From the NCBI GenBank assembly GCA_965262725.1, contig OZ253555.1:2688001-2752000 (forward strand): a DNA stretch of 64,000 bases, read 5' to 3'. Position 1 is the stretch's first letter; each line of letters starts with the position of its first letter. Positions 1 through 64,000 of the stretch are shown piece after piece. Position numbers and translations under genes: made by a program. The notes below the pieces were generated by a model that was not told where the DNA came from, made no database searches, and was given only the letters and a program-made list of their open reading frames with translations. The stretch is from Dehalococcoidia bacterium. Its GTDB lineage: Bacteria > Chloroflexota > Dehalococcoidia > UBA2979.

Positions 1-837
1 GCCGACGCCGGCGGCGCCATTCTGGTACTCCCCTACGACCACGGGCTTGAGCATGGACCGGTCGACTTCCTGGAGCACGAGTGGGGCTCCCGCACGGCGT
101 CCATCTTCGAGCTGTCGAGTCGAACCGCCATCGCGGCGGTCGCGGCCCATCTCGGGCTGGTCGGTCGCTACTACCGGGGGACCGAGCCGAACGTCGGCCT
201 CATCGTCAAGCTGAACGGGAAGACAAGCATCCCGGAGGCATCGGCGCCGCTCTCGCCGCTCACCGGATCCGTCGAGGAGGCCGTCCGCGCGGGCGCCGAC
301 GCCATCGGCTACACGCTGTATGTCGGCTCCGCCGCCCAGGAGCAGGATCTCCGCCAGCTCGCAGACGTCCGGCGCGACTGCGAGCGTCTCGGGATGCCGC
401 TCGTCGTGTGGTCCTATCCCCGCGGCCGGTTCGTCGACGCGGCCGGTGGGCGAGATTCGCTGTACGCCGTCGACTACGCGGCGAGAGTCGCCCTGGAGAT
501 GGGCGCGGACGTCATCAAGATCAACCTCCCGCGGAGACACGATCCCGAGCTCGGCACGCCCCCGTCCCCCTACCTCGAGCTCGAGGCGGACCGCTCGCTC
601 ATGGCGCGGCGGGTCGTCGAGTCGTGTGGCGAGGCCGCCGCGATCTTCTCCGGCGGCTCCCATCGCGACGACGAGCGGTTCCTCGACGACGTGCGGCTCG
701 CGTTCGCCGCGGGAGCCTCGGGCATGATCGCCGGGCGCAACGTCTTCCAGCGCCCGATGGAGGAGGCTGAACAGCTTATCGCGGCGGTGAGCCGCATCGC
801 CCGGGAGGCCGGACCCGGGCGCGACGGGCATCCATAG
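1..837 (+). CDS. Class I (DhnA/archaeal-type) fructose-bisphosphate aldolase family, 5' end cut by window edge
   Basis: Frame is open from base 1: LPYDHGLEHGP, IVKLNGKT, YTLYVGS, WSYPRG, Schiff-base Lys in GADVIKIN, GRNVFQR. Confidence 0.85.
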   Translation, partial: ADAGGAILVLPYDHGLEHGPVDFLEHEWGSRTASIFELSSRTAIAAVAAHLGLVGRYYRGTEPNVGLIVKLNGKTSIPEASAPLSPLTGSVEEAVRAGADAIGYTLYVGSAAQEQDLRQLADVRRDCERLGMPLVVWSYPRGRFVDAAGGRDSLYAVDYAARVALEMGADVIKINLPRRHDPELGTPPSPYLELEADRSLMARRVVESCGEAAAIFSGGSHRDDERFLDDVRLAFAAGASGMIAGRNVFQRPMEEAEQLIAAVSRIAREAGPGRDGHP

Positions 838-1008
838 GTCGGTCGACCTCTCGCTGCCTCGTCACGCGGGCCCGATGTCGGTCAGGCGGGGTCCGCCTCC
901 CGTGACAGGGGAGGTTCGCCAGTCTCGCGGGGCGAGTCCTGGGCAAGGGAGTCGGCGACCGCGAGCCCGCCGGGAGACCGTGCGAGGGGCGCCCTGCGAC
1001 GCCGATGA

Positions 1009-1875
1009 CTAGCGGGTGGCGGCGAGTGTCGTCGACGCCGCATCGGCCGGCCAGCCGAGGTACTCGCAGGCGGTGCCGCCGAGGATCAACTCGAGGTCGG
1101 CGGGCGTCACAAAGTCGAGCGCCTCGCTCCACAGCCGCAGCTCCTCGGCGTAGGATGCACGTCCGCGGCGAAGCGTCTGCGTGTGGTCGGTCGCCCACAT
1201 CATCCGGTCCGGCCCGAACAGCTCGTACGCCGCCCGCGCCACCTCGTGCACCTCGGGAAACGGGTAGCCCCGCGTCGAGCGCGCGGGGAGCGTCGAGAGT
1301 TTCACCACCACCCCGGGGTAGCGCGCGAGCCGGCGCATCGGCTCCAGATCCTCGAGGCGGAACCCCGCGTCGATCTGCGGCAGTCCCAGGTGATCGAGGA
1401 GGAGACGAAGCGCGGGGTGGCGCACCAGCAGCCCCTCGACGTACTCGGCCTCGCCTGCGGCGAAGACGGCGACGGGCACCTCGTGGCGCTCGCATGCCGC
1501 CCAGAAGGGCTCCGCCGCCTCGTCCGGGCCCCAGCGCGCGCGCTGGCGCAGGTTCACGTGCGTGCGGATGCCCAGCATCCCCGGCTGCCTGAGCCAGTCT
1601 CCGACGCGCTCCGCCGACCCCGGCGCGCCCGGTAGCAGCAGCCCCATCACTGCGAAGCGATCCGGATAGCGCTCCGCGCACTCAAGCGCGTAGTCGTTGT
1701 GGGGATCCATGAATCCGGGCGGGACGATCACCACCCGGTCGACGCCGGCCTCCTCCATCAGGGGGATCATCTGCTCCGGGCCGAACGGCTGGGAGAGGTT
1801 GGGATCGCTGATGCCGTTGTAGGGGCGGTCGGGGCGCGCCTCCTCCCAGAAGTGGACCTGAGTGTCGACGATCAC
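1009..1875 (-). CDS. Amidohydrolase_2 family protein (LigI/fuconolactonase-like)
   Basis: VDTQVHFW, LLLDHLG, VVKLS, FGPDRMMWATD; GTG start overlaps the upstream TGA (GTGA). Confidence 0.8.
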   Translation of the reverse strand: MIVDTQVHFWEEARPDRPYNGISDPNLSQPFGPEQMIPLMEEAGVDRVVIVPPGFMDPHNDYALECAERYPDRFAVMGLLLPGAPGSAERVGDWLRQPGMLGIRTHVNLRQRARWGPDEAAEPFWAACERHEVPVAVFAAGEAEYVEGLLVRHPALRLLLDHLGLPQIDAGFRLEDLEPMRRLARYPGVVVKLSTLPARSTRGYPFPEVHEVARAAYELFGPDRMMWATDHTQTLRRGRASYAEELRLWSEALDFVTPADLELILGGTACEYLGWPADAASTTLAATR

Positions 1876-2726
1876 GGCCCCGCCCCCGCGGGTGAGTGCC
1901 GCTCGGGCGTGCGCTCGAGCCACCGCAACAGCGCGCCCGCGAACGCCGCCGGCTGCTCCAGCGGCGGCGCATTCGCGCAGTCCGGCACGACCTCGTGCGT
2001 TGACTCCGCGATGCCGCGAAGGAACGTCTCGACAGGCTCCTCGCGCGTGCTGTGCTCGCCGGTGAGGAGCAGCGTCGGCACCACGATCCGGGGGAGCCTT
2101 TCGATCAGCTCGTAGTGGATCAGCGCGTGGTACGCCTCCCGCTGATGCGCGCCGGAGCGCAGCGAGTCGACGTAGAGCACAAACGCCTGCTCCGTGGTCA
2201 GCCGGCCCCCGAAGCCCCGGGAGATCTGCCGCCACCGAGCCGCCAGCGCCTCGCCATCCGCGTCGACCTCCCAGCGGCCTCCGATGTAGCCGCGCGCCTG
2301 CCGCTCCGGCGTGTTGAAGCGGCCCGGCTCACAGAGCACGAGGCGCGAGACCCGCTCGGGGAAGTGGATCGCGGCCGCCGCGGCGATGATCGACCCGGTC
2401 GAGAGCCCGACGATCGTCGCCCGCGAGATCCCGAGCCCGTCGAGAAGCCAGGTCACGGACTCCGCATAGTCCTCCATGCGGGGGGAGGCGCCGAGAGAGT
2501 CCGAATCCCCGTAGCCCATCGTGTCCATCGCCACCGCGCGGTAGCCGGCCTCCGCGACGTGGGGAAGCAGCTCCCCGTAGACGCGCGAGGAGCCCGGCGT
2601 CATGTGCAGGCAGAGGACGGGAGCGCCCGATCCTTCCTCCGCCGCGGCCTGCGCCCGGAGCGCCTCGCGGTAATGGATCTGCCCCGCGGCCGTCGACACG
2701 AAACCCCGCATCGCCGCGATCGACAC
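1872..2726 (-). CDS. Alpha/beta hydrolase fold protein
   Basis: VLCLHMTP, DTMGYGDS, GLSTG elbow, PTLLLTGE; the expected His position reads ANAPPLEQP. Confidence 0.8.
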   Translation of the reverse strand: MSIAAMRGFVSTAAGQIHYREALRAQAAAEEGSGAPVLCLHMTPGSSRVYGELLPHVAEAGYRAVAMDTMGYGDSDSLGASPRMEDYAESVTWLLDGLGISRATIVGLSTGSIIAAAAAIHFPERVSRLVLCEPGRFNTPERQARGYIGGRWEVDADGEALAARWRQISRGFGGRLTTEQAFVLYVDSLRSGAHQREAYHALIHYELIERLPRIVVPTLLLTGEHSTREEPVETFLRGIAESTHEVVPDCANAPPLEQPAAFAGALLRWLERTPERHSPAGAGP

Positions 2727-2833
2727 GCGGATCTCCCTTCACGCCGTGCCGCGTCGGCCAGCCTCCGCGGCGCGCGCTATCATGCCGCACCTGGGACCGC
2801 CGCGCCTGCGGCGGCGCAAGCGAAGGGAATCCG

Positions 2834-3241
2834 ATGTTCACCGGCATCCGCGGCGTCTTCATACGGGTCGCAGACCTCGAGGAGGCGACGGAGCGCTACC
2901 TCAGGCTCTTCGGCGGGAAGCTCACGCAGCGGCACGCCTTCGAGGATCTCGGCTTCGACACGTCGGTCATCACCTACGACAACGGCACATACATCGAGCT
3001 CATCTCGCCGCTCGATGAGGAGGGGCCGGTTGCGCGCGCGCTCCGGTCGCGCGGCGAAGGGCTGCACCAGATCTCCTTCGACAACGAGGATCCCCGGGCA
3101 TGCCTGGAGCACCTGCGCGACAGCGAGGTGAGGCTCGTGAACGATCCGGGCCGAGGCAAGCCGGTCACGCAGCAGATCTTCGTGCACCCACGCGACGTCA
3201 ACGGCGTCCTGGTGCAGGTCGCCAACACGCCGTTCGACTAG
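2834..3241 (+). CDS. VOC/glyoxalase family protein, methylmalonyl-CoA epimerase-like
   Basis: YIELISP, RGEGLHQISF, FVHPRDVNGVLVQ; RBS AAGGGA. Confidence 0.8.
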   Translation: MFTGIRGVFIRVADLEEATERYLRLFGGKLTQRHAFEDLGFDTSVITYDNGTYIELISPLDEEGPVARALRSRGEGLHQISFDNEDPRACLEHLRDSEVRLVNDPGRGKPVTQQIFVHPRDVNGVLVQVANTPFD

Positions 3242-3262
3242 CGCAGCCGCCGGGAGTCGCCC

Positions 3263-4168
3263 ATGACCGATAGCGCCATCCGGCGTCGCCTGATCGAGAG
3301 CCCGGACGGCTATATCGAGAGCCGCGAGCTCGGTCCGAGGGTGCGCACCCCCGGGCCCGAGCCCGAGCCGCTCCTGCTCGTTCACTCCACGCCGGGGGCG
3401 GCGCAGAGCTTCGACTCGCTGCTTCCGCTCCTCGCGGGGGAGCGGCGCGTGGTCGCGCTCTCGACGCCCGGCTACGGCGCATCGGACCGGCCAGCCGAGC
3501 CCTACACCACGCTCGGCCAGTACGCGCGCGCGCTCGTGTGGGGGCTCGACGGTCTCGGCATCCGGCAGGTCTCCCTCTTCGGAGCGCAGACCGGATCCCT
3601 GCTCGCGGCCGAGTTTGCCGCCGCCTATCCGGAGCGCACGGTACGCCTCGCCATCGAGGAGCCCTTCCACTGGGGAACGCCCGAGCGGCGGGAGGCTCTG
3701 CTGCGCACGCACAGCTACGAACCCGCGCAGCCCGACGGGTCTCACCTGCTCGCGCTCTGGCGACGCACGTGGCGCCACCACGAGCGGCAGCGCGCGCAGA
3801 GGCGCCGCAACGGGAGCGCCCTTGCCGAGCAGGACCTCGAACCCGTCGCGGAGAGCATCCTGCAAACGCTCCGCGTCAATTCGGCAGCGGGGGCCGAGGT
3901 CTACGGGAGTGCGGGCTGGCTCGGCGCCGCTCCCTACGCGATGGGGAACTACGACACGTGGACACGCGTCGCCGCGATCCGGGCGCCGACCCTGGTGATC
4001 CACGGGACGATGAGCCAGCTCGGCCGCGCGCACGAGCGATTCGTTGAGGTCATCCCCAACGCGCGCGGACTCCGCCTCCCGTCGGACGGCAACTTCCTCC
4101 CCAACCAGGCGCCGGAGCTCTTCGCGTCGGAGCTTCTCGCGTTTCTCGACGAGGAGCGGAAGGGCTAG
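3263..4168 (+). CDS. Alpha/beta hydrolase fold protein with non-canonical elbow
   Basis: LLLVHSTP, STPGYGASDRP, GAQTGS, APTLVIHG. Confidence 0.75.
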   Translation: MTDSAIRRRLIESPDGYIESRELGPRVRTPGPEPEPLLLVHSTPGAAQSFDSLLPLLAGERRVVALSTPGYGASDRPAEPYTTLGQYARALVWGLDGLGIRQVSLFGAQTGSLLAAEFAAAYPERTVRLAIEEPFHWGTPERREALLRTHSYEPAQPDGSHLLALWRRTWRHHERQRAQRRRNGSALAEQDLEPVAESILQTLRVNSAAGAEVYGSAGWLGAAPYAMGNYDTWTRVAAIRAPTLVIHGTMSQLGRAHERFVEVIPNARGLRLPSDGNFLPNQAPELFASELLAFLDEERKG

Positions 4169-4486
4169 GCTCCTCCCGTCTCAGGTTCGCCTACGAGATC
4201 GAGCACGCCGTCCGCCTCCCGGGCTCGATTGCGACGGGATGCGGAGAGAGAGGTGAGGGTCCCGGCACGCTCAAGCTCGGCGATGCCAAGACGGCCTCGC
4301 CCTCTACGCCCGCAGCCGCCCAGCCAAGCCAATCCAGCCATGCGCTGCCGGCCGCGGCGACCAGGCCGTGGGGGCGTCTCCCCCGTGGGCCTGGGCAATG
4401 CCGCTGTCCGCAGCCACCCCTGCCCTGCCTCTGTGCTACGGTCCGGCCGCGCCCGGAGGCGCGCTGTGGCGGCGAGGGTAGTTGAG

Positions 4487-5341
4487 ATGACGACAACCGG
4501 CATTCAGGTGCGGCGAGGCTTCGTACTCGGCGCCGACGGGCACATCGAGTACCGAGAGGCGGGACCCCAGCGGGAGAGTGGCAGGCCGCCCCTGCTCCTG
4601 TTGCACGCACTCCCGCAGTCATCCCGTATGTATCTCCCGCACATGGAGCGGCTCTCGCGCGAGCGCCGCGTCGTCGCCTGGACGATGCCGGCGTGCGGGG
4701 ATTCCGACCGTCCGACCACGCCCTACACCACGCTGGACGAGTTCGCGCGGGCCGCGGTGTGGCTACTCGACGGTCTCGGCATCGACCGCACCGACCTCTT
4801 CGCGACGCACACCGGGTCGGCGGTCGCGATCGCGCTCGCCGCGAACCACCCCGAGCGGCTCGGCTCGATCGTCGTGCAGGAGGCCTACAGCTACGGCGCA
4901 ACCGAGAACGGCCCCGCTCGGCTGCACCGCGCGCACCACTACTTCCCTCTCCGCGCCGACGGCGGGCACCTGCTCGAGATCTGGCGCCGCCACGGCGGCG
5001 AGAACCCCGGCGCCAACCTCTATCGCGTCATGGAGACGATGGTCGAACAGCTGAAGATCAATTCCGACGAAGGCGTGCAGGAGCTCTACGGGGACACCGG
5101 CTGGGAGGGCTCGGCGCCGTACGGCATGCTGCGCTACGACTACTGGGCCGCGCTCCCGCGCATCCGGGCGCGCACGCTCATGCTGCACGGCTCGGGCTCG
5201 CCGCTCGGGGAACAGCACGAGCGGTTCGTCGAGGGGATCCCCAACGCCGTCGGGATGCGCCCCGACAGCCCAGGCCTCCTCAACATCAACGACGACCCGG
5301 AGCGCTTCGCCCGCATCGTCCTCGACTTCCTCGACGGCTAG
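4487..5341 (+). CDS. Alpha/beta hydrolase fold protein with non-canonical elbow
   Basis: LLLLHALP, MPACGDSDRP, ATHTGS, RTLMLHG; visibly paralogous to 3263-4168. Confidence 0.75.
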   Translation: MTTTGIQVRRGFVLGADGHIEYREAGPQRESGRPPLLLLHALPQSSRMYLPHMERLSRERRVVAWTMPACGDSDRPTTPYTTLDEFARAAVWLLDGLGIDRTDLFATHTGSAVAIALAANHPERLGSIVVQEAYSYGATENGPARLHRAHHYFPLRADGGHLLEIWRRHGGENPGANLYRVMETMVEQLKINSDEGVQELYGDTGWEGSAPYGMLRYDYWAALPRIRARTLMLHGSGSPLGEQHERFVEGIPNAVGMRPDSPGLLNINDDPERFARIVLDFLDG

Positions 5342-5409
5342 AGGCGCAGGGCACCGCCGGAGGCAGTCCCGCGAGCGGTGCGGGCGTCCGTCGCCCCACC
5401 CCGCCGGGT

Positions 5410-6213
5410 CTACCGCCCGTGGAAGACCGGCGTGCGGCGCTCCCGGATGGCGGTTCGTCCCTCGATGGTGTCCTCCGTCTGGCCGCTGATGCCGACGTTC
5501 GCCGCCTCGTAGACGAGGTGCTCGCGGAGCGGTGTGTTCTGCGCGTGGTACACCGTGCGCCGGGTGAGCGAGAGCGCGATCGGTGCACCGTCCGCGACAC
5601 GCTGGGCGAGGGTCCGCGTCGCCTCCTCGAACTGGTCGTCCGGGGCCACGTGGTTGACGACGCCCCACTCCAGCGCCTGCGGGCCCGACAGCTCCTGCCC
5701 CGTGTAGAACCACTCGAGTGTCCGGGCCGTACCGATCAGCCGCGTTGCCGTCCAGCTCAGGCCCAGCTCCGGGGAGATCCCTCGCATGGTGAAGATGGGG
5801 ATCAGGCGCGCGGACTCCGCGGCGATGCGCAGATCCTGCGCCATCGCCAGGCCCAGGCCGCCGCCGGCGGCCACGCCGTTGATGGCCCCGATGCTCGGCT
5901 TGTCGAGCTCATGCCAGGCCAGCGTCACGCGACCGGAGTAGCCGATCTCATCGGTCGGTCCTCGATGGAACGGATTGTCGGCGACGGCGCCACGGTCCTC
6001 GCTGGTATCGACGCCGGAGCAGAACCCGCGACCGGTCCCCGTGAGCACCACGCAGCGGACGCTCGGATCGTCGCGTAGCTCCGCCGGCGCCCGCAGCAGC
6101 TCGAGCCCCATCGTCGGGTTGAACGCGTTGAGCTTCTCCGGACGGTTCATCCGCACCATAGCGACACCGTCCTCCACCTCGATCACGAGGTGCTGGTAGT
6201 CGTCGTAGGCCAT
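5410..6213 (-). CDS. Enoyl-CoA hydratase/isomerase (crotonase) family
   Basis: NRPEKLNA, GRGFCSGVD, AINGVAAGGG, RGISPELG; RBS AAGGAG. Confidence 0.9.
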   Translation of the reverse strand: MAYDDYQHLVIEVEDGVAMVRMNRPEKLNAFNPTMGLELLRAPAELRDDPSVRCVVLTGTGRGFCSGVDTSEDRGAVADNPFHRGPTDEIGYSGRVTLAWHELDKPSIGAINGVAAGGGLGLAMAQDLRIAAESARLIPIFTMRGISPELGLSWTATRLIGTARTLEWFYTGQELSGPQALEWGVVNHVAPDDQFEEATRTLAQRVADGAPIALSLTRRTVYHAQNTPLREHLVYEAANVGISGQTEDTIEGRTAIRERRTPVFHGR

Positions 6214-6254
6214 TTCGCACTCCTTTCGATTCGCTCCCGCGCATGGCTGTTCCG

Positions 6255-6788
6255 CTACGGCATCTGCGCCGCGGTCACCAGACCGGGGAAGTCACGATAA
6301 ATCACCGGATGCCGTCGGCCGGTGAAGCCCTCGGCGCGCAGGTACTGGGGTGTGGTACGAATCACGGACGGCGTGTATGTGTCGCCTGCGTGCCCGCGCG
6401 GGCGCCCGGTCGCGGCCGCGCGCCGCTCGTAGAACGCCTCGACCTCGGCCGGGTCCTCGACCAGCCGGGCGATGCCCTGCACGTAGACCGAGGCGGGATC
6501 GTTGCCACGCTCCCGCGCCTCGAGTCCCGAGAACAGGTACGCGACGATCGGGTTACGGCGCACCTGGCGCGTCTTGAGGTGCACGTTCTGCGTCACCGTC
6601 TGAATCGTCCAACCCTCGACAAAGGCTGAGACCGGGCGCATCAGCGGCCGGCCGTCGCGCCGGATGGTGAGCAGGTAGGTGGCAACGCGGTCCCAGTCAG
6701 AGATGAAGGCGCGGATCTCCTCGCGGTGGCTTTCCGCCTCCTCCGCTGAGACTTCGCGCTCCGCCTCGTACGCTTGGCTCGTCGCCAT
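6255..6788 (-). CDS. Pyridoxamine 5'-phosphate oxidase-like (FMN/F420 split barrel) protein
   Basis: LLTIRRDGRP, KTRQVRRNPIV, VYVQGIARLV; alternative GTG start at 6809. Confidence 0.7.
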   Translation of the reverse strand: MATSQAYEAEREVSAEEAESHREEIRAFISDWDRVATYLLTIRRDGRPLMRPVSAFVEGWTIQTVTQNVHLKTRQVRRNPIVAYLFSGLEARERGNDPASVYVQGIARLVEDPAEVEAFYERRAAATGRPRGHAGDTYTPSVIRTTPQYLRAEGFTGRRHPVIYRDFPGLVTAAQMP

Positions 6789-6829
6789 CCGCCCCTCCGT
6801 CCGCTGCACGCGCGCAGCATAGCGGGTGA

Positions 6830-7648
6830 CTACAGGCCGCGGGCATCCCCCGGCCGAGAGCGCGGGGACGCGTCCCGCGGCGGCTCGCGCACCGGTCCGT
6901 GCAGGGCGGGTTCCAGGCCGTGCTCACGCAAGAGCTCGCCGTCGCCGAGGACCACGTCGGGGGGCCCGTCGCCGACGACGCGGCCGGCGGCGAGCACGAC
7001 GACCCTCGTGGCGAGGTCGCGCGCCATCGCCAGGTCGTGCGTGGCGACGACCTGCGTCTGGGGAAGCTCTCGCAGCAGCGCGATGAGATCGTGGCGCGCG
7101 GCGGGAGCGAGCGAAGACGTCGGCTCGTCGAGCACGAGAATATCGGGCCGCATCGAGAGCACGGTCGCAATCGCGATACGCTTCTTCTCGCCGAGACTCA
7201 GGCGGTGCGGCGCCCGATTGTCGTAGCCCCTCATCCCGACCGCCGCGAGGGCCGCGCGCGCGCGCTCCAGCACCTCCTCCGGGCCGAGGCCCTGGTACAG
7301 CGGACCGTAGGCAACGTCGTCGAGCACGGTGGGCGAGAAGAGCTGGTCGTCCGGGTTGGAGAAGAGCAGGCCCACCCGCGCCCGGACCGCGCGCAGCGTG
7401 TCGTCAGTCAGCCGCTCCCCGAGGACCTCGATCGTTCCCCCGCCGCGCAGGAGCCCGTTGAGCAGGCGCGTGAGCGTGGACTTGCCGGAGCCGTTCGGGC
7501 CGAGCACACAGACGAGCTCGCCGGCCTCGATGTCGATATCGACGCCGCTGAGCCCGAGCGTCCCGTCCGGGTAACGGTAGGAGACGCCGCGGAGCCGCAG
7601 CGCCGTCGGCGCGCCCGTCCCCGGCAGCGGGGACCCGCCGTCGTTCAC
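6830..7648 (-). CDS. cbiO: ECF transporter ATPase (CbiO/NikO)
   Basis: GPNGSGKST, NPDDQLF, LSLGEKKR, LVLDEP, ATHD; GTGA overlap with cbiQ. Confidence 0.9.
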   Translation of the reverse strand: MNDGGSPLPGTGAPTALRLRGVSYRYPDGTLGLSGVDIDIEAGELVCVLGPNGSGKSTLTRLLNGLLRGGGTIEVLGERLTDDTLRAVRARVGLLFSNPDDQLFSPTVLDDVAYGPLYQGLGPEEVLERARAALAAVGMRGYDNRAPHRLSLGEKKRIAIATVLSMRPDILVLDEPTSSLAPAARHDLIALLRELPQTQVVATHDLAMARDLATRVVVLAAGRVVGDGPPDVVLGDGELLREHGLEPALHGPVREPPRDASPRSRPGDARGL

Positions 7649-8433
7649 AACCGCACCGCCACCTGCACGCAGCAACCGTAGAGCACGATCGCCGCGGCCA
7701 CCGCGGCCGAGCGAATGTCGAAACCAGGCGGGGCGAGGCGGCGCGGATCCCCGTCGTAGCCGCGCGCGAGCATCGCGGCGTGGACGCGCTCGCTGCGCTC
7801 GACGGAGCGCACAAAGAGCGTGCCGACGAGGTGTCCGGCCACGCGCGCCCGCCAGCGCAGGTCGCCGCCCGACCGGCGTCCGTCGACGGCCGTGCTGCGG
7901 CTCGCGCGTGCGAGCAGCATCCGGGACGCCTCGTCGACGACCACGAAGAGGTAGCGATACGCGAACTCCATCGACACCACGAGCAGCCGCGGGAGGCGCA
8001 GCCAGCGGAGCGCTCCGAGGATCGCCGGCAGCTCCGTCGTGGCGAGCAGCACAGCCGCGACCACGACCGAGAGCGACGACTTCCCGAGGATGGTCGCGAC
8101 CGCGGTCACGCCGGCATCGCTCACCACCCAGCCAAGGAGCGGGAGCTGGGCGAGCGGCTCGCCCGGCCGCGTGAAGAGGAGAGGCAGCGCGACGAGCAGG
8201 AACGGGAGGGCAATCAACGCCCGCCTGAGAACGAGCAACGGCGGCAGCCTCGCCGCCGCGATCACCATCGCCACCGGCAGAACCAGGAGACCGAGCGCCG
8301 CGAAGTCGCCCTCGCGGGTGAGTGTGATGACGAGGACGTAGGCGAGGGCGCAGGGGAGCTTCACCCGCGCGTGGGCGCGGTGGACGGGGCTGTCGCCTGC
8401 GTGGAAGCGCTCGAGAAGCGCGGTGACCTCCAC
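7645..8433 (-). CDS. cbiQ: ECF transporter T component (CbiQ/NikQ)
   Basis: SPVHRAHARVK, YRYLFV, ARASR, AMLARGYDG. Confidence 0.9.
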   Translation of the reverse strand: MEVTALLERFHAGDSPVHRAHARVKLPCALAYVLVITLTREGDFAALGLLVLPVAMVIAAARLPPLLVLRRALIALPFLLVALPLLFTRPGEPLAQLPLLGWVVSDAGVTAVATILGKSSLSVVVAAVLLATTELPAILGALRWLRLPRLLVVSMEFAYRYLFVVVDEASRMLLARASRSTAVDGRRSGGDLRWRARVAGHLVGTLFVRSVERSERVHAAMLARGYDGDPRRLAPPGFDIRSAAVAAAIVLYGCCVQVAVRL

Positions 8434-8445
8434 CGGCCCGCCGCC

Positions 8446-8781
8446 CTACCGCGGTCCGGGCGAGGCCGCCCCGTCGCGGCCGCCGCCACGGGCCGAGCGG
8501 GCGCGCAGCACCCGGGCGGCCAGAAGCACGACGGCCGTGACGGCGACCACGCCAATCGCGCCGGCGAGGATCGTCGACGCGGTCTCGTCCTCGACGCCCG
8601 GAACCAGATAGGCGGCGAGCAGCTCGACGGGGGCATCCGCAGCGTGCTCGGCGAATCCCTCGTCCGCGGCGACCCGCTCGAGGCCGTCGGGATCGCCGGA
8701 TGCGCGGGGAGCCAGCACGACGACCACGATGAGCGCGGCCGCAAGCCCGCCGACGAGGAGCGCGACATTGCCGCGCGCCAC
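8446..8781 (-). CDS. PDGLE-domain small membrane component (NikN-like)
   Basis: Two TM helices flanking ASGDPDGLERVA. Confidence 0.85.
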   Translation of the reverse strand: MARGNVALLVGGLAAALIVVVVLAPRASGDPDGLERVAADEGFAEHAADAPVELLAAYLVPGVEDETASTILAGAIGVVAVTAVVLLAARVLRARSARGGGRDGAASPGPR

Positions 8782-8783
8782 CC

Positions 8784-9482
8784 TCACGCCTCCGCCCGCG
8801 CCCACCGCGCGAGGAGATCGGGGCGCCAGGCGCGGACGAGGCCGAGCGCGCCGAGCGTGATCAGACCCTCGCCGACCCCGATCAGGACGTGCACGCCCGC
8901 CATTGCCGGGAGCACCACCGCCAGCGGCGAGGTGCCGGAGGTCGCGAGCTCGAGCGCCGTCGCGACCGCAGCCGCCTCGACGGACAGCCAGGCGGCGGCG
9001 AACGCCGCCACTGCCGACGCGGCCGGGTGGCGGGCGCTCAGCGCGTGCAGCGCCCGGTACACGCCCCAGCCGACGAGGACGGTGATGACGCCCATGTTGA
9101 GGGTGTTCACCCCGGCGGCCGCGAGCCCGCCGTCCTGGAAGAGCAGCGCCTGCAGCGCGACGACGGCAGTCATCACGATGATCGCCGCCCATGGACCGAG
9201 CAGGATCGCGGCGAGGGCCCCGCCCAGCAGATGGCCCGAGGTGCCCCCGGCCACGGGGAAGTTGACCATCTGGCCGGCGAAGATGAACGCCGCCATCACC
9301 CCCATCAGCGGCGCCGCGCGCTCGTCCAGGTTGCGATCCGCGCGGCGGGCGGCCACGACGACCAGGGCCGCGGCCACGGCCCAGCCGACGGCCGCTACCG
9401 GCAGGCTGACGAAGCCGTCGGGGATGTGCAGCGGAGGAGCGGGGGCGGCTCCCAGGGCCGTGAGGGGACCGACGGCCGCCAC
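8784..9482 (-). CDS. cbiM: Co/Ni ECF S component (CbiM/NikM)
   Basis: HIPDGF, AFIFAGQMVNFP, GTSGHLLGG, QDGGL; GGAGG before the GTG. Confidence 0.9.
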   Translation of the reverse strand: MAAVGPLTALGAAPAPPLHIPDGFVSLPVAAVGWAVAAALVVVAARRADRNLDERAAPLMGVMAAFIFAGQMVNFPVAGGTSGHLLGGALAAILLGPWAAIIVMTAVVALQALLFQDGGLAAAGVNTLNMGVITVLVGWGVYRALHALSARHPAASAVAAFAAAWLSVEAAAVATALELATSGTSPLAVVLPAMAGVHVLIGVGEGLITLGALGLVRAWRPDLLARWARAEA

Positions 9483-9497
9483 CCGAGCCTCCCGGCC

Positions 9498-9938
9498 CTA
9501 GCCGCCCGCCGGGCGGCAGTCCGCGCAGAGGCCGGGGATCGCCAGGTGGCGAATGTCCGCCTCGAAGCCCGCGCGCTCGCGGATCTCCGCCTCCGCGAGC
9601 GCGAGCGAGGCGAGCGCGACGCTCTCGGTGCGGCCGCAGGACCGGCACTCGACGTGGTGATGGCTCGTGCCCGGCTCGTTCCACTCGTAGACGATCGTGC
9701 CGGAGGCGCCGCGCAGCTCGGAGGTGAGGCGAAGCGCGGTCGCCGTCTCCAGCGTGCGGTAGACGGTCGAGAGCGAGATGCCGGCGAGGGGGTCGTCGCC
9801 ACGCACGCGGTCGAGGACCTGCTCGGCGCTCTGGTGCTCCCTCGCGTGACGGAGCGCGCTCAGGATCTTCACCCGCTGGATCGTCACGCGACGCCCGCGC
9901 TTGCGGACGGCCTGCGCGATCTCCGGCTCGCAGCTCAT
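9498..9938 (-). CDS. Fur family metal-responsive regulator (Zur/Nur-like)
   Basis: RVTIQR, STVYRTL, HHHVECRSCG, C-terminal CADC. Confidence 0.9.
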   Translation of the reverse strand: MSCEPEIAQAVRKRGRRVTIQRVKILSALRHAREHQSAEQVLDRVRGDDPLAGISLSTVYRTLETATALRLTSELRGASGTIVYEWNEPGTSHHHVECRSCGRTESVALASLALAEAEIRERAGFEADIRHLAIPGLCADCRPAGG

Positions 9939-9969
9939 GGTCGCGCTCCAGTTGCGCCGCTGGTGGCAC

Positions 9970-10017
9970 CTGCAAAGATTCGCAGATCCACTCTATCCCC
10001 GTCGGGAGGCGCGTCAA
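9970..10017 (-). promoter_or_regulatory. Sigma70-type promoter of the fur-cbiM operon with a candidate Fur-family operator
   Basis: Minus-strand TTGACG (10017-10012), 16 nt, TAGAGT (9995-9990); imperfect palindrome CTGCAAAGATTCGCAG at 9970-9985 spans the predicted start site. Confidence 0.65.
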
Positions 10018-10048
10018 GTGCCCGGCGAAAGCGTGACGTGCGAGGGTC

Positions 10049-10579
10049 CTACGAGGGGCGGAGGTCGCGCGGGTAGCGCAGCGTCGCGTCGGCGTAGAAC
10101 TCCCGCGTCTCCTGGAAGCGCCGCCGGATGCGATCGGGCACCGTGTCGCTCCGCTGCCTGGCCGGCACGCCCATCCACAGCGTCCCGGCCGGTATGACAG
10201 AGTTCGCCGGCACCAGCGAGCCCGCGGCCACAACCGCGCCCGCGCCGATGCGCGTCCCCTCGTGCACCAGGGCGCCGTTCCCGATCACGACGCCGTCGGC
10301 GGCGTCGACCCCGTGCGCGAGCACGCCGTGACCGAGCACGCAGTCGCGGCCTATCGTCGTCTCCTCGTGGAGGATGCAGAGATCCTGGACGTTGGTGCCG
10401 GCGCCCACCGTGATCGGCCCGGAGTCGCCGCGCAGCACCACCCCGAACCAGATGGAGGCGCCGGGCCCCACCGTGACGTCGCCTATCAGCGTTGCCGTCG
10501 GCGCGATGTAGGCGGTGCGATCCACCCGGGGCGTGAGATCGCCGAGCGCGTAGACCCACGGGCCGCCGGAGGGGCTCAC
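10049..10579 (-). CDS. Gamma carbonic anhydrase family (PaaY/CaiE/YrdA-like)
   Basis: VLRGD, NVQDLCILH, GHGVLAHG, hexapeptide repeats. Confidence 0.9.
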   Translation of the reverse strand: MSPSGGPWVYALGDLTPRVDRTAYIAPTATLIGDVTVGPGASIWFGVVLRGDSGPITVGAGTNVQDLCILHEETTIGRDCVLGHGVLAHGVDAADGVVIGNGALVHEGTRIGAGAVVAAGSLVPANSVIPAGTLWMGVPARQRSDTVPDRIRRRFQETREFYADATLRYPRDLRPS

Positions 10580-11421
10580 AAGCCGCCCTCCCCGTCCAGC
10601 GCCTGGAGCCGCCCCAGCAGCGTCTGGGCCGTCACGACGCCGTGCTCCATGAAGTCCGCGATGACCGCCGCGAGCTCTCGTGGCACTTCCGTCGGGACGC
10701 CGTGACTGACGCGGCTGAAGACATGCAGGGCAGCGTTCGGAAGAGCAGCGTAGTCGGCAAGGTTGGTGGGCAGCAGGCTATCGGCGGCCGCGCTGACGAC
10801 GAGCGTCGGTTGCGTGAGCTCAGCGAGCCGATCGCCGAGCCGCAGGGTGAACATGGCCCGCGCCATCCCCTCGACATGCGCGTCGGAGGCAGCGAGCCAG
10901 CGCCGCGCCGAGCGCTCCATGCCGGACTCCGAGCGCGGCCGCGCCGCCGTCGCGCGGCGCTCGGCCACGATGCGCTCGACCGAGCCCTCGCGCCTGAGCG
11001 CGAGGGTGTGCTCCCGGCGGGCCGCCGCCCCCTCGTCGTCGGCGACGCCGGCCGCCGGCACCGAGCTCACCAGCACGAGCCGCTCAACCCTCTCCGGCTC
11101 GGCGAGCGCGAGCCACATTCCGATCGCACCGCCCAGGGAGTGACCGACGAAGGTGAAGCGCCCGACGCCGAGCGCGTCGGCGAGGGCGAGCGCGTCGGCG
11201 GCGTACTGCTCGACGCTGTGCCCCTCCGCCGTCCGCTCGCTCTCACCGCAGCCGCGCGCGTCCGGGGCGATGCAGCGGTACTCGCCTGAGAGCCGCTCCG
11301 TCACCCCGGCCCAGGTGTCCGAGGCGCTCATGTAGCCGTGGTGGAAGAGCAGCGCGGGAGCGTGGGCGGGGCCCCGCTGGTCATAGTGGAGCCGGACGCC
11401 GTGGACCGTCGCCTCGGGCAT
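10576..11421 (-). CDS. Alpha/beta hydrolase with intact triad
   Basis: FHHGY, DARGCGES, GHSLGG, RVSHGVP. Confidence 0.85.
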   Translation of the reverse strand: MPEATVHGVRLHYDQRGPAHAPALLFHHGYMSASDTWAGVTERLSGEYRCIAPDARGCGESERTAEGHSVEQYAADALALADALGVGRFTFVGHSLGGAIGMWLALAEPERVERLVLVSSVPAAGVADDEGAAARREHTLALRREGSVERIVAERRATAARPRSESGMERSARRWLAASDAHVEGMARAMFTLRLGDRLAELTQPTLVVSAAADSLLPTNLADYAALPNAALHVFSRVSHGVPTEVPRELAAVIADFMEHGVVTAQTLLGRLQALDGEGGL

Positions 11422-11473
11422 GCCGCCTCCGCTCCGCCGTGCGCCTGCCGGTCCCGGCGCGGCGGGGGAGAGT

Positions 11474-12766
11474 CTACGGCGCTCGCCCGGCTGGGGCAGC
11501 CTCGCGAGCGGGAGGCGGCACCCCCGCCGGCCGCGCCGGAGGGCGCACGGCGAGCAGGATGGGCACGGCGAGCCACGCGACGGCGGCGGCGATGGTCCAG
11601 CCGAGCGTGTAGCTGCCAGTGGCGTCGACGGTGCGGCCGACCACCCACGGTCCGATCACCGCGCCCGCCGTCATCACGAACGCCGCGTAGCCGTTGATCG
11701 TCCCGAAGTGCCGGACGCCGTAGTAGTCGGCCATCAGGGCGGTCCTCACGGGGATGATGCCCCCGAAGCCCGGGCCCATGATGAGCAGGCCGACCATCGC
11801 GATGGCGAGCGAGGAGCCGGCTGGCCCGGCGACGGCGAGCAGGACGGTGCCGGTCGCCGCGAGCGCGGTACCGAGGGCGAGCATGTGCCGCTTGTCGCCG
11901 CGATCGGCGAGGAACCCGAATCCGACCCGCCCCACGACCGAGGAGAGCGTGTAAACCGCGAGGCCGGTGCTCGCGACGCCCTTCGAGTAGCCGAGCGATT
12001 CCAGGTACGGGATGGTCAGGAGGATCACCGAGACGATGGAGAAGAAGGCCGCCGCCTGCCCGGCGGCGAGCAGCCAGAAAGCGCGCGTATGGAGCGCCTG
12101 CCGCGCCGTCATTGCCACTCCGTCGTCGACGGCCGCCTCCGACCCCGGCGCCCACGTGATGCCGTCCATGGGCTGCGGGTGCGAGGATGGTCGCGAACGG
12201 ACATTGCTCGCAGCGAAGGCAGAGATCACGAAATACACGACGGCCAGAACGCGCAGCGATCCCCGCCACCCCAGCGCCTCGACGAGAAGCGCTATGAAAA
12301 TGACCAGCACGCCGGCGAGCGAACCGCCTATCGACATCACCGCCAGGGCGCGCGTCCGGAGCGTGCGGAACCAGGTCGTGGTCGCCGTCATCCCGACCTG
12401 GCCGCCGGCGGCGCCGATGCCGGCCGCGGAGAGCAGCATCACGGCGTAGAACTGCCAGATGTTCTGCACAAAGGAGAGCGCAAGCAGACCGGCCCCGGCG
12501 ACGCAGACCCCCGCGAGCAGGACGACCCGCGCGCCCAGGCGATCGATCGCGTAGCCGATCGCGGGCGCGGCCGCACCCTGGACCTCCGTGCGCAGCGAGA
12601 AGGCGAGGCTGGTCGCGGCCACGCTCCAGCCGAACTCGGCGATGAGGTCGTTGAAGATCGTCCCGAGCCCGTAGAAGAACGTGGTGCCGTTGACGAGCAT
12701 CACGACGCCCGCGGCGACGACGACGATCCAGCCCTCGTAGACGGTGGGGAAGAGGCGGCGCAGCAT
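11474..12766 (-). CDS. MFS transporter (OFA/MCT-like)
   Basis: About 12 TM segments, GYAIDRLGAR, GFLADRGDKR, ADYYGVRHFG. Confidence 0.9.
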   Translation of the reverse strand: MLRRLFPTVYEGWIVVVAAGVVMLVNGTTFFYGLGTIFNDLIAEFGWSVAATSLAFSLRTEVQGAAAPAIGYAIDRLGARVVLLAGVCVAGAGLLALSFVQNIWQFYAVMLLSAAGIGAAGGQVGMTATTTWFRTLRTRALAVMSIGGSLAGVLVIFIALLVEALGWRGSLRVLAVVYFVISAFAASNVRSRPSSHPQPMDGITWAPGSEAAVDDGVAMTARQALHTRAFWLLAAGQAAAFFSIVSVILLTIPYLESLGYSKGVASTGLAVYTLSSVVGRVGFGFLADRGDKRHMLALGTALAATGTVLLAVAGPAGSSLAIAMVGLLIMGPGFGGIIPVRTALMADYYGVRHFGTINGYAAFVMTAGAVIGPWVVGRTVDATGSYTLGWTIAAAVAWLAVPILLAVRPPARPAGVPPPAREAAPAGRAP

Positions 12767-12799
12767 CGCGGTCCCCCCCGCTCCCCGCCGGTCGCTCGC

Positions 12800-13567
12800 T
12801 CACACCGTGGCGGTGTATCCCCCGTCGATCAGGAGGTCGGCCCCGGTCATGAACGACGACGCGTCCGAGGCCAGGAAGACGGCTCCTTCGGCGATCTCCT
12901 CGCTCTGCCCGAGGCGACCGAGGATGTGCTTGGAGGCGATCGCCGCGCGCGCCTGCTCCATGCTGCCGAAGCGGTGCACCAGCCGCTCCGTCTCGACCGC
13001 GCCCGGGGAGAGGCTGTTGACGCGGATCCCCTCGGCGGCGTGGTCCAGCGCCAGCACCTTCGAGAGCTGCACCAGCGCCGCCTTGGTCGAGCAGTAGGCC
13101 GGCGAGCGCGGCGAGGCCACTCGCGCGAGCTGCGAGGCGACGTTGATCACGCTGCCGCCGCCGCCCTCCGCTATCAGCGGGAGCGCGTACTTCGCCATCA
13201 GGAAGGCGCCGGTGAGATTGATGTCGAGCGTGCGTTGCCAGCTCGCGAGATCGAGCTCCACGACGGTCGCCGACGGATCGCGGTTCGCCGCGTTGTTCAC
13301 CAGTACCGAGAGTCCGCCGAGCTGCTCGCGGGCTGCCGCCACAGCCGCGCGCGCAGACTCCTGCTCGGCGACGTCGCAGCCAATCGAGGCTGCCGTCGCG
13401 CCGGACCCGCGCGCTTCCTCCGCGACGGCCCGGGCGGCGGCCTCGTCGATGTCGGCGCAGAGGACGGAGGCGCCTTCCCGCGCGAAGGCGAGCGTGATGG
13501 CGCGGCCGATGCCGGCGCCCCCGCCGGTCACCAGCGCCCGCTTCCCGACGAGTCGCCCGGCCGGCAC
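12800..13567 (-). CDS. SDR family NAD(P)-dependent oxidoreductase
   Basis: TGGGAGIG, NNAA, YCSTK, IRVNSLSPG, IDGG. Confidence 0.92.
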   Translation of the reverse strand: MPAGRLVGKRALVTGGGAGIGRAITLAFAREGASVLCADIDEAAARAVAEEARGSGATAASIGCDVAEQESARAAVAAAREQLGGLSVLVNNAANRDPSATVVELDLASWQRTLDINLTGAFLMAKYALPLIAEGGGGSVINVASQLARVASPRSPAYCSTKAALVQLSKVLALDHAAEGIRVNSLSPGAVETERLVHRFGSMEQARAAIASKHILGRLGQSEEIAEGAVFLASDASSFMTGADLLIDGGYTATV

Positions 13568-13568
13568 G

Positions 13569-15080
13569 CTACGAGCCCCGGAACGAGAGACGCTCGGCGA
13601 TGAGGCCCCGATCGGGCGGCCAGTAGAAGCCCTCGAGCTCCTCGGTCATCGCCGCGAGGAACCCCGGTTGCGCGAGGTAGGCGTTGGGCGCGTCCTCGGT
13701 GATGAGGCGCTGCGCCTCCCGGACGAGTTCCTCCCGGGCTGCCGGATCGGGCGTGCGCTCCACCTCGGCCGTGATCTCCACCACCCGGTCGTTGGAGTAG
13801 TTGCCGACGTTGATGAGCCCGAGACGGCTCGGCGAGTAGTCGTGCACCAGCCCGTAGTAGGGGTCGGGAACCTGGTGGTGATCCGAGTAGATCAGCATGG
13901 GGTAGGGGCGGAAGTAGCGGGCGCCGGCCCAGTGCGTGGTCGACTCGAGCAGCTCGAGCTCGACGCGGATGCCGACCTCGGCGAGCGCGGCGACGATCAG
14001 GTGCGCGGAGGCGACGTGATCGGCGGCGCCCACGTCGACGAAGAGATCCGTCTCGAAGCCGTGCGGCAGGCCGGCCTCGCGAAGCAGCGCGCGCGCGCGC
14101 CCGGGGTCGTGGTGGTACGGCCAGCCCTCGGCGGTGGCCATCGGTGTCCCCATCGGCAGCGGGGAGCGCCACGGCTCCGCGGTGCTGAGGTAGACGTCGC
14201 GGAGGATCTGATCGTACGGGACGGCGTAGCAGACCGCCTGCCGCACGTCACGGCTGGTGAAGGGCTCCTGGCGGCAGTTCATGGCGAGGAGCACGTGCGC
14301 CCCGGAGGGCGCGTGCGCGACGCGCACGCCCTCGGCGGCTCGGAGCGCCTCGACCTCGCCGGGCCGGATGTCGGGGAGGACGTCGACCTCACCGTCAGCG
14401 AGGAGCCGGCGCCTCTCGCGTGCTCCCGCCACGAAGCGAACCCGGATGCGCTCGATCACGGGCGCCACCGGGGAACCGGGGTTCGCGACGAAGACGGCCT
14501 CGTCCCACGGCATGAGCGACTCCAGGTGGTAGGAGCCGAAGCCGGCCGGTGTCCGCGTCAGCCACTCGGTCGCCCAGGGGTCGGCATCGGTCGCGTGCTC
14601 ACGCGCCGCCACCGAGTCGTGGATCACCGGCGTCATGCGCGTGAGTTGCTGCAAGAGCGTCGGGTTCGGCGCCCTGAGATGGAACTCGACGGTGTGTCTG
14701 TCACGCGCGACCACGTTCGCCGGATCGGTCACGGAGCCGATGATCGCGACCCACTTGCCGACGTCGCGGAGACCGAAGGCACGCTGCCACCCCCAGACCA
14801 CGTCGTCGGCCGTGAACTCGTTGCCGAAGGCAGAGCGGACGCCCCGGCGCAGCCGCACCGTGTACACCGTGCCGCCTTCCGAGGCCTCCCAGCTCTCGGC
14901 GAGCACGCCCTCAAGGTTCGGGACATCTCCCAGCGGATCGCCATCCGCTCGCGGCTTCGGCGGGTAGGAGAGCAGCCGGGCGTAGCAGAGCCGCTGCAGG
15001 AAACCGTTCGCCCCGCGCGCCTCGGCGTCGAAGCCCGTCGCCCCCGGAGAGATCGCCACCCGCAATTCGCGCGCCGTCAT
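13569..15080 (-). CDS. ABC substrate-binding protein family 5 (Opp/Dpp/NikA-like), no evident signal peptide
   Basis: LAESWEAS, GNEFTADDV, PAGFGSY, DVRQAVCYAV, ARALLREAG; RBS GAGGGAG before ATG 15080. Confidence 0.85.
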   Translation of the reverse strand: MTARELRVAISPGATGFDAEARGANGFLQRLCYARLLSYPPKPRADGDPLGDVPNLEGVLAESWEASEGGTVYTVRLRRGVRSAFGNEFTADDVVWGWQRAFGLRDVGKWVAIIGSVTDPANVVARDRHTVEFHLRAPNPTLLQQLTRMTPVIHDSVAAREHATDADPWATEWLTRTPAGFGSYHLESLMPWDEAVFVANPGSPVAPVIERIRVRFVAGARERRRLLADGEVDVLPDIRPGEVEALRAAEGVRVAHAPSGAHVLLAMNCRQEPFTSRDVRQAVCYAVPYDQILRDVYLSTAEPWRSPLPMGTPMATAEGWPYHHDPGRARALLREAGLPHGFETDLFVDVGAADHVASAHLIVAALAEVGIRVELELLESTTHWAGARYFRPYPMLIYSDHHQVPDPYYGLVHDYSPSRLGLINVGNYSNDRVVEITAEVERTPDPAAREELVREAQRLITEDAPNAYLAQPGFLAAMTEELEGFYWPPDRGLIAERLSFRGS

Positions 15081-15283
15081 GATGCCGCTCCCCTCTCGGG
15101 CGCCCGCGGCGCCTGCTCCCGCGCCTGCTCTCACACCCCGGCGCGATGCTAGCGGACCCGGCCGATTCTCGCCCGCCACCCGGGCGCCGGCCCCGCGGCC
15201 GCGGCGGTGGTTGACAGGGGGATCGTGCGGCGGCGCAGAATCGGGGAAGCGGCCGGCGAGCGGCCCCGCCGAAGGAGACGACG

Positions 15284-16156
15284 ATGAGCACGCAGCTAGC
15301 GACCATCCCCGCCACGCACAAGATCCCGAAGGTTGGCACGCCCCACAGCGCCGGCTGGAACGATTTCCAGCTGGGGCCCTTCCCTCGCCCGTTTGAGCTC
15401 ACCGTCACGGCCGACGACATCGATCGCTGGTGCCGCCTCTACGAGGATGACCCCGAGCTCTACGTCGAGCGCGCCCCCCACTACATCCTCTACTACGCCG
15501 GGCAGAGCATCGTGGCGCCCTTCCGCGACATATCGGCGGGCTTCGCGCGATTCCGCGCCGAGTTTGCCGCGCCGGTTCCGCGCGAGCGTCCGCTCACGAT
15601 CTCCGGCGAGGTGCTCTCGAAGTACCGCCGGCGCGGGCGCGGCTACATCGAGTGGCAGATCGAGGCGCGCGCTGGCGGCGAGCTCGTCCACCGCAACGCG
15701 CGCACCTGGTACTTCGAGGCCCCGGAGGAGCAGCTCGAGGGGCTGGAGGAGCGGAGCCGCGACATTCCGCCGCCCGCCCCGGAGTCGGCCGAGCCCTTCG
15801 GACCGCTCTCTCTGCACCTGGCGCAGGAGCGCATGAACTACTTCGAGGGGCCCGGTGAGCACAACGGCCACACCGACGTCGCCGCCGCGCGCGAGCGCGG
15901 CCAGCCGGGCCCCGTGGCGCAGGGCGCCTTCGCGATGGGGCTGATCGCGCGCATGATGCGCGACCGCTTCGGCGAGGGCTTCGTCTCGGGCGGCGAGCTC
16001 GACATCCACTTCACGCGCACGGTCTGGTCGAACGAGCACATCGAGGTCCACGGCGCGATCCTCGACCGCTCGGACGGACGGGCGCACTGCCGCGTCTGGG
16101 CAGAGAAGGAGGGCGGCGAGGAGGTCGTGGCCGGCACCGCCAGCGCGCGGATCTAG
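15284..16156 (+). CDS. Double hotdog-fold MaoC-like dehydratase
   Basis: Two hotdog units; KYRRRGRGYI, HNGHTDVAAARERG, PVAQG; RBS AAGGAG. Confidence 0.75.
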   Translation: MSTQLATIPATHKIPKVGTPHSAGWNDFQLGPFPRPFELTVTADDIDRWCRLYEDDPELYVERAPHYILYYAGQSIVAPFRDISAGFARFRAEFAAPVPRERPLTISGEVLSKYRRRGRGYIEWQIEARAGGELVHRNARTWYFEAPEEQLEGLEERSRDIPPPAPESAEPFGPLSLHLAQERMNYFEGPGEHNGHTDVAAARERGQPGPVAQGAFAMGLIARMMRDRFGEGFVSGGELDIHFTRTVWSNEHIEVHGAILDRSDGRAHCRVWAEKEGGEEVVAGTASARI

Positions 16157-16306
16157 ACCCGGGGCACCCGTGCCAGGCCGCATCGGGCCACAGTCCTCCG
16201 GCGGGCCGCTCCGGATGCGACGGCGCGCCGTCCTCGTGTAGGCTCCGGCCGGCGGGACGGGCGCCGGCACGGTCCCGCCGCCGAGACAAGCGACGAGGAG
16301 CCGCCG

Positions 16307-17410
16307 ATGCGCTTCGGGACCTTCCATTTGCCGCTCTCACCGACCCCCGCGGACGACCGCCGGGTCGTCGAGGAGCAGATGCAGCAAATCGAGGCCGCCG
16401 AGGCGCTCGGCTTCGACTACGCGTGGCTCACCGAGCACAACTTCACGGGCGAGAGCGGTTACGCCGACCCGATCGTCTTCGGGGCCGCGCTCTCGCAGCG
16501 GACGAGTCGGATCCGCGTCGGCTTCGCGGTGGTACAGATGGCGCTCCACCACCCGACGCGGCTCCTGATCCAGACCAGCCTCCTCGACAACCTGCTCGAC
16601 GGCCGGCTCACCATCGGCATCGGCCGCGGCTCCGCCTTCAACGAGTACGAGTACGTCGCCTTCGGGGCGCGCTCCGAGGGGCAGCGCGAGCGCATGTTCG
16701 AGGCCATCGAGCTGATGGAGCGCGCCTGGGCCGGCGACAACACGCCCTACGAGGGCGAGCACTTCCAGCTCCGGATCCCCGGGGTCCGGCCCACGCCGGT
16801 CCAGAAGCCGCACCCGCCGCTCATGCTCTCCGTGCTCTCGGACGACACGGTTGCGTGGGCGGCCGCGCGCGGCTACCCGATCATGATGCCGCGCCTCGAC
16901 CTCGCCCGCGCCACGGAGCGCCTCGCCTTCTACCGGCGGGCGATGGAGGAGGCGTCGATCGCGCCCGAGCGCATCGGGCGCGCGCTCGACGCCTGCACGC
17001 TGCAGCGAAGCGTCTACGTCGCCGCCACCGACGAGCAGGCCCACGAGGAGGTCCAGGAGGCGACGTTCCGCCTGCACCGCCACCTGCAGCACTCGCGCCA
17101 GACGTTCAACCCCGCGGACGTCGACAACCGGGCGCGCGCGGCGCAGAACGCCTCCCAGAAGTGGAGCTCTCCCGACTCCACGCCGGAGGAGGCGGTCGCC
17201 GATCTCATCTCCCGCGGCTTCATCCTCGGCTCCCCGGAGACGGTGCGGGGCAAGCTGCGCGAGATCCGCGACGCCGGCGTGCGCGGGATGATGCTGTCGT
17301 TCACCTGGGGCGACCTCCGACACGAGATGGTGTTGCGCTCGATGGAGCGCTTCGGCCGCGAGGTGATGCCGGAGTTCACGGCCGAGATCGCGGGCGTGGG
17401 CTCCGCCTGA
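16307..17410 (+). CDS. LLM class flavin-dependent oxidoreductase
   Basis: MRFGTF, AEALGFDYAWLTEHNF, HHPTRL, LDNLLDGRL, PVQKPHPP, GSPETV. Confidence 0.92.
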   Translation: MRFGTFHLPLSPTPADDRRVVEEQMQQIEAAEALGFDYAWLTEHNFTGESGYADPIVFGAALSQRTSRIRVGFAVVQMALHHPTRLLIQTSLLDNLLDGRLTIGIGRGSAFNEYEYVAFGARSEGQRERMFEAIELMERAWAGDNTPYEGEHFQLRIPGVRPTPVQKPHPPLMLSVLSDDTVAWAAARGYPIMMPRLDLARATERLAFYRRAMEEASIAPERIGRALDACTLQRSVYVAATDEQAHEEVQEATFRLHRHLQHSRQTFNPADVDNRARAAQNASQKWSSPDSTPEEAVADLISRGFILGSPETVRGKLREIRDAGVRGMMLSFTWGDLRHEMVLRSMERFGREVMPEFTAEIAGVGSA

Positions 17411-17500
17411 GCAGAGGCCGCCCGCGGCGGCCTCCGAGCGGGGCGTCCTCCCGCGGCCGCACGGCGCGGGCGCCGACGCCCGCTCACCGAGGATGCAGCT

Positions 17501-18286
17501 GTGCCGCACCGTGAAAACGGACCCGACATCGCCGAGAGCGTCGACGCCGCCCTGGACGGCGTCTCCGACGGCGCGTCGATCCTGGTGCCGGGCTTCGGTC
17601 CGGGCACGCCCTGGAACCTCCTCCGGGCGCTCCACCGTCGCGGCACGCGCGACCTCACCATCATCGCCAACTCGGTCGGCTACCAGAGCCCGCGCCCCGA
17701 CGTCAAGACAATCGGCGACCTCGTCGCCGACGGCCGCGTCTCGCGCCTCGTCGTCTCCTTCTCCGCCTCCACGCGCCCGTCGATACCCGGTCCGGCCGAG
17801 CAGGCGATACGCGACGGGAGCGTGCGCTGTGAGCTCGTGCCGCAGGGGACGCTGGCGGAGCGCATCCGCGCGGGCGGGGCAGGGATACCCGCCTTCTACA
17901 CTCCGGCGGCGGTCGGCACCGCGCTCGCCGAGGGCCGCGAGACGCGCGCCTTCGGGGGGCGCGAGTACCTGCTGGAGATGGCGCTTGTCGCCGACGTGAC
18001 GCTCGTGCGCGCGCGGCGCGCCGACCGCGCCGGCAACCTCGTCTACCGGCGCGCTGCGCGCAACTTCAACCCGCTCATGGCGACGGCCGCCACGCTCGTC
18101 GTCGCAGAGGTCGAGCAACCGGTCGAGGCACGCGGCGCCATCGACCCCGACCACGTGCACACGCCCGGCCTCTACGTCGACCGGCTGGCGCCGATCCCTC
18201 CCGAGCCGGATGGGCTCTTCGACGTCGACTGGCTCGCGTTGCGGCCTGCGTCGGCGGTCGAGCGTGCCCGGGGGGCCGGAGCGTGA
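17501..18286 (+). CDS. Family I CoA-transferase subunit A
   Basis: PQGTLAERIRAGGAGIPAFYT, ARNFNPLMATAA, VHTPG. Confidence 0.92.
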   Translation: MPHRENGPDIAESVDAALDGVSDGASILVPGFGPGTPWNLLRALHRRGTRDLTIIANSVGYQSPRPDVKTIGDLVADGRVSRLVVSFSASTRPSIPGPAEQAIRDGSVRCELVPQGTLAERIRAGGAGIPAFYTPAAVGTALAEGRETRAFGGREYLLEMALVADVTLVRARRADRAGNLVYRRAARNFNPLMATAATLVVAEVEQPVEARGAIDPDHVHTPGLYVDRLAPIPPEPDGLFDVDWLALRPASAVERARGAGA

Positions 18287-18978
18287 GTGGCAGGGCGGGG
18301 AGCGCTTCCGTTGCGGGCCGCCTCTCGCGCGAGCAGATGGCGGCGGTGATCGCCGGGCGGCTCGAGGCCGGCTGGGTCGTGAATCTCGGCATCGGCATAC
18401 CGACGCTCGCATCAAGCTTCCTCGACCACCGGGACGGGATCCTTCTCACCTCGGAGAACGGCGTCGTCGGCTACGGCGCCCTCGCGACCGGTGACGACGC
18501 CGACCCGGACGTCGTGAACGCGGGCGTCCAGCCCGTCACCCTCGAGCCCGGTGCCGCGATCCTCGACCACGCGGCCTCCTTCGCGCTCATCCGCGGGGGC
18601 CGACTCGACTGCGCGGTGCTCGGCGCCTACGAGGTCGCCGCCGACGGCTCGTTCTCCAACTGGAGCGTGAGCGGCGAGGCCGGGCTCGGCGGCATCGGCG
18701 GCGCGATGGATCTCGCCGCCGGTGCCGGACGGCTCTGGGTAGTGATGGAGCACACCACGCACGCCGGTGGCCCCCGACTGGTCGGGCGCTGCTCCCTTCC
18801 CGTCACGGCGGGCCCCGGTCACGTCTCTCTCGTAGTCACCGATCTGGCAGTGATCGAGATCGGCGCCTCGGGCTTCGTGCTGCGCGAGCACGCGCCCGGA
18901 GTCGACCCGGAGCGCATCCGCGCCCTCACCGGCGCCCCGCTCGCCCTGCACGCCGATCTCGTGCCGATGTCGCTCTAG
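18283..18978 (+). CDS. Family I CoA-transferase subunit B
   Basis: VNLGIGIPT, catalytic SENG, GIGGAMDL; GTGA overlap. Confidence 0.92.
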   Translation: MSGRAGSASVAGRLSREQMAAVIAGRLEAGWVVNLGIGIPTLASSFLDHRDGILLTSENGVVGYGALATGDDADPDVVNAGVQPVTLEPGAAILDHAASFALIRGGRLDCAVLGAYEVAADGSFSNWSVSGEAGLGGIGGAMDLAAGAGRLWVVMEHTTHAGGPRLVGRCSLPVTAGPGHVSLVVTDLAVIEIGASGFVLREHAPGVDPERIRALTGAPLALHADLVPMSL

Positions 18979-19084
18979 TGGCACGTTCCTGAGATCCGCG
19001 TCCGCTCTCCCGCCGCTCCCGAATTCCGTGGAGCGGGCGCGGTATATAGTGCGGCGGTCGCGTGAGGGCGAAGGGGGAACGGCC

Positions 19085-20101
19085 ATGGTCGAGAAGATCG
19101 GGATCGCACCGCTGGAGGTGAGCGCGACCGAGGCGATCGGCCTCGTGCGGCAGGCGGAGGCGAAGGGCTTCGAGAGCGCGTGGACCTCGGGGAGCCACGG
19201 CTATCTGCGCATCGCAGCCTTTGCGCAGCACACCGAGCGCATCACCCTGGGCACGGCCGTGGTCGTGCAGCCCCTGATCAACCCGGTCGCGCACGCCGAC
19301 ATGATCACCGACCTCGGCGAGCTCACCGGCGGGCGCGCCATCGCCGGCATCGGCTCCGGAGTCAGGCCCCAGCTCAACCGCTTCTATGGCATCCTCGGGG
19401 ATCAGGCCGAGCACCCCGCGCCGCGCATCCGCGAGTTCCTCGAGCTCCTCCGGGAGCTGACGACCAACGAGGGGCGCATCCAGTGGGAGCGGCGCTTCTT
19501 CCGGCTGCAGGGTGCGCGCGGATACCGACAGGCGAACCCGGTCCCGGTCTACCTCGCCGCGGTCAACAAGCTCTCCCTGCGCGTCGCCGGCGATCTGGCG
19601 GACGGCCTGATCGGCCACCCCATCAACAGCGTGCAGTACCTCCAGCAGACGATCATCCCCACGATCGGCGAGCGACTCGAGGCGGGCGGACGGCCGCGCG
19701 AGAGCTTCTCTTTCACCTCCGACGTCGTGACTTCCATCAACGGGGATCGCGCCATCGCCCGCCGCGACGCGGCAATCACACTCGGCTTCTACCTCTCGCC
19801 GCGGGCCTTCGACTGCATCTTCGACGCCGGCGATTGGGAAGAGGAGAAGCGGCAGGTGCGGGACGCCTTCCGCAGCGGCGAGATGGAGAACGTCGCCGAC
19901 GCGGTGACCGACCGCATGCTCGAGTCGTGCTGCCTCGTCGGCACGCCGGCCGACGTGCGCGATCAGGCGGGGCGCTACGACGGGCTGCTCGACCGTCTCA
20001 TCTTCTACGCGCCGCGGCACGCCGTCCCGCTCGAGCGGCACATGCAGAACTACCAGAGCATCCTCGAGACATTCGCCCGGCCGGCCTCGGCTAAGAGCTA
20101 G
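19085..20101 (+). CDS. LLM class oxidoreductase, probably F420-dependent (Mer-like)
   Basis: AEAKGFESAW, TERITLGTAV, GGRAIAGIG, VPVYLAAV, AGDLADG; TATAGT upstream. Confidence 0.8.
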   Translation: MVEKIGIAPLEVSATEAIGLVRQAEAKGFESAWTSGSHGYLRIAAFAQHTERITLGTAVVVQPLINPVAHADMITDLGELTGGRAIAGIGSGVRPQLNRFYGILGDQAEHPAPRIREFLELLRELTTNEGRIQWERRFFRLQGARGYRQANPVPVYLAAVNKLSLRVAGDLADGLIGHPINSVQYLQQTIIPTIGERLEAGGRPRESFSFTSDVVTSINGDRAIARRDAAITLGFYLSPRAFDCIFDAGDWEEEKRQVRDAFRSGEMENVADAVTDRMLESCCLVGTPADVRDQAGRYDGLLDRLIFYAPRHAVPLERHMQNYQSILETFARPASAKS

Positions 20102-20138
20102 GTCGACCGGGTCGCGGATCCAGAGCAGGGGGAGAGCC

Positions 20139-21614
20139 GTGACCGAAGAGCCCGGCGGCGAGCCGACCCGCGCCGACATCGTCTTCCGCAACGCCTATGT
20201 CGTCACGCTTGATGACGAGCACCGCGTGTACCGTGACGGATACGTCGCCGTCTCAGGCCGCGACATCGTCGCCGTCGGGCCCGACCGGAACTGCACCGTC
20301 GAGGCGGAGCGGGTAGTCGACGCGCGGGGCAAGGCCGTGCTCCCCGGGCTCGTCAACGCCCACAACCACCTCGACCAGGTGCTCATGCGCGCCCGCCTTG
20401 ACGACCGCCCCCAGCCAGGAGCCGGAATGGGCGGGCTGATGGGGACCATGCACGACCTCTGGTCACACGCCGGCGAGGAGATCGCGTACAAGATCGTGCG
20501 GCTACACATGCTCGATATGCTCCGCGCCGGCACGACGGCCGTTCACGAGCAGCACTTCACGAACGTCCCCCGCGACAACATGGACGGCGTGCTGCGCGCC
20601 ATCGACGAGTCCGGTATGCGCGGCTTCGCCTCCCGCGTCCACCTCTCCGCCGAGATGATCCCGCCGGGCGCGCGTGAGAGCGTCGATTCCGTGCTCGCCG
20701 AGACCGAGCGCCTCGGGAAGCGCTGGAACAGCGACCGCATCACCGTCACCGCGAGCCCGATCAACGGCACCTGGGTCGCGACCGACGAGGAGCTGGTCGC
20801 CCTGCGCGAGGGCGTGCGGGAGCTCGGAGTCCCGTTCGACCTAGACCTCTCCGGCGCCGAGTGGCGCCGGACGCTCGCGGCCCGCGGCTACTCGAAGGGC
20901 GGCGCCGTCAAGCACGCCGCTGAGATCGGCATCCTCGACGACCAGGTCTCCGGCGGGAAGTCGTTCAACCTGGAGCCCGACGAGTACGCGATCTGGGCCG
21001 AGCATGGCGTCACCGCCTGCCTCGTCCCCCCGCGCACCCGCGACGAGATGGGGCCCGGGCTCCACCACTTCCTCGCGGTGGGCGTCGTCCCGGCCATGGG
21101 GAACGACGGGCCGATGGGAGGACCGAAGTCCTCCGTCTGGCAGGTCATGCGGCGGCTCCTCACCTCCGTGGCCGTGCGCAAGGAGTACGAGGAGCGGGGC
21201 GGCGACACCACAGACCACGAGCAGGAGATCACCACCGAGCTCCTGCTCGAGATGGCGACCCGCGCCGGCCAGCGCCACCTCTTCCTCGACCCCCGCGTCC
21301 GGGGCGTCGAGGAGGGCGCCGCGGCCGACCTCGTCGTCGTCGACATCAGCGGCCCCGAGTTCGCGCCCCCGATGGACGGGCGGCGCACGCTCAGCTACCT
21401 GGTACACAGCACCGACTCATCGCACGTCGAGATGGTGCTCGTGAACGGGCGCGTCCTGGTCGACGGCGGTGGCGCGACCGTCTGGGACGAGGAGCAGGTG
21501 ATCCGCGAGGCGGAGGAGGCGGCGATGGAACTCTTCCGCCGCGCCGGCTACCTCGAGACGCTCCCGGCGCGCGGCGCCGGCGAGTCCTCCCGCGGCTGGA
21601 CCTACGTCGACTAG
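20139..21614 (+). CDS. Amidohydrolase, Atz/Trz/MtaD deaminase-like and divergent
   Basis: PGLVNAHNH, GTT, MGNDG, EMAT, GAAADLVVVD, VLVNGRV. Confidence 0.85.
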   Translation: MTEEPGGEPTRADIVFRNAYVVTLDDEHRVYRDGYVAVSGRDIVAVGPDRNCTVEAERVVDARGKAVLPGLVNAHNHLDQVLMRARLDDRPQPGAGMGGLMGTMHDLWSHAGEEIAYKIVRLHMLDMLRAGTTAVHEQHFTNVPRDNMDGVLRAIDESGMRGFASRVHLSAEMIPPGARESVDSVLAETERLGKRWNSDRITVTASPINGTWVATDEELVALREGVRELGVPFDLDLSGAEWRRTLAARGYSKGGAVKHAAEIGILDDQVSGGKSFNLEPDEYAIWAEHGVTACLVPPRTRDEMGPGLHHFLAVGVVPAMGNDGPMGGPKSSVWQVMRRLLTSVAVRKEYEERGGDTTDHEQEITTELLLEMATRAGQRHLFLDPRVRGVEEGAAADLVVVDISGPEFAPPMDGRRTLSYLVHSTDSSHVEMVLVNGRVLVDGGGATVWDEEQVIREAEEAAMELFRRAGYLETLPARGAGESSRGWTYVD

Positions 21615-21649
21615 CCGCGGGACCCGCGGCCGCCGGGGCGGCCGCCCCG
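21614..21649. terminator. Two adjacent GC palindromes between convergent genes, possible terminator
   Basis: GCCGCGGG-A-CCCGCGGC (21614-21630) and CGGGGCGGCCGCCCCG (21634-21649); no U-tract. Confidence 0.35.
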
Positions 21650-21653
21650 CACC

Positions 21654-22622
21654 CTACGCGCCGGGCGGTGGAGCGATCGCGGCTCCCGCGAGCGCCTCGA
21701 AGTGGCGCACGATCTGCATGTAGTCGGCGCCCGCGGGGAGGGCCTCGCGCGCGCCCGCGAGCAGCTCGCGCGTCGCACCAGCGAGCGGGGCCGGCGTCTC
21801 CGTCTCGCGCGCCAGGTCGACCGCGCAGGCGACGTCCTTCAGCATCAGGTCGAGTGCAAAGCCGGCATCCAGATCACCCGAGAAGACGAAGCGCGGGAAC
21901 TTCTCCTCGGTCGACGAGCTGCGGCCGGTCGAGTGGTTCACCGCCTCGATCACGAGCCTGGGCTCCAGGCCGAACCGCCTCGCCACCAGCGCCGCCTCGG
22001 TGGCTGCGATCATCGCGCAGGCCGATAGGAAGTTGTTGAGCGCCTTCGTGGCATGCCCGGATCCGAGGGCGCCCGTCCGCACGACCGTCCTTCCCACCGC
22101 CCCGAACACGGGCTCGCAGCGATCAACGGCCTCCGGCTCGCCGCCCGCCATGATCGCGAGCGAGCCGGCCTCCGCCCCGCGCACGCCCCCCGACACCGGC
22201 GCATCCACCATCGCCACGCCGAGCGAGGCGACCGCGGCGCCGAGCGTCCGCGTCCCCGACGGGTGCGATGAGCTCATGTCGATGAGGAGGGCACCCCGAG
22301 CCCCCTGCTCCGCCCGATCCGCCCAGCCCGCCGCGAACGAGTCCGCTCCCTCCTCGCCGCCCAGGGCCACCGCATGCACAGCTGCCCCGTCGGGGAGCAT
22401 CGTGATGACGGCGTCGGCCCACGCGGCGAGCGAGGCGAGCGATGCGGCCGCCTCCGCCGGGGGGGAGCGGCGCACGACGGCCCGCGTCACGTCCTCGCGG
22501 GCGTCGTAGACCCTAACGTCGAGGCCCGCCGCGACCAGGTGTCCGGCCATCGGCGCGCCCATGCGGCCGACGCCCACCACCCCCACGCGCCGAAGGGCCG
22601 CGGAGGACCGTGGGGCGCTCAC
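21654..22622 (-). CDS. Beta-hydroxyacid dehydrogenase (3-hydroxyisobutyrate dehydrogenase family)
   Basis: GVGRMGAPMA, DAPVSGG, KALNN, FALDLMLKD. Confidence 0.9.
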   Translation of the reverse strand: MSAPRSSAALRRVGVVGVGRMGAPMAGHLVAAGLDVRVYDAREDVTRAVVRRSPPAEAAASLASLAAWADAVITMLPDGAAVHAVALGGEEGADSFAAGWADRAEQGARGALLIDMSSSHPSGTRTLGAAVASLGVAMVDAPVSGGVRGAEAGSLAIMAGGEPEAVDRCEPVFGAVGRTVVRTGALGSGHATKALNNFLSACAMIAATEAALVARRFGLEPRLVIEAVNHSTGRSSSTEEKFPRFVFSGDLDAGFALDLMLKDVACAVDLARETETPAPLAGATRELLAGAREALPAGADYMQIVRHFEALAGAAIAPPPGA

Positions 22623-23095
22623 GATCCCGCCTCCTGGACCGCATCCCCGCTGTCGCCGGCGTCCCCGATCTCCTCCAGCACCTCGCGCGCCACGCGGAAG
22701 GCGTCGACGCCGGCGGGCACGCCCGCGTAGATCGTCGCCTGCAGCAGCACCTCCTGGATCTCCTCGCGGCTGCAGCCGTTCGCGACGGCACCGCGCGTGT
22801 GCAGGCGCAGCTCGTGCGGACGGTTGAGCGCGGTCAGCATCGCGAGGTTGAGCAGGCTACGCGTTCGGCGCGAGAGCACCGGGCGGGTCCACACCTCGCC
22901 CCAGCAGTATTCCGTCACCAGCTCCTGAAGCGGCGCTGTAAAGGCATCGGCCCCGGCGATCGAGGCCTCGACGTATTCCGCACCGAGCACCGCGCGACGC
23001 ACCTCCAGTCCGCGCGCGAAGCGCGCGCGGCCGCCGCCCAGGACCTCTCCCGCTCCGGCTCCGGCGGCCCCCTCGCTCCCGCTGCTCGCCACCAC
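22619..23095 (-). CDS. Carboxymuconolactone decarboxylase family protein
   Basis: EYCWGEVWTRP, ELRLHTRGA, YAGVPA; RBS GGGAGG. Confidence 0.88.
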   Translation of the reverse strand: MVASSGSEGAAGAGAGEVLGGGRARFARGLEVRRAVLGAEYVEASIAGADAFTAPLQELVTEYCWGEVWTRPVLSRRTRSLLNLAMLTALNRPHELRLHTRGAVANGCSREEIQEVLLQATIYAGVPAGVDAFRVAREVLEEIGDAGDSGDAVQEAGS

Positions 23096-23326
23096 GTCCT
23101 CCCTTCCCGCGGCCAGGCGCCAGGGGGCACCCGCCGGCGGCCATTCTGCGGTCGGCGCGCCCGCGGAGCGAGCCGCTCCGCGTGGCGTCCGCGCACGGCG
23201 ATCCCGTATCGTGTGCGCCCCGACGGGGCCACCCCGCTTTGCGACGGCCACCGCACGCACGGGACGCGCACCACGGTGCCGGGCGCCGCGAGGTGCTCGC
23301 GCTCAAGAGCCCGCGAAAGGAGCCCG

Positions 23327-24223
23327 ATGCCATACGCCACCGCCTCCGACGGCGTCCGCCTCTACTACGAGGAGACAGGCGAGGGCATACCCGTCGTCTT
23401 CGTGCACGAGTTCGCCGGCGACCACCGTAGCTGGGAGCAGCAGGTGCGCCATTTCGGTCGCCGCTACCGGGCGGTCGCCTGCGCGGCGCGCGGTTACCCG
23501 CCCTCAGATGTCCCGGAGGCCCGCGCGAGCTACTCGCAGGAGCGCGCCGTCGACGACGTCCGCGACGTTCTCGATGCGATCGGCGCCGAGCGCGCGCACA
23601 TCGTCGGGCTCTCCATGGGCGGCTACGCGACGCTCGTCTTCGGGCTCACCTACCCCGAGCGCGCGCGCTCGCTCACCGTCGCCGGCGCGGGCTACGGCAG
23701 CACGGCCGACCGCTCCGACTTCGAGCGCGACGTCGAGCAGGTCGCCGAGCGGCTGCTCGCCGAGGGGATCGAGGCTTTCGGGGAGGTCTACACGCGGGGG
23801 CCCACGCGCGTGCAGTTCCGCGACAAGGATCCACGCGGCTGGGAGGAGTTCCGGGCGCAGTTCCGGGCCTCCTCGACCCTCGGCCACGCCAACACGATGC
23901 TCGGCGTGCAGCGCAAGCGCCCCTCCATCCTCGCGCTCGAGGAGAGGCTGCGGGGGCTCACCGTCCCGACCCTGATCGTGACCGGCGACGAGGACGAGCC
24001 GTGCCTCGAGCCCGGGCTCTTCATGAAGCGAACCATCCGCACCTCCGCCCTGGTCGTGTTCCCGCGCTCCGGCCACGCCGTGAACCTTGAGGAGCCGGCG
24101 GCCTTCAACCGCGCGGTCGAGGACTTCCTCGCCGCGGTCGACGCCGGCAGCTGGCGGGAGCGCAACCCGGAGAGCCTCTCGGAGTCCCAGCTGCTCCCCG
24201 CCGGAGAACGCGAGCGTGACTAA
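23327..24223 (+). CDS. Alpha/beta hydrolase with intact triad
   Basis: FVHEFAGD, GLSMGG, GDED, SGHAVNLEEP. Confidence 0.88.
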   Translation: MPYATASDGVRLYYEETGEGIPVVFVHEFAGDHRSWEQQVRHFGRRYRAVACAARGYPPSDVPEARASYSQERAVDDVRDVLDAIGAERAHIVGLSMGGYATLVFGLTYPERARSLTVAGAGYGSTADRSDFERDVEQVAERLLAEGIEAFGEVYTRGPTRVQFRDKDPRGWEEFRAQFRASSTLGHANTMLGVQRKRPSILALEERLRGLTVPTLIVTGDEDEPCLEPGLFMKRTIRTSALVVFPRSGHAVNLEEPAAFNRAVEDFLAAVDAGSWRERNPESLSESQLLPAGERERD

Positions 24224-26678
24224 GGAGGACCCCGCGCCCGGCGCGCTCGCCGGGCTTCGCGTCGTCGAGGTCGGGGAGTGGGTCTCCGCCCCCTTCGCCG
24301 CCAAGCTCTTCGCCGACTTCGGCGCCGACGTGGTGAAGGTGGAACGCCCGGGCCCGGGCGATCCGGCGCGCACCGACGGGCCCTTCCCGGGCGATCGGCC
24401 TGGGCCGGACTCCTCCGGCCTCTTCCTCTACCTCAACACCAACAAGCGCGGCGTCCAGCTCGACCTCGCAGGCGACGCGGGGCGCGCCGCGCTCGACCGG
24501 TTGCTTCAGGACGCCGACCTCCTCATCACGAACCTCCCGCGAGCGAGGCTCGCCGTGGCCGGGCTCGAGCCGGAGGCGCTGCGGGCGCGGCACCCCGGGC
24601 TCCTCGTCACGACGATCACGCCCTTCGGGCTCGACGGCCCCTACGCCGACTACGTCGGAGACGAGCTCGTGACCTACGCGATGGGCGGACTCGCCTACGC
24701 CTCGCCGGGCGTCCCCGACGTCGTCGACGATCCCGAGGCGGAGCCGCCGCTCCATCCGCACACCTACGTGGCCGACACCATCGGCGGGCTCGTCGCCGCG
24801 GTCGCGAGCATGGTGGCGGTGTTCGGGCGAGCGGAGGACGGCGAGGGGGCGCACGTCGACGTGAGCCAGCAGGCCGCCATCACGGCGATGGAGCAGCGCG
24901 ACCTCACGGCGTGGTCCTACGGCGAGATGGTCATCGGCCGGATGCCGACCAGCATCGCGCGGATGCCGAACTACTACCTCCCGTGCCGCGACGGCTACGT
25001 CGCGGTGGCGGCGCCCTGGGACCACCAGTGGACCCGCCTCGTGAAGATGATGGGAAGCCCCGAGTGGGCGTTCTCCGAGCTCTTCTGCGACGACGCCGGG
25101 CGGACGGCGTACTGGGACGCGCTCAAGCTGCTGCTCACCGAGTGGACGATGCAGTACGACGGCGACGAGATCGTCCGCATGGCCAACGAGGCCGGCCTCC
25201 CGTTCTTCGCCTACTACTCCATCGCCGAGATGGCGGAGTCCGAGCACGTCCGCGCGCGCGGGAGCCTCGTCGAGCAGTCGGCCGACAGCCGCACCTTCCG
25301 CATGCCGGGGGCGCCCCTCGCGATGCACGGCACTCCGTGGGCGATCCGGCGCCCGGCGCCCCGCGCCGGCGAGCACACCGCGGAGGTGCTGGCGGAGCTA
25401 GAGACCCGCCCGGCGTCGGTGGCTGAGCGCGCGCACACCCGCGCGGCGCCGCCGAGTCCGCTCCCGCTCGCCGGCATACGCGTGCTCGACTTCGGGCAGG
25501 TGATCGCGATGCCGTTCGGGAGCCAGTGGCTCGCCTGGCTCGGGGCCGAGGTGCTGCTGGTCGAATCGGTGAAGCACATGACGGCACGCGTCACCCCACC
25601 CTACGTCGGAGGCGTCGCGCACCACGACAATTCGGGCCACTTCAACCTGCTCAACGGCTCGAAGAAGAGCCTGCGCATCGACATGGCAACGCCCGAAGGC
25701 CGCGCGCTGCTCAAGCGCATGGTCCCGCTCTGCGACGTGATGATCGACAATTTCAAGACGGGCGTGCTGGAGAAGCTGGGGCTCGGGCCCGATGTCGTGC
25801 GCGAACTCCACCCCGACATCGTGCAGGTCTCGTTCGGAGCGTTCGGGCGCAGCGGTCCGATGCGCACGCAGGGCGGACTCCACTCGGCCGTGAATCTCTT
25901 CTCCGGCGTTGCCGAGGTCACGGGGTACCCGGGCGGGATGCCGCGCATCCTGGGCGGCGTGCTACCCGACCCGATCGCCGGCTCCTACGCCGTCTTCGGG
26001 GCGCTCGCCGCGCTTCGCCACCGCCGCCGAGGAGGGGGCGGTCAGTACATCGACGGCGCGATGTTCGAGGGGATGATCTCGCTCATCCCCCAGGCGGTGA
26101 TCGACGTCACGATGAACGGACGCGCGCTCGACCGCATCGGAAACCGCGACCACCGCAAGGTACCGCACGGCCTCTACCGCGCCGCTGGCCACGACGAGTG
26201 GCTGGCGATCTCCGTCGATCCGGAGGCCTCCGACTCAAGCGGTCTGGATGCGCAGTGGCGCGCGCTCTGCGCCGTGATCGGTTTGGAGGAGCACGACCCG
26301 CTCTTCTCCACGCCCGACGCGCGGCGCGCGAACGAGGACGCACTCGACGCCCGGATCACAGCGTGGACGCGCGAGCGCGACCCGGCCCCGATGGCTGAGC
26401 TGCTGCAGGCCGTGGGTGTGCCTGCCGGGCCTGTGCTGCGCCCCGACCAGCTGCACGAGGATCCACAGCTGCGCGCGCGGGGCTTCATGGTGGAAACGGA
26501 GCACCCGACGGGCGGGCGCCGGCGCCACCCCGGCATCCCCTGGCGCGCCTCCCACCTCGAGCCGAGGTACCGGGCGGCCCCCCTGCTCGGCGAGCACACC
26601 CACGAGGTGCTGACGGGGCTGCTCGGCCTCTCCGAGGCGGAGTACGAGGACCTCGACGCGGCGGGCGTCCTCCGCTAG
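24216..26678 (+). CDS. Fused double-domain family III CoA-transferase (CaiB/BbsEF-like)
   Basis: Two CaiB units: LAGLRVVE..GADVVKVE..NTNKR..VADTIGG and LAGIRVLDF..NGSKKS..LPDPIAG..APLLGEHT. Confidence 0.9.
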   Translation: MTKEDPAPGALAGLRVVEVGEWVSAPFAAKLFADFGADVVKVERPGPGDPARTDGPFPGDRPGPDSSGLFLYLNTNKRGVQLDLAGDAGRAALDRLLQDADLLITNLPRARLAVAGLEPEALRARHPGLLVTTITPFGLDGPYADYVGDELVTYAMGGLAYASPGVPDVVDDPEAEPPLHPHTYVADTIGGLVAAVASMVAVFGRAEDGEGAHVDVSQQAAITAMEQRDLTAWSYGEMVIGRMPTSIARMPNYYLPCRDGYVAVAAPWDHQWTRLVKMMGSPEWAFSELFCDDAGRTAYWDALKLLLTEWTMQYDGDEIVRMANEAGLPFFAYYSIAEMAESEHVRARGSLVEQSADSRTFRMPGAPLAMHGTPWAIRRPAPRAGEHTAEVLAELETRPASVAERAHTRAAPPSPLPLAGIRVLDFGQVIAMPFGSQWLAWLGAEVLLVESVKHMTARVTPPYVGGVAHHDNSGHFNLLNGSKKSLRIDMATPEGRALLKRMVPLCDVMIDNFKTGVLEKLGLGPDVVRELHPDIVQVSFGAFGRSGPMRTQGGLHSAVNLFSGVAEVTGYPGGMPRILGGVLPDPIAGSYAVFGALAALRHRRRGGGGQYIDGAMFEGMISLIPQAVIDVTMNGRALDRIGNRDHRKVPHGLYRAAGHDEWLAISVDPEASDSSGLDAQWRALCAVIGLEEHDPLFSTPDARRANEDALDARITAWTRERDPAPMAELLQAVGVPAGPVLRPDQLHEDPQLRARGFMVETEHPTGGRRRHPGIPWRASHLEPRYRAAPLLGEHTHEVLTGLLGLSEAEYEDLDAAGVLR

Positions 26679-26774
26679 GACCCGCCGGGAGCGCGGAACC
26701 GGCGGCCATACGCGAGCTCGTGCCCGAGCAGCTCCCTGCTGAACGCTCCGATCTCGTCGCGCACCCGCCGGAAC

Positions 26775-26872
26775 ACGGGCGTGACGCCCGTCCCGCGCCA
26801 GCCGCCCCGGCGCTGCGGTAGAGTCCCTCGGGTCGCCCGCGGCAACGCGAGCGCCGGGCGATCGCCCGGCGC
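26775..26872 (+). promoter_or_regulatory. Promoter and structured 5' leader of the acyl-CoA dehydrogenase operon
   Basis: Inverted repeat ACGGGCGT-G-ACGCCCGT (26775-26791), -10 TAGAGT (26819-26824), CGCG-GCAA-CGCG, perfect 22-bp palindrome 26851-26872 just before RBS GGGAGG. Confidence 0.5.
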
Positions 26873-26889
26873 AGCCGGGAGGAACAGCC

Positions 26890-28095
26890 ATGGACTTCGC
26901 GCTCGACGCCGAGCAGGAGGCGTTCCGCTCCGAACTCTGTGGGTTCCTCTCCTCCGAGCTCAGCGACGACGTGCGCGCACGCCACCGCGACCCGCGCGAG
27001 TGGGACGGCTGGGAGGCGACCTTTGCCGACGAGTTCCGCCGGCGCCTCGGCGCCCGCGGCTTCATCGGCGCCACCTGGCCCGCGGAGTACGGCGGCGACG
27101 GTCGCGACGCCAGGGAGCGCGTCATCTTCGCGGAGGAGATGGAGTACCACGACGCGCCCGCCTTCGACCGCTCCGTCACCTACGTCCCGGACGCGATCCG
27201 TCAGTTCGGGAGCGAGGCGCAGAAGAGCGAGTTCCTCCCGCGCCTCGCGCGCGGCGAGTGCACGTTCTTCCTCGGCTACAGCGAGCCCGACGCCGGATCG
27301 GACCTCGCGAGTCTCCAGACCCGCGCCGAGGCGCGGGGCGACACCTTCGTCCTCACGGGCCAGAAGGCATACTCCTCCGGCGCCGACCGCGCCGACTACG
27401 GCTGGGTCGCGGCACGGACCGATCCGGACGCCCCCAAGCACCGCGGCATCTCGCTCTTCATCGTCGATATGGCGAGCCCGGGCATCGAGATCACCCGCCA
27501 CGAAACGACGGCGGGGTGGGAGCACCATTCCGTCGCCTTCGACTCGGTCGAGGTGCCGCGATCGGCGCTCGTGGGTGAGCTCAACGGGGGCTGGCGCGTG
27601 ATTATGGGCGCCATCGACACCGAGCGCGCCTCACTGGCCGCTCCCGGCCTCGTCCGCGCGCAGCTCGACCGGCTCATCGAGCACTGCCGCCAGACGCCTG
27701 CGGAGGCGACGGGGGACGGCGGCGGCGGGGGCGGGGGTGCGCTCCTCGACGACCCCGTGGTGGCGGATCGCCTCGCGCGGCTCGCGATCGAGGCCGACGC
27801 CGCCCAGCTCATCTCCTACTGGGTCGCCTCGCTGATCGCGGGCGGCGAGAGGCCCCAGCACGAGGCCTCCCTCGCACTCCTCGTCAAGCGCGAGACGGCA
27901 CGCGCGCTCGACGTGGCGACGCTCGAGTTGCTGGGGGCCGGCGGCGCCCTCCGGGCGGAGGCGCCGGGGGCGCCGCTCGGAGGCTCCGTCGTGCGCGAGT
28001 ACCTCGATCGCCTCTACTTCCACTTCGCGGCGGGGGGCTTCGACATCACACGTAACGTGATCGCGACGCGGGGCCTGGGGCTGCCGCGGGGCTAG
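26890..28095 (+). CDS. Acyl-CoA dehydrogenase (probable catalytic subunit of a heteromeric pair)
   Basis: WPAEYGG, GYSEPDAGSDLASL, GQK, KHRGISLF, GELNGGW, DTER, RNVIATRGLGLPR. Confidence 0.92.
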   Translation: MDFALDAEQEAFRSELCGFLSSELSDDVRARHRDPREWDGWEATFADEFRRRLGARGFIGATWPAEYGGDGRDARERVIFAEEMEYHDAPAFDRSVTYVPDAIRQFGSEAQKSEFLPRLARGECTFFLGYSEPDAGSDLASLQTRAEARGDTFVLTGQKAYSSGADRADYGWVAARTDPDAPKHRGISLFIVDMASPGIEITRHETTAGWEHHSVAFDSVEVPRSALVGELNGGWRVIMGAIDTERASLAAPGLVRAQLDRLIEHCRQTPAEATGDGGGGGGGALLDDPVVADRLARLAIEADAAQLISYWVASLIAGGERPQHEASLALLVKRETARALDVATLELLGAGGALRAEAPGAPLGGSVVREYLDRLYFHFAAGGFDITRNVIATRGLGLPRG

Positions 28096-28119
28096 CCGCG
28101 ACCGGCGAGGGGCGGGCCG

Positions 28120-29262
28120 ATGGATCTGGTGACGACCGAGGAGCAGCGCCTGCTGCGCGACTCGGCCCTCCTGTTCGCGCGCGAACGGATGGGGCAAGAG
28201 CGGGCCCGCACGCTCGAGCAGCGCGCAGCCGCGGGCGACCACGCCCACGATGTCGAGCTCACCTCCGAGCTCGCGGCGCTCGGCTGGAGTGGCGCCGCGC
28301 TTCCGGCCGTGCACGGGGGCGGCGGCTTCGGGCTGCTCGAACTCGCGCTCCTGATCGAGGCCTGCGGAACGGCGCCCCTCCCCACGACGCTCTTCGGAAG
28401 CGTCGTCGAGGCGGGTCTCCTGCTCGCGGCAGCGGGGAGCGAGGAGCAGCGCGCGCACTGGCTGCCGCGGATCGCAACCGGCGAGGCGCTGCTCGCGGTG
28501 GCGCTGCTAGAGGAGGGAGCAAGACTCGGCGAGCGCGAGATCCAGACGCGGGCCGTGCCCCGGACGGGCGGCGGCTACCGGATCGAGGGCTCGAAGGTGC
28601 TGGTCCGCGACGCGGGCGCCGCCGACGCGCTCGTGGTCGCGACCCGCGATGGCACCGCCGTCACCCTGCTGCTCGTCGAGCGCGGGACGCCGGGGCTCGA
28701 CGTGCGGCCGCAGCCGGCCGCCGGGGGGGAGCCCCTCTTCTCGGTTCACCTCGACGGCGTCGGCGTCGGCGAGGAGGCCGTGATCGGAGCTCCGGGCGCC
28801 GGATGGCCGCACGTCGAGCGGCTGCTGGCACGGGGCGCCGCCCTCAAGGCGGCGGAGCTCGTCGGGATCGGGCAGGCGGCGCTCGATCTCACTCTCGCCT
28901 ACGCCCGGGAGCGGACGCAGTTCGGGCGCCCGATCGGCTCCTTCCAGGCGGTGCACCACCACTGCGCGGACATCTACCGCGAGGTCGTCGCGTGCCGGCT
29001 TCTCGCCTACCGCGCCGCGTGGTCGCTCGATCGAATGGAAGGCGATCCAGCCGCTTCGGAGGTGCGCCGCGCCGTCGCCACCGCCAAGGCGAAGGCGAGC
29101 GAGGCGATACCGTGGGCGACACGCGTCGCGCACCAGGTGCACGGAGGCGTCGGGTACTACCGCGACTATCCCCTGGAGATCTTCACCCGGCGAGCGATCG
29201 CCGCGGCGGCGGCCTACGGCGATGCGCGCTACCATCGGCGGCGGCTCGCCGGGGCGCTCTAG
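28120..29262 (+). CDS. Acyl-CoA dehydrogenase (partner subunit)
   Basis: RTQFGRPIGSFQAV, QVHGGVGY; lacks the SEPxAGSD motif. Confidence 0.9.
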   Translation: MDLVTTEEQRLLRDSALLFARERMGQERARTLEQRAAAGDHAHDVELTSELAALGWSGAALPAVHGGGGFGLLELALLIEACGTAPLPTTLFGSVVEAGLLLAAAGSEEQRAHWLPRIATGEALLAVALLEEGARLGEREIQTRAVPRTGGGYRIEGSKVLVRDAGAADALVVATRDGTAVTLLLVERGTPGLDVRPQPAAGGEPLFSVHLDGVGVGEEAVIGAPGAGWPHVERLLARGAALKAAELVGIGQAALDLTLAYARERTQFGRPIGSFQAVHHHCADIYREVVACRLLAYRAAWSLDRMEGDPAASEVRRAVATAKAKASEAIPWATRVAHQVHGGVGYYRDYPLEIFTRRAIAAAAAYGDARYHRRRLAGAL

Positions 29263-29285
29263 CGGCCCCCGGCGCAGGGGGGACG

Positions 29286-30101
29286 ATGGGCTACGAATAC
29301 CTGCGGGTCGAGCAGACGGACGACGGCGTCGTCACGGTCTGGATCGACGACCCCGAGAACAACAACGCCGTCAACTTCGTCATGAACCGCGAGCTCGCCG
29401 ACGAGATCGCGCGCATCGGCGAGGATGACTCGGCGAGGGTGCTTGTGTTGACCGGAACCGGCCGCATCTTCTGCTCGGGCGGGAACATCGGGCAGATGAC
29501 GGCGCAGGGTCGGTCGCTCGAGCCCGACGAGAAGACGCTCAACGAGCGGCTCCACCCTGCGCAGTCCGACATCCGCCGCGTCACGGTCGCGCTGCGGCGC
29601 ATGTCGAAGCCCGCGATCGCGGCCGTGAACGGCCCGGCCGTCGGCTCGGGCGTGGGGCTCGCCGCGGGCTGCGACGTGAGACTGGCGGCCCGGGAGGCAC
29701 GCTTCGGCTGGGTCTTCACGCGCCGTGGGATCCTCCCGGACGATGGGAGCCTCAAGCTCGTGCTCGACATCCTCGGCTACGCCCGCACCTTCGAATGGGG
29801 GGTGCGCGGCAGCCGCCTCGAGGCCGAGGAGGCGCTGAGCTGGGGCTTCGTCTCGGAGGTCGTCGAGCGGGAGGAGCTGCTCCCGCGCGCCCACGCCCTC
29901 GCGCGCGAGATCATCGCCTCCGTACCGCCGCTGACGGCCCGGCTCTTCAAGCTCGCGCTGGTCGATGCGCTCGATCGCCCGCTGGAAGAGGCGATCCGCT
30001 TCACCGAACGCGCGCAGCAGCTCGCCCGAGAGAGCGAGGATCACACCGAGGCGCTCCGCGCGTACGCGGAGCGCCGGCCGCCCACGTGGTCGGGGCGCTG
30101 A
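29286..30101 (+). CDS. Crotonase family, PaaG/isomerase-like
   Basis: FCSGGN, AVNGPAVGSG, FTRRGILPDDG, RRPPTWSGR. Confidence 0.88.
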   Translation: MGYEYLRVEQTDDGVVTVWIDDPENNNAVNFVMNRELADEIARIGEDDSARVLVLTGTGRIFCSGGNIGQMTAQGRSLEPDEKTLNERLHPAQSDIRRVTVALRRMSKPAIAAVNGPAVGSGVGLAAGCDVRLAAREARFGWVFTRRGILPDDGSLKLVLDILGYARTFEWGVRGSRLEAEEALSWGFVSEVVEREELLPRAHALAREIIASVPPLTARLFKLALVDALDRPLEEAIRFTERAQQLARESEDHTEALRAYAERRPPTWSGR

Positions 30102-30102
30102 G

Positions 30103-31275
30103 GTGCCCGGCGACGCCTCCGTCAAGCGGGCGATCGAGCCCGCGAGTTTCCCCTGGATGGATGCCTCGCGCTACGCCTTCTGCCTCGCCATGGAGGCCGG
30201 TGGCTCCACCTGGCTCTCTGGCCACACCGCGGCCCGCTACGAGCCGGGGCGCGACGCGGTCACCGCCGACGGTGACGTGGAGGCGCAGGGGCGCGTCGTC
30301 TACGAGAAGGCGCGCGCGATCCTGGAGACCGCCGGCCTCGGATTCGGGGACGTGGCCCAGAGCATTGAGTACCTCGCCCCCGGCGCGCTCGGAGCCGGCG
30401 ACGCGGAGTGCCTGGCGCGTCTCCGGGCCGAGTACTTCGGTGTCAACCGCCCGGCTCTCTCGACCGTCGCCGTCAACTCGCTGCTGCGCCCCGAGGCGCT
30501 CGTCGAGATCGAACTGGTGGCTCGCGAGGCCCCGAACGACACCGTCGAGGCCGCCGGAACGATCGCCCGGCGCATGGGCGATCTGCTGGTGATCCCGGCG
30601 CTCGACGCTCCGGGCGCGGATCTCGCCTCGCAGGCCCGGGCGATCTACGACCGCGCAGCAGCCGTGCTCGCCGCCGCGGGCCTCGGCTGGGAGCACGTGG
30701 TCAAGACCACCGACTTCGTGGCCGTCTCGGCGCTCCGCGACTACCGCGTCACTGCCGAGGTGCGCCGGGAGCGCTTTGGTGGTCGGGACGCCGTCGACTT
30801 CCCCGCCTCAACCGGCATCATCATGGAGCGCCTCGCGACCCCGGGAGCGCTCATCCAGGTGGAGTTCATCGCCTCCACGACGCCGCGCGCGGGCGTGGAG
30901 GCGCCGTGGCCACACCACCCGCGTCTCACCTATGCGCCGGCCGTGCGAGCAGGCCGCCTGCTCTTCGTCTCCGGGATGGCGGCATTCAACCCGGAGAGTA
31001 ACGCCACCGAGCACGTCGGCGACGTCGTCGCGCAGTCGCGTTATGTCTACGAGAACATGGCCCGCCTGATGGAGGCGGCGGGCGGATCGCTCGAGAGCAT
31101 CATCAAGACCGTCGAGTACGTCGCTCCCGCCGCCCGAGAGCGCTACCCGCGCACCGGCCGCGTGCGCACGGACCTCTTCGACCGCCCCTACCCGGCCTCC
31201 ACCGGCGTGATCTGCGAGCGCCTGATCCGCTCTGACCTCCTGATCGAGGTCGACGCGATCGCGGTGCTGGAGTGA
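30103..31275 (+). CDS. Triple tandem Rid (YjgF/YER057c/UK114) domain protein
   Basis: Three units ending RPALSTV..LVEIELVA, FPASTG..LIQVEFIA, YPASTG..LIEVDAIA. Confidence 0.85.
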   Translation: MPGDASVKRAIEPASFPWMDASRYAFCLAMEAGGSTWLSGHTAARYEPGRDAVTADGDVEAQGRVVYEKARAILETAGLGFGDVAQSIEYLAPGALGAGDAECLARLRAEYFGVNRPALSTVAVNSLLRPEALVEIELVAREAPNDTVEAAGTIARRMGDLLVIPALDAPGADLASQARAIYDRAAAVLAAAGLGWEHVVKTTDFVAVSALRDYRVTAEVRRERFGGRDAVDFPASTGIIMERLATPGALIQVEFIASTTPRAGVEAPWPHHPRLTYAPAVRAGRLLFVSGMAAFNPESNATEHVGDVVAQSRYVYENMARLMEAAGGSLESIIKTVEYVAPAARERYPRTGRVRTDLFDRPYPASTGVICERLIRSDLLIEVDAIAVLE

Positions 31276-31802
31276 GCGACGCGTCCCCCGGGGGCTCGCT
31301 GCTCACCGACGAGCTCCGTGGCTGGATCGGGCGCGAGGCCTCCTACGAGGCGCCGGAGGAGCTGGGGCGCGCCGCCATCCGCTACTACGCGCTCGCGCTC
31401 TCCGACGACAATCCGCTCTACCGCGACGAGGCCCACGCCCGGGGGACGCGGTTCGGCGGCGTGATCGCGCCGCCGACGCTCGTGGTCGAGACCAACCAGT
31501 ACGCCGACCTGCCGCTCCGTCCCGAGGATGGCTACAACGGCCACGCGTGGGAGGGCCTGCCGCTCCCGGTTCCGTGCACGCTGGTACGCGGCGGCAACCA
31601 GTACGAGCTGCTCAGGCCCGTGCGGCCGGACGACCGCCTCTCCGTGCGCTGGCGCATCGAGGAGATCACCGAGCGGCAGGGCCGAGCCGGCCCCATGCTT
31701 GTGCTGGTCGCACGCGCCGAGTACCGGAACCAGCAGCGCGAGCTGCTCGCCACCAACCTCGACACCACCATCTTCCTGCCCGCCCCCGATCGGGGATCGT
31801 GA
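31272..31802 (+). CDS. MaoC N-terminal/FAS1-like hotdog subunit
   Basis: AIRYYA, DDNPLYRD, GVIAPPT, LRPVRPDD. Confidence 0.85.
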   Translation: MSDASPGGSLLTDELRGWIGREASYEAPEELGRAAIRYYALALSDDNPLYRDEAHARGTRFGGVIAPPTLVVETNQYADLPLRPEDGYNGHAWEGLPLPVPCTLVRGGNQYELLRPVRPDDRLSVRWRIEEITERQGRAGPMLVLVARAEYRNQQRELLATNLDTTIFLPAPDRGS

Positions 31803-32230
31803 TGCGTTTCGAGGCGGTCGAGACCGGTCAGGAGCTGCCCGAACTCCGCGTTACGCTCACGCACGAGCTCCTCGCCGCTTACGCCGGCGCGACCTGGGAT
31901 TTCCACCGCTACCACTACGACGCCGATTTCGCCCGCGAGACGGCCGGCGCGCCCGACGCCTTCGTGGACGGGCAGATGCTGGGCGCCCTGCTCGCGCGCC
32001 AGTTGATGGCCTGGTCGGCACCCGAGGGGTGGGTGCGAAGCCTCGCGCTTCGTTACCGCTCGATGTCGTTCCCCGGCGAGACGCTCGTCTGTCGGGGGCG
32101 CGTGAGTTCGACACGCGTCGAGAGCGGGAGCGGCCTGGTGACGTGCGATCTCGCCGTCGTGACGCTCGACGGCCGAGACGTCGCCGCGCCGGCCTCGGCC
32201 ACAGTCGAACTGCCCGCGGCCACAGACTAG
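31802..32230 (+). CDS. MaoC dehydratase catalytic subunit
   Basis: YAGATWDFHRYHYD (D-x4-H), FVDGQMLG, FPGETL; TGATG overlap. Confidence 0.85.
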   Translation: MRFEAVETGQELPELRVTLTHELLAAYAGATWDFHRYHYDADFARETAGAPDAFVDGQMLGALLARQLMAWSAPEGWVRSLALRYRSMSFPGETLVCRGRVSSTRVESGSGLVTCDLAVVTLDGRDVAAPASATVELPAATD

Positions 32231-32245
32231 CGGAGGAGGCACGGG

Positions 32246-33043
32246 ATGACGGACGGGGCTGAGGCGGCCGGTGAGGCCGTCATCTTCGAGACCGACGGAC
32301 ACGTCGCGCGCATCACGCTCAACCGCCCGCACGCGATGAATGCCCTCGACACGGCAGCGCGGGAGCGTCTGCTGCAGGCGATGGCGCGCGTCCACGACGA
32401 CCCCGAGATCCGCGTCGGTATCCTCACCGGCGCCGGCGGGCGTGCCTTCAGCGCGGGCGCGGACCTCAAGGAGTGGGCGCAACCGGACTCGCCGGGCTTC
32501 TCCGGGGGCTCCGCCCACGATGCCCTTTCCAAGGAGCCGGGCGACGAGTTCTTCACGATCCGCGTCGCGAAGCCCCTCATCGCCGCCATCGACGGCTACT
32601 GCCTCGCCGGAGGGCTCGAGCTCGCACTCTCCTGCGATCTGCGCATTGCGACGCCCTCGTCCTCCTTCGGCCTTCCGGAGGTGCAGCGCGGGTTCCCGCC
32701 GGGCGGGGGCGGCGTGCAGCGGCTGGTGCGCGCGATCTCGCTCGCGCCAGCGATGGAGATGCTCCTGACAGGCGAGCGCATCGACGCGGAGACGGCGCTG
32801 CGCTGGGGTCTCGTCTCGCGCGTCGTCCCGCGCGAGGACTTGCTCGCAACCGCGACCCGCCTCGCCGAGCGCATTGCGGCGAACGCGCCGCTGGCCACGC
32901 GCGTCGTGAAGGAACTCGCGCTCGCGAGCCCCGATCAGTCGCTTGGGCAGGCGCTCCAGCTCGGTAGCGTCTTGCGCTGGATCGTGGGACAGACACCGGA
33001 GGCGCAGGAAGGCCCGCGCGCCTTCGCGCGGGGCGACGGCTGA
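32246..33043 (+). CDS. Enoyl-CoA hydratase with both catalytic Glu
   Basis: AFSAGADLKE, AGGLELALSCD, FGLPEV. Confidence 0.92.
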   Translation: MTDGAEAAGEAVIFETDGHVARITLNRPHAMNALDTAARERLLQAMARVHDDPEIRVGILTGAGGRAFSAGADLKEWAQPDSPGFSGGSAHDALSKEPGDEFFTIRVAKPLIAAIDGYCLAGGLELALSCDLRIATPSSSFGLPEVQRGFPPGGGGVQRLVRAISLAPAMEMLLTGERIDAETALRWGLVSRVVPREDLLATATRLAERIAANAPLATRVVKELALASPDQSLGQALQLGSVLRWIVGQTPEAQEGPRAFARGDG

Positions 33044-33124
33044 GCCGGTCCGGCCCGATCATGGCGGCGCCGCCCGCCGCTGCAGCGTGTTCGAGTCGTG
33101 TGAGGGCGAGGGGAGCTCGGAAGC

Positions 33125-33550
33125 GTGGACACTATCGATCTGGGAAGCCTGAACTACCTGGCGATCGTCGTCGGCGTGGTCATCAACCAGGCAATTGGGA
33201 TGGCCTGGTACACCATCCTCGGCAGGTACTGGATGGCCGAGACGGGGTTAACGCACGAGGACATGGAGTCGATGAAGGGGACGCCCCGGCAGTGGTACCC
33301 CTACGTCATCGCCATCGCCTCCGCCTTCGTCTTCGTCCTGGGGCTCGCCGTCCTGATTCAGGCTCTCGGGGCGGAGGGGCCGATCGACGGCCTCGTGGTC
33401 GGTCTCCTGGCTGCGGTCGCGTTCATCCTCTCGACGAGCGCGATGAACTACGCCTTCGAGGGACGCAGCCTCTGCCTCTACGGCATCAACAACGGCTACC
33501 ACGTTCTGGCGCTCGCCGTGATCGGGGTCGTGCTCGGCGCCTGGCAGTAA
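33125..33550 (+). CDS. DUF1761 family membrane protein
   Basis: NYLAIVV, GMAWY, FEGRSL..INNGY; four TM helices. Confidence 0.8.
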   Translation: MDTIDLGSLNYLAIVVGVVINQAIGMAWYTILGRYWMAETGLTHEDMESMKGTPRQWYPYVIAIASAFVFVLGLAVLIQALGAEGPIDGLVVGLLAAVAFILSTSAMNYAFEGRSLCLYGINNGYHVLALAVIGVVLGAWQ

Positions 33551-33668
33551 CGGGCCCGCCGACGCGCCGCAGGAGCGAATCCGGTCGATGGTCCGGGTCG
33601 GACGACCGACACGCGGGCGGCCTCGGCACGATCGGGAGCGCGGGCACGGGGCGAGGCGGACGTCCGGT

Positions 33669-34190
33669 CTAGTCCTGCTCAGCCTTTCCCGCTCCCGGCC
33701 GGCCTCCGTCGCCGGCTCCCGCCGGCAGGGCGAAGCGCTGCGCCAGCACGCGCTCGCGGAAATCGAAGATCGCGGCCAGCCGCGGAGCGACGCCGCGCGC
33801 ATTCACCAGCGCGCCGAGCGGCCCGCCCGGGAGCGAGTAGTGGACGAGGTCCCGCACCTCGAGGCCGCCCGGGACCTCGCGGAAGTGGTGCTGGTGGTGC
33901 CAGAAGCGATAGGGGCCGAGTCGCTGCTCATCGACGAAGAGGTAGGGCTCCGACACGTGCGTGATCTCGGTGACCCAGTGTGCGCGCCAGCCCGGGAACG
34001 GCTCGATCCGGTACTCGATCAGAAGCCCAGGGTAGACCTCCTTCGGGAGGGCGGAGAGCACCTCGAAGTGCATGTCGGGCGGGGTGATAACGGTGAGGTT
34101 GCGGGGGTCGGAGAAGAACGCCCACGCCTCCTCGAACGTCGTCGGCAGCACCTGGCGTCGGTCGATCCGATGCAGCCGCATCCCCAGCAT
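33669..34190 (-). CDS. SRPBCC/START ligand-binding domain protein
   Basis: WAFFSDPRNLTVITPP, WVTEIT, FVDEQRLGPYRFWHHQH, IFDFR. Confidence 0.85.
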   Translation of the reverse strand: MLGMRLHRIDRRQVLPTTFEEAWAFFSDPRNLTVITPPDMHFEVLSALPKEVYPGLLIEYRIEPFPGWRAHWVTEITHVSEPYLFVDEQRLGPYRFWHHQHHFREVPGGLEVRDLVHYSLPGGPLGALVNARGVAPRLAAIFDFRERVLAQRFALPAGAGDGGRPGAGKAEQD

Positions 34191-34254
34191 CCCTCCCCGC
34201 CTCGGTCGTGGCGCCAGTATCGCGCGGCGGCGCCGCCGAGGGCGAGCGGCGTAG

Positions 34255-34698
34255 CTACGAGAGGACGTGGTCGAGGGAGAGCGGCCCCGCGCCGCCGAGG
34301 GCGACCGTGATCGCCGCCGCCAGCAGGATCACGTCCAGCTCATAGCCCTGGACCGAGCCTCCCTGGAAGGGGTGCCCGAGCTTGAACTTCGAGACGTAGG
34401 CCGCCACCAGCATCATCGCGGCCAGCGGGATCGCCGCCCAGTGGGCGAGCAGGCCCACCATGAGCATCGCCCCGCCCACGAGCTCCATCGTGGCGACCAG
34501 CCTCGCCTGCTGCTGGGCGAACGGGATGCCGAGCTCGGCGAACCACGCGCCCGTGCTTCCGATACCGCGTCGCCACTTGCCGAGACCGGCATCGACGAAG
34601 ACGAGGCCGAGCGCGACGCGGAGCGGCACCAGCGCCCACTCCCGGATGTCGGCGCTCCATGGATCGACGAGGAACTCCACGCGGCCTCCCCCCGGCAC
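34255..34698 (-). CDS. DoxX family membrane protein
   Basis: LRVALGLVF..GLGK, ELVGGAMLMVG, GYE, GAGPLSLD. Confidence 0.88.
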   Translation of the reverse strand: MPGGGRVEFLVDPWSADIREWALVPLRVALGLVFVDAGLGKWRRGIGSTGAWFAELGIPFAQQQARLVATMELVGGAMLMVGLLAHWAAIPLAAMMLVAAYVSKFKLGHPFQGGSVQGYELDVILLAAAITVALGGAGPLSLDHVLS

Positions 34699-34702
34699 CG
34701 GC

Positions 34703-35164
34703 TCAGCGCGGGCGGTGCGGCAACTCGACGACGGCCGTCCCCTGGAGCGGCCGCTCGCCGCGCTCGTTCTCGAGATAGACGTCGAGCGTCACGCGGCCGA
34801 CGCCAGCCTCGTCCGAGGCATCGGTCACAAGCGCCATCAGCTTGAGGCGGTCGCCGTGCAACACGGGGCGGCGGAAGTTCGCGTCGAGCGTGCGCAGCCG
34901 GCCGGCGGATCCCGCCCAGTCGGTGACGAGCCTGGTGATGATCGAGAGGCTCATCACTCCCGGAACGATGGGACGTTCGAGCCCGAGCGCCTGCGCGCCC
35001 GCGGCATCGGAGAAGCGCCCGTCCTCCTCGTCCAGCGCGGCGTTGCCCCGCGAGACCGAGAGGTAGGTCGCGACCAGCTCCGGCCGGGCGACGTAGGCCT
35101 CCTCAAACTCGTCGCCGAGTTCGGCGTCGTCGAAGTAACGCTGCCCCGAGCCCTCGCCGGTCAC
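34703..35164 (-). CDS. MaoC-like hotdog protein with atypical catalytic motif
   Basis: YFDDAELGD, PIVPG, VTDWAG, NFRRPVLHGD, NERGE. Confidence 0.75.
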   Translation of the reverse strand: MTGEGSGQRYFDDAELGDEFEEAYVARPELVATYLSVSRGNAALDEEDGRFSDAAGAQALGLERPIVPGVMSLSIITRLVTDWAGSAGRLRTLDANFRRPVLHGDRLKLMALVTDASDEAGVGRVTLDVYLENERGERPLQGTAVVELPHRPR

Positions 35165-35610
35165 GCCTCGATCTCCCGGTGCACCATCGAGCTGTCGACG
35201 AGCACGACGTCCCGGCCCCTCTGGTTCTCGTAGCGCGTCCTGCGCACCACGAACACCATCTTCCCGCTGCGGCCGGTCTTCTCGTAGACCTCGGTCACCT
35301 GGCCGTACGCGGTGATCGTGTCGCCCGGGCGCATCGGCTCCAGCACCTCAACGCGCTCCCCGCCGAGGAAGCGCGCGTTGCCGAACTCGACTTTGGGGTC
35401 GGGCCCGGTTCCGCGAAAGTTGACCGTCGTGAAGATGAGGGGCGGCGCGATGCGACCACCGTAGCTCGTCCCTCGCGCGAACTCCTCGTCGAGATAGAGC
35501 GGATTCGTCTCGCCGAGCGCCTCGCAGTAGGAGGCGATCGCGTCGTCGGTGACCGTGAACGAGCCGAGCTCGTGCTCGACGCCGACCACGCTCTCGTCGT
35601 ATTCGACCAC
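35161..35610 (-). CDS. MaoC N-terminal/FAS1-like hotdog subunit
   Basis: GETNPLYLD, IAPP, PMRPGD, EKTGRSGKMVF, NQRG; RBS AAGGAGGAG. Confidence 0.85.
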   Translation of the reverse strand: MVEYDESVVGVEHELGSFTVTDDAIASYCEALGETNPLYLDEEFARGTSYGGRIAPPLIFTTVNFRGTGPDPKVEFGNARFLGGERVEVLEPMRPGDTITAYGQVTEVYEKTGRSGKMVFVVRRTRYENQRGRDVVLVDSSMVHREIEA

Positions 35611-35649
35611 AGTCTCCTCCTTACCGCCGTCCGCGCCGGAGGCGGGCGG

Positions 35650-36339
35650 TCAACCCGCCGTCTCGCCCGCGGCCTCGGCATCGGCGCGCACCTCGTCCGC
35701 CGTGAGCGCGCGGCAGCGGCCCGCGACCAGCTCCTCCACCAGCTCGGAGACCGTCGCGACCGGGCGCTCGAACGCAGTCAGGCAGCGCCCGATCGCCGAG
35801 ACGAAGTGGGCATCGCTGCCGCCAACGAGGGCGAGCCCTCGCTCATTCGCGAGCTGCCGCGCGCGACGGTTCTCCTCGTCGCTCGAGCCGCCGTTGAGCG
35901 CCTCGACCGCCCCGACGAACTCGAAATCGACGCGGTCCGCCAGAGCATGATCCCACAGGCCGATGCGCGGGCGACCGGCGTGCGCTGGCACCGCCACGCC
36001 CCCCGCATCCCGCACCGCCGCCAGCAGTTCGCGATGGGAGAGCGCCACGTCCGTGAAGTCTATGCGCCGCGCAAGCTGAGGCGTGATGCCGTAGACGAGA
36101 ACGTGCCCCACGTCCGTCTCGAGCTCCGCGCCGTGCAGCACGGTCACGTCGTAGCGCTCGGCCAGCTCGTCGTAGCGCGCGGCCGGGTCGAAGTGGCGAT
36201 GCTCCGTCAGCACAATGCCGTCGATGCGGTACCCGCGCCGGCGCCTGGCGGCGATCCACTTGAGGTAGCCCTCCACGGTGCCGCCGGCGTCGTCGGAGGC
36301 GTCGGTGGAGTGGGCGTGCAGGTCGAGGTAGCAGGCGAT
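35650..36339 (-). CDS. PHP-domain phosphoesterase-like protein, start codon unresolved
   Basis: DLHAHS lies in frame upstream of the ORF-track start; also LTEH, GAE, GHVLVYG, AHAGR, EALNG, GGSDAH. Confidence 0.8.
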   Translation of the reverse strand: MACYLDLHAHSTDASDDAGGTVEGYLKWIAARRRRGYRIDGIVLTEHRHFDPAARYDELAERYDVTVLHGAELETDVGHVLVYGITPQLARRIDFTDVALSHRELLAAVRDAGGVAVPAHAGRPRIGLWDHALADRVDFEFVGAVEALNGGSSDEENRRARQLANERGLALVGGSDAHFVSAIGRCLTAFERPVATVSELVEELVAGRCRALTADEVRADAEAAGETAG

Positions 36340-36436
36340 CGCGCGGCCCCGTTCGCTCGCGGCCCGTTCCGATGCGGTGCGCTCCTGCGCGGGTCCGCGA
36401 GCGATTCTCCGCGCGCCCCTTCGCGGCCGTCAACGC

Positions 36437-37999
36437 TCAGGCCGAAACGGATCCTTCTGCCAGCCGCTCCCGCACCGCCCGGCGCAGCAGCTTCCCGGAG
36501 GCGGTGCGCGGGAGCGGACCCTCCCACACCTCGATGCGACGCGGCAGTTTGTATCCCGCCAGCCGCTCCCTGAGGAAGGCCTCGATCGCGGAGGCGTCCG
36601 GGGACTCGCCCTCGGCGGGGACGATCGCGGCGACCACGACCTGGCCCCATCGCTCATCGGGGAGCCCCACCACCGCGCACTCCGCCACCGCCGAGTGCGC
36701 GGCGAGCGCCCCCTCAACCTCCGCGGGGTACACATTCTCGCCGCCGCTCACCACAAGGTCGTCCCGGCGATCGGCCACCGTGAGGTGACCGTCGGCATCA
36801 AGCGCACCGAGATCACCGGTGTGCAGCCAGTGCCCTCCGCCACGCTGCGGCGGGCGGTTCAGGTAGCCGGGGGAGACGGTCGGGCCAGAGACCAGGATCT
36901 CGCCGACCTCGCCGGGCCCGGCGAGGCGGCCGTCCACGTCGATCGCGACCGACACGTCGAGCAGGGGGTGCCCGGAGGACCGCGGGCGGCGGCGCGCCTC
37001 TCCCGGGGCGAGCGTCGTCACCTGCGACGCCGCCTCGGTCAGTCCGTACGTGGGTGCGACCGGAAGCCCTCGCTCCTCGGCCCGCGCGAGCAAGTCCGCG
37101 GGCGCGCCAGCGCCCCCGATCAGGACCGCCCGCACCGACGGAGGGTACTCGGGGAGGTCGCGATCGTGGTCGAGCAGGCGCCTGAGCATCGCCGGCACCA
37201 GCGAGACGAGGGTCACGCCCTCCTCGCGCAGCGCGCGGCTCACGGCAGATTCGTCGAAGCGACGGTGCACGACCGCGGTCGTCCCGGCGAGCACCGAGCG
37301 AATGAGGATCGAGAGACCGCCGACGTGGTAGAGCGGCAGCGGCGCGAGCCAGCGATCCTCCGCACGGACGCCGAGAAGGAACGCCGAGCCGACCGCGCTC
37401 GCGAGCAGGTTGCCGTGGGTGAGGAGGGCAGCCTTCGGCCGGCCCGAGGTACCGGAGGTGTAGAGCGCGCTGTGCACGGCGCCAAGGTCGACGAGGGACT
37501 CGTCGGAGAGCGTCCCGCCGGGCCGTTCGCTAGCCGTGTCCCCGTCCCCCGAGTACTGCTCCGCGCGAAGCAGGGAGGGCAGCGCCCCCGGATCCGCCCC
37601 TGCCTCCGAGAGCGCCGCCTCGGCGAGTGCCCTGTGCTCCTCGTCGGCGAGTAGGAGCGCCGCCCCGGAGTCGACGAGCTGCCACGCGATCTCGGCGGGG
37701 GTCAGTCGCGCGTTGAGTGGCAGCAGCATCGCGCCCGCGCGCGGCACGGCGTGCGAGAGGACGCAGAGCGTCGCGTCGTTCGCGGCGAGCACCGCGATGG
37801 GCTCGCGAGTGATGGGCTGCTCCCGTGCGGCCCGGAGGGCGCTGGCGGCCCGCGCGACCCGGGTCTCGAGCTCCCCGTAGCGGAGCGTCCCGGAAGGTGT
37901 CTCGACCGCCGGGTGCTCGCGGTGCGTGCGCGCGCGCCGCGCCAGCCAGTCGGGGATCAGGCGCGGCTCCCGGGCCCCCTCGACCGCGCCGCTGCTCAC
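36437..37999 (-). CDS. menE: O-succinylbenzoate-CoA ligase
   Basis: YTSGTSGRPK, PLYHVGG, TYGLTEAASQ, SGGENVYP, GYKLP; men operon context. Confidence 0.92.
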   Translation of the reverse strand: MSSGAVEGAREPRLIPDWLARRARTHREHPAVETPSGTLRYGELETRVARAASALRAAREQPITREPIAVLAANDATLCVLSHAVPRAGAMLLPLNARLTPAEIAWQLVDSGAALLLADEEHRALAEAALSEAGADPGALPSLLRAEQYSGDGDTASERPGGTLSDESLVDLGAVHSALYTSGTSGRPKAALLTHGNLLASAVGSAFLLGVRAEDRWLAPLPLYHVGGLSILIRSVLAGTTAVVHRRFDESAVSRALREEGVTLVSLVPAMLRRLLDHDRDLPEYPPSVRAVLIGGAGAPADLLARAEERGLPVAPTYGLTEAASQVTTLAPGEARRRPRSSGHPLLDVSVAIDVDGRLAGPGEVGEILVSGPTVSPGYLNRPPQRGGGHWLHTGDLGALDADGHLTVADRRDDLVVSGGENVYPAEVEGALAAHSAVAECAVVGLPDERWGQVVVAAIVPAEGESPDASAIEAFLRERLAGYKLPRRIEVWEGPLPRTASGKLLRRAVRERLAEGSVSA

Positions 38000-39195
38000 G
38001 GCCCGGCCCACGCACCGAGGGCGGAAGGTCCGGGCAGCCCGCTCGCCGCGCGCGCCACGGACCACGGTCCGGTCGCGCAGCGCTCGATCGCCGACTCCTC
38101 GGGGGCGATGCCGAGACCAGGCGCCGCGGGGAGCGCCATGCGGCCGCGCTCGGGGAGAAGCGGCACCGCGACGAGGTCCTGCCCGAGCGAGAGGCCCGTG
38201 GCAAGGCCGTGCGCTCGGCCGGCACCGGATCCCGCACCGGCGAGGGCGGCGCCGGCCTCGACGACGGATGCGAGTTGCAGTGCGAGCGCCGTTCCCAGCG
38301 ATGAGTCGACCGTCGTGGTGACGAAGGCGCCGATCCCCGCGCAGCGGGCGCGCTCGGCGAGCCGCGCCGCCGCGATCACGCCCCCCAGCACCGCCGGCTT
38401 TAGCACGAACAGGTCGGCGGCGCGCTCGGCGAGCACGAGCTCGGCGAGCCGCGGATCCCCGAGCGCCTCGTCGGCGGCCAGCGGGATCGTGGAGATCCCC
38501 CGCAGCCGGAGCAGGGCCGGCACATCACTCGCGGGGAGCGGCTGCTCGATGAGCTCGATGTCGAAGGCCGCGAGGCGCTCCACGGCGAGCCTCGCCAGCG
38601 GCTCCCGCCACGCGCCGTTCGCGTCGAGGCGGATGCGGGCCCGGGGGCACGCCGCGCGCAGCGCCTCGACGCGGGCGATGTCGACGGCGAGACCCTCGAC
38701 CCCGACCTTGAGCTTCAGGGTCCCGAAGCCCGCGTGGGCCAGGGCGCGGCCGGCTGCCGCCACCGCGGGCGGTGCCGTGACATCGGCGTCTATGACGGCG
38801 TTCACGTCGAGCGTTGCTTTCGGCCGCGGCGGCTCACCTGAGGCACTGATCAGGGCGGCCATGGGCACGCCGCGGCGCTGCGCGGCGAGGTCGAGCAGCG
38901 CCGACTCAAGAGCGCAGCGAAGCGCCGGCGGCGCGCGCGCCGGCTCCTGAAGGAGCTCCGGCGCCTCCGACGCGAGCAGGGTCGCGAGGGCGGCCGCGCC
39001 GGGCTGGTCCGGAAGGGGAAGGGGCAGCGCCTCGCCCCATCCTCTCCACGGCCCATCCTCGACAGCGAGCACCAGCCCCTCGCGCACGCGCAGGGTGCCG
39101 GCGGCGCCCGGCAGTGCCGAGCGGTGCGAGTCCGCGAGCGGAAGACGTACGGGACGCCAGCGAAGGCGTGCCCCGTTCATCGGGACGGATGCCAT
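37996..39195 (-). CDS. menC: O-succinylbenzoate synthase
   Basis: KLKVG, IRLDANGAW, IEQP, AADE, LKP, HGLAT. Confidence 0.88.
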   Translation of the reverse strand: MASVPMNGARLRWRPVRLPLADSHRSALPGAAGTLRVREGLVLAVEDGPWRGWGEALPLPLPDQPGAAALATLLASEAPELLQEPARAPPALRCALESALLDLAAQRRGVPMAALISASGEPPRPKATLDVNAVIDADVTAPPAVAAAGRALAHAGFGTLKLKVGVEGLAVDIARVEALRAACPRARIRLDANGAWREPLARLAVERLAAFDIELIEQPLPASDVPALLRLRGISTIPLAADEALGDPRLAELVLAERAADLFVLKPAVLGGVIAAARLAERARCAGIGAFVTTTVDSSLGTALALQLASVVEAGAALAGAGSGAGRAHGLATGLSLGQDLVAVPLLPERGRMALPAAPGLGIAPEESAIERCATGPWSVARAASGLPGPSALGAWAGP

Positions 39196-39232
39196 CGCTC
39201 CGACGGGAACATGCGATGCCGGCCGCCGGGGT

Positions 39233-40168
39233 TCACAGCGCGACGCCGAGCGCGAGCAGGGCGCTGAAGACCAGGTGGAGCCGCGCCGTCTCGCGGAGCG
39301 CCCGGTTGAGCGGCGGCCCGGCGGTCTCCCTGAAGACCGCGAGGCCCGGCCGCACGGCGAGCGGGAGGCTTGCCGCGACGAGCAGAACGAGATGCCCGAA
39401 GGGACCGGCGAGCCAGAGCGCCGCCACGAGCGCGTAGGCCCCGGCGACGAGCGCCGCGTAGAGCGCGCGCGTGGCGGGGCGGCCGATGAGGACGGCGAGC
39501 GTCCGCTTACCCGTCGCGCGGTCGGTCTCGATGTCGCGCACGTTGTTCACGACGAGAATCGCGGTGACTGTGCAGCCGACCGGCAGCGCCGCCATGAGCG
39601 GTCCCGCCTCCAAGACGCCCGCCTGCACAAAATAGGTCCCCGCCACCGCCACCGGCCCAAAGAAGACGAAGGTGAACGGCTCCCCGAGGCCGCGGTAGCC
39701 GAAGGGCCAGGGCCCCCCGCTGTAGGCGAGGGCGGCGGCTATGGAAGCGAGCCCGATCGCGACGACGGGCCAGCCGGCGACCGCCGTGAGGTAGACGCCA
39801 CAGAGCGCGGCCACAGCGAACGCGGCCCACATACCGCCCACGACCTGCCGCTCCGTGAGCAGGCCGAGCTGCGTGACCCGGGGCGGACCGATGCGCTCCG
39901 CGGTGTCCGAGCCCTTGCGGAAGTCCGAGACGTCGTTCGCGAGGTTCGCGCCGACCTGAATCGCGACCGCACCGGCGAGCGCGGCGAGGGCCGACCCCGC
40001 CACAAAGCGGCCGTCCCCCACGGCGAGCCCGGTCCCGACGAGAACGGGCGCGACAGCGGCGGTCAGGGTCGGCGGGCGAACCGCCAGCAGCCAGCGGCGC
40101 CACGTGCGCGTGCCGGCCTTCGGGAGTCCGCGCGCCGCGCCCGCGGCGCCACTCCCGTCTCCGCTCAC
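39233..40168 (-). CDS. menA: DHNA polyprenyltransferase
   Basis: RPPTL, NLANDVSDF..GSD, YRGLGE, NNVRDIETD, GKRTLAV. Confidence 0.95.
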   Translation of the reverse strand: MSGDGSGAAGAARGLPKAGTRTWRRWLLAVRPPTLTAAVAPVLVGTGLAVGDGRFVAGSALAALAGAVAIQVGANLANDVSDFRKGSDTAERIGPPRVTQLGLLTERQVVGGMWAAFAVAALCGVYLTAVAGWPVVAIGLASIAAALAYSGGPWPFGYRGLGEPFTFVFFGPVAVAGTYFVQAGVLEAGPLMAALPVGCTVTAILVVNNVRDIETDRATGKRTLAVLIGRPATRALYAALVAGAYALVAALWLAGPFGHLVLLVAASLPLAVRPGLAVFRETAGPPLNRALRETARLHLVFSALLALGVAL

Positions 40169-40226
40169 CGCCGTGCCCGCCCGACCGGCGGAAGCGGCAC
40201 GGGCCGCCTCCCCTCGACCGGGCGCA

Positions 40227-41060
40227 TCACGGGAGCCGGGGGAAGCGCGTGAAGTCCGGTTCTCTCTTCTCCAGGAAGGCGCGCTTCCCCTCCTTCGCCT
40301 CGTCGGTGAAGTAGAAGAGCATGGTCGCGTCGCCGGCTAGCTGCTGCAGACCCGCGGCGCCGTCGGTGTCGGCGAGGAATCCCGCCTTCAGCATGCGGAT
40401 CGCTATCGGCGAGTGCCGCAGGATCTCCCCCGCCCAGCGCTCGCCCTCCTCGGCGAGCTGGTCGAGCGGCACCACGGCGTTCACCAGCCCCATCTCGAGC
40501 GCCTGCTGCGCGTCGTACTGCCTGCAGAGATACCAGATCTCACGCGCCTTCTTGTGCCCGACGATGCGTGCAAGCATCGAGGCGCCGAAGCCCGCGTCGA
40601 AGGAGCCGACGCGCGGCCCGGTCTGCCCGAACCGCGCGTTGTCGGCAGCGATCGTGAGATCGCAGACCACGTGCAGCACGTGCCCGCCGCCGATGGCCCA
40701 TCCGGCGACGAGGGCGATCACGGGCTTCGGCATCGTGCGAATGAAGCGCTGAAGCGGGAGGACGTTGAGGCGGGGCACTCCGTCGTCGCCGACGTAGCCG
40801 CCCTCACCGCGCACACGCTGGTCGCCGCCGGAGCAAAAGGCGCGGCCACCGGCCCCGGTGAGCAGCACCACGCCAACGTCGGGATCCTCGCTGGCGAGCT
40901 CGAAGGCCTGCGACATCTCGGTCAGCGTCAGAGGACGGAAGGCGTTGTGCACCTCGGGACGGTTGATCGTGATCCGCGCCACGCCCGCGCCGGGGCGCAC
41001 CAGAGCGCGCTCGTAGAGGATGTCCTGAAAGCTCTCCACGGGCTGCCAGTCCAGCGTCAT
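40227..41060 (-). CDS. menB: DHNA-CoA synthase
   Basis: [34 protein letters not shown]. Confidence 0.97.
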
Positions 41061-41971
41061 CTCGTCCCCGCCATCCCCTCCCGACGCGTCGAATGGGCCG
41101 CGTCCTCACCGTCGAGGAATCGCAGCACCGCCTCGGCGAACGCCCGCGGCCGCTCCAGGTGCGCGGCGTGCCCGGCACCCTCGATCCGCTCCATCGTAGC
41201 GTTCGGGAGCGCGTGCGCCATCTCGCGAGCGATCGCCGTGAACTTCTCGTCGAGCGCGCCCGTGAGGAGGAGCGTGGGGGCGCGGAGCGAGCCGAGCTCC
41301 TCCCACAGCGAGGGCTGCCTTCCGACGCTCATGCCCCGCAACGCACGGGCGAGCCCACCCGCGTCGTTCCCCAACCGCTGCGCGCGGAGCCGCGCCCGCA
41401 CCGTCTCCGGGAGGGAGCGCTGCGAGCTCCAGAGTGGGAGCCGCTCCCACTCCTCCACGAAGGCCGTCACTCCGATCCGCTCGATGCGTCCGGCCAGCGC
41501 GTCGTCGGCCCGCGCGCGCTCCTTGCGCTCGCGGGAGTCGGCGAGGCCGGCGGTCGCGCCCTCGAGCACGAGCGCCGCGACGCTCGCCGGGTGGCGCGCG
41601 GCAAGCAGCAGCGCCACGCGGCCGCCGAGCGAATAGCCGAGCCAGCGCGCCTGCTCGTGGTCGAGCGTGCCGAGCACCGAGACGAGATCGTCGGCGACGC
41701 GCTCGATGGCGTAGCGGGTTTCCGCCTCCGGCGCGTCGCTCGCCCCGTGCCCGATCAGGTCGACGGCGACGACCGCGTGCCCCGCCCCCGCGAGCGAGGT
41801 CGCCAGGTCCTCCCAGGTCGAGGCCGAGCCGGTGAAGCCGTGCAGCAGCACGACCGGCGGGATCCCCGCAGCAGGCGGGCGCGCCGCCGGCTGCCGCAGC
41901 TCGACGTGGAACGAGACACCTTCGACCGCGAGGCGGCGCGACCCGGAGCGCCCCGTGGGCGGTCCGCTCAT
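41057..41971 (-). CDS. menH: SHCHC synthase
   Basis: [25 protein letters not shown]. Confidence 0.93.
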
Positions 41972-43818
41972 CGCCCGGCGGAGGCGCCGGCGTTCGCCGC
42001 TCTGAGCGCCTCGGCGACTCCGGTCCACAGCTCGCGGTGGAGCTCCACGTTGCGATCGCGATCCGTGCGGAGCTCGAGCACGGTGAGACCGGGCGATCCG
42101 ACCGCGGCGGCGATGGCATCCCGCATCTCGCGAGCATGAGCTGGCAGCAGCGAGTGGCGACCCCCGAAGAGCGCGGCGGCGGCGGCCGCGTCGAGCCCGG
42201 CCGGCGTGCCGAACCAGGGCTCGAAGAGCCCGGGAAGGGCCTCCCGCTGGGGCAGGAAGTGGAAGATGCCGCCGCCGTCGTTGTGAACGAGCACGACGGC
42301 AAGCGAGAGGTGGTGACGTGCGACCACCCAGAGGCCGGTGAGGTCGTGGAGGAAGGAGAGGTCGCCGACGAGCAGGCCGACGGGGCCGGCTCGCTGCTCG
42401 GCGGCCACGAGCGCCGCGCCCGCCGCCGTGGAGGCGACCCCGTCGATCCCCGACGCCCCTCGGGTCCCCACGATCCGGAGCCGCCGCCCGACCGCGGGCA
42501 CGAAGCCGTCGACGTCTCGCACGGGCATGCTGTTACCGCAGACCAGCGTTCCGCCGTCGGGGAGTGCCTCAGCGAGGGCCCGCGCCGCCCAGCCCTCGAA
42601 CGGCTCGCCGCGGGCATCGATCTCCGCGAGGCCCCGATCGAGGGCCGCGCACGCGATCGCGTCGGCCTCGCGCCAGCCCGAGAGCCAGTCCGGCGCGGGA
42701 GGCGGCACGCCCTCGACGGCGTCGGCGAGCGCGGAGGCGAAGACCTCGGGCTCCGCGCGCAGCATCACCGCCGAGGCCGACGGGTCGCGCCACGCACCGC
42801 CCTCGTCGACCACATACTCGCGAAGCGAGCCCGCTCCATGCAGGCCCTCAAGCCAGGTCACGAGCGGCCTCGACGTCGGCTGCGCACCGAAGCGGATCAC
42901 AATCTCGGGAGCGAGCCTCTCGGCGGCGGACGGCTCGCGCAGGATCGCGTCGTAGCTCGCGATCACGCCCTCCGCCGCCGTGGCCACGCGGAGCCCGGAG
43001 AGCGGATCGGCGAGGATCGGCCAGCCGAGGGCGGCGCCGAGCCGCACCACGGCGTCGACCGGGAGCCCCGGCGACTCCGGTCCACAGACGAGCAATCCCC
43101 GGTGCCCCGCGCTCACCGCTCCGAGCGCCCGCACCTCCCCCGCCGGGGGAGAGAGCGGCGCGATGCGCGACGGCGGGAGAAGCGGCAACGACTCCGCCGC
43201 GGCGGCCGCACGGCGCGGCGGATCCCCAGGGGCGGCGACCAGCGGCTCGCGGAAGGGGAGGTTCAGGTGCACGCAGCCGGCCGGGGGCCCGGCCGCCGCC
43301 TGAACGGCGCGCGCGCCGAGCTGGCGCGCATGCGCGAGCAGTGCCGCCGGCGCCTCGCCCTCGGCGGGGGCACACGGCGCCTCGGCCGACCAGCGCGCGT
43401 GCGAGCCGAAGAGCCGCAGCTGGTCGATCGCCTGCGGCGCGCCCACGTCGTGTAGCTCCGGCGGCCGGTCCGCAGTCAGAATCAGGAGCGGGACGCGAGA
43501 GAGCGAGGCCTCGACAGCGGCCGGAAGCAGGTTCGCCGCAGCCGTCCCCGAGGTGCAGACCACGGCGACCGGGCGGCCGCTCTGCCTCGCGATCCCGAGG
43601 GCAAAGTACCCCGCCGCTCGCTCGTCGACGTGGAGCAGCGGTCGAATCCCCGGCTCGCCCGCGACGGCGAGCACCAGCGGCGTGGAGCGCGACCCCGGGC
43701 AGATCACGACGTGCCGCACACCGGCCGCTGCCATCTGCCGCACGAGCACGCGTGCAAGGGCGCCGCCGGGCGTCGCGGCTGCGGGCAAGGGCGGCGACGT
43801 GCCGCGGCTCTCGGACAC
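41968..43818 (-). CDS. menD: SEPHCHC synthase
   Basis: PGSRSTPL, DERAA, TSGTAAAN, TADRP, RGASGIDG, GDLSFLHD, NDGGGIF. Confidence 0.96.
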   Translation of the reverse strand: MSESRGTSPPLPAAATPGGALARVLVRQMAAAGVRHVVICPGSRSTPLVLAVAGEPGIRPLLHVDERAAGYFALGIARQSGRPVAVVCTSGTAAANLLPAAVEASLSRVPLLILTADRPPELHDVGAPQAIDQLRLFGSHARWSAEAPCAPAEGEAPAALLAHARQLGARAVQAAAGPPAGCVHLNLPFREPLVAAPGDPPRRAAAAAESLPLLPPSRIAPLSPPAGEVRALGAVSAGHRGLLVCGPESPGLPVDAVVRLGAALGWPILADPLSGLRVATAAEGVIASYDAILREPSAAERLAPEIVIRFGAQPTSRPLVTWLEGLHGAGSLREYVVDEGGAWRDPSASAVMLRAEPEVFASALADAVEGVPPPAPDWLSGWREADAIACAALDRGLAEIDARGEPFEGWAARALAEALPDGGTLVCGNSMPVRDVDGFVPAVGRRLRIVGTRGASGIDGVASTAAGAALVAAEQRAGPVGLLVGDLSFLHDLTGLWVVARHHLSLAVVLVHNDGGGIFHFLPQREALPGLFEPWFGTPAGLDAAAAAALFGGRHSLLPAHAREMRDAIAAAVGSPGLTVLELRTDRDRNVELHRELWTGVAEALRAANAGASAGR

Positions 43819-43866
43819 GTGTACCTCCAGGCCGGAGCGAGCCGCGCGGTGGGCGCGCGACAGGGG

Positions 43867-45288
43867 CTAGGCTCCGGCGGCTCCGTCGACGGGCGCGAGC
43901 CCCAGCGCCTCCGCGAGCGGGCGGAACTTGAGCTCGACCTCAGCGAGCTCGTCGGCGGGCTCCGAGTCGCCCATGATACCGGCGCCGGCGAAGAGCCACG
44001 CGCGTTCCCGTCTAACGAGCGCGGAGCGCAGCGCGACGGCAAACTCGCCGTCGCCGGCGGCGTCCAGCCAGCCGACGGGCCCGCCGTACCAGCCGCGGTC
44101 GAACCGCTCGTGCTCCGCGATCACGTGCAGCGCCCGCTCCGTGGGCCAGCCGCCCACGGCCGGCGTCGGGTGGAGCCTCTCGATGAGATCCAGCACATCG
44201 ACGCCGGGCGAGACCTCCCCCCGCACCTCCGTCGCCAGATGCTGGATGTTGCGCAGGCGCAACAGCCCGGGCTGGTTCGGCGCACGCAGCCAGCGGCTCG
44301 CCGGCAGCAGTGCCTCGCGGATCGCCCGCACCACGATCTCGTGCTCGATGCGATCCTTCGCGCTCGCCTGCAGCTCGCGGCCGAGACGCTCGTCCTCCTC
44401 CGCATCCGCACCGCGCTGCGTCGACCCCGCGAGCCCGAGCGCGCACATGGTCCCGCGCCGGAGGCTCACGAGGAGCTCGGGGCTCGCCCCCAGGAAGGTC
44501 GCGTCGCCACGGGACACGCTGAAGAGGTGACAGTCGGGGTAGCCGCCGCGGAGGCGACGGAGCGCGCGTCCCCGATCTATCGGCCCCCCGGAGGCGAGTT
44601 CGCGGCAGGTGGCGAGCACGGCCTTCTCGTAGAGGCCGGCACGCACCTCGGAGGCGATGCGGTCGACGTTCGCGCGCCAGCGCTCCGCATCGACCTCGCA
44701 CGCGACGCGGGCGCCGCCTGCGGCCTCGGGCGCTCCGGATCCGTCCGGGGACACATCGTCACCTCGGGCGAGAACCTCCAGCAGCTCGGCGAGCCGATCC
44801 GCTGTGACACCGGGCGAGAGCACGACGCCGCTCTCGCCGCCGTCGCGCACGAAGAGCATCTCGGGGAGGACGAGGGCCCCCCGGCCAAAGCCGTCCCACG
44901 GCACGAGCGGAGACTCGTTCACCGATCCCGCCGCGCCCGGGAGATCGAGGGATGTCGCCCCGAAGGAGAATCCTCCGAGCAGCCGGGGGCGCAGGACCTC
45001 GGCCTCCGCGTCGGCGGGCGCACGCAGGAGCTCCGCGGCGCCGGCCCGCAGCGCGGCCGCGCTCCCGCCGGGCGGGAGCTCCACGCGTCCGGCCTCGCCG
45101 ATCGCGATGAGCGAGAAACCTCTGTCGGACCGCTCGTAGGAGGAGGTCACGCCCCAGCGCTGCACGTCATTCAGAAGGCGGTCGAAGTCGATCTCAGGCG
45201 GCACGCGCAGCCCGCGGAACCCCGTCTCGGAACGCGCGGCTGCGCGACGCGTCACTTCCCTCAGGCCGGAACCGGAGGTGACCATCAC
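43867..45288 (-). CDS. menF: Isochorismate synthase
   Basis: KAVLA, GASPELL, LAGS, KDRIEH, LHPTPAVGG, RGWYGGP, AGAGI. Confidence 0.93.
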   Translation of the reverse strand: MMVTSGSGLREVTRRAAARSETGFRGLRVPPEIDFDRLLNDVQRWGVTSSYERSDRGFSLIAIGEAGRVELPPGGSAAALRAGAAELLRAPADAEAEVLRPRLLGGFSFGATSLDLPGAAGSVNESPLVPWDGFGRGALVLPEMLFVRDGGESGVVLSPGVTADRLAELLEVLARGDDVSPDGSGAPEAAGGARVACEVDAERWRANVDRIASEVRAGLYEKAVLATCRELASGGPIDRGRALRRLRGGYPDCHLFSVSRGDATFLGASPELLVSLRRGTMCALGLAGSTQRGADAEEDERLGRELQASAKDRIEHEIVVRAIREALLPASRWLRAPNQPGLLRLRNIQHLATEVRGEVSPGVDVLDLIERLHPTPAVGGWPTERALHVIAEHERFDRGWYGGPVGWLDAAGDGEFAVALRSALVRRERAWLFAGAGIMGDSEPADELAEVELKFRPLAEALGLAPVDGAAGA

Positions 45289-45426
45289 GGGCGCCGCCGT
45301 CCCCGTGACGGGGGGCCCACCCGGGCAGTCGACCCAGCGTTGCGCGCTCGGATCACCCCGTAGCTCCCTCGCCAGCGGCGCGCGCCGTCACCCGCGCGCG
45401 GTGGAGAGGCCCCGCGGGCCCCGCTC

Positions 45427-45448
45427 AGTGTAGGAGCGCACAATTCTA
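45427..45448 (-). promoter_or_regulatory. Candidate -10 elements of the men operon
   Basis: Minus-strand TAGAAT (45448-45443) and TACACT (45432-45427) in GC-rich surroundings. Confidence 0.4.
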
Positions 45449-45687
45449 GGCGCCCGTCAGTGCGAGCCTCGAGTCCGAGCCACATCAGGTAGCCGGCAGC
45501 GCGCCCGTCGCGGACCGCACGCTTCCGGGTGCGCAGCAGCAACACGCCCGTCCCATGGTCCGCGTGTTCCAGTGGCCGCGCCCGCTCCTACGCTCTGGGC
45601 GCCAAGCAGGCGATCGGGGCTCTCATGGGAGCATTGAGCACCGCGGCGGAGGCGGGTGCGCCCACCCTCCCGATGTGGTAGTCATCC

Positions 45688-45888
45688 ATGGCGGGTCGCG
45701 AGGCGATCGGGGAGGGCGAGATGGGCTTCCACAAGATCGGGGAGAGCGGGGTCGAGGGTAAGTGCTCGCTCTGCGGCACCTACGTCATCAAGGGCGGCGT
45801 CCCCTTCGGCACCAAGTCCGTGCTCTGCGGCGAGTGCGGCGAGCGGCGGGACCGGATCGCTTACCACGAGACTGCGGGACGGCGCTAG
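45688..45888 (+). CDS. Small CxxC..CxxC (zinc ribbon-like) protein
   Basis: CSLC..CGEC; GC3-rich codons; alternative ATG at 45721 with GGGGAGG. Confidence 0.6.
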   Translation: MAGREAIGEGEMGFHKIGESGVEGKCSLCGTYVIKGGVPFGTKSVLCGECGERRDRIAYHETAGRR

Positions 45889-45903
45889 GGTTACCTCACC
45901 CCG

Positions 45904-46302
45904 GTGCGTCGTTTCACTCGCGAGTGGGGCCGGCGCCGTCCGCAGGCCATCGCCGCCGCGCGTGGCGCGACGGCACCGTGCATCCCGGTCCCCGGGGTAG
46001 CGAGGCGCGGCGCGAACCCGCAGCACGTGATCTATGGCGGTCTTCCCGACGATCCGTCACGGGCATGGATCTCCCTGTTGCTCGTCGACGAGAAGCATCA
46101 GGGCCACGGCTACAGGCGAGCGGCCGTCTCGGCCGTCATCCGCGAACAGCACCGGCGGATGCCGCCATCACGCGAGCTGGGCCTGTCGTATAGGCCGGGC
46201 AACCGCCCGGCGGAGAACCTGTATGCGTCCCTGGGCTTTCGGGCGACCGGAGTCGATGACCGGGGCAACGTCGTCGCGTGGCTCACGCTCGCTCAGGACT
46301 AG
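45904..46302 (+). pseudogene. GNAT acetyltransferase C-terminal fragment, possibly a pseudogene
   Basis: LLVDEKHQGHGY, LSYRPGNRPAENLYASLGF; N-terminus not GNAT-like and no RBS. Confidence 0.55.
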
Positions 46303-46392
46303 ACCGTCCGAGCCAGGCCCCGGTTCGGGCGCGATCCGGCGATCGCCGCCCACAGCCAGTGCCACATATACTCGGCTCCGCGACGGAGGTGC

Positions 46393-48144
<1,752 letters not shown>

Positions 48145-48212
48145 CGTCCCGATCGCAAGCCGCCTGCCCGGCCCTGCGCGCGAGCCCCGGGCCTGACGGA
48201 GGAGGCGAGTCG

Positions 48213-49370
48213 ATGTCGACCACGGAGCCGGGGGCCGAGGCGCGCCCGGAGATCCACCGCGGCCTGAACGGCGTCTATTTCGACCGCTCACAGGTCTGCT
48301 CCATCGACGGGCGAGCCGGCACGCTGCACTACCGCGGCTACTCGATCCACGAGCTCGCCGAGCGCTCGACGTTCGAGGAAACGGCGTACCTGCTGCTGTG
48401 CGGAGAGATGCCGACCCGGGACGAACTCGACGGGTTCGAGTCGGAGCTGCGGGCCGCGCGGACGGTGCCGGATCCGGTGCTCGAAATCCCGCGGGCGATG
48501 GAGCACGCCCACCCGATGGACGTACTCCGTACCGCGGTCTCGGCGATCGCCGCCTTTGATCCGGAGCGAAACGACGTATCGCCCGAGGCAGTCGCGCGTA
48601 AGGGCGCGCGCGTCACCTCGCAGGCGGCCACGCTCGTCGCCGCGCACCACGCCATCCGCGAGGGGCGGGATCCGATCGCGCCCTCGGAGTCGCTCTCGCA
48701 TGCCGCGAACTTCCTCTACATGATGACGGGCGAGGAACCGGCCCCGGAGACGGCCCGCCTCATGGACGTCGACTTCGTCCTCCACGCCGAGCACAGCTCG
48801 AACGCCTCCTCGTTCGCGGCGCGCGTCGTCGCCTCGACCGGCGCCGACGTGCACTCCGCGATCGTCTCGGGCATCGCGGCGCTTTCGGGCCCCGCGCACG
48901 GCGGCGCCGCCGAGAACGTGATGCAGATGGCGCGCGAGATCGGCGACCCGGCGAACGCCGCCCAGTATGTGAAGGCGAAGCGGAGCCGCCGCGAGCCGGT
49001 GATGGGATTCGGCCACCGCGTCTACCGCACGGAGGACCCGAGGGCACGCCACCTGCGCGACGGCGTTCGGCGCCTCTCCGCCGAGCGCGGTGAGCCGACC
49101 TGGTTCGCGATTCTCGAGGCCGTGGAGGAGGCGATGCGCCCGTACGCCCGGCTCGGCGTGGCGCCCAACGTCGACTTCTACGCCGGCGTCATCTACCACT
49201 TGCTCGGCATCCCGCAGGAGTTCTTCGTGCCGATCTTCGCGCTCGGGCGCGTCCCCGGATGGACAGTGCAGGTGCTGGAGCAGATCGAAAACAACATCCT
49301 CATCCGCCCGCTGCTCGACTACACGGGCCCCGCCGCTCGTCCCTACATCCCCATCGAGAAGCGCGGATAG
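48213..49370 (+). CDS. Citrate/2-methylcitrate synthase (short type)
   Basis: LHYRGY, HPMD, HAEHSSNAS, GPAHGGA, MGFGHRVY, DPR, PNVDFY. Confidence 0.93.
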   Translation: MSTTEPGAEARPEIHRGLNGVYFDRSQVCSIDGRAGTLHYRGYSIHELAERSTFEETAYLLLCGEMPTRDELDGFESELRAARTVPDPVLEIPRAMEHAHPMDVLRTAVSAIAAFDPERNDVSPEAVARKGARVTSQAATLVAAHHAIREGRDPIAPSESLSHAANFLYMMTGEEPAPETARLMDVDFVLHAEHSSNASSFAARVVASTGADVHSAIVSGIAALSGPAHGGAAENVMQMAREIGDPANAAQYVKAKRSRREPVMGFGHRVYRTEDPRARHLRDGVRRLSAERGEPTWFAILEAVEEAMRPYARLGVAPNVDFYAGVIYHLLGIPQEFFVPIFALGRVPGWTVQVLEQIENNILIRPLLDYTGPAARPYIPIEKRG

Positions 49371-49373
49371 CTC

Positions 49374-49991
49374 GTGCCGATGCTCCCTGCCTTTCGCAAG
49401 GAGGCCGCCCGTCGCGGCCTCCTGCCTCCCGAAGCGCCGCTCGACGCGGGGGCGGCGTTCGCCCTCGTCCGGGAGATGCCGTGGGCGGCCTCGGCCGACG
49501 CGATCCCGGAGGCAATACTCGCCGCGTGGCGGGGCGACGACGCATCGAAGCACTACCTGCTGCGGGCGCTCCTCTACGAGCTGGGACACCGCTCCATCCT
49601 CCTGGCCTGTACCCACGCCTGGAGCGTGGCGAGCGCGCCGTGGGCGCGCCAGGAGCCGCGCGCGATCCTCGACGGGGGGCCCGTCCCCGACGTGCACACA
49701 TTCCTGCGCGTCGAGAGCGACGAGGGCTGGGGGAGCGTCGACGCCACCTGGCCGCTCGGGTCCTCGGCGCTCGGCCTTCCCGCCAACGAGCGCTTCGTCC
49801 CGGGTCGCGAGATGCGCATCGCCTGCGACCCGGAGGAGCTCTACCACGTGCCCGCGGAGGCCGATCCGGAGGACTTCCGCCGCCGCCTGCTCGACGCGCA
49901 CTCCGACGAGGCCGGAGCCGGGGCGCGCGAGCGCCGCCGCGCCTTCCGCGCCGCCCTCGAGCTCTGGCTCGCCGCCCCGCGCTCTCCCTAG
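49374..49991 (+). CDS. Transglutaminase-like fold protein lacking the catalytic Cys
   Basis: VREMPW, WRGDDASKHYLL, DVHTF, VDATWP. Confidence 0.55.
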   Translation: MPMLPAFRKEAARRGLLPPEAPLDAGAAFALVREMPWAASADAIPEAILAAWRGDDASKHYLLRALLYELGHRSILLACTHAWSVASAPWARQEPRAILDGGPVPDVHTFLRVESDEGWGSVDATWPLGSSALGLPANERFVPGREMRIACDPEELYHVPAEADPEDFRRRLLDAHSDEAGAGARERRRAFRAALELWLAAPRSP

Positions 49992-50086
49992 CCCGGCCCG
50001 TTCCATCTGCGCCGCGCCCCTGCGGCGGCACGGAGTGCGCACGGTGGCGGTTGGGGGACACGAGGACGCTGCGCTACGATACCGTC

Positions 50087-50380
50087 GTGCGCAGGCAGTC
50101 CCTCCGGGAATCGCTCGTCCTCTCTCTGCTCCTCACCGCCGGGTGGGGGATCATGCTGCAGTTCACGCAGGACGAAGTCGATGCCCGGAGCCTCGGCGGC
50201 ACGCTGCTCTTCTTCTTCGTCATCATCCTCGGGACGATGCGGATCGCGAACCTCGTGCTGACGCGGTTCTTCCCCCCGAAGAAGCCCCCTCCCGCACCCC
50301 CGCCGACACCGCCGAGCAGCGAGCGGCGCGAGCACGTGACACGCCGCCGCGGCCGGCGTCGCCGGCGCCCACGCGGCTAG
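50087..50380 (+). CDS. Small two-TM protein with Pro/Arg-rich tail
   Basis: Two hydrophobic segments, then PPKKPPPAPPPTPP and RRRGRRRRR; TACGAT 6 nt before the GTG suggests a leaderless start. Confidence 0.6.
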   Translation: MRRQSLRESLVLSLLLTAGWGIMLQFTQDEVDARSLGGTLLFFFVIILGTMRIANLVLTRFFPPKKPPPAPPPTPPSSERREHVTRRRGRRRRRPRG

Positions 50381-50389
50381 CGCGCCGAG

Positions 50390-51292
50390 GTGCTCTCGGT
50401 CTTCGTTGAGGTCATCCTGCCGGTCGTCGTCATGGCGACCGTCGGTGGACTCATCGGGCGCTGGCGCCGGGTGGTCGCGGAGCCGATCTCCACGCTCGTC
50501 TTCTACGTTCTCAGCCCGGCGCTCATCTTCCGCTCGATGGCCGAGACCGAGCTCGACCCCGGCCTCTCGGTGCGCATCGTGGCGGCGGCGTGGCTGCTCT
50601 TCTTCGCGGCCTGGGCCGTCTCCGCGCTGTGGTCGTCGCTCATGCGGCACGACGCCCCTCAGCGCGCCGCCTTCGCGCTGAGCGTCACGGCGCTCAACGC
50701 CGGGAATATGGGGCTTCCGATCGCGCTGCTCGCGTTCGGCGACGAGGGCCTTGCCGTCGCCGTGCTCTTCCTCGTGGCAAACGCGGCGCTCAACTCCACC
50801 GCCAACGTCTTCATCGCCTCCCTCGCCGGCGCCGATACGCGCAACGCGCTGACCGCCCCGCTTCGCTACCCGATGCTCTACGCCACGGCAGCGGGCCTGC
50901 TCGTGAACATGACCGACACCCATCTCCCCACCGCCCTCGACACGCCGATCGACGCCTTCGCCGACGCTGCGATCCCGACGATGCTCGTCGTGCTCGGCCT
51001 GCAGTTGCTGCGGGGTATCGAGCGAGCGGCTGTGCGCGACGTGGCCGCCTCGGCGGCACTGCGACTCGCCGGCGGTCCGCTGCTGATGTGGGGCGTCACC
51101 CTTCTCCTCGGCGTCGGCGGGCTCACCCAGCAGACGCTGATCGTCCTTGCCGCGATGCCCACCGCCGTCTTCACGACGATCCTCGCGACCGAGTTCGCAG
51201 CCCGGCCGCGCTTCGTGACGCTCGCCGTCGTGGCGTCGACCTTCGCGTCGGTCGGCTCCCTGACGGTCCTGATCGCCGCGATCCAGGGCTGA
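50390..51292 (+). CDS. AEC family transporter
   Basis: VILPV, SPALIF, NAGNMGLP, AAIPTML..LG, AMPTAV. Confidence 0.9.
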   Translation: MLSVFVEVILPVVVMATVGGLIGRWRRVVAEPISTLVFYVLSPALIFRSMAETELDPGLSVRIVAAAWLLFFAAWAVSALWSSLMRHDAPQRAAFALSVTALNAGNMGLPIALLAFGDEGLAVAVLFLVANAALNSTANVFIASLAGADTRNALTAPLRYPMLYATAAGLLVNMTDTHLPTALDTPIDAFADAAIPTMLVVLGLQLLRGIERAAVRDVAASAALRLAGGPLLMWGVTLLLGVGGLTQQTLIVLAAMPTAVFTTILATEFAARPRFVTLAVVASTFASVGSLTVLIAAIQG

Positions 51293-51333
51293 CGTCGCGC
51301 CTCCTCGGGGCGGGAGCACTCGTGCCGGAGGAG

Positions 51334-52446
51334 TCAACCGCAGGCCTCGATGGCGGCCTCCGCCACCTCCTCGATGCGGGTTTGCACGACCAGGGGATCG
51401 TGCAGCCCGTTCGTGACGTATGCGACCGCGAGGCCCAGGGACGGGTCGGCGTAGCCTATCGCGCACTGCTGACCCGGGTGGCCAAAGACGCCCTCGCGGT
51501 CAAAGGGCGCGAATGCGCCGCCGACGACCGGTCCCCACCCGTACGAGCCCGGAAGGCCCGTGGTGCGGTCGAGGGGGGTGCGGTGCTGGACGCGCGTCGC
51601 CTCGGCCACCGTCTCCTCCGCGAGCAGGCGCACTCGCCCGAGCGCGCCGCCGCGCTCCAGCATCGCGTAGAAGCGGGCGAGCGCCTCGGCCGTGCCGATA
51701 CCGTTCGCGGCCGGAATCTGGGCGCGGAGCGTCTGGGCCATGCGGAAGCGGCGCACCACGTTGCTCGTGCGCGCCTCGGTTCCCTGCGGATCCTGCCACG
51801 TGACCTCCGAGAGGGCCTCGGGGGGAACGACCGATCCGAGGTCCGGCTCCGCGACGCCAAGCGAGGCGTCCATGGCGAGCGGGAGGAAGATCTCTTCGCG
51901 CAAGAAGTCGCGCGGCATGCGGCCGTCGACCCGGCGGATCACCTCGCCGAGCGCGAAGCCGAAGGTGACTGGGTGGTAGCCCGTCGCCGTGCCGGGCCTC
52001 CATGCGGCCGGAATCGCGGCCGTCTCGGAGGCGCAGTACTCCCAGTCGTCGACCAGATCCCAGTCGAAGCCCGTCCGGAGCGCGGGGAAGCCTCCGCGGT
52101 GGGTGAGCACGTGGCGCAGCGTGCACGCCTCCTTCCCGCCCTGGGCGAACTCCGGCCACAGCTCAGCGAGCGGGTCGTCGAGCGAGAGCCGGCCGTCCTC
52201 GACGAGCATCAGCGCGGCGACGGCCACGACCGGCTTGGTCGCGGAAAACCAGATCATCCGCTCCTCCGCCCCGGCGCCACCGCCGAGGCGGAGGTCGAGT
52301 GCGAGCTCCCCGTCGCGGTAGACGGCGAGCTGCGCCGCCGAGTGGTAGCCGCGACCGAGATGCTCCCCGCAGACCTCTGCGAGCCGCGCCCGGCCCGCCT
52401 TAGAGAGGCCGCGCGGAGCGGAGCCGGCGGGAGCGGCGGTGCTCAC
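51334..52446 (-). CDS. Serine hydrolase, beta-lactamase family esterase
   Basis: FSATK (SxxK), WPEF, LTHRGG, GYH, FGHPG. Confidence 0.9.
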   Translation of the reverse strand: MSTAAPAGSAPRGLSKAGRARLAEVCGEHLGRGYHSAAQLAVYRDGELALDLRLGGGAGAEERMIWFSATKPVVAVAALMLVEDGRLSLDDPLAELWPEFAQGGKEACTLRHVLTHRGGFPALRTGFDWDLVDDWEYCASETAAIPAAWRPGTATGYHPVTFGFALGEVIRRVDGRMPRDFLREEIFLPLAMDASLGVAEPDLGSVVPPEALSEVTWQDPQGTEARTSNVVRRFRMAQTLRAQIPAANGIGTAEALARFYAMLERGGALGRVRLLAEETVAEATRVQHRTPLDRTTGLPGSYGWGPVVGGAFAPFDREGVFGHPGQQCAIGYADPSLGLAVAYVTNGLHDPLVVQTRIEEVAEAAIEACG

Positions 52447-52453
52447 CGGCGGC

Positions 52454-53446
52454 TCAGGCCGGGGGGTCGTGGCGCAGCACGACCTTGCCGAAGTTCGCGT
52501 TCGACTCCATGTAGCGGTGCGCCTCGGCGACCTCGGCGAGCGGGAAGACGCGGTCCACGACCGGGAGCAGGCGCCCCGACTCAAAGAGCGGGAGGAGATG
52601 GCGCGCCACGTCCTGCGTGAGGGCGGCCTTCTCCTCGAGCGGGCGCGAGCGGAGCACCGTTCCGTGAACGCGCAGGCGCTTGCGCATGAGCAAGCCGAGA
52701 TCGAGATCCGTCCTCGCACCGCTCAGCGTGCCGACCACGACCATTCTCCCGCGGAGGGCGAGCGAGGCGATGTTGCTGGCCCAGTACTCCCCGCCGACCA
52801 CGTCGAGCACGACGTCGACGCCCCGACCGCGCGTCTCCTCGCGGACGACATCGGCGAAATCTTGCTCGTGGTAGTCGACGCCGACGCCGAGGCCGAGCTC
52901 GCGCGCGCGGGCGAGCTTCTCCACCGAGCCGGCCGTGCCGAAGACACGGCAACCCATCTGCGCGGCGATCTGCACCGCCGCCGTCCCGACGCCCGAGCCC
53001 ACGGCGTGCACGAGCACGCTCTCGCCCGCCCCGAGCGCGCACTGGACGACGAGCGCATCGTAGGCCGTCAGGAAGACCTCCGGGATGGCCGCGGCCTGCT
53101 CGAGGTCGAGCCTCGCCGGCACCGCCATCAGCATCCGTTCGTGGACGGCGACACGGGAGCCGTAGCCGCCGCCGCCGAGCAGCGCCATGACGCGGTCGCC
53201 GGGCCGCCAGGACGAGACGTGGTCCCCCACCGCGAGCACGGTCCCAGCCGCCTCGAGCCCGGGGATATCGTCACGCGTGCCCGGGGGACCCGGGTAGCGG
53301 CCGATGCGCTGCAGCAAGTCGGCGCGGTTGAGCGCGGTGGCGTGCACCGCGACCAGCGCCTCCTCTGGGCCGAAGGGCGGATCCGGCTCCTCCCGGACGC
53401 TGAAGACCTCCGGTCCGCCGGGCTCGGTGATCACCGCCGCTCGCAT
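52454..53446 (-). CDS. NAD(P)H-quinone oxidoreductase (PIG3 family)
   Basis: LNRADLLQ, PGLE, PEVFLTA, SGVG, LRSR, FGKVVL. Confidence 0.93.
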   Translation of the reverse strand: MRAAVITEPGGPEVFSVREEPDPPFGPEEALVAVHATALNRADLLQRIGRYPGPPGTRDDIPGLEAAGTVLAVGDHVSSWRPGDRVMALLGGGGYGSRVAVHERMLMAVPARLDLEQAAAIPEVFLTAYDALVVQCALGAGESVLVHAVGSGVGTAAVQIAAQMGCRVFGTAGSVEKLARARELGLGVGVDYHEQDFADVVREETRGRGVDVVLDVVGGEYWASNIASLALRGRMVVVGTLSGARTDLDLGLLMRKRLRVHGTVLRSRPLEEKAALTQDVARHLLPLFESGRLLPVVDRVFPLAEVAEAHRYMESNANFGKVVLRHDPPA

Positions 53447-53531
53447 CGTGTCCCCCGCCCCACCCTCGCGGCACCCGTCGGGGCGCCGCGAAGGCCGAGG
53501 CTACGATGCGCCACCTCCGTGGTCGAGGCGG

Positions 53532-53541
53532 ACCGTATACT
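53532..53541. promoter_or_regulatory. Overlapping divergent -10 elements
   Basis: ACCGTATACT gives TATACT (+) and TACGGT (-) between divergent genes. Confidence 0.5.
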
Positions 53542-53592
53542 CGGGGAAACGCGCCGGGAGGCGCGGGACGGTACCTCGGGAGGAGAGGGGGC

Positions 53593-54981
53593 GTGATGGG
53601 TTGGCACGCAGACCCGGCCGCACCGAGCGCGACGCTCGCGCGCTTCGTCGCGGAAGCATCGGTCCCGGAGGCCGTGCGCCGCACCGCCAGGCGCTACCTG
53701 CTCGACTGGCTGGGATCGACGCTCGCGGGCGGCGAGCTGGCGCCGCCACGCATCGTGCAGGCCGTCGCCGAGGAGCTCGGCGGCGCGCCGCAGGCCACGG
53801 TGCTGGCGAGCGGCCGGCAGAGTTCGGCGCCGCTCGCGGCGCTCGCGAACGCCGCCGCGTCGCACGTGCTGGAGATGGACGACCTCGATCGCGCCTCGAT
53901 CTCGCACCCGGGCGCTCCCGTGATCGCCGCGGCGCTCGCCGTCGGCGAGCGGGACGGCGCCTCCGGCGAGGAGTTGCTCGACGCGATCGCGATCGGCTAC
54001 GAGGCGATGATCCGGGTAGGCGAGGCGCTGGGGCCGGCGCACTACGAGCACTGGCACATGACCGGGACCGCCGGTACGCTCGGCGCCGCCTCCGCCGCGA
54101 GCCGCCTCGCGCGGCTCGACGCGCACGCGACGCTGATGGCGCTGGGCTCGGCCGGCACTATGACGGCGGGGCTGTGGGAGTTCCTCGCAGACGGCGCGAT
54201 GTCGAAGCAGCTGCACCCGGCGAAGGCGGCGCACGACGGCGTGCTGGCGGCGCTGCTGGCGGCGCGAGGATTCACCGCCGCCACGCGCATCCTCGAGGGC
54301 CCGAAGGGGCTCTTCGCGGCGATGGCACCTCAGGGCGATCCGGGAGCGATCGTCGAGGGTCTCGGCCCGGAGATGACGACGTGGCGCATCGGCGGGGTTT
54401 CCTTCAAGGTGCACGCCTCGTGCCGCCACACGCACCCGGCCGTCGACGCGGCGCTCGCGCTCCGGGAAGAGCACGGGCTGCGCCCCGACGAGGTGGAGCG
54501 GGTCTCCGTGCGGCTCTACGGGCAGGCACTGGGCCTGCTTGAGGGGATGGAGCCGACCACGCCCTACGCCGCCAAGTTCTCGCTCCCCTACTGCGTCGCG
54601 AGCGCGCTCACCCACGGCGACCTCGCACCCCACCGGTTCTCGGATGAGGCGATCGGCGACCCCGGCGTGCTGGCGCTCGCGGATCGCATCTCGTTCTCGG
54701 TGGACCCCGAACTCGACGCACTCTACCCCCAGGCCTGGCCCTCGATCGTGAGCGTGACGAAGACGGACGGCAGCACGCTCGAGCGACGCGTCGACCATCC
54801 CGCCGGCGATCCCGAGAACGGGCTCACCGACGAGGAGATCGCCGCCAAGTTCGCCTCGATAGTCGACCCCCTGCTCGGCGGGGGGAGCCGCGGGATCGCA
54901 CGCGACATCCTGGCGCGCGATCCCGCCCCGGACGCCCGGGAGATCGCGCACGCCGCCACGCTGGTGCTGCAGCCCGGATAG
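53593..54981 (+). CDS. MmgE/PrpD family protein
   Basis: HVLEMDD, SHPG, GYE, HMTG, KQLHP, KVHASCRHTH, AKFS, GDP. Confidence 0.9.
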   Translation: MMGWHADPAAPSATLARFVAEASVPEAVRRTARRYLLDWLGSTLAGGELAPPRIVQAVAEELGGAPQATVLASGRQSSAPLAALANAAASHVLEMDDLDRASISHPGAPVIAAALAVGERDGASGEELLDAIAIGYEAMIRVGEALGPAHYEHWHMTGTAGTLGAASAASRLARLDAHATLMALGSAGTMTAGLWEFLADGAMSKQLHPAKAAHDGVLAALLAARGFTAATRILEGPKGLFAAMAPQGDPGAIVEGLGPEMTTWRIGGVSFKVHASCRHTHPAVDAALALREEHGLRPDEVERVSVRLYGQALGLLEGMEPTTPYAAKFSLPYCVASALTHGDLAPHRFSDEAIGDPGVLALADRISFSVDPELDALYPQAWPSIVSVTKTDGSTLERRVDHPAGDPENGLTDEEIAAKFASIVDPLLGGGSRGIARDILARDPAPDAREIAHAATLVLQPG

Positions 54982-55033
54982 CCCTGGGGCGTCATCCGGT
55001 CAGGGCCGCACCGGCGGCTGGAGAGGTGCGCCC

Positions 55034-57544
55034 GTGCCCGACAGGGAGAACGCGAAGGGAGCCCGGGTCAGGCTTCGCCTCACCGCCGACGATCTCACCG
55101 CGGGCCTCGACCCGGCGCAGCTCGGCTTCGCGCACACCGGCGAGCTCCATCCGCTCGAGGCGGTATTCGGCCAGGAGCGCGCCGTTCGCGCGATCGAGTT
55201 CGCTCTCGGGATGGCGGGCACCGGATACAACCTCTACGCCGCCGGCCCGGACGGGCTGGGTAAGCAGAGCGTCGTCGAGGCCCTGCTCCGTCGCCACGCG
55301 GCGCTGCGGCCAGCGCCTCCCGACTGGGTCTATGTACGCAACTTCGCCGACCCGGATCGCCCGGTCGGCATCGCGCTCCCGGCGGGGTACGGGCGGGCCT
55401 TCGCCGCCGAGGTCGACGCGACGGTCACCACGGCGATCGAGGAGCTGCGTCAGGCCTTCGAGTCCGACTCCTACGCGCGCCAGCAGCAGGAAGTCGGGCA
55501 GGAACTGGAGCGGCGGCATTCCCTGCTGCTCGAACAGATGCGCGAGGCGGCCGAATCCCTAGACTTCGCGCTCACGGTCACGCCGAGCGGCATCACGACC
55601 GCGCCTGTGAGCGACGGCAAGCCGATCGCCGCCGAGGATCTCGAGCGGCTCTCGCCCGACGAGCGCAATCGCATCGACGAAGCCGGCCGCGAGCTGGAGG
55701 AACGCCTCCGTGAGCTCACGCTCCAGATACGCGCGCTCCGGCGCGAGGCGCTCGAGGCCGCGCGGCGAGTCGACGAGCACGTGGCGCGCTTCGCCGTCGA
55801 TCACCTCTTCGAGTCCCTCCTCGCAACCTGGGGCGAGGACGACGAGGTTCGCCGCTTCGTCGACGACGCGAGCGCGGACATCCTGAGCGAGCGCACCCAC
55901 CTGCGGGAGTCGACCGCGGCGGAGAGTGCCCAGCCGCCCGGTCAGGCGGCGGATCCGCTCGCGCGCTACCGGGTGAACGTCCTCGTCAGCAACCACCCGG
56001 GTGCCGGCGCCCCCGTGATCACGGAGCAGCACCCCACCTACGACAACCTGCTCGGGCGCATCGAATATATGGGGCGGTTCGGATCGCTGGTCACCGACCA
56101 CACGCAGATCAAGCCCGGCGCGCTTGCGCGCGCAAACGGTGGATTCGTCGTGGTGCGGCTCCGCGACCTGCTGCAGAATCCGCACGCGTACGCCGGGCTG
56201 AAACGCGCGCTGCTCGCCGGCTCGCTTGCGATCGAGAACCCGGGCGCGCACTACGGCCCGGCGCCGACCAGCGCACTGCGCCCCGAGCCGATTCCGCTCG
56301 ACGTGAAAGTCGTGATCGTCGGCGAGGCGCACCTCTACCACCTGCTCCACCGCGTCGATCCCGACTTCCGCTCGCTCTTCCGGGTCAAGGCCGACTTCGA
56401 CGTGGACGTCCCTCGTTCGATGGAGAACGTGCGCGGCCTCGCCGCCTTCATCCGGGGACAGTCCGGGCGGGAGAGCCTCTTCGACTTCGGGGCGGACGCC
56501 GTCGCACGGCTCGTCGAGCACTCCTCGCGCGAGGTGGAGGACCAGCGCCGGCTCTCCGCGAACATGGGCGCGCTCGACGACCTCCTGCGGCAGTCGCACT
56601 ACTGGGCGGAGCAGGGTGGCGCCGGGCTGGTCGAGGCGGCACACGTGGAGCGGGCACTCGCGGAGCGAGAGTACCGGTCGGCGCTCGCCCGCGACCGCAT
56701 CCAGCAGCTCATCGACGACGGCACGATTTTCCTGGACGTGGAGGGCCGCCGCGTCGGCCAGATCAACGCCCTTTCCGTCTACGACCTCGGCGAGGTCCGC
56801 TTCGGCCGGCCCTCACGCATCAGCTGCGTCGTCTCCGCTGGGCGCGGGACGATCGTGCATGTCGACCGCGAGACCGACATGGCCGGCGCCGTGCACACCA
56901 AGGGCTTCCTGATCCTCCGCGGCTTCCTCGCTGACCGCTTCGGCCAGCACCGCGCCATGTCCCTCTACGCCAGCCTCACCTTCGAGCAGCTCTACGGGCA
57001 GATCGACGGGGACTCCGCTTCCTCGACCGAGCTCTATGTCCTGATCTCCGCCCTCGCCGAGGTGCCGATCGACCAGTCCATCGCCGTCACGGGTTCGGTC
57101 AACCAGCGCGGCCAGGTGCAGCCGATCGGTGGCGCGACGGCGAAGATCGAGGGCTTCTTCGAGGTCTGCCGCGCCCGGGGCGTGACCGGGACGCAAGGAG
57201 TGATCGTGCCGCGGGCGAACATCGCAACCGTGACGCTGCGCCCCGACGTCGCGCGCGCCGTCTCCGAGGGGAGCTTCCACGTCTGGGCCGCCGACACCAT
57301 CGAGGAGGGACTCGAGATCCTCACCGGCCTTCCGGCGGGGGCGCGCAACCAGGCGGGACTCTACCCGGAGGGGACCATCTTCCGCCGCGTCGCCGACCGC
57401 CTCGAAGACTTCGCACGGACCGTCTCGGGCGAGCGAGTGTCGGCGATGGCAGACCATACTTATGTCGGGATGCCGACCTCTCCCCTGCCCTGGCCGCCGG
57501 GCATCCCACCCGAACCCCCCCCGGAGCCACCCGTCCAGCTATGA
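55034..57544 (+). CDS. lonC: LonC-type Lon-like protease
   Basis: GQERA, DWVYVRNF, GALARANGG, FRVKADF, GQINAL, FEQLY..DGDSASS, catalytic Lys in GGATAKIEGFF. Confidence 0.9.
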   Translation: MPDRENAKGARVRLRLTADDLTAGLDPAQLGFAHTGELHPLEAVFGQERAVRAIEFALGMAGTGYNLYAAGPDGLGKQSVVEALLRRHAALRPAPPDWVYVRNFADPDRPVGIALPAGYGRAFAAEVDATVTTAIEELRQAFESDSYARQQQEVGQELERRHSLLLEQMREAAESLDFALTVTPSGITTAPVSDGKPIAAEDLERLSPDERNRIDEAGRELEERLRELTLQIRALRREALEAARRVDEHVARFAVDHLFESLLATWGEDDEVRRFVDDASADILSERTHLRESTAAESAQPPGQAADPLARYRVNVLVSNHPGAGAPVITEQHPTYDNLLGRIEYMGRFGSLVTDHTQIKPGALARANGGFVVVRLRDLLQNPHAYAGLKRALLAGSLAIENPGAHYGPAPTSALRPEPIPLDVKVVIVGEAHLYHLLHRVDPDFRSLFRVKADFDVDVPRSMENVRGLAAFIRGQSGRESLFDFGADAVARLVEHSSREVEDQRRLSANMGALDDLLRQSHYWAEQGGAGLVEAAHVERALAEREYRSALARDRIQQLIDDGTIFLDVEGRRVGQINALSVYDLGEVRFGRPSRISCVVSAGRGTIVHVDRETDMAGAVHTKGFLILRGFLADRFGQHRAMSLYASLTFEQLYGQIDGDSASSTELYVLISALAEVPIDQSIAVTGSVNQRGQVQPIGGATAKIEGFFEVCRARGVTGTQGVIVPRANIATVTLRPDVARAVSEGSFHVWAADTIEEGLEILTGLPAGARNQAGLYPEGTIFRRVADRLEDFARTVSGERVSAMADHTYVGMPTSPLPWPPGIPPEPPPEPPVQL

Positions 57545-57580
57545 GCATGCGCCGGGACGGTCCAGGCGGGCGGCGCTCCG

Positions 57581-58210
57581 ATGAGTCCTGAAGCCCGGGC
57601 GGCACCACCGCTCCTCACGCTCGATCTCGACGGCGTAATCTGCAGCCCGCCCCTCGGCGTGAACATGGGGATCCACCGCGGCTTCCTCGAACCGGCAGCG
57701 GGGCCTACGCAGGCGCACGTGCCTCCGCGCTGGCTTTCCGCTCTCGTCGATCCGCCGCGCTTCGAGCTCCGCCGACCGCTCCCGGGTATCCGCCAGTCGC
57801 TGGCGGAGCTTGCGCGCGTGCGCCGGCTCGTGGTGCTCACGGGAAGGCGCACCTCGCCCGCTCGCTGGCTCGCGCGGCACGGCCTTGCCGGATTCGTGGA
57901 GGAGATCGTGATCAACGAGGGCCCGCTGTCGAGCCCCCACTACAAGCTCCACACCGTCGAGGCGCTCGGGGCCGACGAGCACGTCGACGACGACCCGCGC
58001 ACTGCGCAACTGCTCGCCGAGCGCGCCGCCTGCCGCGTCTTCCTGAGGGACTGGCCCCGCAACCGCTCTCTCCCCTACGCCCCCGGGGTGATCCGGGTCT
58101 CGGATCTCGACGGGCTCGTCCGGCTCCTCCGCGGAGCCGCCGGAGGCGACTTCGCGGAGGAGCGCCGCGGCGCCCGCGCGCGCCTGCCCCGCCCCGGGAG
58201 CGCCCCATAG
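57581..58210 (+). CDS. HAD superfamily protein (nucleotidase-like)
   Basis: DLDGV, VVLTGR, YK, HVDDD, WPRN. Confidence 0.7.
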   Translation: MSPEARAAPPLLTLDLDGVICSPPLGVNMGIHRGFLEPAAGPTQAHVPPRWLSALVDPPRFELRRPLPGIRQSLAELARVRRLVVLTGRRTSPARWLARHGLAGFVEEIVINEGPLSSPHYKLHTVEALGADEHVDDDPRTAQLLAERAACRVFLRDWPRNRSLPYAPGVIRVSDLDGLVRLLRGAAGGDFAEERRGARARLPRPGSAP

Positions 58211-58230
58211 AGTCGCGGCGGGGAGGGTCC

Positions 58231-59547
58231 GTGGCGCGAGAGGACGATGCCGGCCCCTTCGAGCCCGCCGCGCGCGCCGGGATCTTCGCCTCGCTACGAC
58301 TGCGGGATTTCCGCCTGCTGTGGCTGGGGCAGGTCAGCCACACCGGCGCGCTTTGGGCGGAGCAGATCGCGGGTCCCGTGCTCGTCTACGAGCTGACGGG
58401 GTCGGCGGCGCATCTCGGTGCCGTCGTCGCGATGCGCACGCTGCCGCAGCTCGCCCTCGGCGTGGTGGCCGGCGTGATCGCCGATCGCTACGACCGCCGG
58501 CGGGTCCTGATCGTGACCAAGCTCGGCGCCTTCGGCATCGGCGTGGCGTTCGCGGCGCTGCTCGTGGCCGGGCGGCTCGAGCTCTGGCACATCTACGTCG
58601 CCTCCTTCGCCCGCGGCGCGTTCATGGCGTTCGACCAGCCAGCACGCAACTCGCTGATCCCGAGCGTCGTCCCGGCGGCATGGTTGATGAACGCGGTGGC
58701 ACTGATGGCGACCACGCAGAGCTCGATGCGGGTAGTCGGGGCGGCCGCGGCCGGCGTGACGCTGGCCGCGATCGGCACGGAGGGGACCTTCGTCCTGATC
58801 CCCATCATCTACATCGGCTCGGTGACGGCCACGATGTTGATGCGGGCGCCGGAGCAGCCGCGCCCGGCCGGGATCGGCATCGCCGCGCTGCGCGCCGATC
58901 TCGCCGAGGGGCTGCGCTTCGCGCGGGGGCACCGCGCGATCCGCGTGACGCTCCTGCTCTCGCTCCTCTTCTTCACCCTCGGCGTGCCCTACCTGCAGGT
59001 CTTCTCACCCCTCTTCGCCCTGGAAGTGCTCGATATGGGCAACATCGGCGTCGGGATCCTCCTCGCCGTGTCGGGCGTCGGGGCGCTCGTGGGCGCGCTG
59101 ATGGTCGCGTCTCAGCCCACCACGCGGCTTGGCCTGATGCTCCCCCTCCTGCTCATCGCCCTCGGCGCGGCGCTCGTCCTCTTCGCAGCATCGTCGTCGC
59201 TACCCGCGCTGTGGGGACGCCACTGGCTCCTGCTCCCGCTCGTCGCGATCGCCGTCGTCGGGATGCTGCAGACCGCCTACTTCGCGTACGTGCAGACGAT
59301 GCTGCTCGACGCGGCCCCGGATGCGCTGCGGGGGCGCATCTTCTCGCTCATCTCCCTCGATCGGGCTACCTCGACGGCGGGCGCAGCGGGCGCCGGGCTG
59401 CTTGCCGAGGCCGCCGGCACACAGCTGGCTCAGGCGGTCTACGGCGTGCTCCTCATCGTCGGGGGCGCCGCGACGCTCCTGCTCGCGAGGGAGTACCTCG
59501 CCTACCGTATGGGAGGCGGCGGCGGCGAACGACGGCCCGCTCGCTAG
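58231..59547 (+). CDS. MFS transporter (MFS_3/EntS-like)
   Basis: RDFRLLWLGQ, GVIADRYDRR, FDQPAR, LRGRI. Confidence 0.9.
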   Translation: MAREDDAGPFEPAARAGIFASLRLRDFRLLWLGQVSHTGALWAEQIAGPVLVYELTGSAAHLGAVVAMRTLPQLALGVVAGVIADRYDRRRVLIVTKLGAFGIGVAFAALLVAGRLELWHIYVASFARGAFMAFDQPARNSLIPSVVPAAWLMNAVALMATTQSSMRVVGAAAAGVTLAAIGTEGTFVLIPIIYIGSVTATMLMRAPEQPRPAGIGIAALRADLAEGLRFARGHRAIRVTLLLSLLFFTLGVPYLQVFSPLFALEVLDMGNIGVGILLAVSGVGALVGALMVASQPTTRLGLMLPLLLIALGAALVLFAASSSLPALWGRHWLLLPLVAIAVVGMLQTAYFAYVQTMLLDAAPDALRGRIFSLISLDRATSTAGAAGAGLLAEAAGTQLAQAVYGVLLIVGGAATLLLAREYLAYRMGGGGGERRPAR

Positions 59548-60425
59548 AATCGCGCCCCGAGGCGGCGGAGTAGCGCGCGGCAGGCATCCGGCTCGCCCGC
59601 GGCGAACGGCGGCACGCTGACCTGCTGCGGCGAGAGCCGGAGCGGCCGACCGTCGAAGCGCACCAGATCCCCGCCGACCCCGCGCAGGATCGCCGCCCCA
59701 CCGGCGACGTCCCACACCGAGCGCGGCCCCGTCGAGAGGTAGACATCCGCGAGGCCCGCGGAGACGTGTGCGAGCTTCACCGCGGCCGAGCCGCAGGGAT
59801 AGACCGGGAAGGGGATCCGGTAGTGCAGGCGCCGCCACTCGTAGTCGTGGCGGGAGACGACCACCCGCTCGACGGGCAAGTCACCCGAGAGCTGGCCGAG
59901 CGGCTCGCCGTCGAGGCACGCCCCGGACGCTCCGGCCACGGATATGCCCGAGAGCAGTCGGCGATCGCCCGGGATGTAAACCGCACCGAGCACGAGCTGG
60001 TCGTTGGCGAAGAAGCCGACGGAGACGCCGAATTCGGGCAGGCCGCGCAGGAACTCGCGCGTGCCGTCGAGTGGGTCCACCACCCAGGTGGGTTCGCCGC
60101 GAACGAGCGGATCGCCCTGCGCGGACTCCTCGGAGAGCCAGTGCGCCCCGGGGTAGAGCGCCATCAACTCGCGCCGCAGCACCGCGTCGGCGGCGTAGTC
60201 GGCCTCGCTGACCGGGCCCTCCCCGGGCTTGTGATGGACGCGGATGCGGCGGCGGCGAGCGACCGTCAGGATCGCCTCACCGGCGGCACGCACCGCGTCC
60301 TCGAGCCCGGAGCGGAGCTCCTCGATGCCCGGGAGAGAGAGAGGGGTGCGCGCCGGTACTCCCGCCGACGCCGGATCGGGAGGCGGCGCGCCGTCACCGT
60401 CGTCTGGTGGACTGCTCGCGCTCGT
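59544..60425 (-). CDS. Inositol monophosphatase/CysQ family, start probably a non-canonical ACG
   Basis: PVSEAD, LSEE, WVVDPLDGTREF, GSAA, WDVAGG; GGAGG 5 nt before the in-frame ACG at 60425. Confidence 0.8.
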   Translation of the reverse strand, partial: TSASSPPDDGDGAPPPDPASAGVPARTPLSLPGIEELRSGLEDAVRAAGEAILTVARRRRIRVHHKPGEGPVSEADYAADAVLRRELMALYPGAHWLSEESAQGDPLVRGEPTWVVDPLDGTREFLRGLPEFGVSVGFFANDQLVLGAVYIPGDRRLLSGISVAGASGACLDGEPLGQLSGDLPVERVVVSRHDYEWRRLHYRIPFPVYPCGSAAVKLAHVSAGLADVYLSTGPRSVWDVAGGAAILRGVGGDLVRFDGRPLRLSPQQVSVPPFAAGEPDACRALLRRLGARF

Positions 60426-60469
60426 GTTCGCCTCCGTCGACCCCCGCCGGCCGCCGCCGTCAGGGGCCG

Positions 60470-60479
60470 ATGCTACACT
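60470..60479. promoter_or_regulatory. Overlapping divergent -10 elements
   Basis: ATGCTACACT gives TACACT (+, preceded by TG) and TAGCAT (-) between the IMPase gene and glcD. Confidence 0.55.
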
Positions 60480-60488
60480 CGCCCGGCG

Positions 60489-62030
60489 ATGCCCACGAAC
60501 GCGACCGCCACCCGGGACGACGGGGCCACCTTGGCCGGCGGCGAGCCGCCCAACCCGCTGCGCACCGACCCGAAGCTGCGCGCCGCGCTGGCACGCGAGC
60601 TGCGGGCGATCGTGGGCCGCGGGCACGTCATCGACGCCCCCGAGGAGCTCCTCGTCTACGAGTACGATGCGACGATCGATCGGGCGCGGCCCGATCTCGT
60701 CGTGCTACCGGCGACCACCGACGAGGCGGCGGCCGCCCTCGGTGCCTGCGCCCGGGCTCGCGTCCCCGTCGTCCCCCGCGGATCGGGAACGGGGTTCGCC
60801 GGAGGCGCGCTTCCCGTCAATGGCGGCGTCGTCGTGGCGACGGCGCGCATGACCCGGATCCGCGAGCTCGACCCGGAGGAGCGGATAGCCGTCGTCGAGC
60901 CCGGCGTCATTAATCTCGCGCTGCAGCAGGCCGCAGCCGAGCACGGGCTGCGCTACGCCCCCGATCCCTCCTCCCAGCGCATCTGCACCATCGGGGGGAA
61001 CGTCGCCACCAACGCCGGCGGCCCGCACACGCTGGCGCACGGAAGCACCGTGAACCACGTGCTCGGTGTGGAGCTCGTCCTGCCGGACGGCCGCGTGACG
61101 TGGCTCGGCGGGCGTCAGCTCGACGCACCGGGCGTGGATCTCCGCGCGCTCGTCGTGGGCTCGGAGGGGACGCTCGGCCTCGTCACTGCGATCTGCGTGC
61201 GGCTCCTGCCGCAACCCGAGGCTGTGCGTACCATGCTCGCCGTCTTCGACACCGTCGAGGCCGCCTCCGAGGCCGTCTCGGCGATCGTCGAGCGCGGCGT
61301 GATCCCGGTCGCGCTCGAGATGCTCGACGCCGAGACCATCCGCGCCGTCGAGTCGCAGGCACGGCTCGGCTACCCGCTCGACGCGGGAGCCGTGCTGCTC
61401 GCGGAGGTGGAGGGGCTCGCCGAGCAGGTCGAGGAGGACGCCACCACCGTGATCGCCGCGCTCAAGGAGAGCGGGGCGCGGACGGTCCATTCAGCCGACG
61501 AGGAGGCCGAGAGGGAGCGGCTCTGGGAGGGGCGGAAGGCGGGTATCGGGGCGCTCGGCGCCATCTCGCCGAACTTCTACCTGCTCGACGGCGTCGTGCC
61601 GCGTACCAAGCTTCCCGCAGTGATGCGGGAGGTGATGGCGCTGTCGGAGAAGTACGGCTTCCGCTGCGCCAACATCTTCCACGCCGGCGACGGTAACCTG
61701 CACCCGAACATCATGTTCGACGAGCTCGAGCCCGGCTCCTCCTCGCGCGTCCTGGAGCTTGGGGGGGAGATCCTCCGGCTCTGCGTGGAGGCAGGCGGCT
61801 CGATCACCGGCGAGCATGGTATCGGGCTCGAGAAGCGCTCCTACATGGACTGGATCTTCGAGCCCTCCGACCTCGACGCGATGACGCGGGTGCGGGACGC
61901 CTTCGGTGGCTCCGGTCGCTTCAATCCCTGCAAGGTGCTGCCGGTCTCTCACGGCTGCGCGCAGGGGCACGCCGCCGAGGGCGGGCGGGCGGCCGTCCAC
62001 CTCGCGCAAGCGCCCGGCGTCTACCTCTAG
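60489..62030 (+). CDS. glcD: Glycolate oxidase-like FAD subunit
   Basis: PRGSGTG, PDPSS, TIGGN, GSEGTLG, HAGDGNLH, GEHGIG. Confidence 0.92.
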   Translation: MPTNATATRDDGATLAGGEPPNPLRTDPKLRAALARELRAIVGRGHVIDAPEELLVYEYDATIDRARPDLVVLPATTDEAAAALGACARARVPVVPRGSGTGFAGGALPVNGGVVVATARMTRIRELDPEERIAVVEPGVINLALQQAAAEHGLRYAPDPSSQRICTIGGNVATNAGGPHTLAHGSTVNHVLGVELVLPDGRVTWLGGRQLDAPGVDLRALVVGSEGTLGLVTAICVRLLPQPEAVRTMLAVFDTVEAASEAVSAIVERGVIPVALEMLDAETIRAVESQARLGYPLDAGAVLLAEVEGLAEQVEEDATTVIAALKESGARTVHSADEEAERERLWEGRKAGIGALGAISPNFYLLDGVVPRTKLPAVMREVMALSEKYGFRCANIFHAGDGNLHPNIMFDELEPGSSSRVLELGGEILRLCVEAGGSITGEHGIGLEKRSYMDWIFEPSDLDAMTRVRDAFGGSGRFNPCKVLPVSHGCAQGHAAEGGRAAVHLAQAPGVYL

Positions 62031-62067
62031 CGTGCCCGCAAGCGGCGGCGGGGCGACGAGGGAGGCC

Positions 62068-63414
62068 GTGGACACGGCCGCACCCGGCCTCGCGGCGCTC
62101 CGCCGAGCGCTCCCGCAGGGGCGCGAGCGCGACCCCGCCGCCTATCCCATCGAAGGACGTCTACCGGCTATCGCGCTCGCGCCGCGGGTGCGGGAGGAGC
62201 TGGCAGCCGCGCTCGCCGCGGCCGCACCCGGCGGGCTCGGCGTGGTGCCACAGGCGGGCCGGACTGCGCTCGCGACGGGCGGGCCGCTTCGGCGGTACGA
62301 CGTGGCGCTCGATCTCCGGGACCTCGACCGGGTTGTGGAGCACGAGCCGGCCGATCTCACGATCACGGTCGAGGCCGGGATGTCCCTCGGCGCCCTCGGC
62401 GAACTGCTCCGCCCGCACGGCCAGCAGCTTCCCCTCGACCCGCCGGGCGGCGACGCGGTGTCGGTGGGCGGGATGCTCGCGACCGCCCGCCCGGGCAGCT
62501 GGCGCGGCCTGCTGCCGGGGGCGGGGGATCTGCTGCTCGGGGCAACGGTCGCGCTGCCCGACGGGACGCTCGCACGCTCCGGCGGGCGCGTCGTGAAGAA
62601 CGTCGCCGGCTACGATCTCCACCGTCTCCACACGGGAGCGCTCGGCGCCTTCGGGGTGATCGTCGAGGCCGCATTCAAGCTCGTGCCCCTCCCCGAGGCG
62701 ACTGCCACAATCGCCTGCCGCTGCCAGCATCTACCTCAGGCCGAGGCGCTCGCTCGCGCGCTCCGCACGACGCCGCTCGCCATACGAGGACTGGCGCTGG
62801 TCGGCTCACGCGCGTCCGCAGAGGCGGACCTCGCGGAGACACCACACGTGCTCGTCGGGCTCTCGGGCGCCGCCTCTGCTATCCAGCGCTCGCTGCGGGA
62901 AGTACAGCGGTGCTGCCGCCTGGCGCACGTGCCGCACGCCGAGATGCGCGGCGACGACGGGGCGTGGGCGACACTCCGCGACCTCGCCGCTGCCACCGGA
63001 CCGGTGGGCGACGGGGGTGACGGCACGCCCATCGTCGTGAGGAGTTCCCTACCCGTCTCGGCGCTCGCCGGCGTGCTTCAGGAGGCGGAGGATGCCGGCT
63101 TCGCCGCCTGGGCGTACGTCGCTGCGGGGTCGCTGCTCGCCGCCGCCCCCCCGTCCGGGGTCGATGCGGATGCAGCGCGCGTCGCAGCGCTGCGCGCGCG
63201 CTGCGACGCGGCCGGCGGCACACTCGCGATCGAGGCCGGGCCGCCGGCGCTCCGGGCCGCGCTCGACCCGACAGCCGGTGCCCAAGACGAGGTCGCGCTC
63301 GATCTGGCGCGAGAGCTGCGCCGCCGCTTCGACCCTCTTCGAACGGTGAACCCGGGGCGCTGGCCACGCATCGACGCCCCCTTCGCGCCGGCCAGCGAAT
63401 CGGGTGCTCCGTGA
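62068..63414 (+). CDS. glcE: Glycolate oxidase-like FAD-binding subunit
   Basis: [34 protein letters not shown]. Confidence 0.9.
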
Positions 63415-64000
63415 CGCCCGAGGCACAGGCCGGGCCCTTGGCCGCCGCCGGGCACCGAGCGCCGACGGACGAGGCGGCCTGGGCCGGGCCGGATGCCCCG
63501 TCCATCGCCGACCTGCGCAACTGCATCCACTGCGGCTTCTGCCTCCCCGCCTGCCCCACCTACCTCGCGACCGGGCAGGAGCTCGAGTCACCCCGCGGTC
63601 GGCTGCACTTGATCCGGGCCGTCGTCGAGGGACGTGCGCAGCCGACAAGCGCGCTGCTGGGACATCTCGATCTCTGCCTGCAGTGCCGTGCGTGCGAGAC
63701 CGCCTGCCCCTCCGGTGTCCCGTACGGGCGGATCATGGAGGATGCCCGCGCCTCGGTCATGGCGTCGCCCCCGGATGACTCGCCGGCCCGTCCGCCGCAC
63801 CGGCCAGCCGCCTGGCGGTTCCGCGTCCTCGTCCTTCGGCACGTGGTGGCGCGGCCCGGCGTGCTGCGGGCCCTGGCGACGATCCTGCGACTCTACGGTC
63901 GGTCGGGGCTGCAGCGCCTCGTCCGCGGGCGGCTCGGCCGCGCGCTGCCCGAGGGACTCCGCTGGCGCGAGGGTCAGCTTCCCGACCGCTGGCCGGCGCC
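63411..64000 (+). CDS. glcF: Glycolate oxidase Fe-S subunit, 3' end cut by window edge
   Basis: Absent from the ORF track; read by hand from GTG 63411: [34 protein letters not shown]. Confidence 0.92.

Follow-up and report, generated by a model that had tools for sequence, protein, structure and literature searches.

An Arg-less triple Rid protein and a MaoC pair form the conserved core of a putative acyl-CoA catabolic operon

Results

The evolutionarily fixed core of the region studied here consists of three genes, the first for a triple Rid protein devoid of the RidA catalytic Arg and the next two for a heteromeric MaoC (R-type) hydratase. We tentatively view the region as a single operon that would degrade an organic acid by a CoA-dependent route, built on this Rid-MaoC module, in which the Rid protein may be a catalytic partner that protonates a CoA-bound intermediate. 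Within the window (the whole 64,000-nt stretch of Dehalococcoidia DNA that was analyzed), ORF calls, Pfam, and NCBIfam delineate nine close-packed, co-directional genes at 23327-33043, all on the + strand, which is the run described by a sequence-only reading. These genes and their neighbors are as follows.

21654-22622, - strand: HIBADH-like beta-hydroxyacid dehydrogenase, divergent from the operon (NAD_binding_2/11)
22619-23260, - strand: CMD-family, divergent from the operon (CMD, 5.8e-24)
23327-24223, + strand: alpha/beta-fold hydrolase, PcaD/MenH/BphD-like, no equivalog (Pfam Abhydrolase_1, 2e-17)
24216-26678, + strand: fused double family III CoA-transferase, BbsE-like N half and BbsF-like C half (CoA_transf_3, 1.3e-183, two stretches)
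26890-28095, + strand: acyl-CoA dehydrogenase (ACAD), large-subunit type, PimC/ChsE4/Tcur3483-like (Pfam, three ACAD domains)
28120-29262, + strand: ACAD, small-subunit type, PimD-like (Pfam)
29286-30101, + strand: crotonase, isomerase-type, PaaG-like (ECH_1, 2.6e-45)
30103-31275, + strand: triple Rid (3x-Rid) without the RidA Arg, one chain predicted to fold as a chorismatase-like pseudo-trimer (Ribonuc_L-PSP, three stretches)
31272-31802, + strand: MaoCa, HadA/ChsH-like N-type hotdog subunit (FAS1_DH_region, 1.9e-22)
31799-32230, + strand: MaoCb, HadB-like, putatively catalytic hotdog subunit (MaoC_dehydratas, 5e-07)
32246-33043, + strand: enoyl-CoA hydratase, classical crotonase type (ECH_1, 2.3e-57)
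33125-33550, + strand: small DUF1761 membrane protein, perhaps the final gene of the operon (PF08570, 3.6e-25)

The spacing computed from 26890 onward (24, 23, and 1 nt, two 4-nt overlaps, and 15 nt) agrees with the gaps of at most 24 nt noted earlier, and in the window the triple Rid/MaoCa and MaoCa/MaoCb junctions are GTGA start/stop overlaps. The hydrolase start at ATG 23327 is consistent with domain, codon-position GC, and translation. The longest CoA-transferase ORF (24087-26678) begins at TTG 24087, but the start is most likely GTG 24216, and with this correction the reported overlap of the two genes amounts to 8 nt at the hydrolase stop (24221-24223). The arrangement is not due to chance, the same gene order being found with 77-94% protein identity in four Dehalococcoidia/Chloroflexi loci (L001, L002, L003, and L005), of which L003 and L005 end at a contig edge. 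The DUF1761 gene has kept its position in L002, L003, and L005 (77-80% identity). A HIBADH ortholog is syntenic in L001 and L002; the divergent CMD/HIBADH pair is possibly linked to the operon.

We surveyed the neighborhoods of the best 80 of 255 triple-Rid relatives, 75 of which have at least 1100 nt 3' of the Rid gene. Among these 75 loci, MaoCa lies directly 3' of the triple Rid gene in 62, and both MaoCa and MaoCb follow directly on the same strand in 59. In two others MaoCa adjoins Rid but MaoCb comes two genes later, behind a pair of CoA-transferase genes in L004 or of ACAD genes in L052. One has MaoCa adjacent without MaoCb, and five have both MaoC genes elsewhere in the locus. Both MaoC genes are found within 10 kb in 67 of the 75 loci. 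The remaining eight have neither, and therefore the Rid protein can work without that hydratase; five of them form a single clade in Actinomycetota, where an F420-type LLM lies upstream. The 75 loci span six phylum labels; many of the proteobacterial ones have neighbors 60-90% identical and are not independent observations. On a tree of the 80 Rid sequences, the "absent" MaoC label changes only three times, and the pairing is kept in the deepest Chloroflexota branches (32-41% identity).

The genes around the module vary and nearly always encode acyl-CoA enzymes. In the best 80 of 255 relatives, the recurrent neighbors are ACADs (39 loci), AMP-binding ligases (36), LLM (21), crotonases (16), family III CoA-transferases (15), and OYE (15). 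The CoA-transferase, ACAD pair, and crotonases of the window are missing from most Rid loci, so the earlier assignment of the Rid protein to the whole run is not supported: Rid homologs occur independently of these genes, and it is the MaoC pair that stays tied to Rid. Similarly, the lack of thiolase and 3-hydroxyacyl-CoA dehydrogenase domains, which Pfam and NCBIfam bear out for the nine genes, does not extend to the family. In Bradyrhizobium cenepequi, genes for PimC (673 against a cut-off of 623.85) and PimD precede the module, FadB, thiolase, and ligase genes follow it, and both a 3-hydroxyacyl-CoA dehydrogenase and a thiolase are encoded right after the module. Separately, the metagenomic protein P0171 is an NDP-forming acyl-CoA synthetase fused to a triple Rid.

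As for the triple Rid protein (390 aa), Pfam Ribonuc_L-PSP matches it in three stretches, and TIGR00004 gives 103.9 bits, just short of the 106.25 cut-off. At the position of the RidA catalytic Arg, which aligns to Ser, none of the 80 sequences (best 80 of 255 relatives) has Arg in any of the three domains. In the same set, the Glu-equivalent is found in 78/80 sequences for domain 1 and 76/80 for domain 3, the Tyr-equivalent in 77/80 for both, and an Arg particular to this family, one per domain (R108, R221, and R355), in all 80. Domain 2 has Gln at the Glu-equivalent position in 68 of these 80; in the window's clade it is degenerate and lacks part of its sequence. Elsewhere, the same genome encodes a canonical triple RidA paralogue with P-A-R in all three domains. 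This separate protein, the loss of the RidA Arg, and the conserved synteny with acyl-CoA enzymes set the Rid protein apart from a stray housekeeping RidA and to this extent support the dedicated role previously ascribed to it. The main-text portions of PMC4433059 (Niehaus et al. 2015) describe 3x-RidA (example EF_0115) as three fused Rid domains, a presumed covalent trimer without assigned function, place it under RidA, the Arg-bearing imine deaminases, and give no gene context for it. The protein in the window shares with 3x-RidA three Rid domains in one chain but, unlike its same-genome paralogue, is Arg-less in every domain.

The best solved fold match of the AF2 model of triple Rid (pLDDT 93, pTM 0.92) is a chorismatase (Foldseek E 5.6e-19), with VIA Z of 27.3-27.6 and rmsd of 3.0-3.2 over 288-290 residues at 21-23% identity (model 33..388, chorismatase chain 9..340), compared with Z about 19 for single Rid chains. 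This lends a structural precedent to the enol-ether hydrolysis suggested by the sequence-only reading. The chorismatases FkbO, Hyg5, and XanB2 (PDB 4bps, 5a3k, and 5ag3) are likewise single-chain pseudo-trimers of Rid-like domains, with the acidic residue of the last strand at a matching offset. By range-end offset rather than residue alignment, Rid Glu382 corresponds to Hyg5 Glu-334, which the portions of PMC7170507 consulted describe as protonating the enolpyruvyl methylene, chorismatase chemistry being vinyl-ether C=C protonation. However, triple Rid belongs to another sequence family (chorismatase HMM TIGR04444, 17.4 bits versus a cut-off of 325), is about 50 residues longer, and has acyl-CoA catabolism as its context, whereas chorismatases have chorismate-derived natural products.

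In the MaoC pair, alignment reveals an invariant Asp45 in MaoCa with Tyr50 in place of the catalytic His, and invariant Asp34 and His39 in MaoCb (A-T-W-D-F-H-R-Y-H-Y-D). MaoCa is predicted to be a non-catalytic, HadA-like subunit, and MaoCb a catalytic, HadB-like one whose active-site motif, T-W-D-x-x-R-x-H, is peculiar to the family. The best PDB relatives of the pair, ChsH1-ChsH2 and HadAB/HadBC (for MaoCb, 5i7n, 4v12, HadB, and ChsH chains, 1e-8 to 1.5e-6), also come from adjacent genes and combine a non-catalytic N-type hotdog, its His replaced, with an Asp/His-dyad subunit. In contrast to these, the window family has T-W-D-[WF]-H-R-x-H for S-G-D-x-N-P-I-H and D-G-Q for the usual H-G, falls well below the NCBIfam cut-offs (HadA 34.8 bits versus 180, HadB 38.2 versus 203), and, in the window, has triple Rid in the position of a DUF35 or Ltp2 partner, neither of which is present there. 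The T-W-D-x-x-R-x-H motif occurs in ORFs of 66 of the 80 Rid loci (best 80 of 255 relatives), and the canonical motif in none of their 4522 ORFs. Another 200 genomes of the phylum provided 29 MaoCb-like loci for comparison; the residue preceding the Asp is small in 27, one locus has T-W-D, one lacks the Asp, and none has a Rid match.

All nine genes stay below the equivalog cut-offs of NCBIfam; therefore, no described pathway matches the operon. The hydrolase scores highest with TIGR02427 PcaD (98.7 bits versus 255.85). The CoA-transferase halves match the two BbsEF chains best (N half, 9fn0_A, 4.9e-43; C half, 9fn0_B, 3.8e-58), here fused. Of the two Asp motifs said to be kept, that of the N half (V-A-D-T-I-G-G) places its Asp opposite those of 4ed9 and 3ubm, a position at which BbsE chain 9fn0_A carries Ala, while that of the C half (L-P-D-P-I-A-G) was identified by eye in the translation, without residue alignment. 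The large ACAD gives 173.7 bits with TIGR03204 (cut-off 623.85) and matches 6wy9_A (4.4e-62) and 4x28_A (7.2e-59); the small one gives 151 bits with TIGR03203 (cut-off 652.7) and matches 6wy8_A (3.5e-30) and 4x28_D (1.2e-28), slightly outscored by generic ACADs. Their best NCBIfam/PDB relatives, PimCD and the alpha2beta2 ACADs ChsE4-ChsE5 and Tcur3481-3483, likewise have adjacent large and small genes, although the window scores lie far under the equivalog cut-offs. The BbsEF and ChsE analogies drawn earlier agree with these best PDB matches. The first crotonase is closest to E. coli PaaG (4fzw_C, 1.3e-38; TIGR02280, 142.9 bits versus 345), with which it shares a Gly where hydratases have their first Glu, as well as the P-D Asp. 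The second is closest to EchA19 (235 bits versus 400), with both Glu of the hydratase motif seen by eye in the translation.

Discussion

On the reading that we tentatively favor, triple Rid would be a catalytic partner dedicated to the hydratase and act on an acyl-CoA intermediate, its target probably being a C=C that is enolic or carries a heteroatom. In the proposed course, the hydrolase would open an ester or lactone, the BbsEF-like transferase would make the CoA thioester, the PimCD/ChsE-like ACAD pair would introduce a 2,3 double bond, the PaaG-type crotonase could move it, and the MaoC pair would add or remove water. Triple Rid, via the general-acid Glu of domains 1 and 3, would protonate an electron-rich double bond, the C=C of an enol, enol ether, or enamine, and the CoA-bound intermediate would collapse to a carbonyl, so that the run would need no NAD-dependent 3-hydroxyacyl-CoA dehydrogenase. 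Since the Bradyrhizobium locus has this enzyme and a thiolase, replacement of the dehydrogenase by Rid is not general. The MaoC domain of PaaZ hydrolyzes a cyclic enol ether, a bond of the type that chorismatase cleaves with its Rid fold. The MaoC hydratase alone could hydrolyze a 3-heteroatom enoyl-CoA, so that in the simplest scheme the chemistry would not call for a Rid step. As to substrate class, our guess is a substituted or alicyclic dicarboxylic acid, from the sub-threshold PimC (173.7 bits) and PimD (151 bits) matches in the window; the transferase's BbsEF match and the module's place in a pim-like Bradyrhizobium cluster hint the same way.

Triple Rid might instead assist the MaoC heterodimer without catalysis of its own, as a subunit for scaffolding, substrate delivery, or regulation, the chemistry being ordinary R-hydration. 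DUF35 domains play such a role for thiolase-like enzymes in steroid and benzylsuccinate pathways, and strict Rid-MaoC adjacency with overlapping codons, loss of the catalytic Arg in all domains, the degenerate domain 2, and Ltp-type thiolase-like genes adjoining Rid in 11 loci (best 80 of 255 relatives) all speak for it. We nevertheless consider it somewhat unlikely, since the near-invariant Glu/Tyr of two pseudo-sites and the three family-specific Arg suggest a selected ligand site, and eight loci have Rid without the MaoC pair.

It is unlikely that the substrate contains nitrogen, with the ACAD yielding a 3-amino-2-enoyl-CoA, or MaoCb acting as an ammonia-lyase, and Rid hydrolyzing an enamine/imine-CoA to 3-oxoacyl-CoA and ammonia, much as RutC or AmnE would but on a thioester. 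Characterized Rid enzymes do act on enamines and imines, according to the main-text portions of PMC4433059. Moreover, Rid domain 1 matches AmnE (6izh, 2.7e-8), and loss of the carboxylate-binding Arg would be expected with a thioester, as it also fits the thioester substrate of the protonation we favor. LIV-type ABC parts recur near Rid, with binding proteins in 20 loci (best 80 of 255 relatives), but LIV-type systems transport non-nitrogen acids too. Amidohydrolases adjoin Rid in L041 and L055 and lie 1.7 kb upstream in the window, but amidohydrolase queries match just three loci each in the best 80, and Pfam and NCBIfam find no aminotransferase, amine oxidase, or known ammonia-lyase in the run.

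That the operon has simply diverged from a route already described (bbs for benzylsuccinate, pim for pimelate, the paa lower pathway for phenylacetate, or chs for steroid side chains), requiring nothing new, seems quite improbable. Its best PDB matches are indeed BbsEF, ChsE4/Tcur3483, and PaaG, its ACADs are PimC/PimD-like, the Bradyrhizobium module sits in a pim-like cluster, and in the bbs operon an ACAD and a crotonase follow BbsEF as in the window. However, the equivalog cut-offs are not reached, and Pfam finds no equivalents of BbsCD/BbsAB, PaaABCDE/PaaZ (including its aldehyde dehydrogenase domain), Ltp2, or DUF35 in the run, which compared with bbs has Rid and the MaoC pair in addition. 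To our knowledge, none of these pathways has a Rid protein, and the literature searched yielded no mention of the Rid-MaoC module.

Finally, although all three domains belong to the Rid family and TIGR00004 narrowly misses its cut-off, an ordinary RidA-type damage-control deaminase in the operon by happenstance is highly improbable, because the Arg essential for imine hydrolysis in RidA (main-text portions of PMC4433059) is present at none of the 80 x 3 positions (best 80 of 255 relatives), the genome already has a separate Arg-bearing triple RidA, and synteny with a specific MaoC pair is conserved across phyla. The coupling of triple Rid to the MaoC hydratase points to an enzyme step not described before.

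The triple Rid lies in a compact predicted operon of nine genes

The window is G+C rich (71-76%) and belongs to a source genome that consists of a single 3.67-Mb contig. When one genome per species was scanned, the closest relatives for the operon locus were Dehalococcoidia/Chloroflexi metagenome bins. Open reading frame (ORF) calls, combined with Pfam and NCBIfam searches, assign nine genes to the operon.

Genes of the operon, in window coordinates (assignments by Pfam and NCBIfam)
23327-24223, + strand, alpha/beta hydrolase
24087-26678 (ORF; likely start 24216), + strand, two-domain family III CoA-transferase
26890-28095, + strand, acyl-CoA dehydrogenase 1 (ACAD 1)
28120-29262, + strand, acyl-CoA dehydrogenase 2 (ACAD 2)
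29286-30101, + strand, first crotonase
30103-31275, + strand, 390-residue triple Rid with three Rid domains
31272-31802, + strand, MaoCa, a FAS1_DH_region/MaoC protein
31799-32230, + strand, MaoCb, a MaoC protein
32246-33043, + strand, second crotonase

From 26890 on, the genes are separated by 24, 23 and 1 nt, followed by two 4-nt GTGA overlaps and a final spacing of 15 nt, while upstream the CoA-transferase probably begins with a GTG at 24216, so that its gene overlaps the hydrolase stop codon (24221-24223). Pfam and NCBIfam detect no thiolase or 3-hydroxyacyl-CoA dehydrogenase domain in any of the nine genes, none of which reaches an NCBIfam equivalog cut-off. The gene run described in the sequence-only reading (nine genes, closely spaced from 26890 onward, a hydrolase overlapping the transferase, and neither thiolase nor dehydrogenase) is thus borne out, with a correction to the start site of the CoA-transferase.

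Upstream, the operon is bordered by a CMD-family gene and an HIBADH-like gene in divergent orientation. Extending the hydrolase ORF upstream to 22610, for a product of 537 aa, was rejected, as there is no coding signal upstream in frame and the CMD gene lies on the opposite strand. Downstream, an acyl-CoA synthetase gene (36437-38065, - strand) was considered as a pathway member and ruled out: it is menE (TIGR01923, 355 bits vs. a cut-off of 330), part of a menaquinone cluster (36437-45387, - strand) in which a crotonase, a TPP enzyme and a chorismate-binding enzyme occupy the positions of menB, menD and menF. Consequently, the operon ends at 33043 or with the DUF1761 gene at 33125-33550. Within it, a 211-nt gap (26679-26889) separates the CoA-transferase gene from that of ACAD 1. 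Neither an Rfam scan of window 20000-37000 nor a promoter/terminator scan of window 22500-33700, the 211-nt gap included, gave a match. The operon stretch is near-identical in 20 sequencing runs from 8 studies, with no RNA runs among those listed, and a protein-level comparison with a plasmid collection returned no match.

Several other gene groups share the window. An upstream block (15215-21614, + strand), which may feed the operon, encodes a MaoC-like protein, a luciferase-like monooxygenase (LLM), a PcaI/ScoA-type CoA-transferase A subunit (226.6 bits vs. a cut-off of 128.5), an F420-type LLM and a TRZ/ATZ-like amidohydrolase that is syntenic in a related locus (L002, 93%). A second, different MaoC pair, composed of a FAS1_DH_region protein and a MaoC protein whose translation, read by eye, has no D..H motif, occupies 34703-35610, in company with DoxX and PHP-family genes (34255-34698 and 35650-36276; all on the - strand); this group is syntenic with the operon in four related loci (L001, L002, L003 and L005; 69-95% identity). 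CbiM/CbiQ metal-uptake genes are found beside a Fur-family regulator at 7645-9992 (- strand).

The triple Rid is genetically linked to the MaoC pair

A word-indexed search with the triple Rid returned 194 matches, the 120 listed being 354-427 aa long and 38-99% identical, and an exhaustive search, taken to E of 1e-30, returned representatives of 110 clusters; matches in the ESM Atlas were only to 'RidA family protein' clusters. Scanning one genome per species produced 255 Rid relatives, the best 80 loci of which were kept. The window proteins were placed on these 80 loci by tblastn, and the module was counted on the 75 that extend at least 1100 nt past the Rid gene. Both MaoC orthologues are directly downstream of Rid on the same strand in 59 of these 75 loci. 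In two more, MaoCa is adjacent and MaoCb lies two genes further, behind a pair of CoA-transferase genes in L004 and behind two ACAD genes in L052, and in one MaoCa is adjacent before the contig ends. Both genes are elsewhere in the locus in five cases, and neither is found in eight. Three of the five loci with less than 1100 nt past the Rid gene show the start of MaoCa.

We then mapped these arrangements on a maximum-likelihood tree of 80 Rid sequences (the window copy and 79 loci, L062 being omitted because its match is shorter than 330 residues). The label 'no MaoCb' changes only three times, in one five-member Actinomycetota clade, in Entotheonella and in one bin, and the Rid-MaoC pairing persists in the deepest Chloroflexota branches. 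Loci with the MaoC pair are labeled Chloroflexota, Pseudomonadota, Binatota, Methylomirabilota, Myxococcota and Actinomycetota. As for the Actinomycetota triple-Rid clade without the pair (L045, L058, L059, L065 and L066), each member has directly upstream an F420-type LLM that is TIGR03617-like (208.6 bits vs. a cut-off of 278).

The remaining genes behave differently. Since the window-type transferase, ACAD pair and crotonases accompany Rid only in L001, L002, L003 and L005 (77-94% identity) and in scattered other loci, Rid homologs do occur independently of most of the run, but not of the MaoC pair. The idea that Rid belongs with the operon as a whole therefore gives way to a smaller Rid-MaoC module.

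The active-site motif of MaoCb is altered

The Asp and His of hydratase 2 are retained in MaoCb as Asp34 and His39, which are invariant in all 25 aligned rows and match the D..H of both 5i7n and 4v12 in alignment. Their surroundings are unusual: they read A-T-W-D-[WF]-H-R-x-H-Y-D (A-T-W-D-F-H-R-Y-H in the window copy), and the usual H-G is replaced by D-G-Q. The canonical hydratase 2/MaoC motif is S/G-G-D-x-N-P-I-H. By regular expression, this canonical motif has no match among the 4522 ORFs of the Rid loci (best 80 of 255), 66 of which contain an ORF with T-W-D-x-x-R-x-H.

As a control, 200 other genomes of the phylum were searched with the MaoCb profile, and 29 returned loci were read. A small residue precedes the Asp in 27 of them, 20 of which have D-x-N-P-I-H; one has T-W-D and one lacks the Asp. 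No Rid match is present within 1.5 kb of any of the 29. One locus comes from a genome flagged as unpublished (G173), without which the counts are 26/28 for the small residue and 0/28 for Rid. Upstream of the single T-W-D gene (T-W-D-T-H-R-T-H; L088, G195:C28), 1.5 kb of sequence contain no match to Rid. The profile itself (A3) is unspecific, matching in 50 of 201 genomes of the phylum and mostly to ordinary S-G-D-x-N-P-I-H hydratases, and the linked MaoCb subfamily is therefore defined by its motif rather than by the profile. By this altered motif, Rid-linked MaoCb forms a distinct hydratase subfamily.

MaoCa has an invariant Asp and a Tyr in place of the catalytic His, which is likewise replaced in HadA-type non-catalytic partners. 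Both proteins score below the NCBIfam cut-offs for the (3R)-hydroxyacyl-ACP dehydratase HadAB (34.8 vs. 180 bits for HadA and 38.2 vs. 203 bits for HadB).

The triple Rid retains the acid and has lost the RidA arginine

The 3x-Rid architecture is evident both from the three stretches identified by Pfam and from an AlphaFold2 model (21-row alignment; pLDDT 93, pTM 0.92) with three beta-alpha repeats. The carboxylate-binding Arg of RidA (Arg105 of E. coli TdcF/RidA) is present in none of 80 family members at the equivalent column of any of the three domains. Domain 1 has Val/Leu/Ile at this column and domain 2 has Ala/Ser; domain 3 has Ser/Ala, the P-A-R of the solved RidA homologues PH0854 and Cth-2968 being aligned there to P-A-S. 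The Glu equivalent is kept in 78/80 sequences in domain 1 and 76/80 in domain 3, domain 2 having a Gln in 68/80, and the Tyr equivalent is found in 77/80 in both domains 1 and 3. Each domain also has an invariant family-specific Arg across the 80 sequences (R108, R221 and R355). In their treatment of Rid subfamilies, Niehaus et al. 2015 (PMC4433059) describe this Arg as essential for imine hydrolysis, consider that Arg-less subfamilies 'presumably serve other functions', and present '3x-RidA' fusions as presumed covalent trimers without an assigned function.

The source genome encodes a second triple Rid (G000:C1 ~3005577-3007172; L082:826-2421), with three Ribonuc_L-PSP stretches (4.2e-69), which is 27% identical to the operon Rid and has P-A-R in all three domains. 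Its residues mark it as the canonical '3x-RidA' type. Since an Arg-bearing triple Rid exists in the same genome, the loss of the Arg is specific to the operon Rid.

By Foldseek (E 5.6e-19), the solved structures nearest in fold to the model are those of chorismatases (4bps, 5a3k and 5ag3). Model residues 33..388 superpose (VIA) on chorismatase residues 9..340 or 18..344 with Z of 27.3-27.6 and an rmsd of 3.0-3.2 Å over 288-290 residues, above single-domain Rid chains (Z ~19). The model thus has in common with FkbO/Hyg5 chorismatases a single-chain pseudo-trimeric Rid fold. However, the triple Rid lies outside this family, since it scores only 17.4 bits against TIGR04444 (E 0.0021, residues 229-326 only), for which the cut-off is 325. 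In Hyg5, as stated in one account of the enzyme (PMC7170507), Glu-334 on the last strand protonates the enolpyruvyl methylene. Glu382 of the triple Rid (76/80) may be its counterpart, a match that we infer from how the ends of the superposed ranges correspond (388 with 340) rather than from a residue-level alignment.

The flanking enzymes resemble characterized acyl-CoA catabolic systems

The C half of the CoA-transferase matches the benzylsuccinate CoA-transferase chain 9fn0_B (3.8e-58) and the N half matches 9fn0_A (4.9e-43), although 4ed9 scores higher for the N half alone. The protein looks like a fused BbsEF-type heteromer, except that its N half retains an Asp where 9fn0_A carries an Ala; in the Chloroflexi locus L004, two separate genes replace the fusion. 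ACAD 1 most resembles alpha2beta2 ACAD large subunits (Tcur3483, 4.4e-62; 4x28_A, 7.2e-59) and is also near PimC, while ACAD 2 matches the corresponding small subunits among generic ACADs, and also PimD. Both score below the PimCD cut-offs (TIGR03204, 173.7 vs. 623.85; TIGR03203, 151 vs. 652.7). The best PDB match of the first crotonase is PaaG, with which it shares the active-site Asp and the lack of the first hydratase Glu; it scores below the cut-off for this 1,2-epoxyphenylacetyl-CoA isomerase (TIGR02280, 142.9 vs. 345.15). The hydrolase is weakly PcaD/MenH/BphD-like by NCBIfam and falls below the cut-off for PcaD, a 3-oxoadipate enol-lactonase (TIGR02427, 98.7 vs. 255.85).

De novo clustering of neighbors and targeted tblastn revealed acyl-CoA enzymes around the module in other loci as well.

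Neighbors of the module (best 80 of 255 Rid loci)
ACAD orthogroup: 39 loci by clustering (32 at at least 40% identity to the copy in locus L027)
AMP-forming acyl-CoA ligase: 36 loci (29)
LIV-type ABC parts: binding protein in 20 loci
F420/FMN luciferase-like oxidoreductases: 21 loci
Crotonases: 16 loci
Family III CoA-transferases: 15 loci
Old-Yellow-Enzyme reductase: 15-16 loci
535-aa alpha/beta hydrolase, directly upstream of Rid: 10 loci
Ltp-type thiolase-like gene, beside Rid: 11 loci

Many proteobacterial copies are 60-90% identical and reflect common descent rather than independent occurrences. In Bradyrhizobium cenepequi (L048), the gene order is PimC, PimD, a third ACAD, Rid, MaoCa, MaoCb, a FadB-type hydratase/dehydrogenase, a thiolase and a ligase, with an IclR regulator near the module. 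Unlike the window ACADs, this PimC passes its cut-off (673.1 bits vs. 623.85), whereas PimD remains below (547.7 vs. 652.7). A metagenomic protein of 1091 aa (P0171) joins an NDP-forming acyl-CoA synthetase (CoA_binding_2, Succ_CoA_lig and ATP-grasp_5) to a triple Rid 42% identical to that of the window. It is a singleton on one 8.4-kb contig; whether the fusion is genuine or arose in gene calling, the genes are adjacent. Two other proteins were noted: P0203 (803 aa) has six Rid stretches in one chain, and P0257 (565 aa) has a C-terminal MmgE/PrpD part joined to a Rid part. MmgE/PrpD genes are also present at window 53431-54981 and, in L004, close to the module.

Discussion

To our knowledge, every characterized catalytic member of the Rid fold (RidA, RutC, 2-aminomuconate deaminase and chorismatase) converts X-C=C, where X is N or O, to a carbonyl via carbon protonation. 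The operon Rid family has retained the acid, has lost the carboxylate-binding Arg and is tied to a variant hydratase among acyl-CoA enzymes. We tentatively favor a reading in which the triple Rid would be a dedicated catalytic partner of the MaoC pair, its target being a CoA-bound intermediate (enol, enol ether or enamine) that this pair produces or uses up. A farther-reaching proposal, which we regard as rather doubtful, is that the triple Rid joins the variant MaoC heterodimer in a three-protein acyl-CoA enzyme that has so far gone unrecognized. Its Rid-fold protein would be the first to act on a CoA thioester, and an enoyl-CoA that is enolic or bears a heteroatom substituent would be turned into an oxo product, or be cleaved, without NAD. 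For branched, alicyclic and heteroatom-bearing acids, the module would then offer a widespread and horizontally mobile substitute for the hydratase/dehydrogenase steps of beta-oxidation.

Other explanations were weighed against the same evidence. The triple Rid is unlikely to be a non-catalytic subunit; the pairing of its gene with the MaoC genes would fit such a role, and the conserved acid speaks against it. The predicted complex of MaoCa, MaoCb and triple Rid (own alignments) scored 0.00, which speaks neither for nor against binding. We consider a nitrogen version of Rid chemistry improbable. There is little to recommend a diverged known pathway in which Rid is incidental. Ordinary RidA damage control is very improbable, as the protein has none of the RidA arginines; its score lies marginally below the RidA subfamily cut-off (TIGR00004, 103.9 bits vs. 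106.25).

Our best guess for the operon substrate is a substituted or alicyclic dicarboxylate, prompted by the resemblance of operon parts to BbsEF, PimCD and PcaD and by the pim-like locus in Bradyrhizobium. In the open-access literature searched, '3x-RidA' leads only to Niehaus et al. 2015, the combination of Rid with MaoC or hotdog only to unrelated work, and endoribonuclease L-PSP together with MaoC to nothing; the main text of an RB-TnSeq dicarboxylate preprint mentions neither RidA nor MaoC.

The Rid family is one of the most widespread among proteins, and few of its functions are known; the paper of Niehaus et al. assigns no role to the subfamilies that lack the Arg or to the triple fusions. 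The fixed genetic partnership with a hydratase pair gives Arg-less triple Rids a concrete biochemical setting, acyl-CoA catabolism. Since Chloroflexota associated with sponges and the ocean, Acidimicrobiia, and many Proteobacteria from soil and freshwater are among the carriers, the proposed step may matter for the turnover of recalcitrant organic acids, and the Rid-MaoC module may offer a new enzyme for enol, enol-ether and enamine thioesters.
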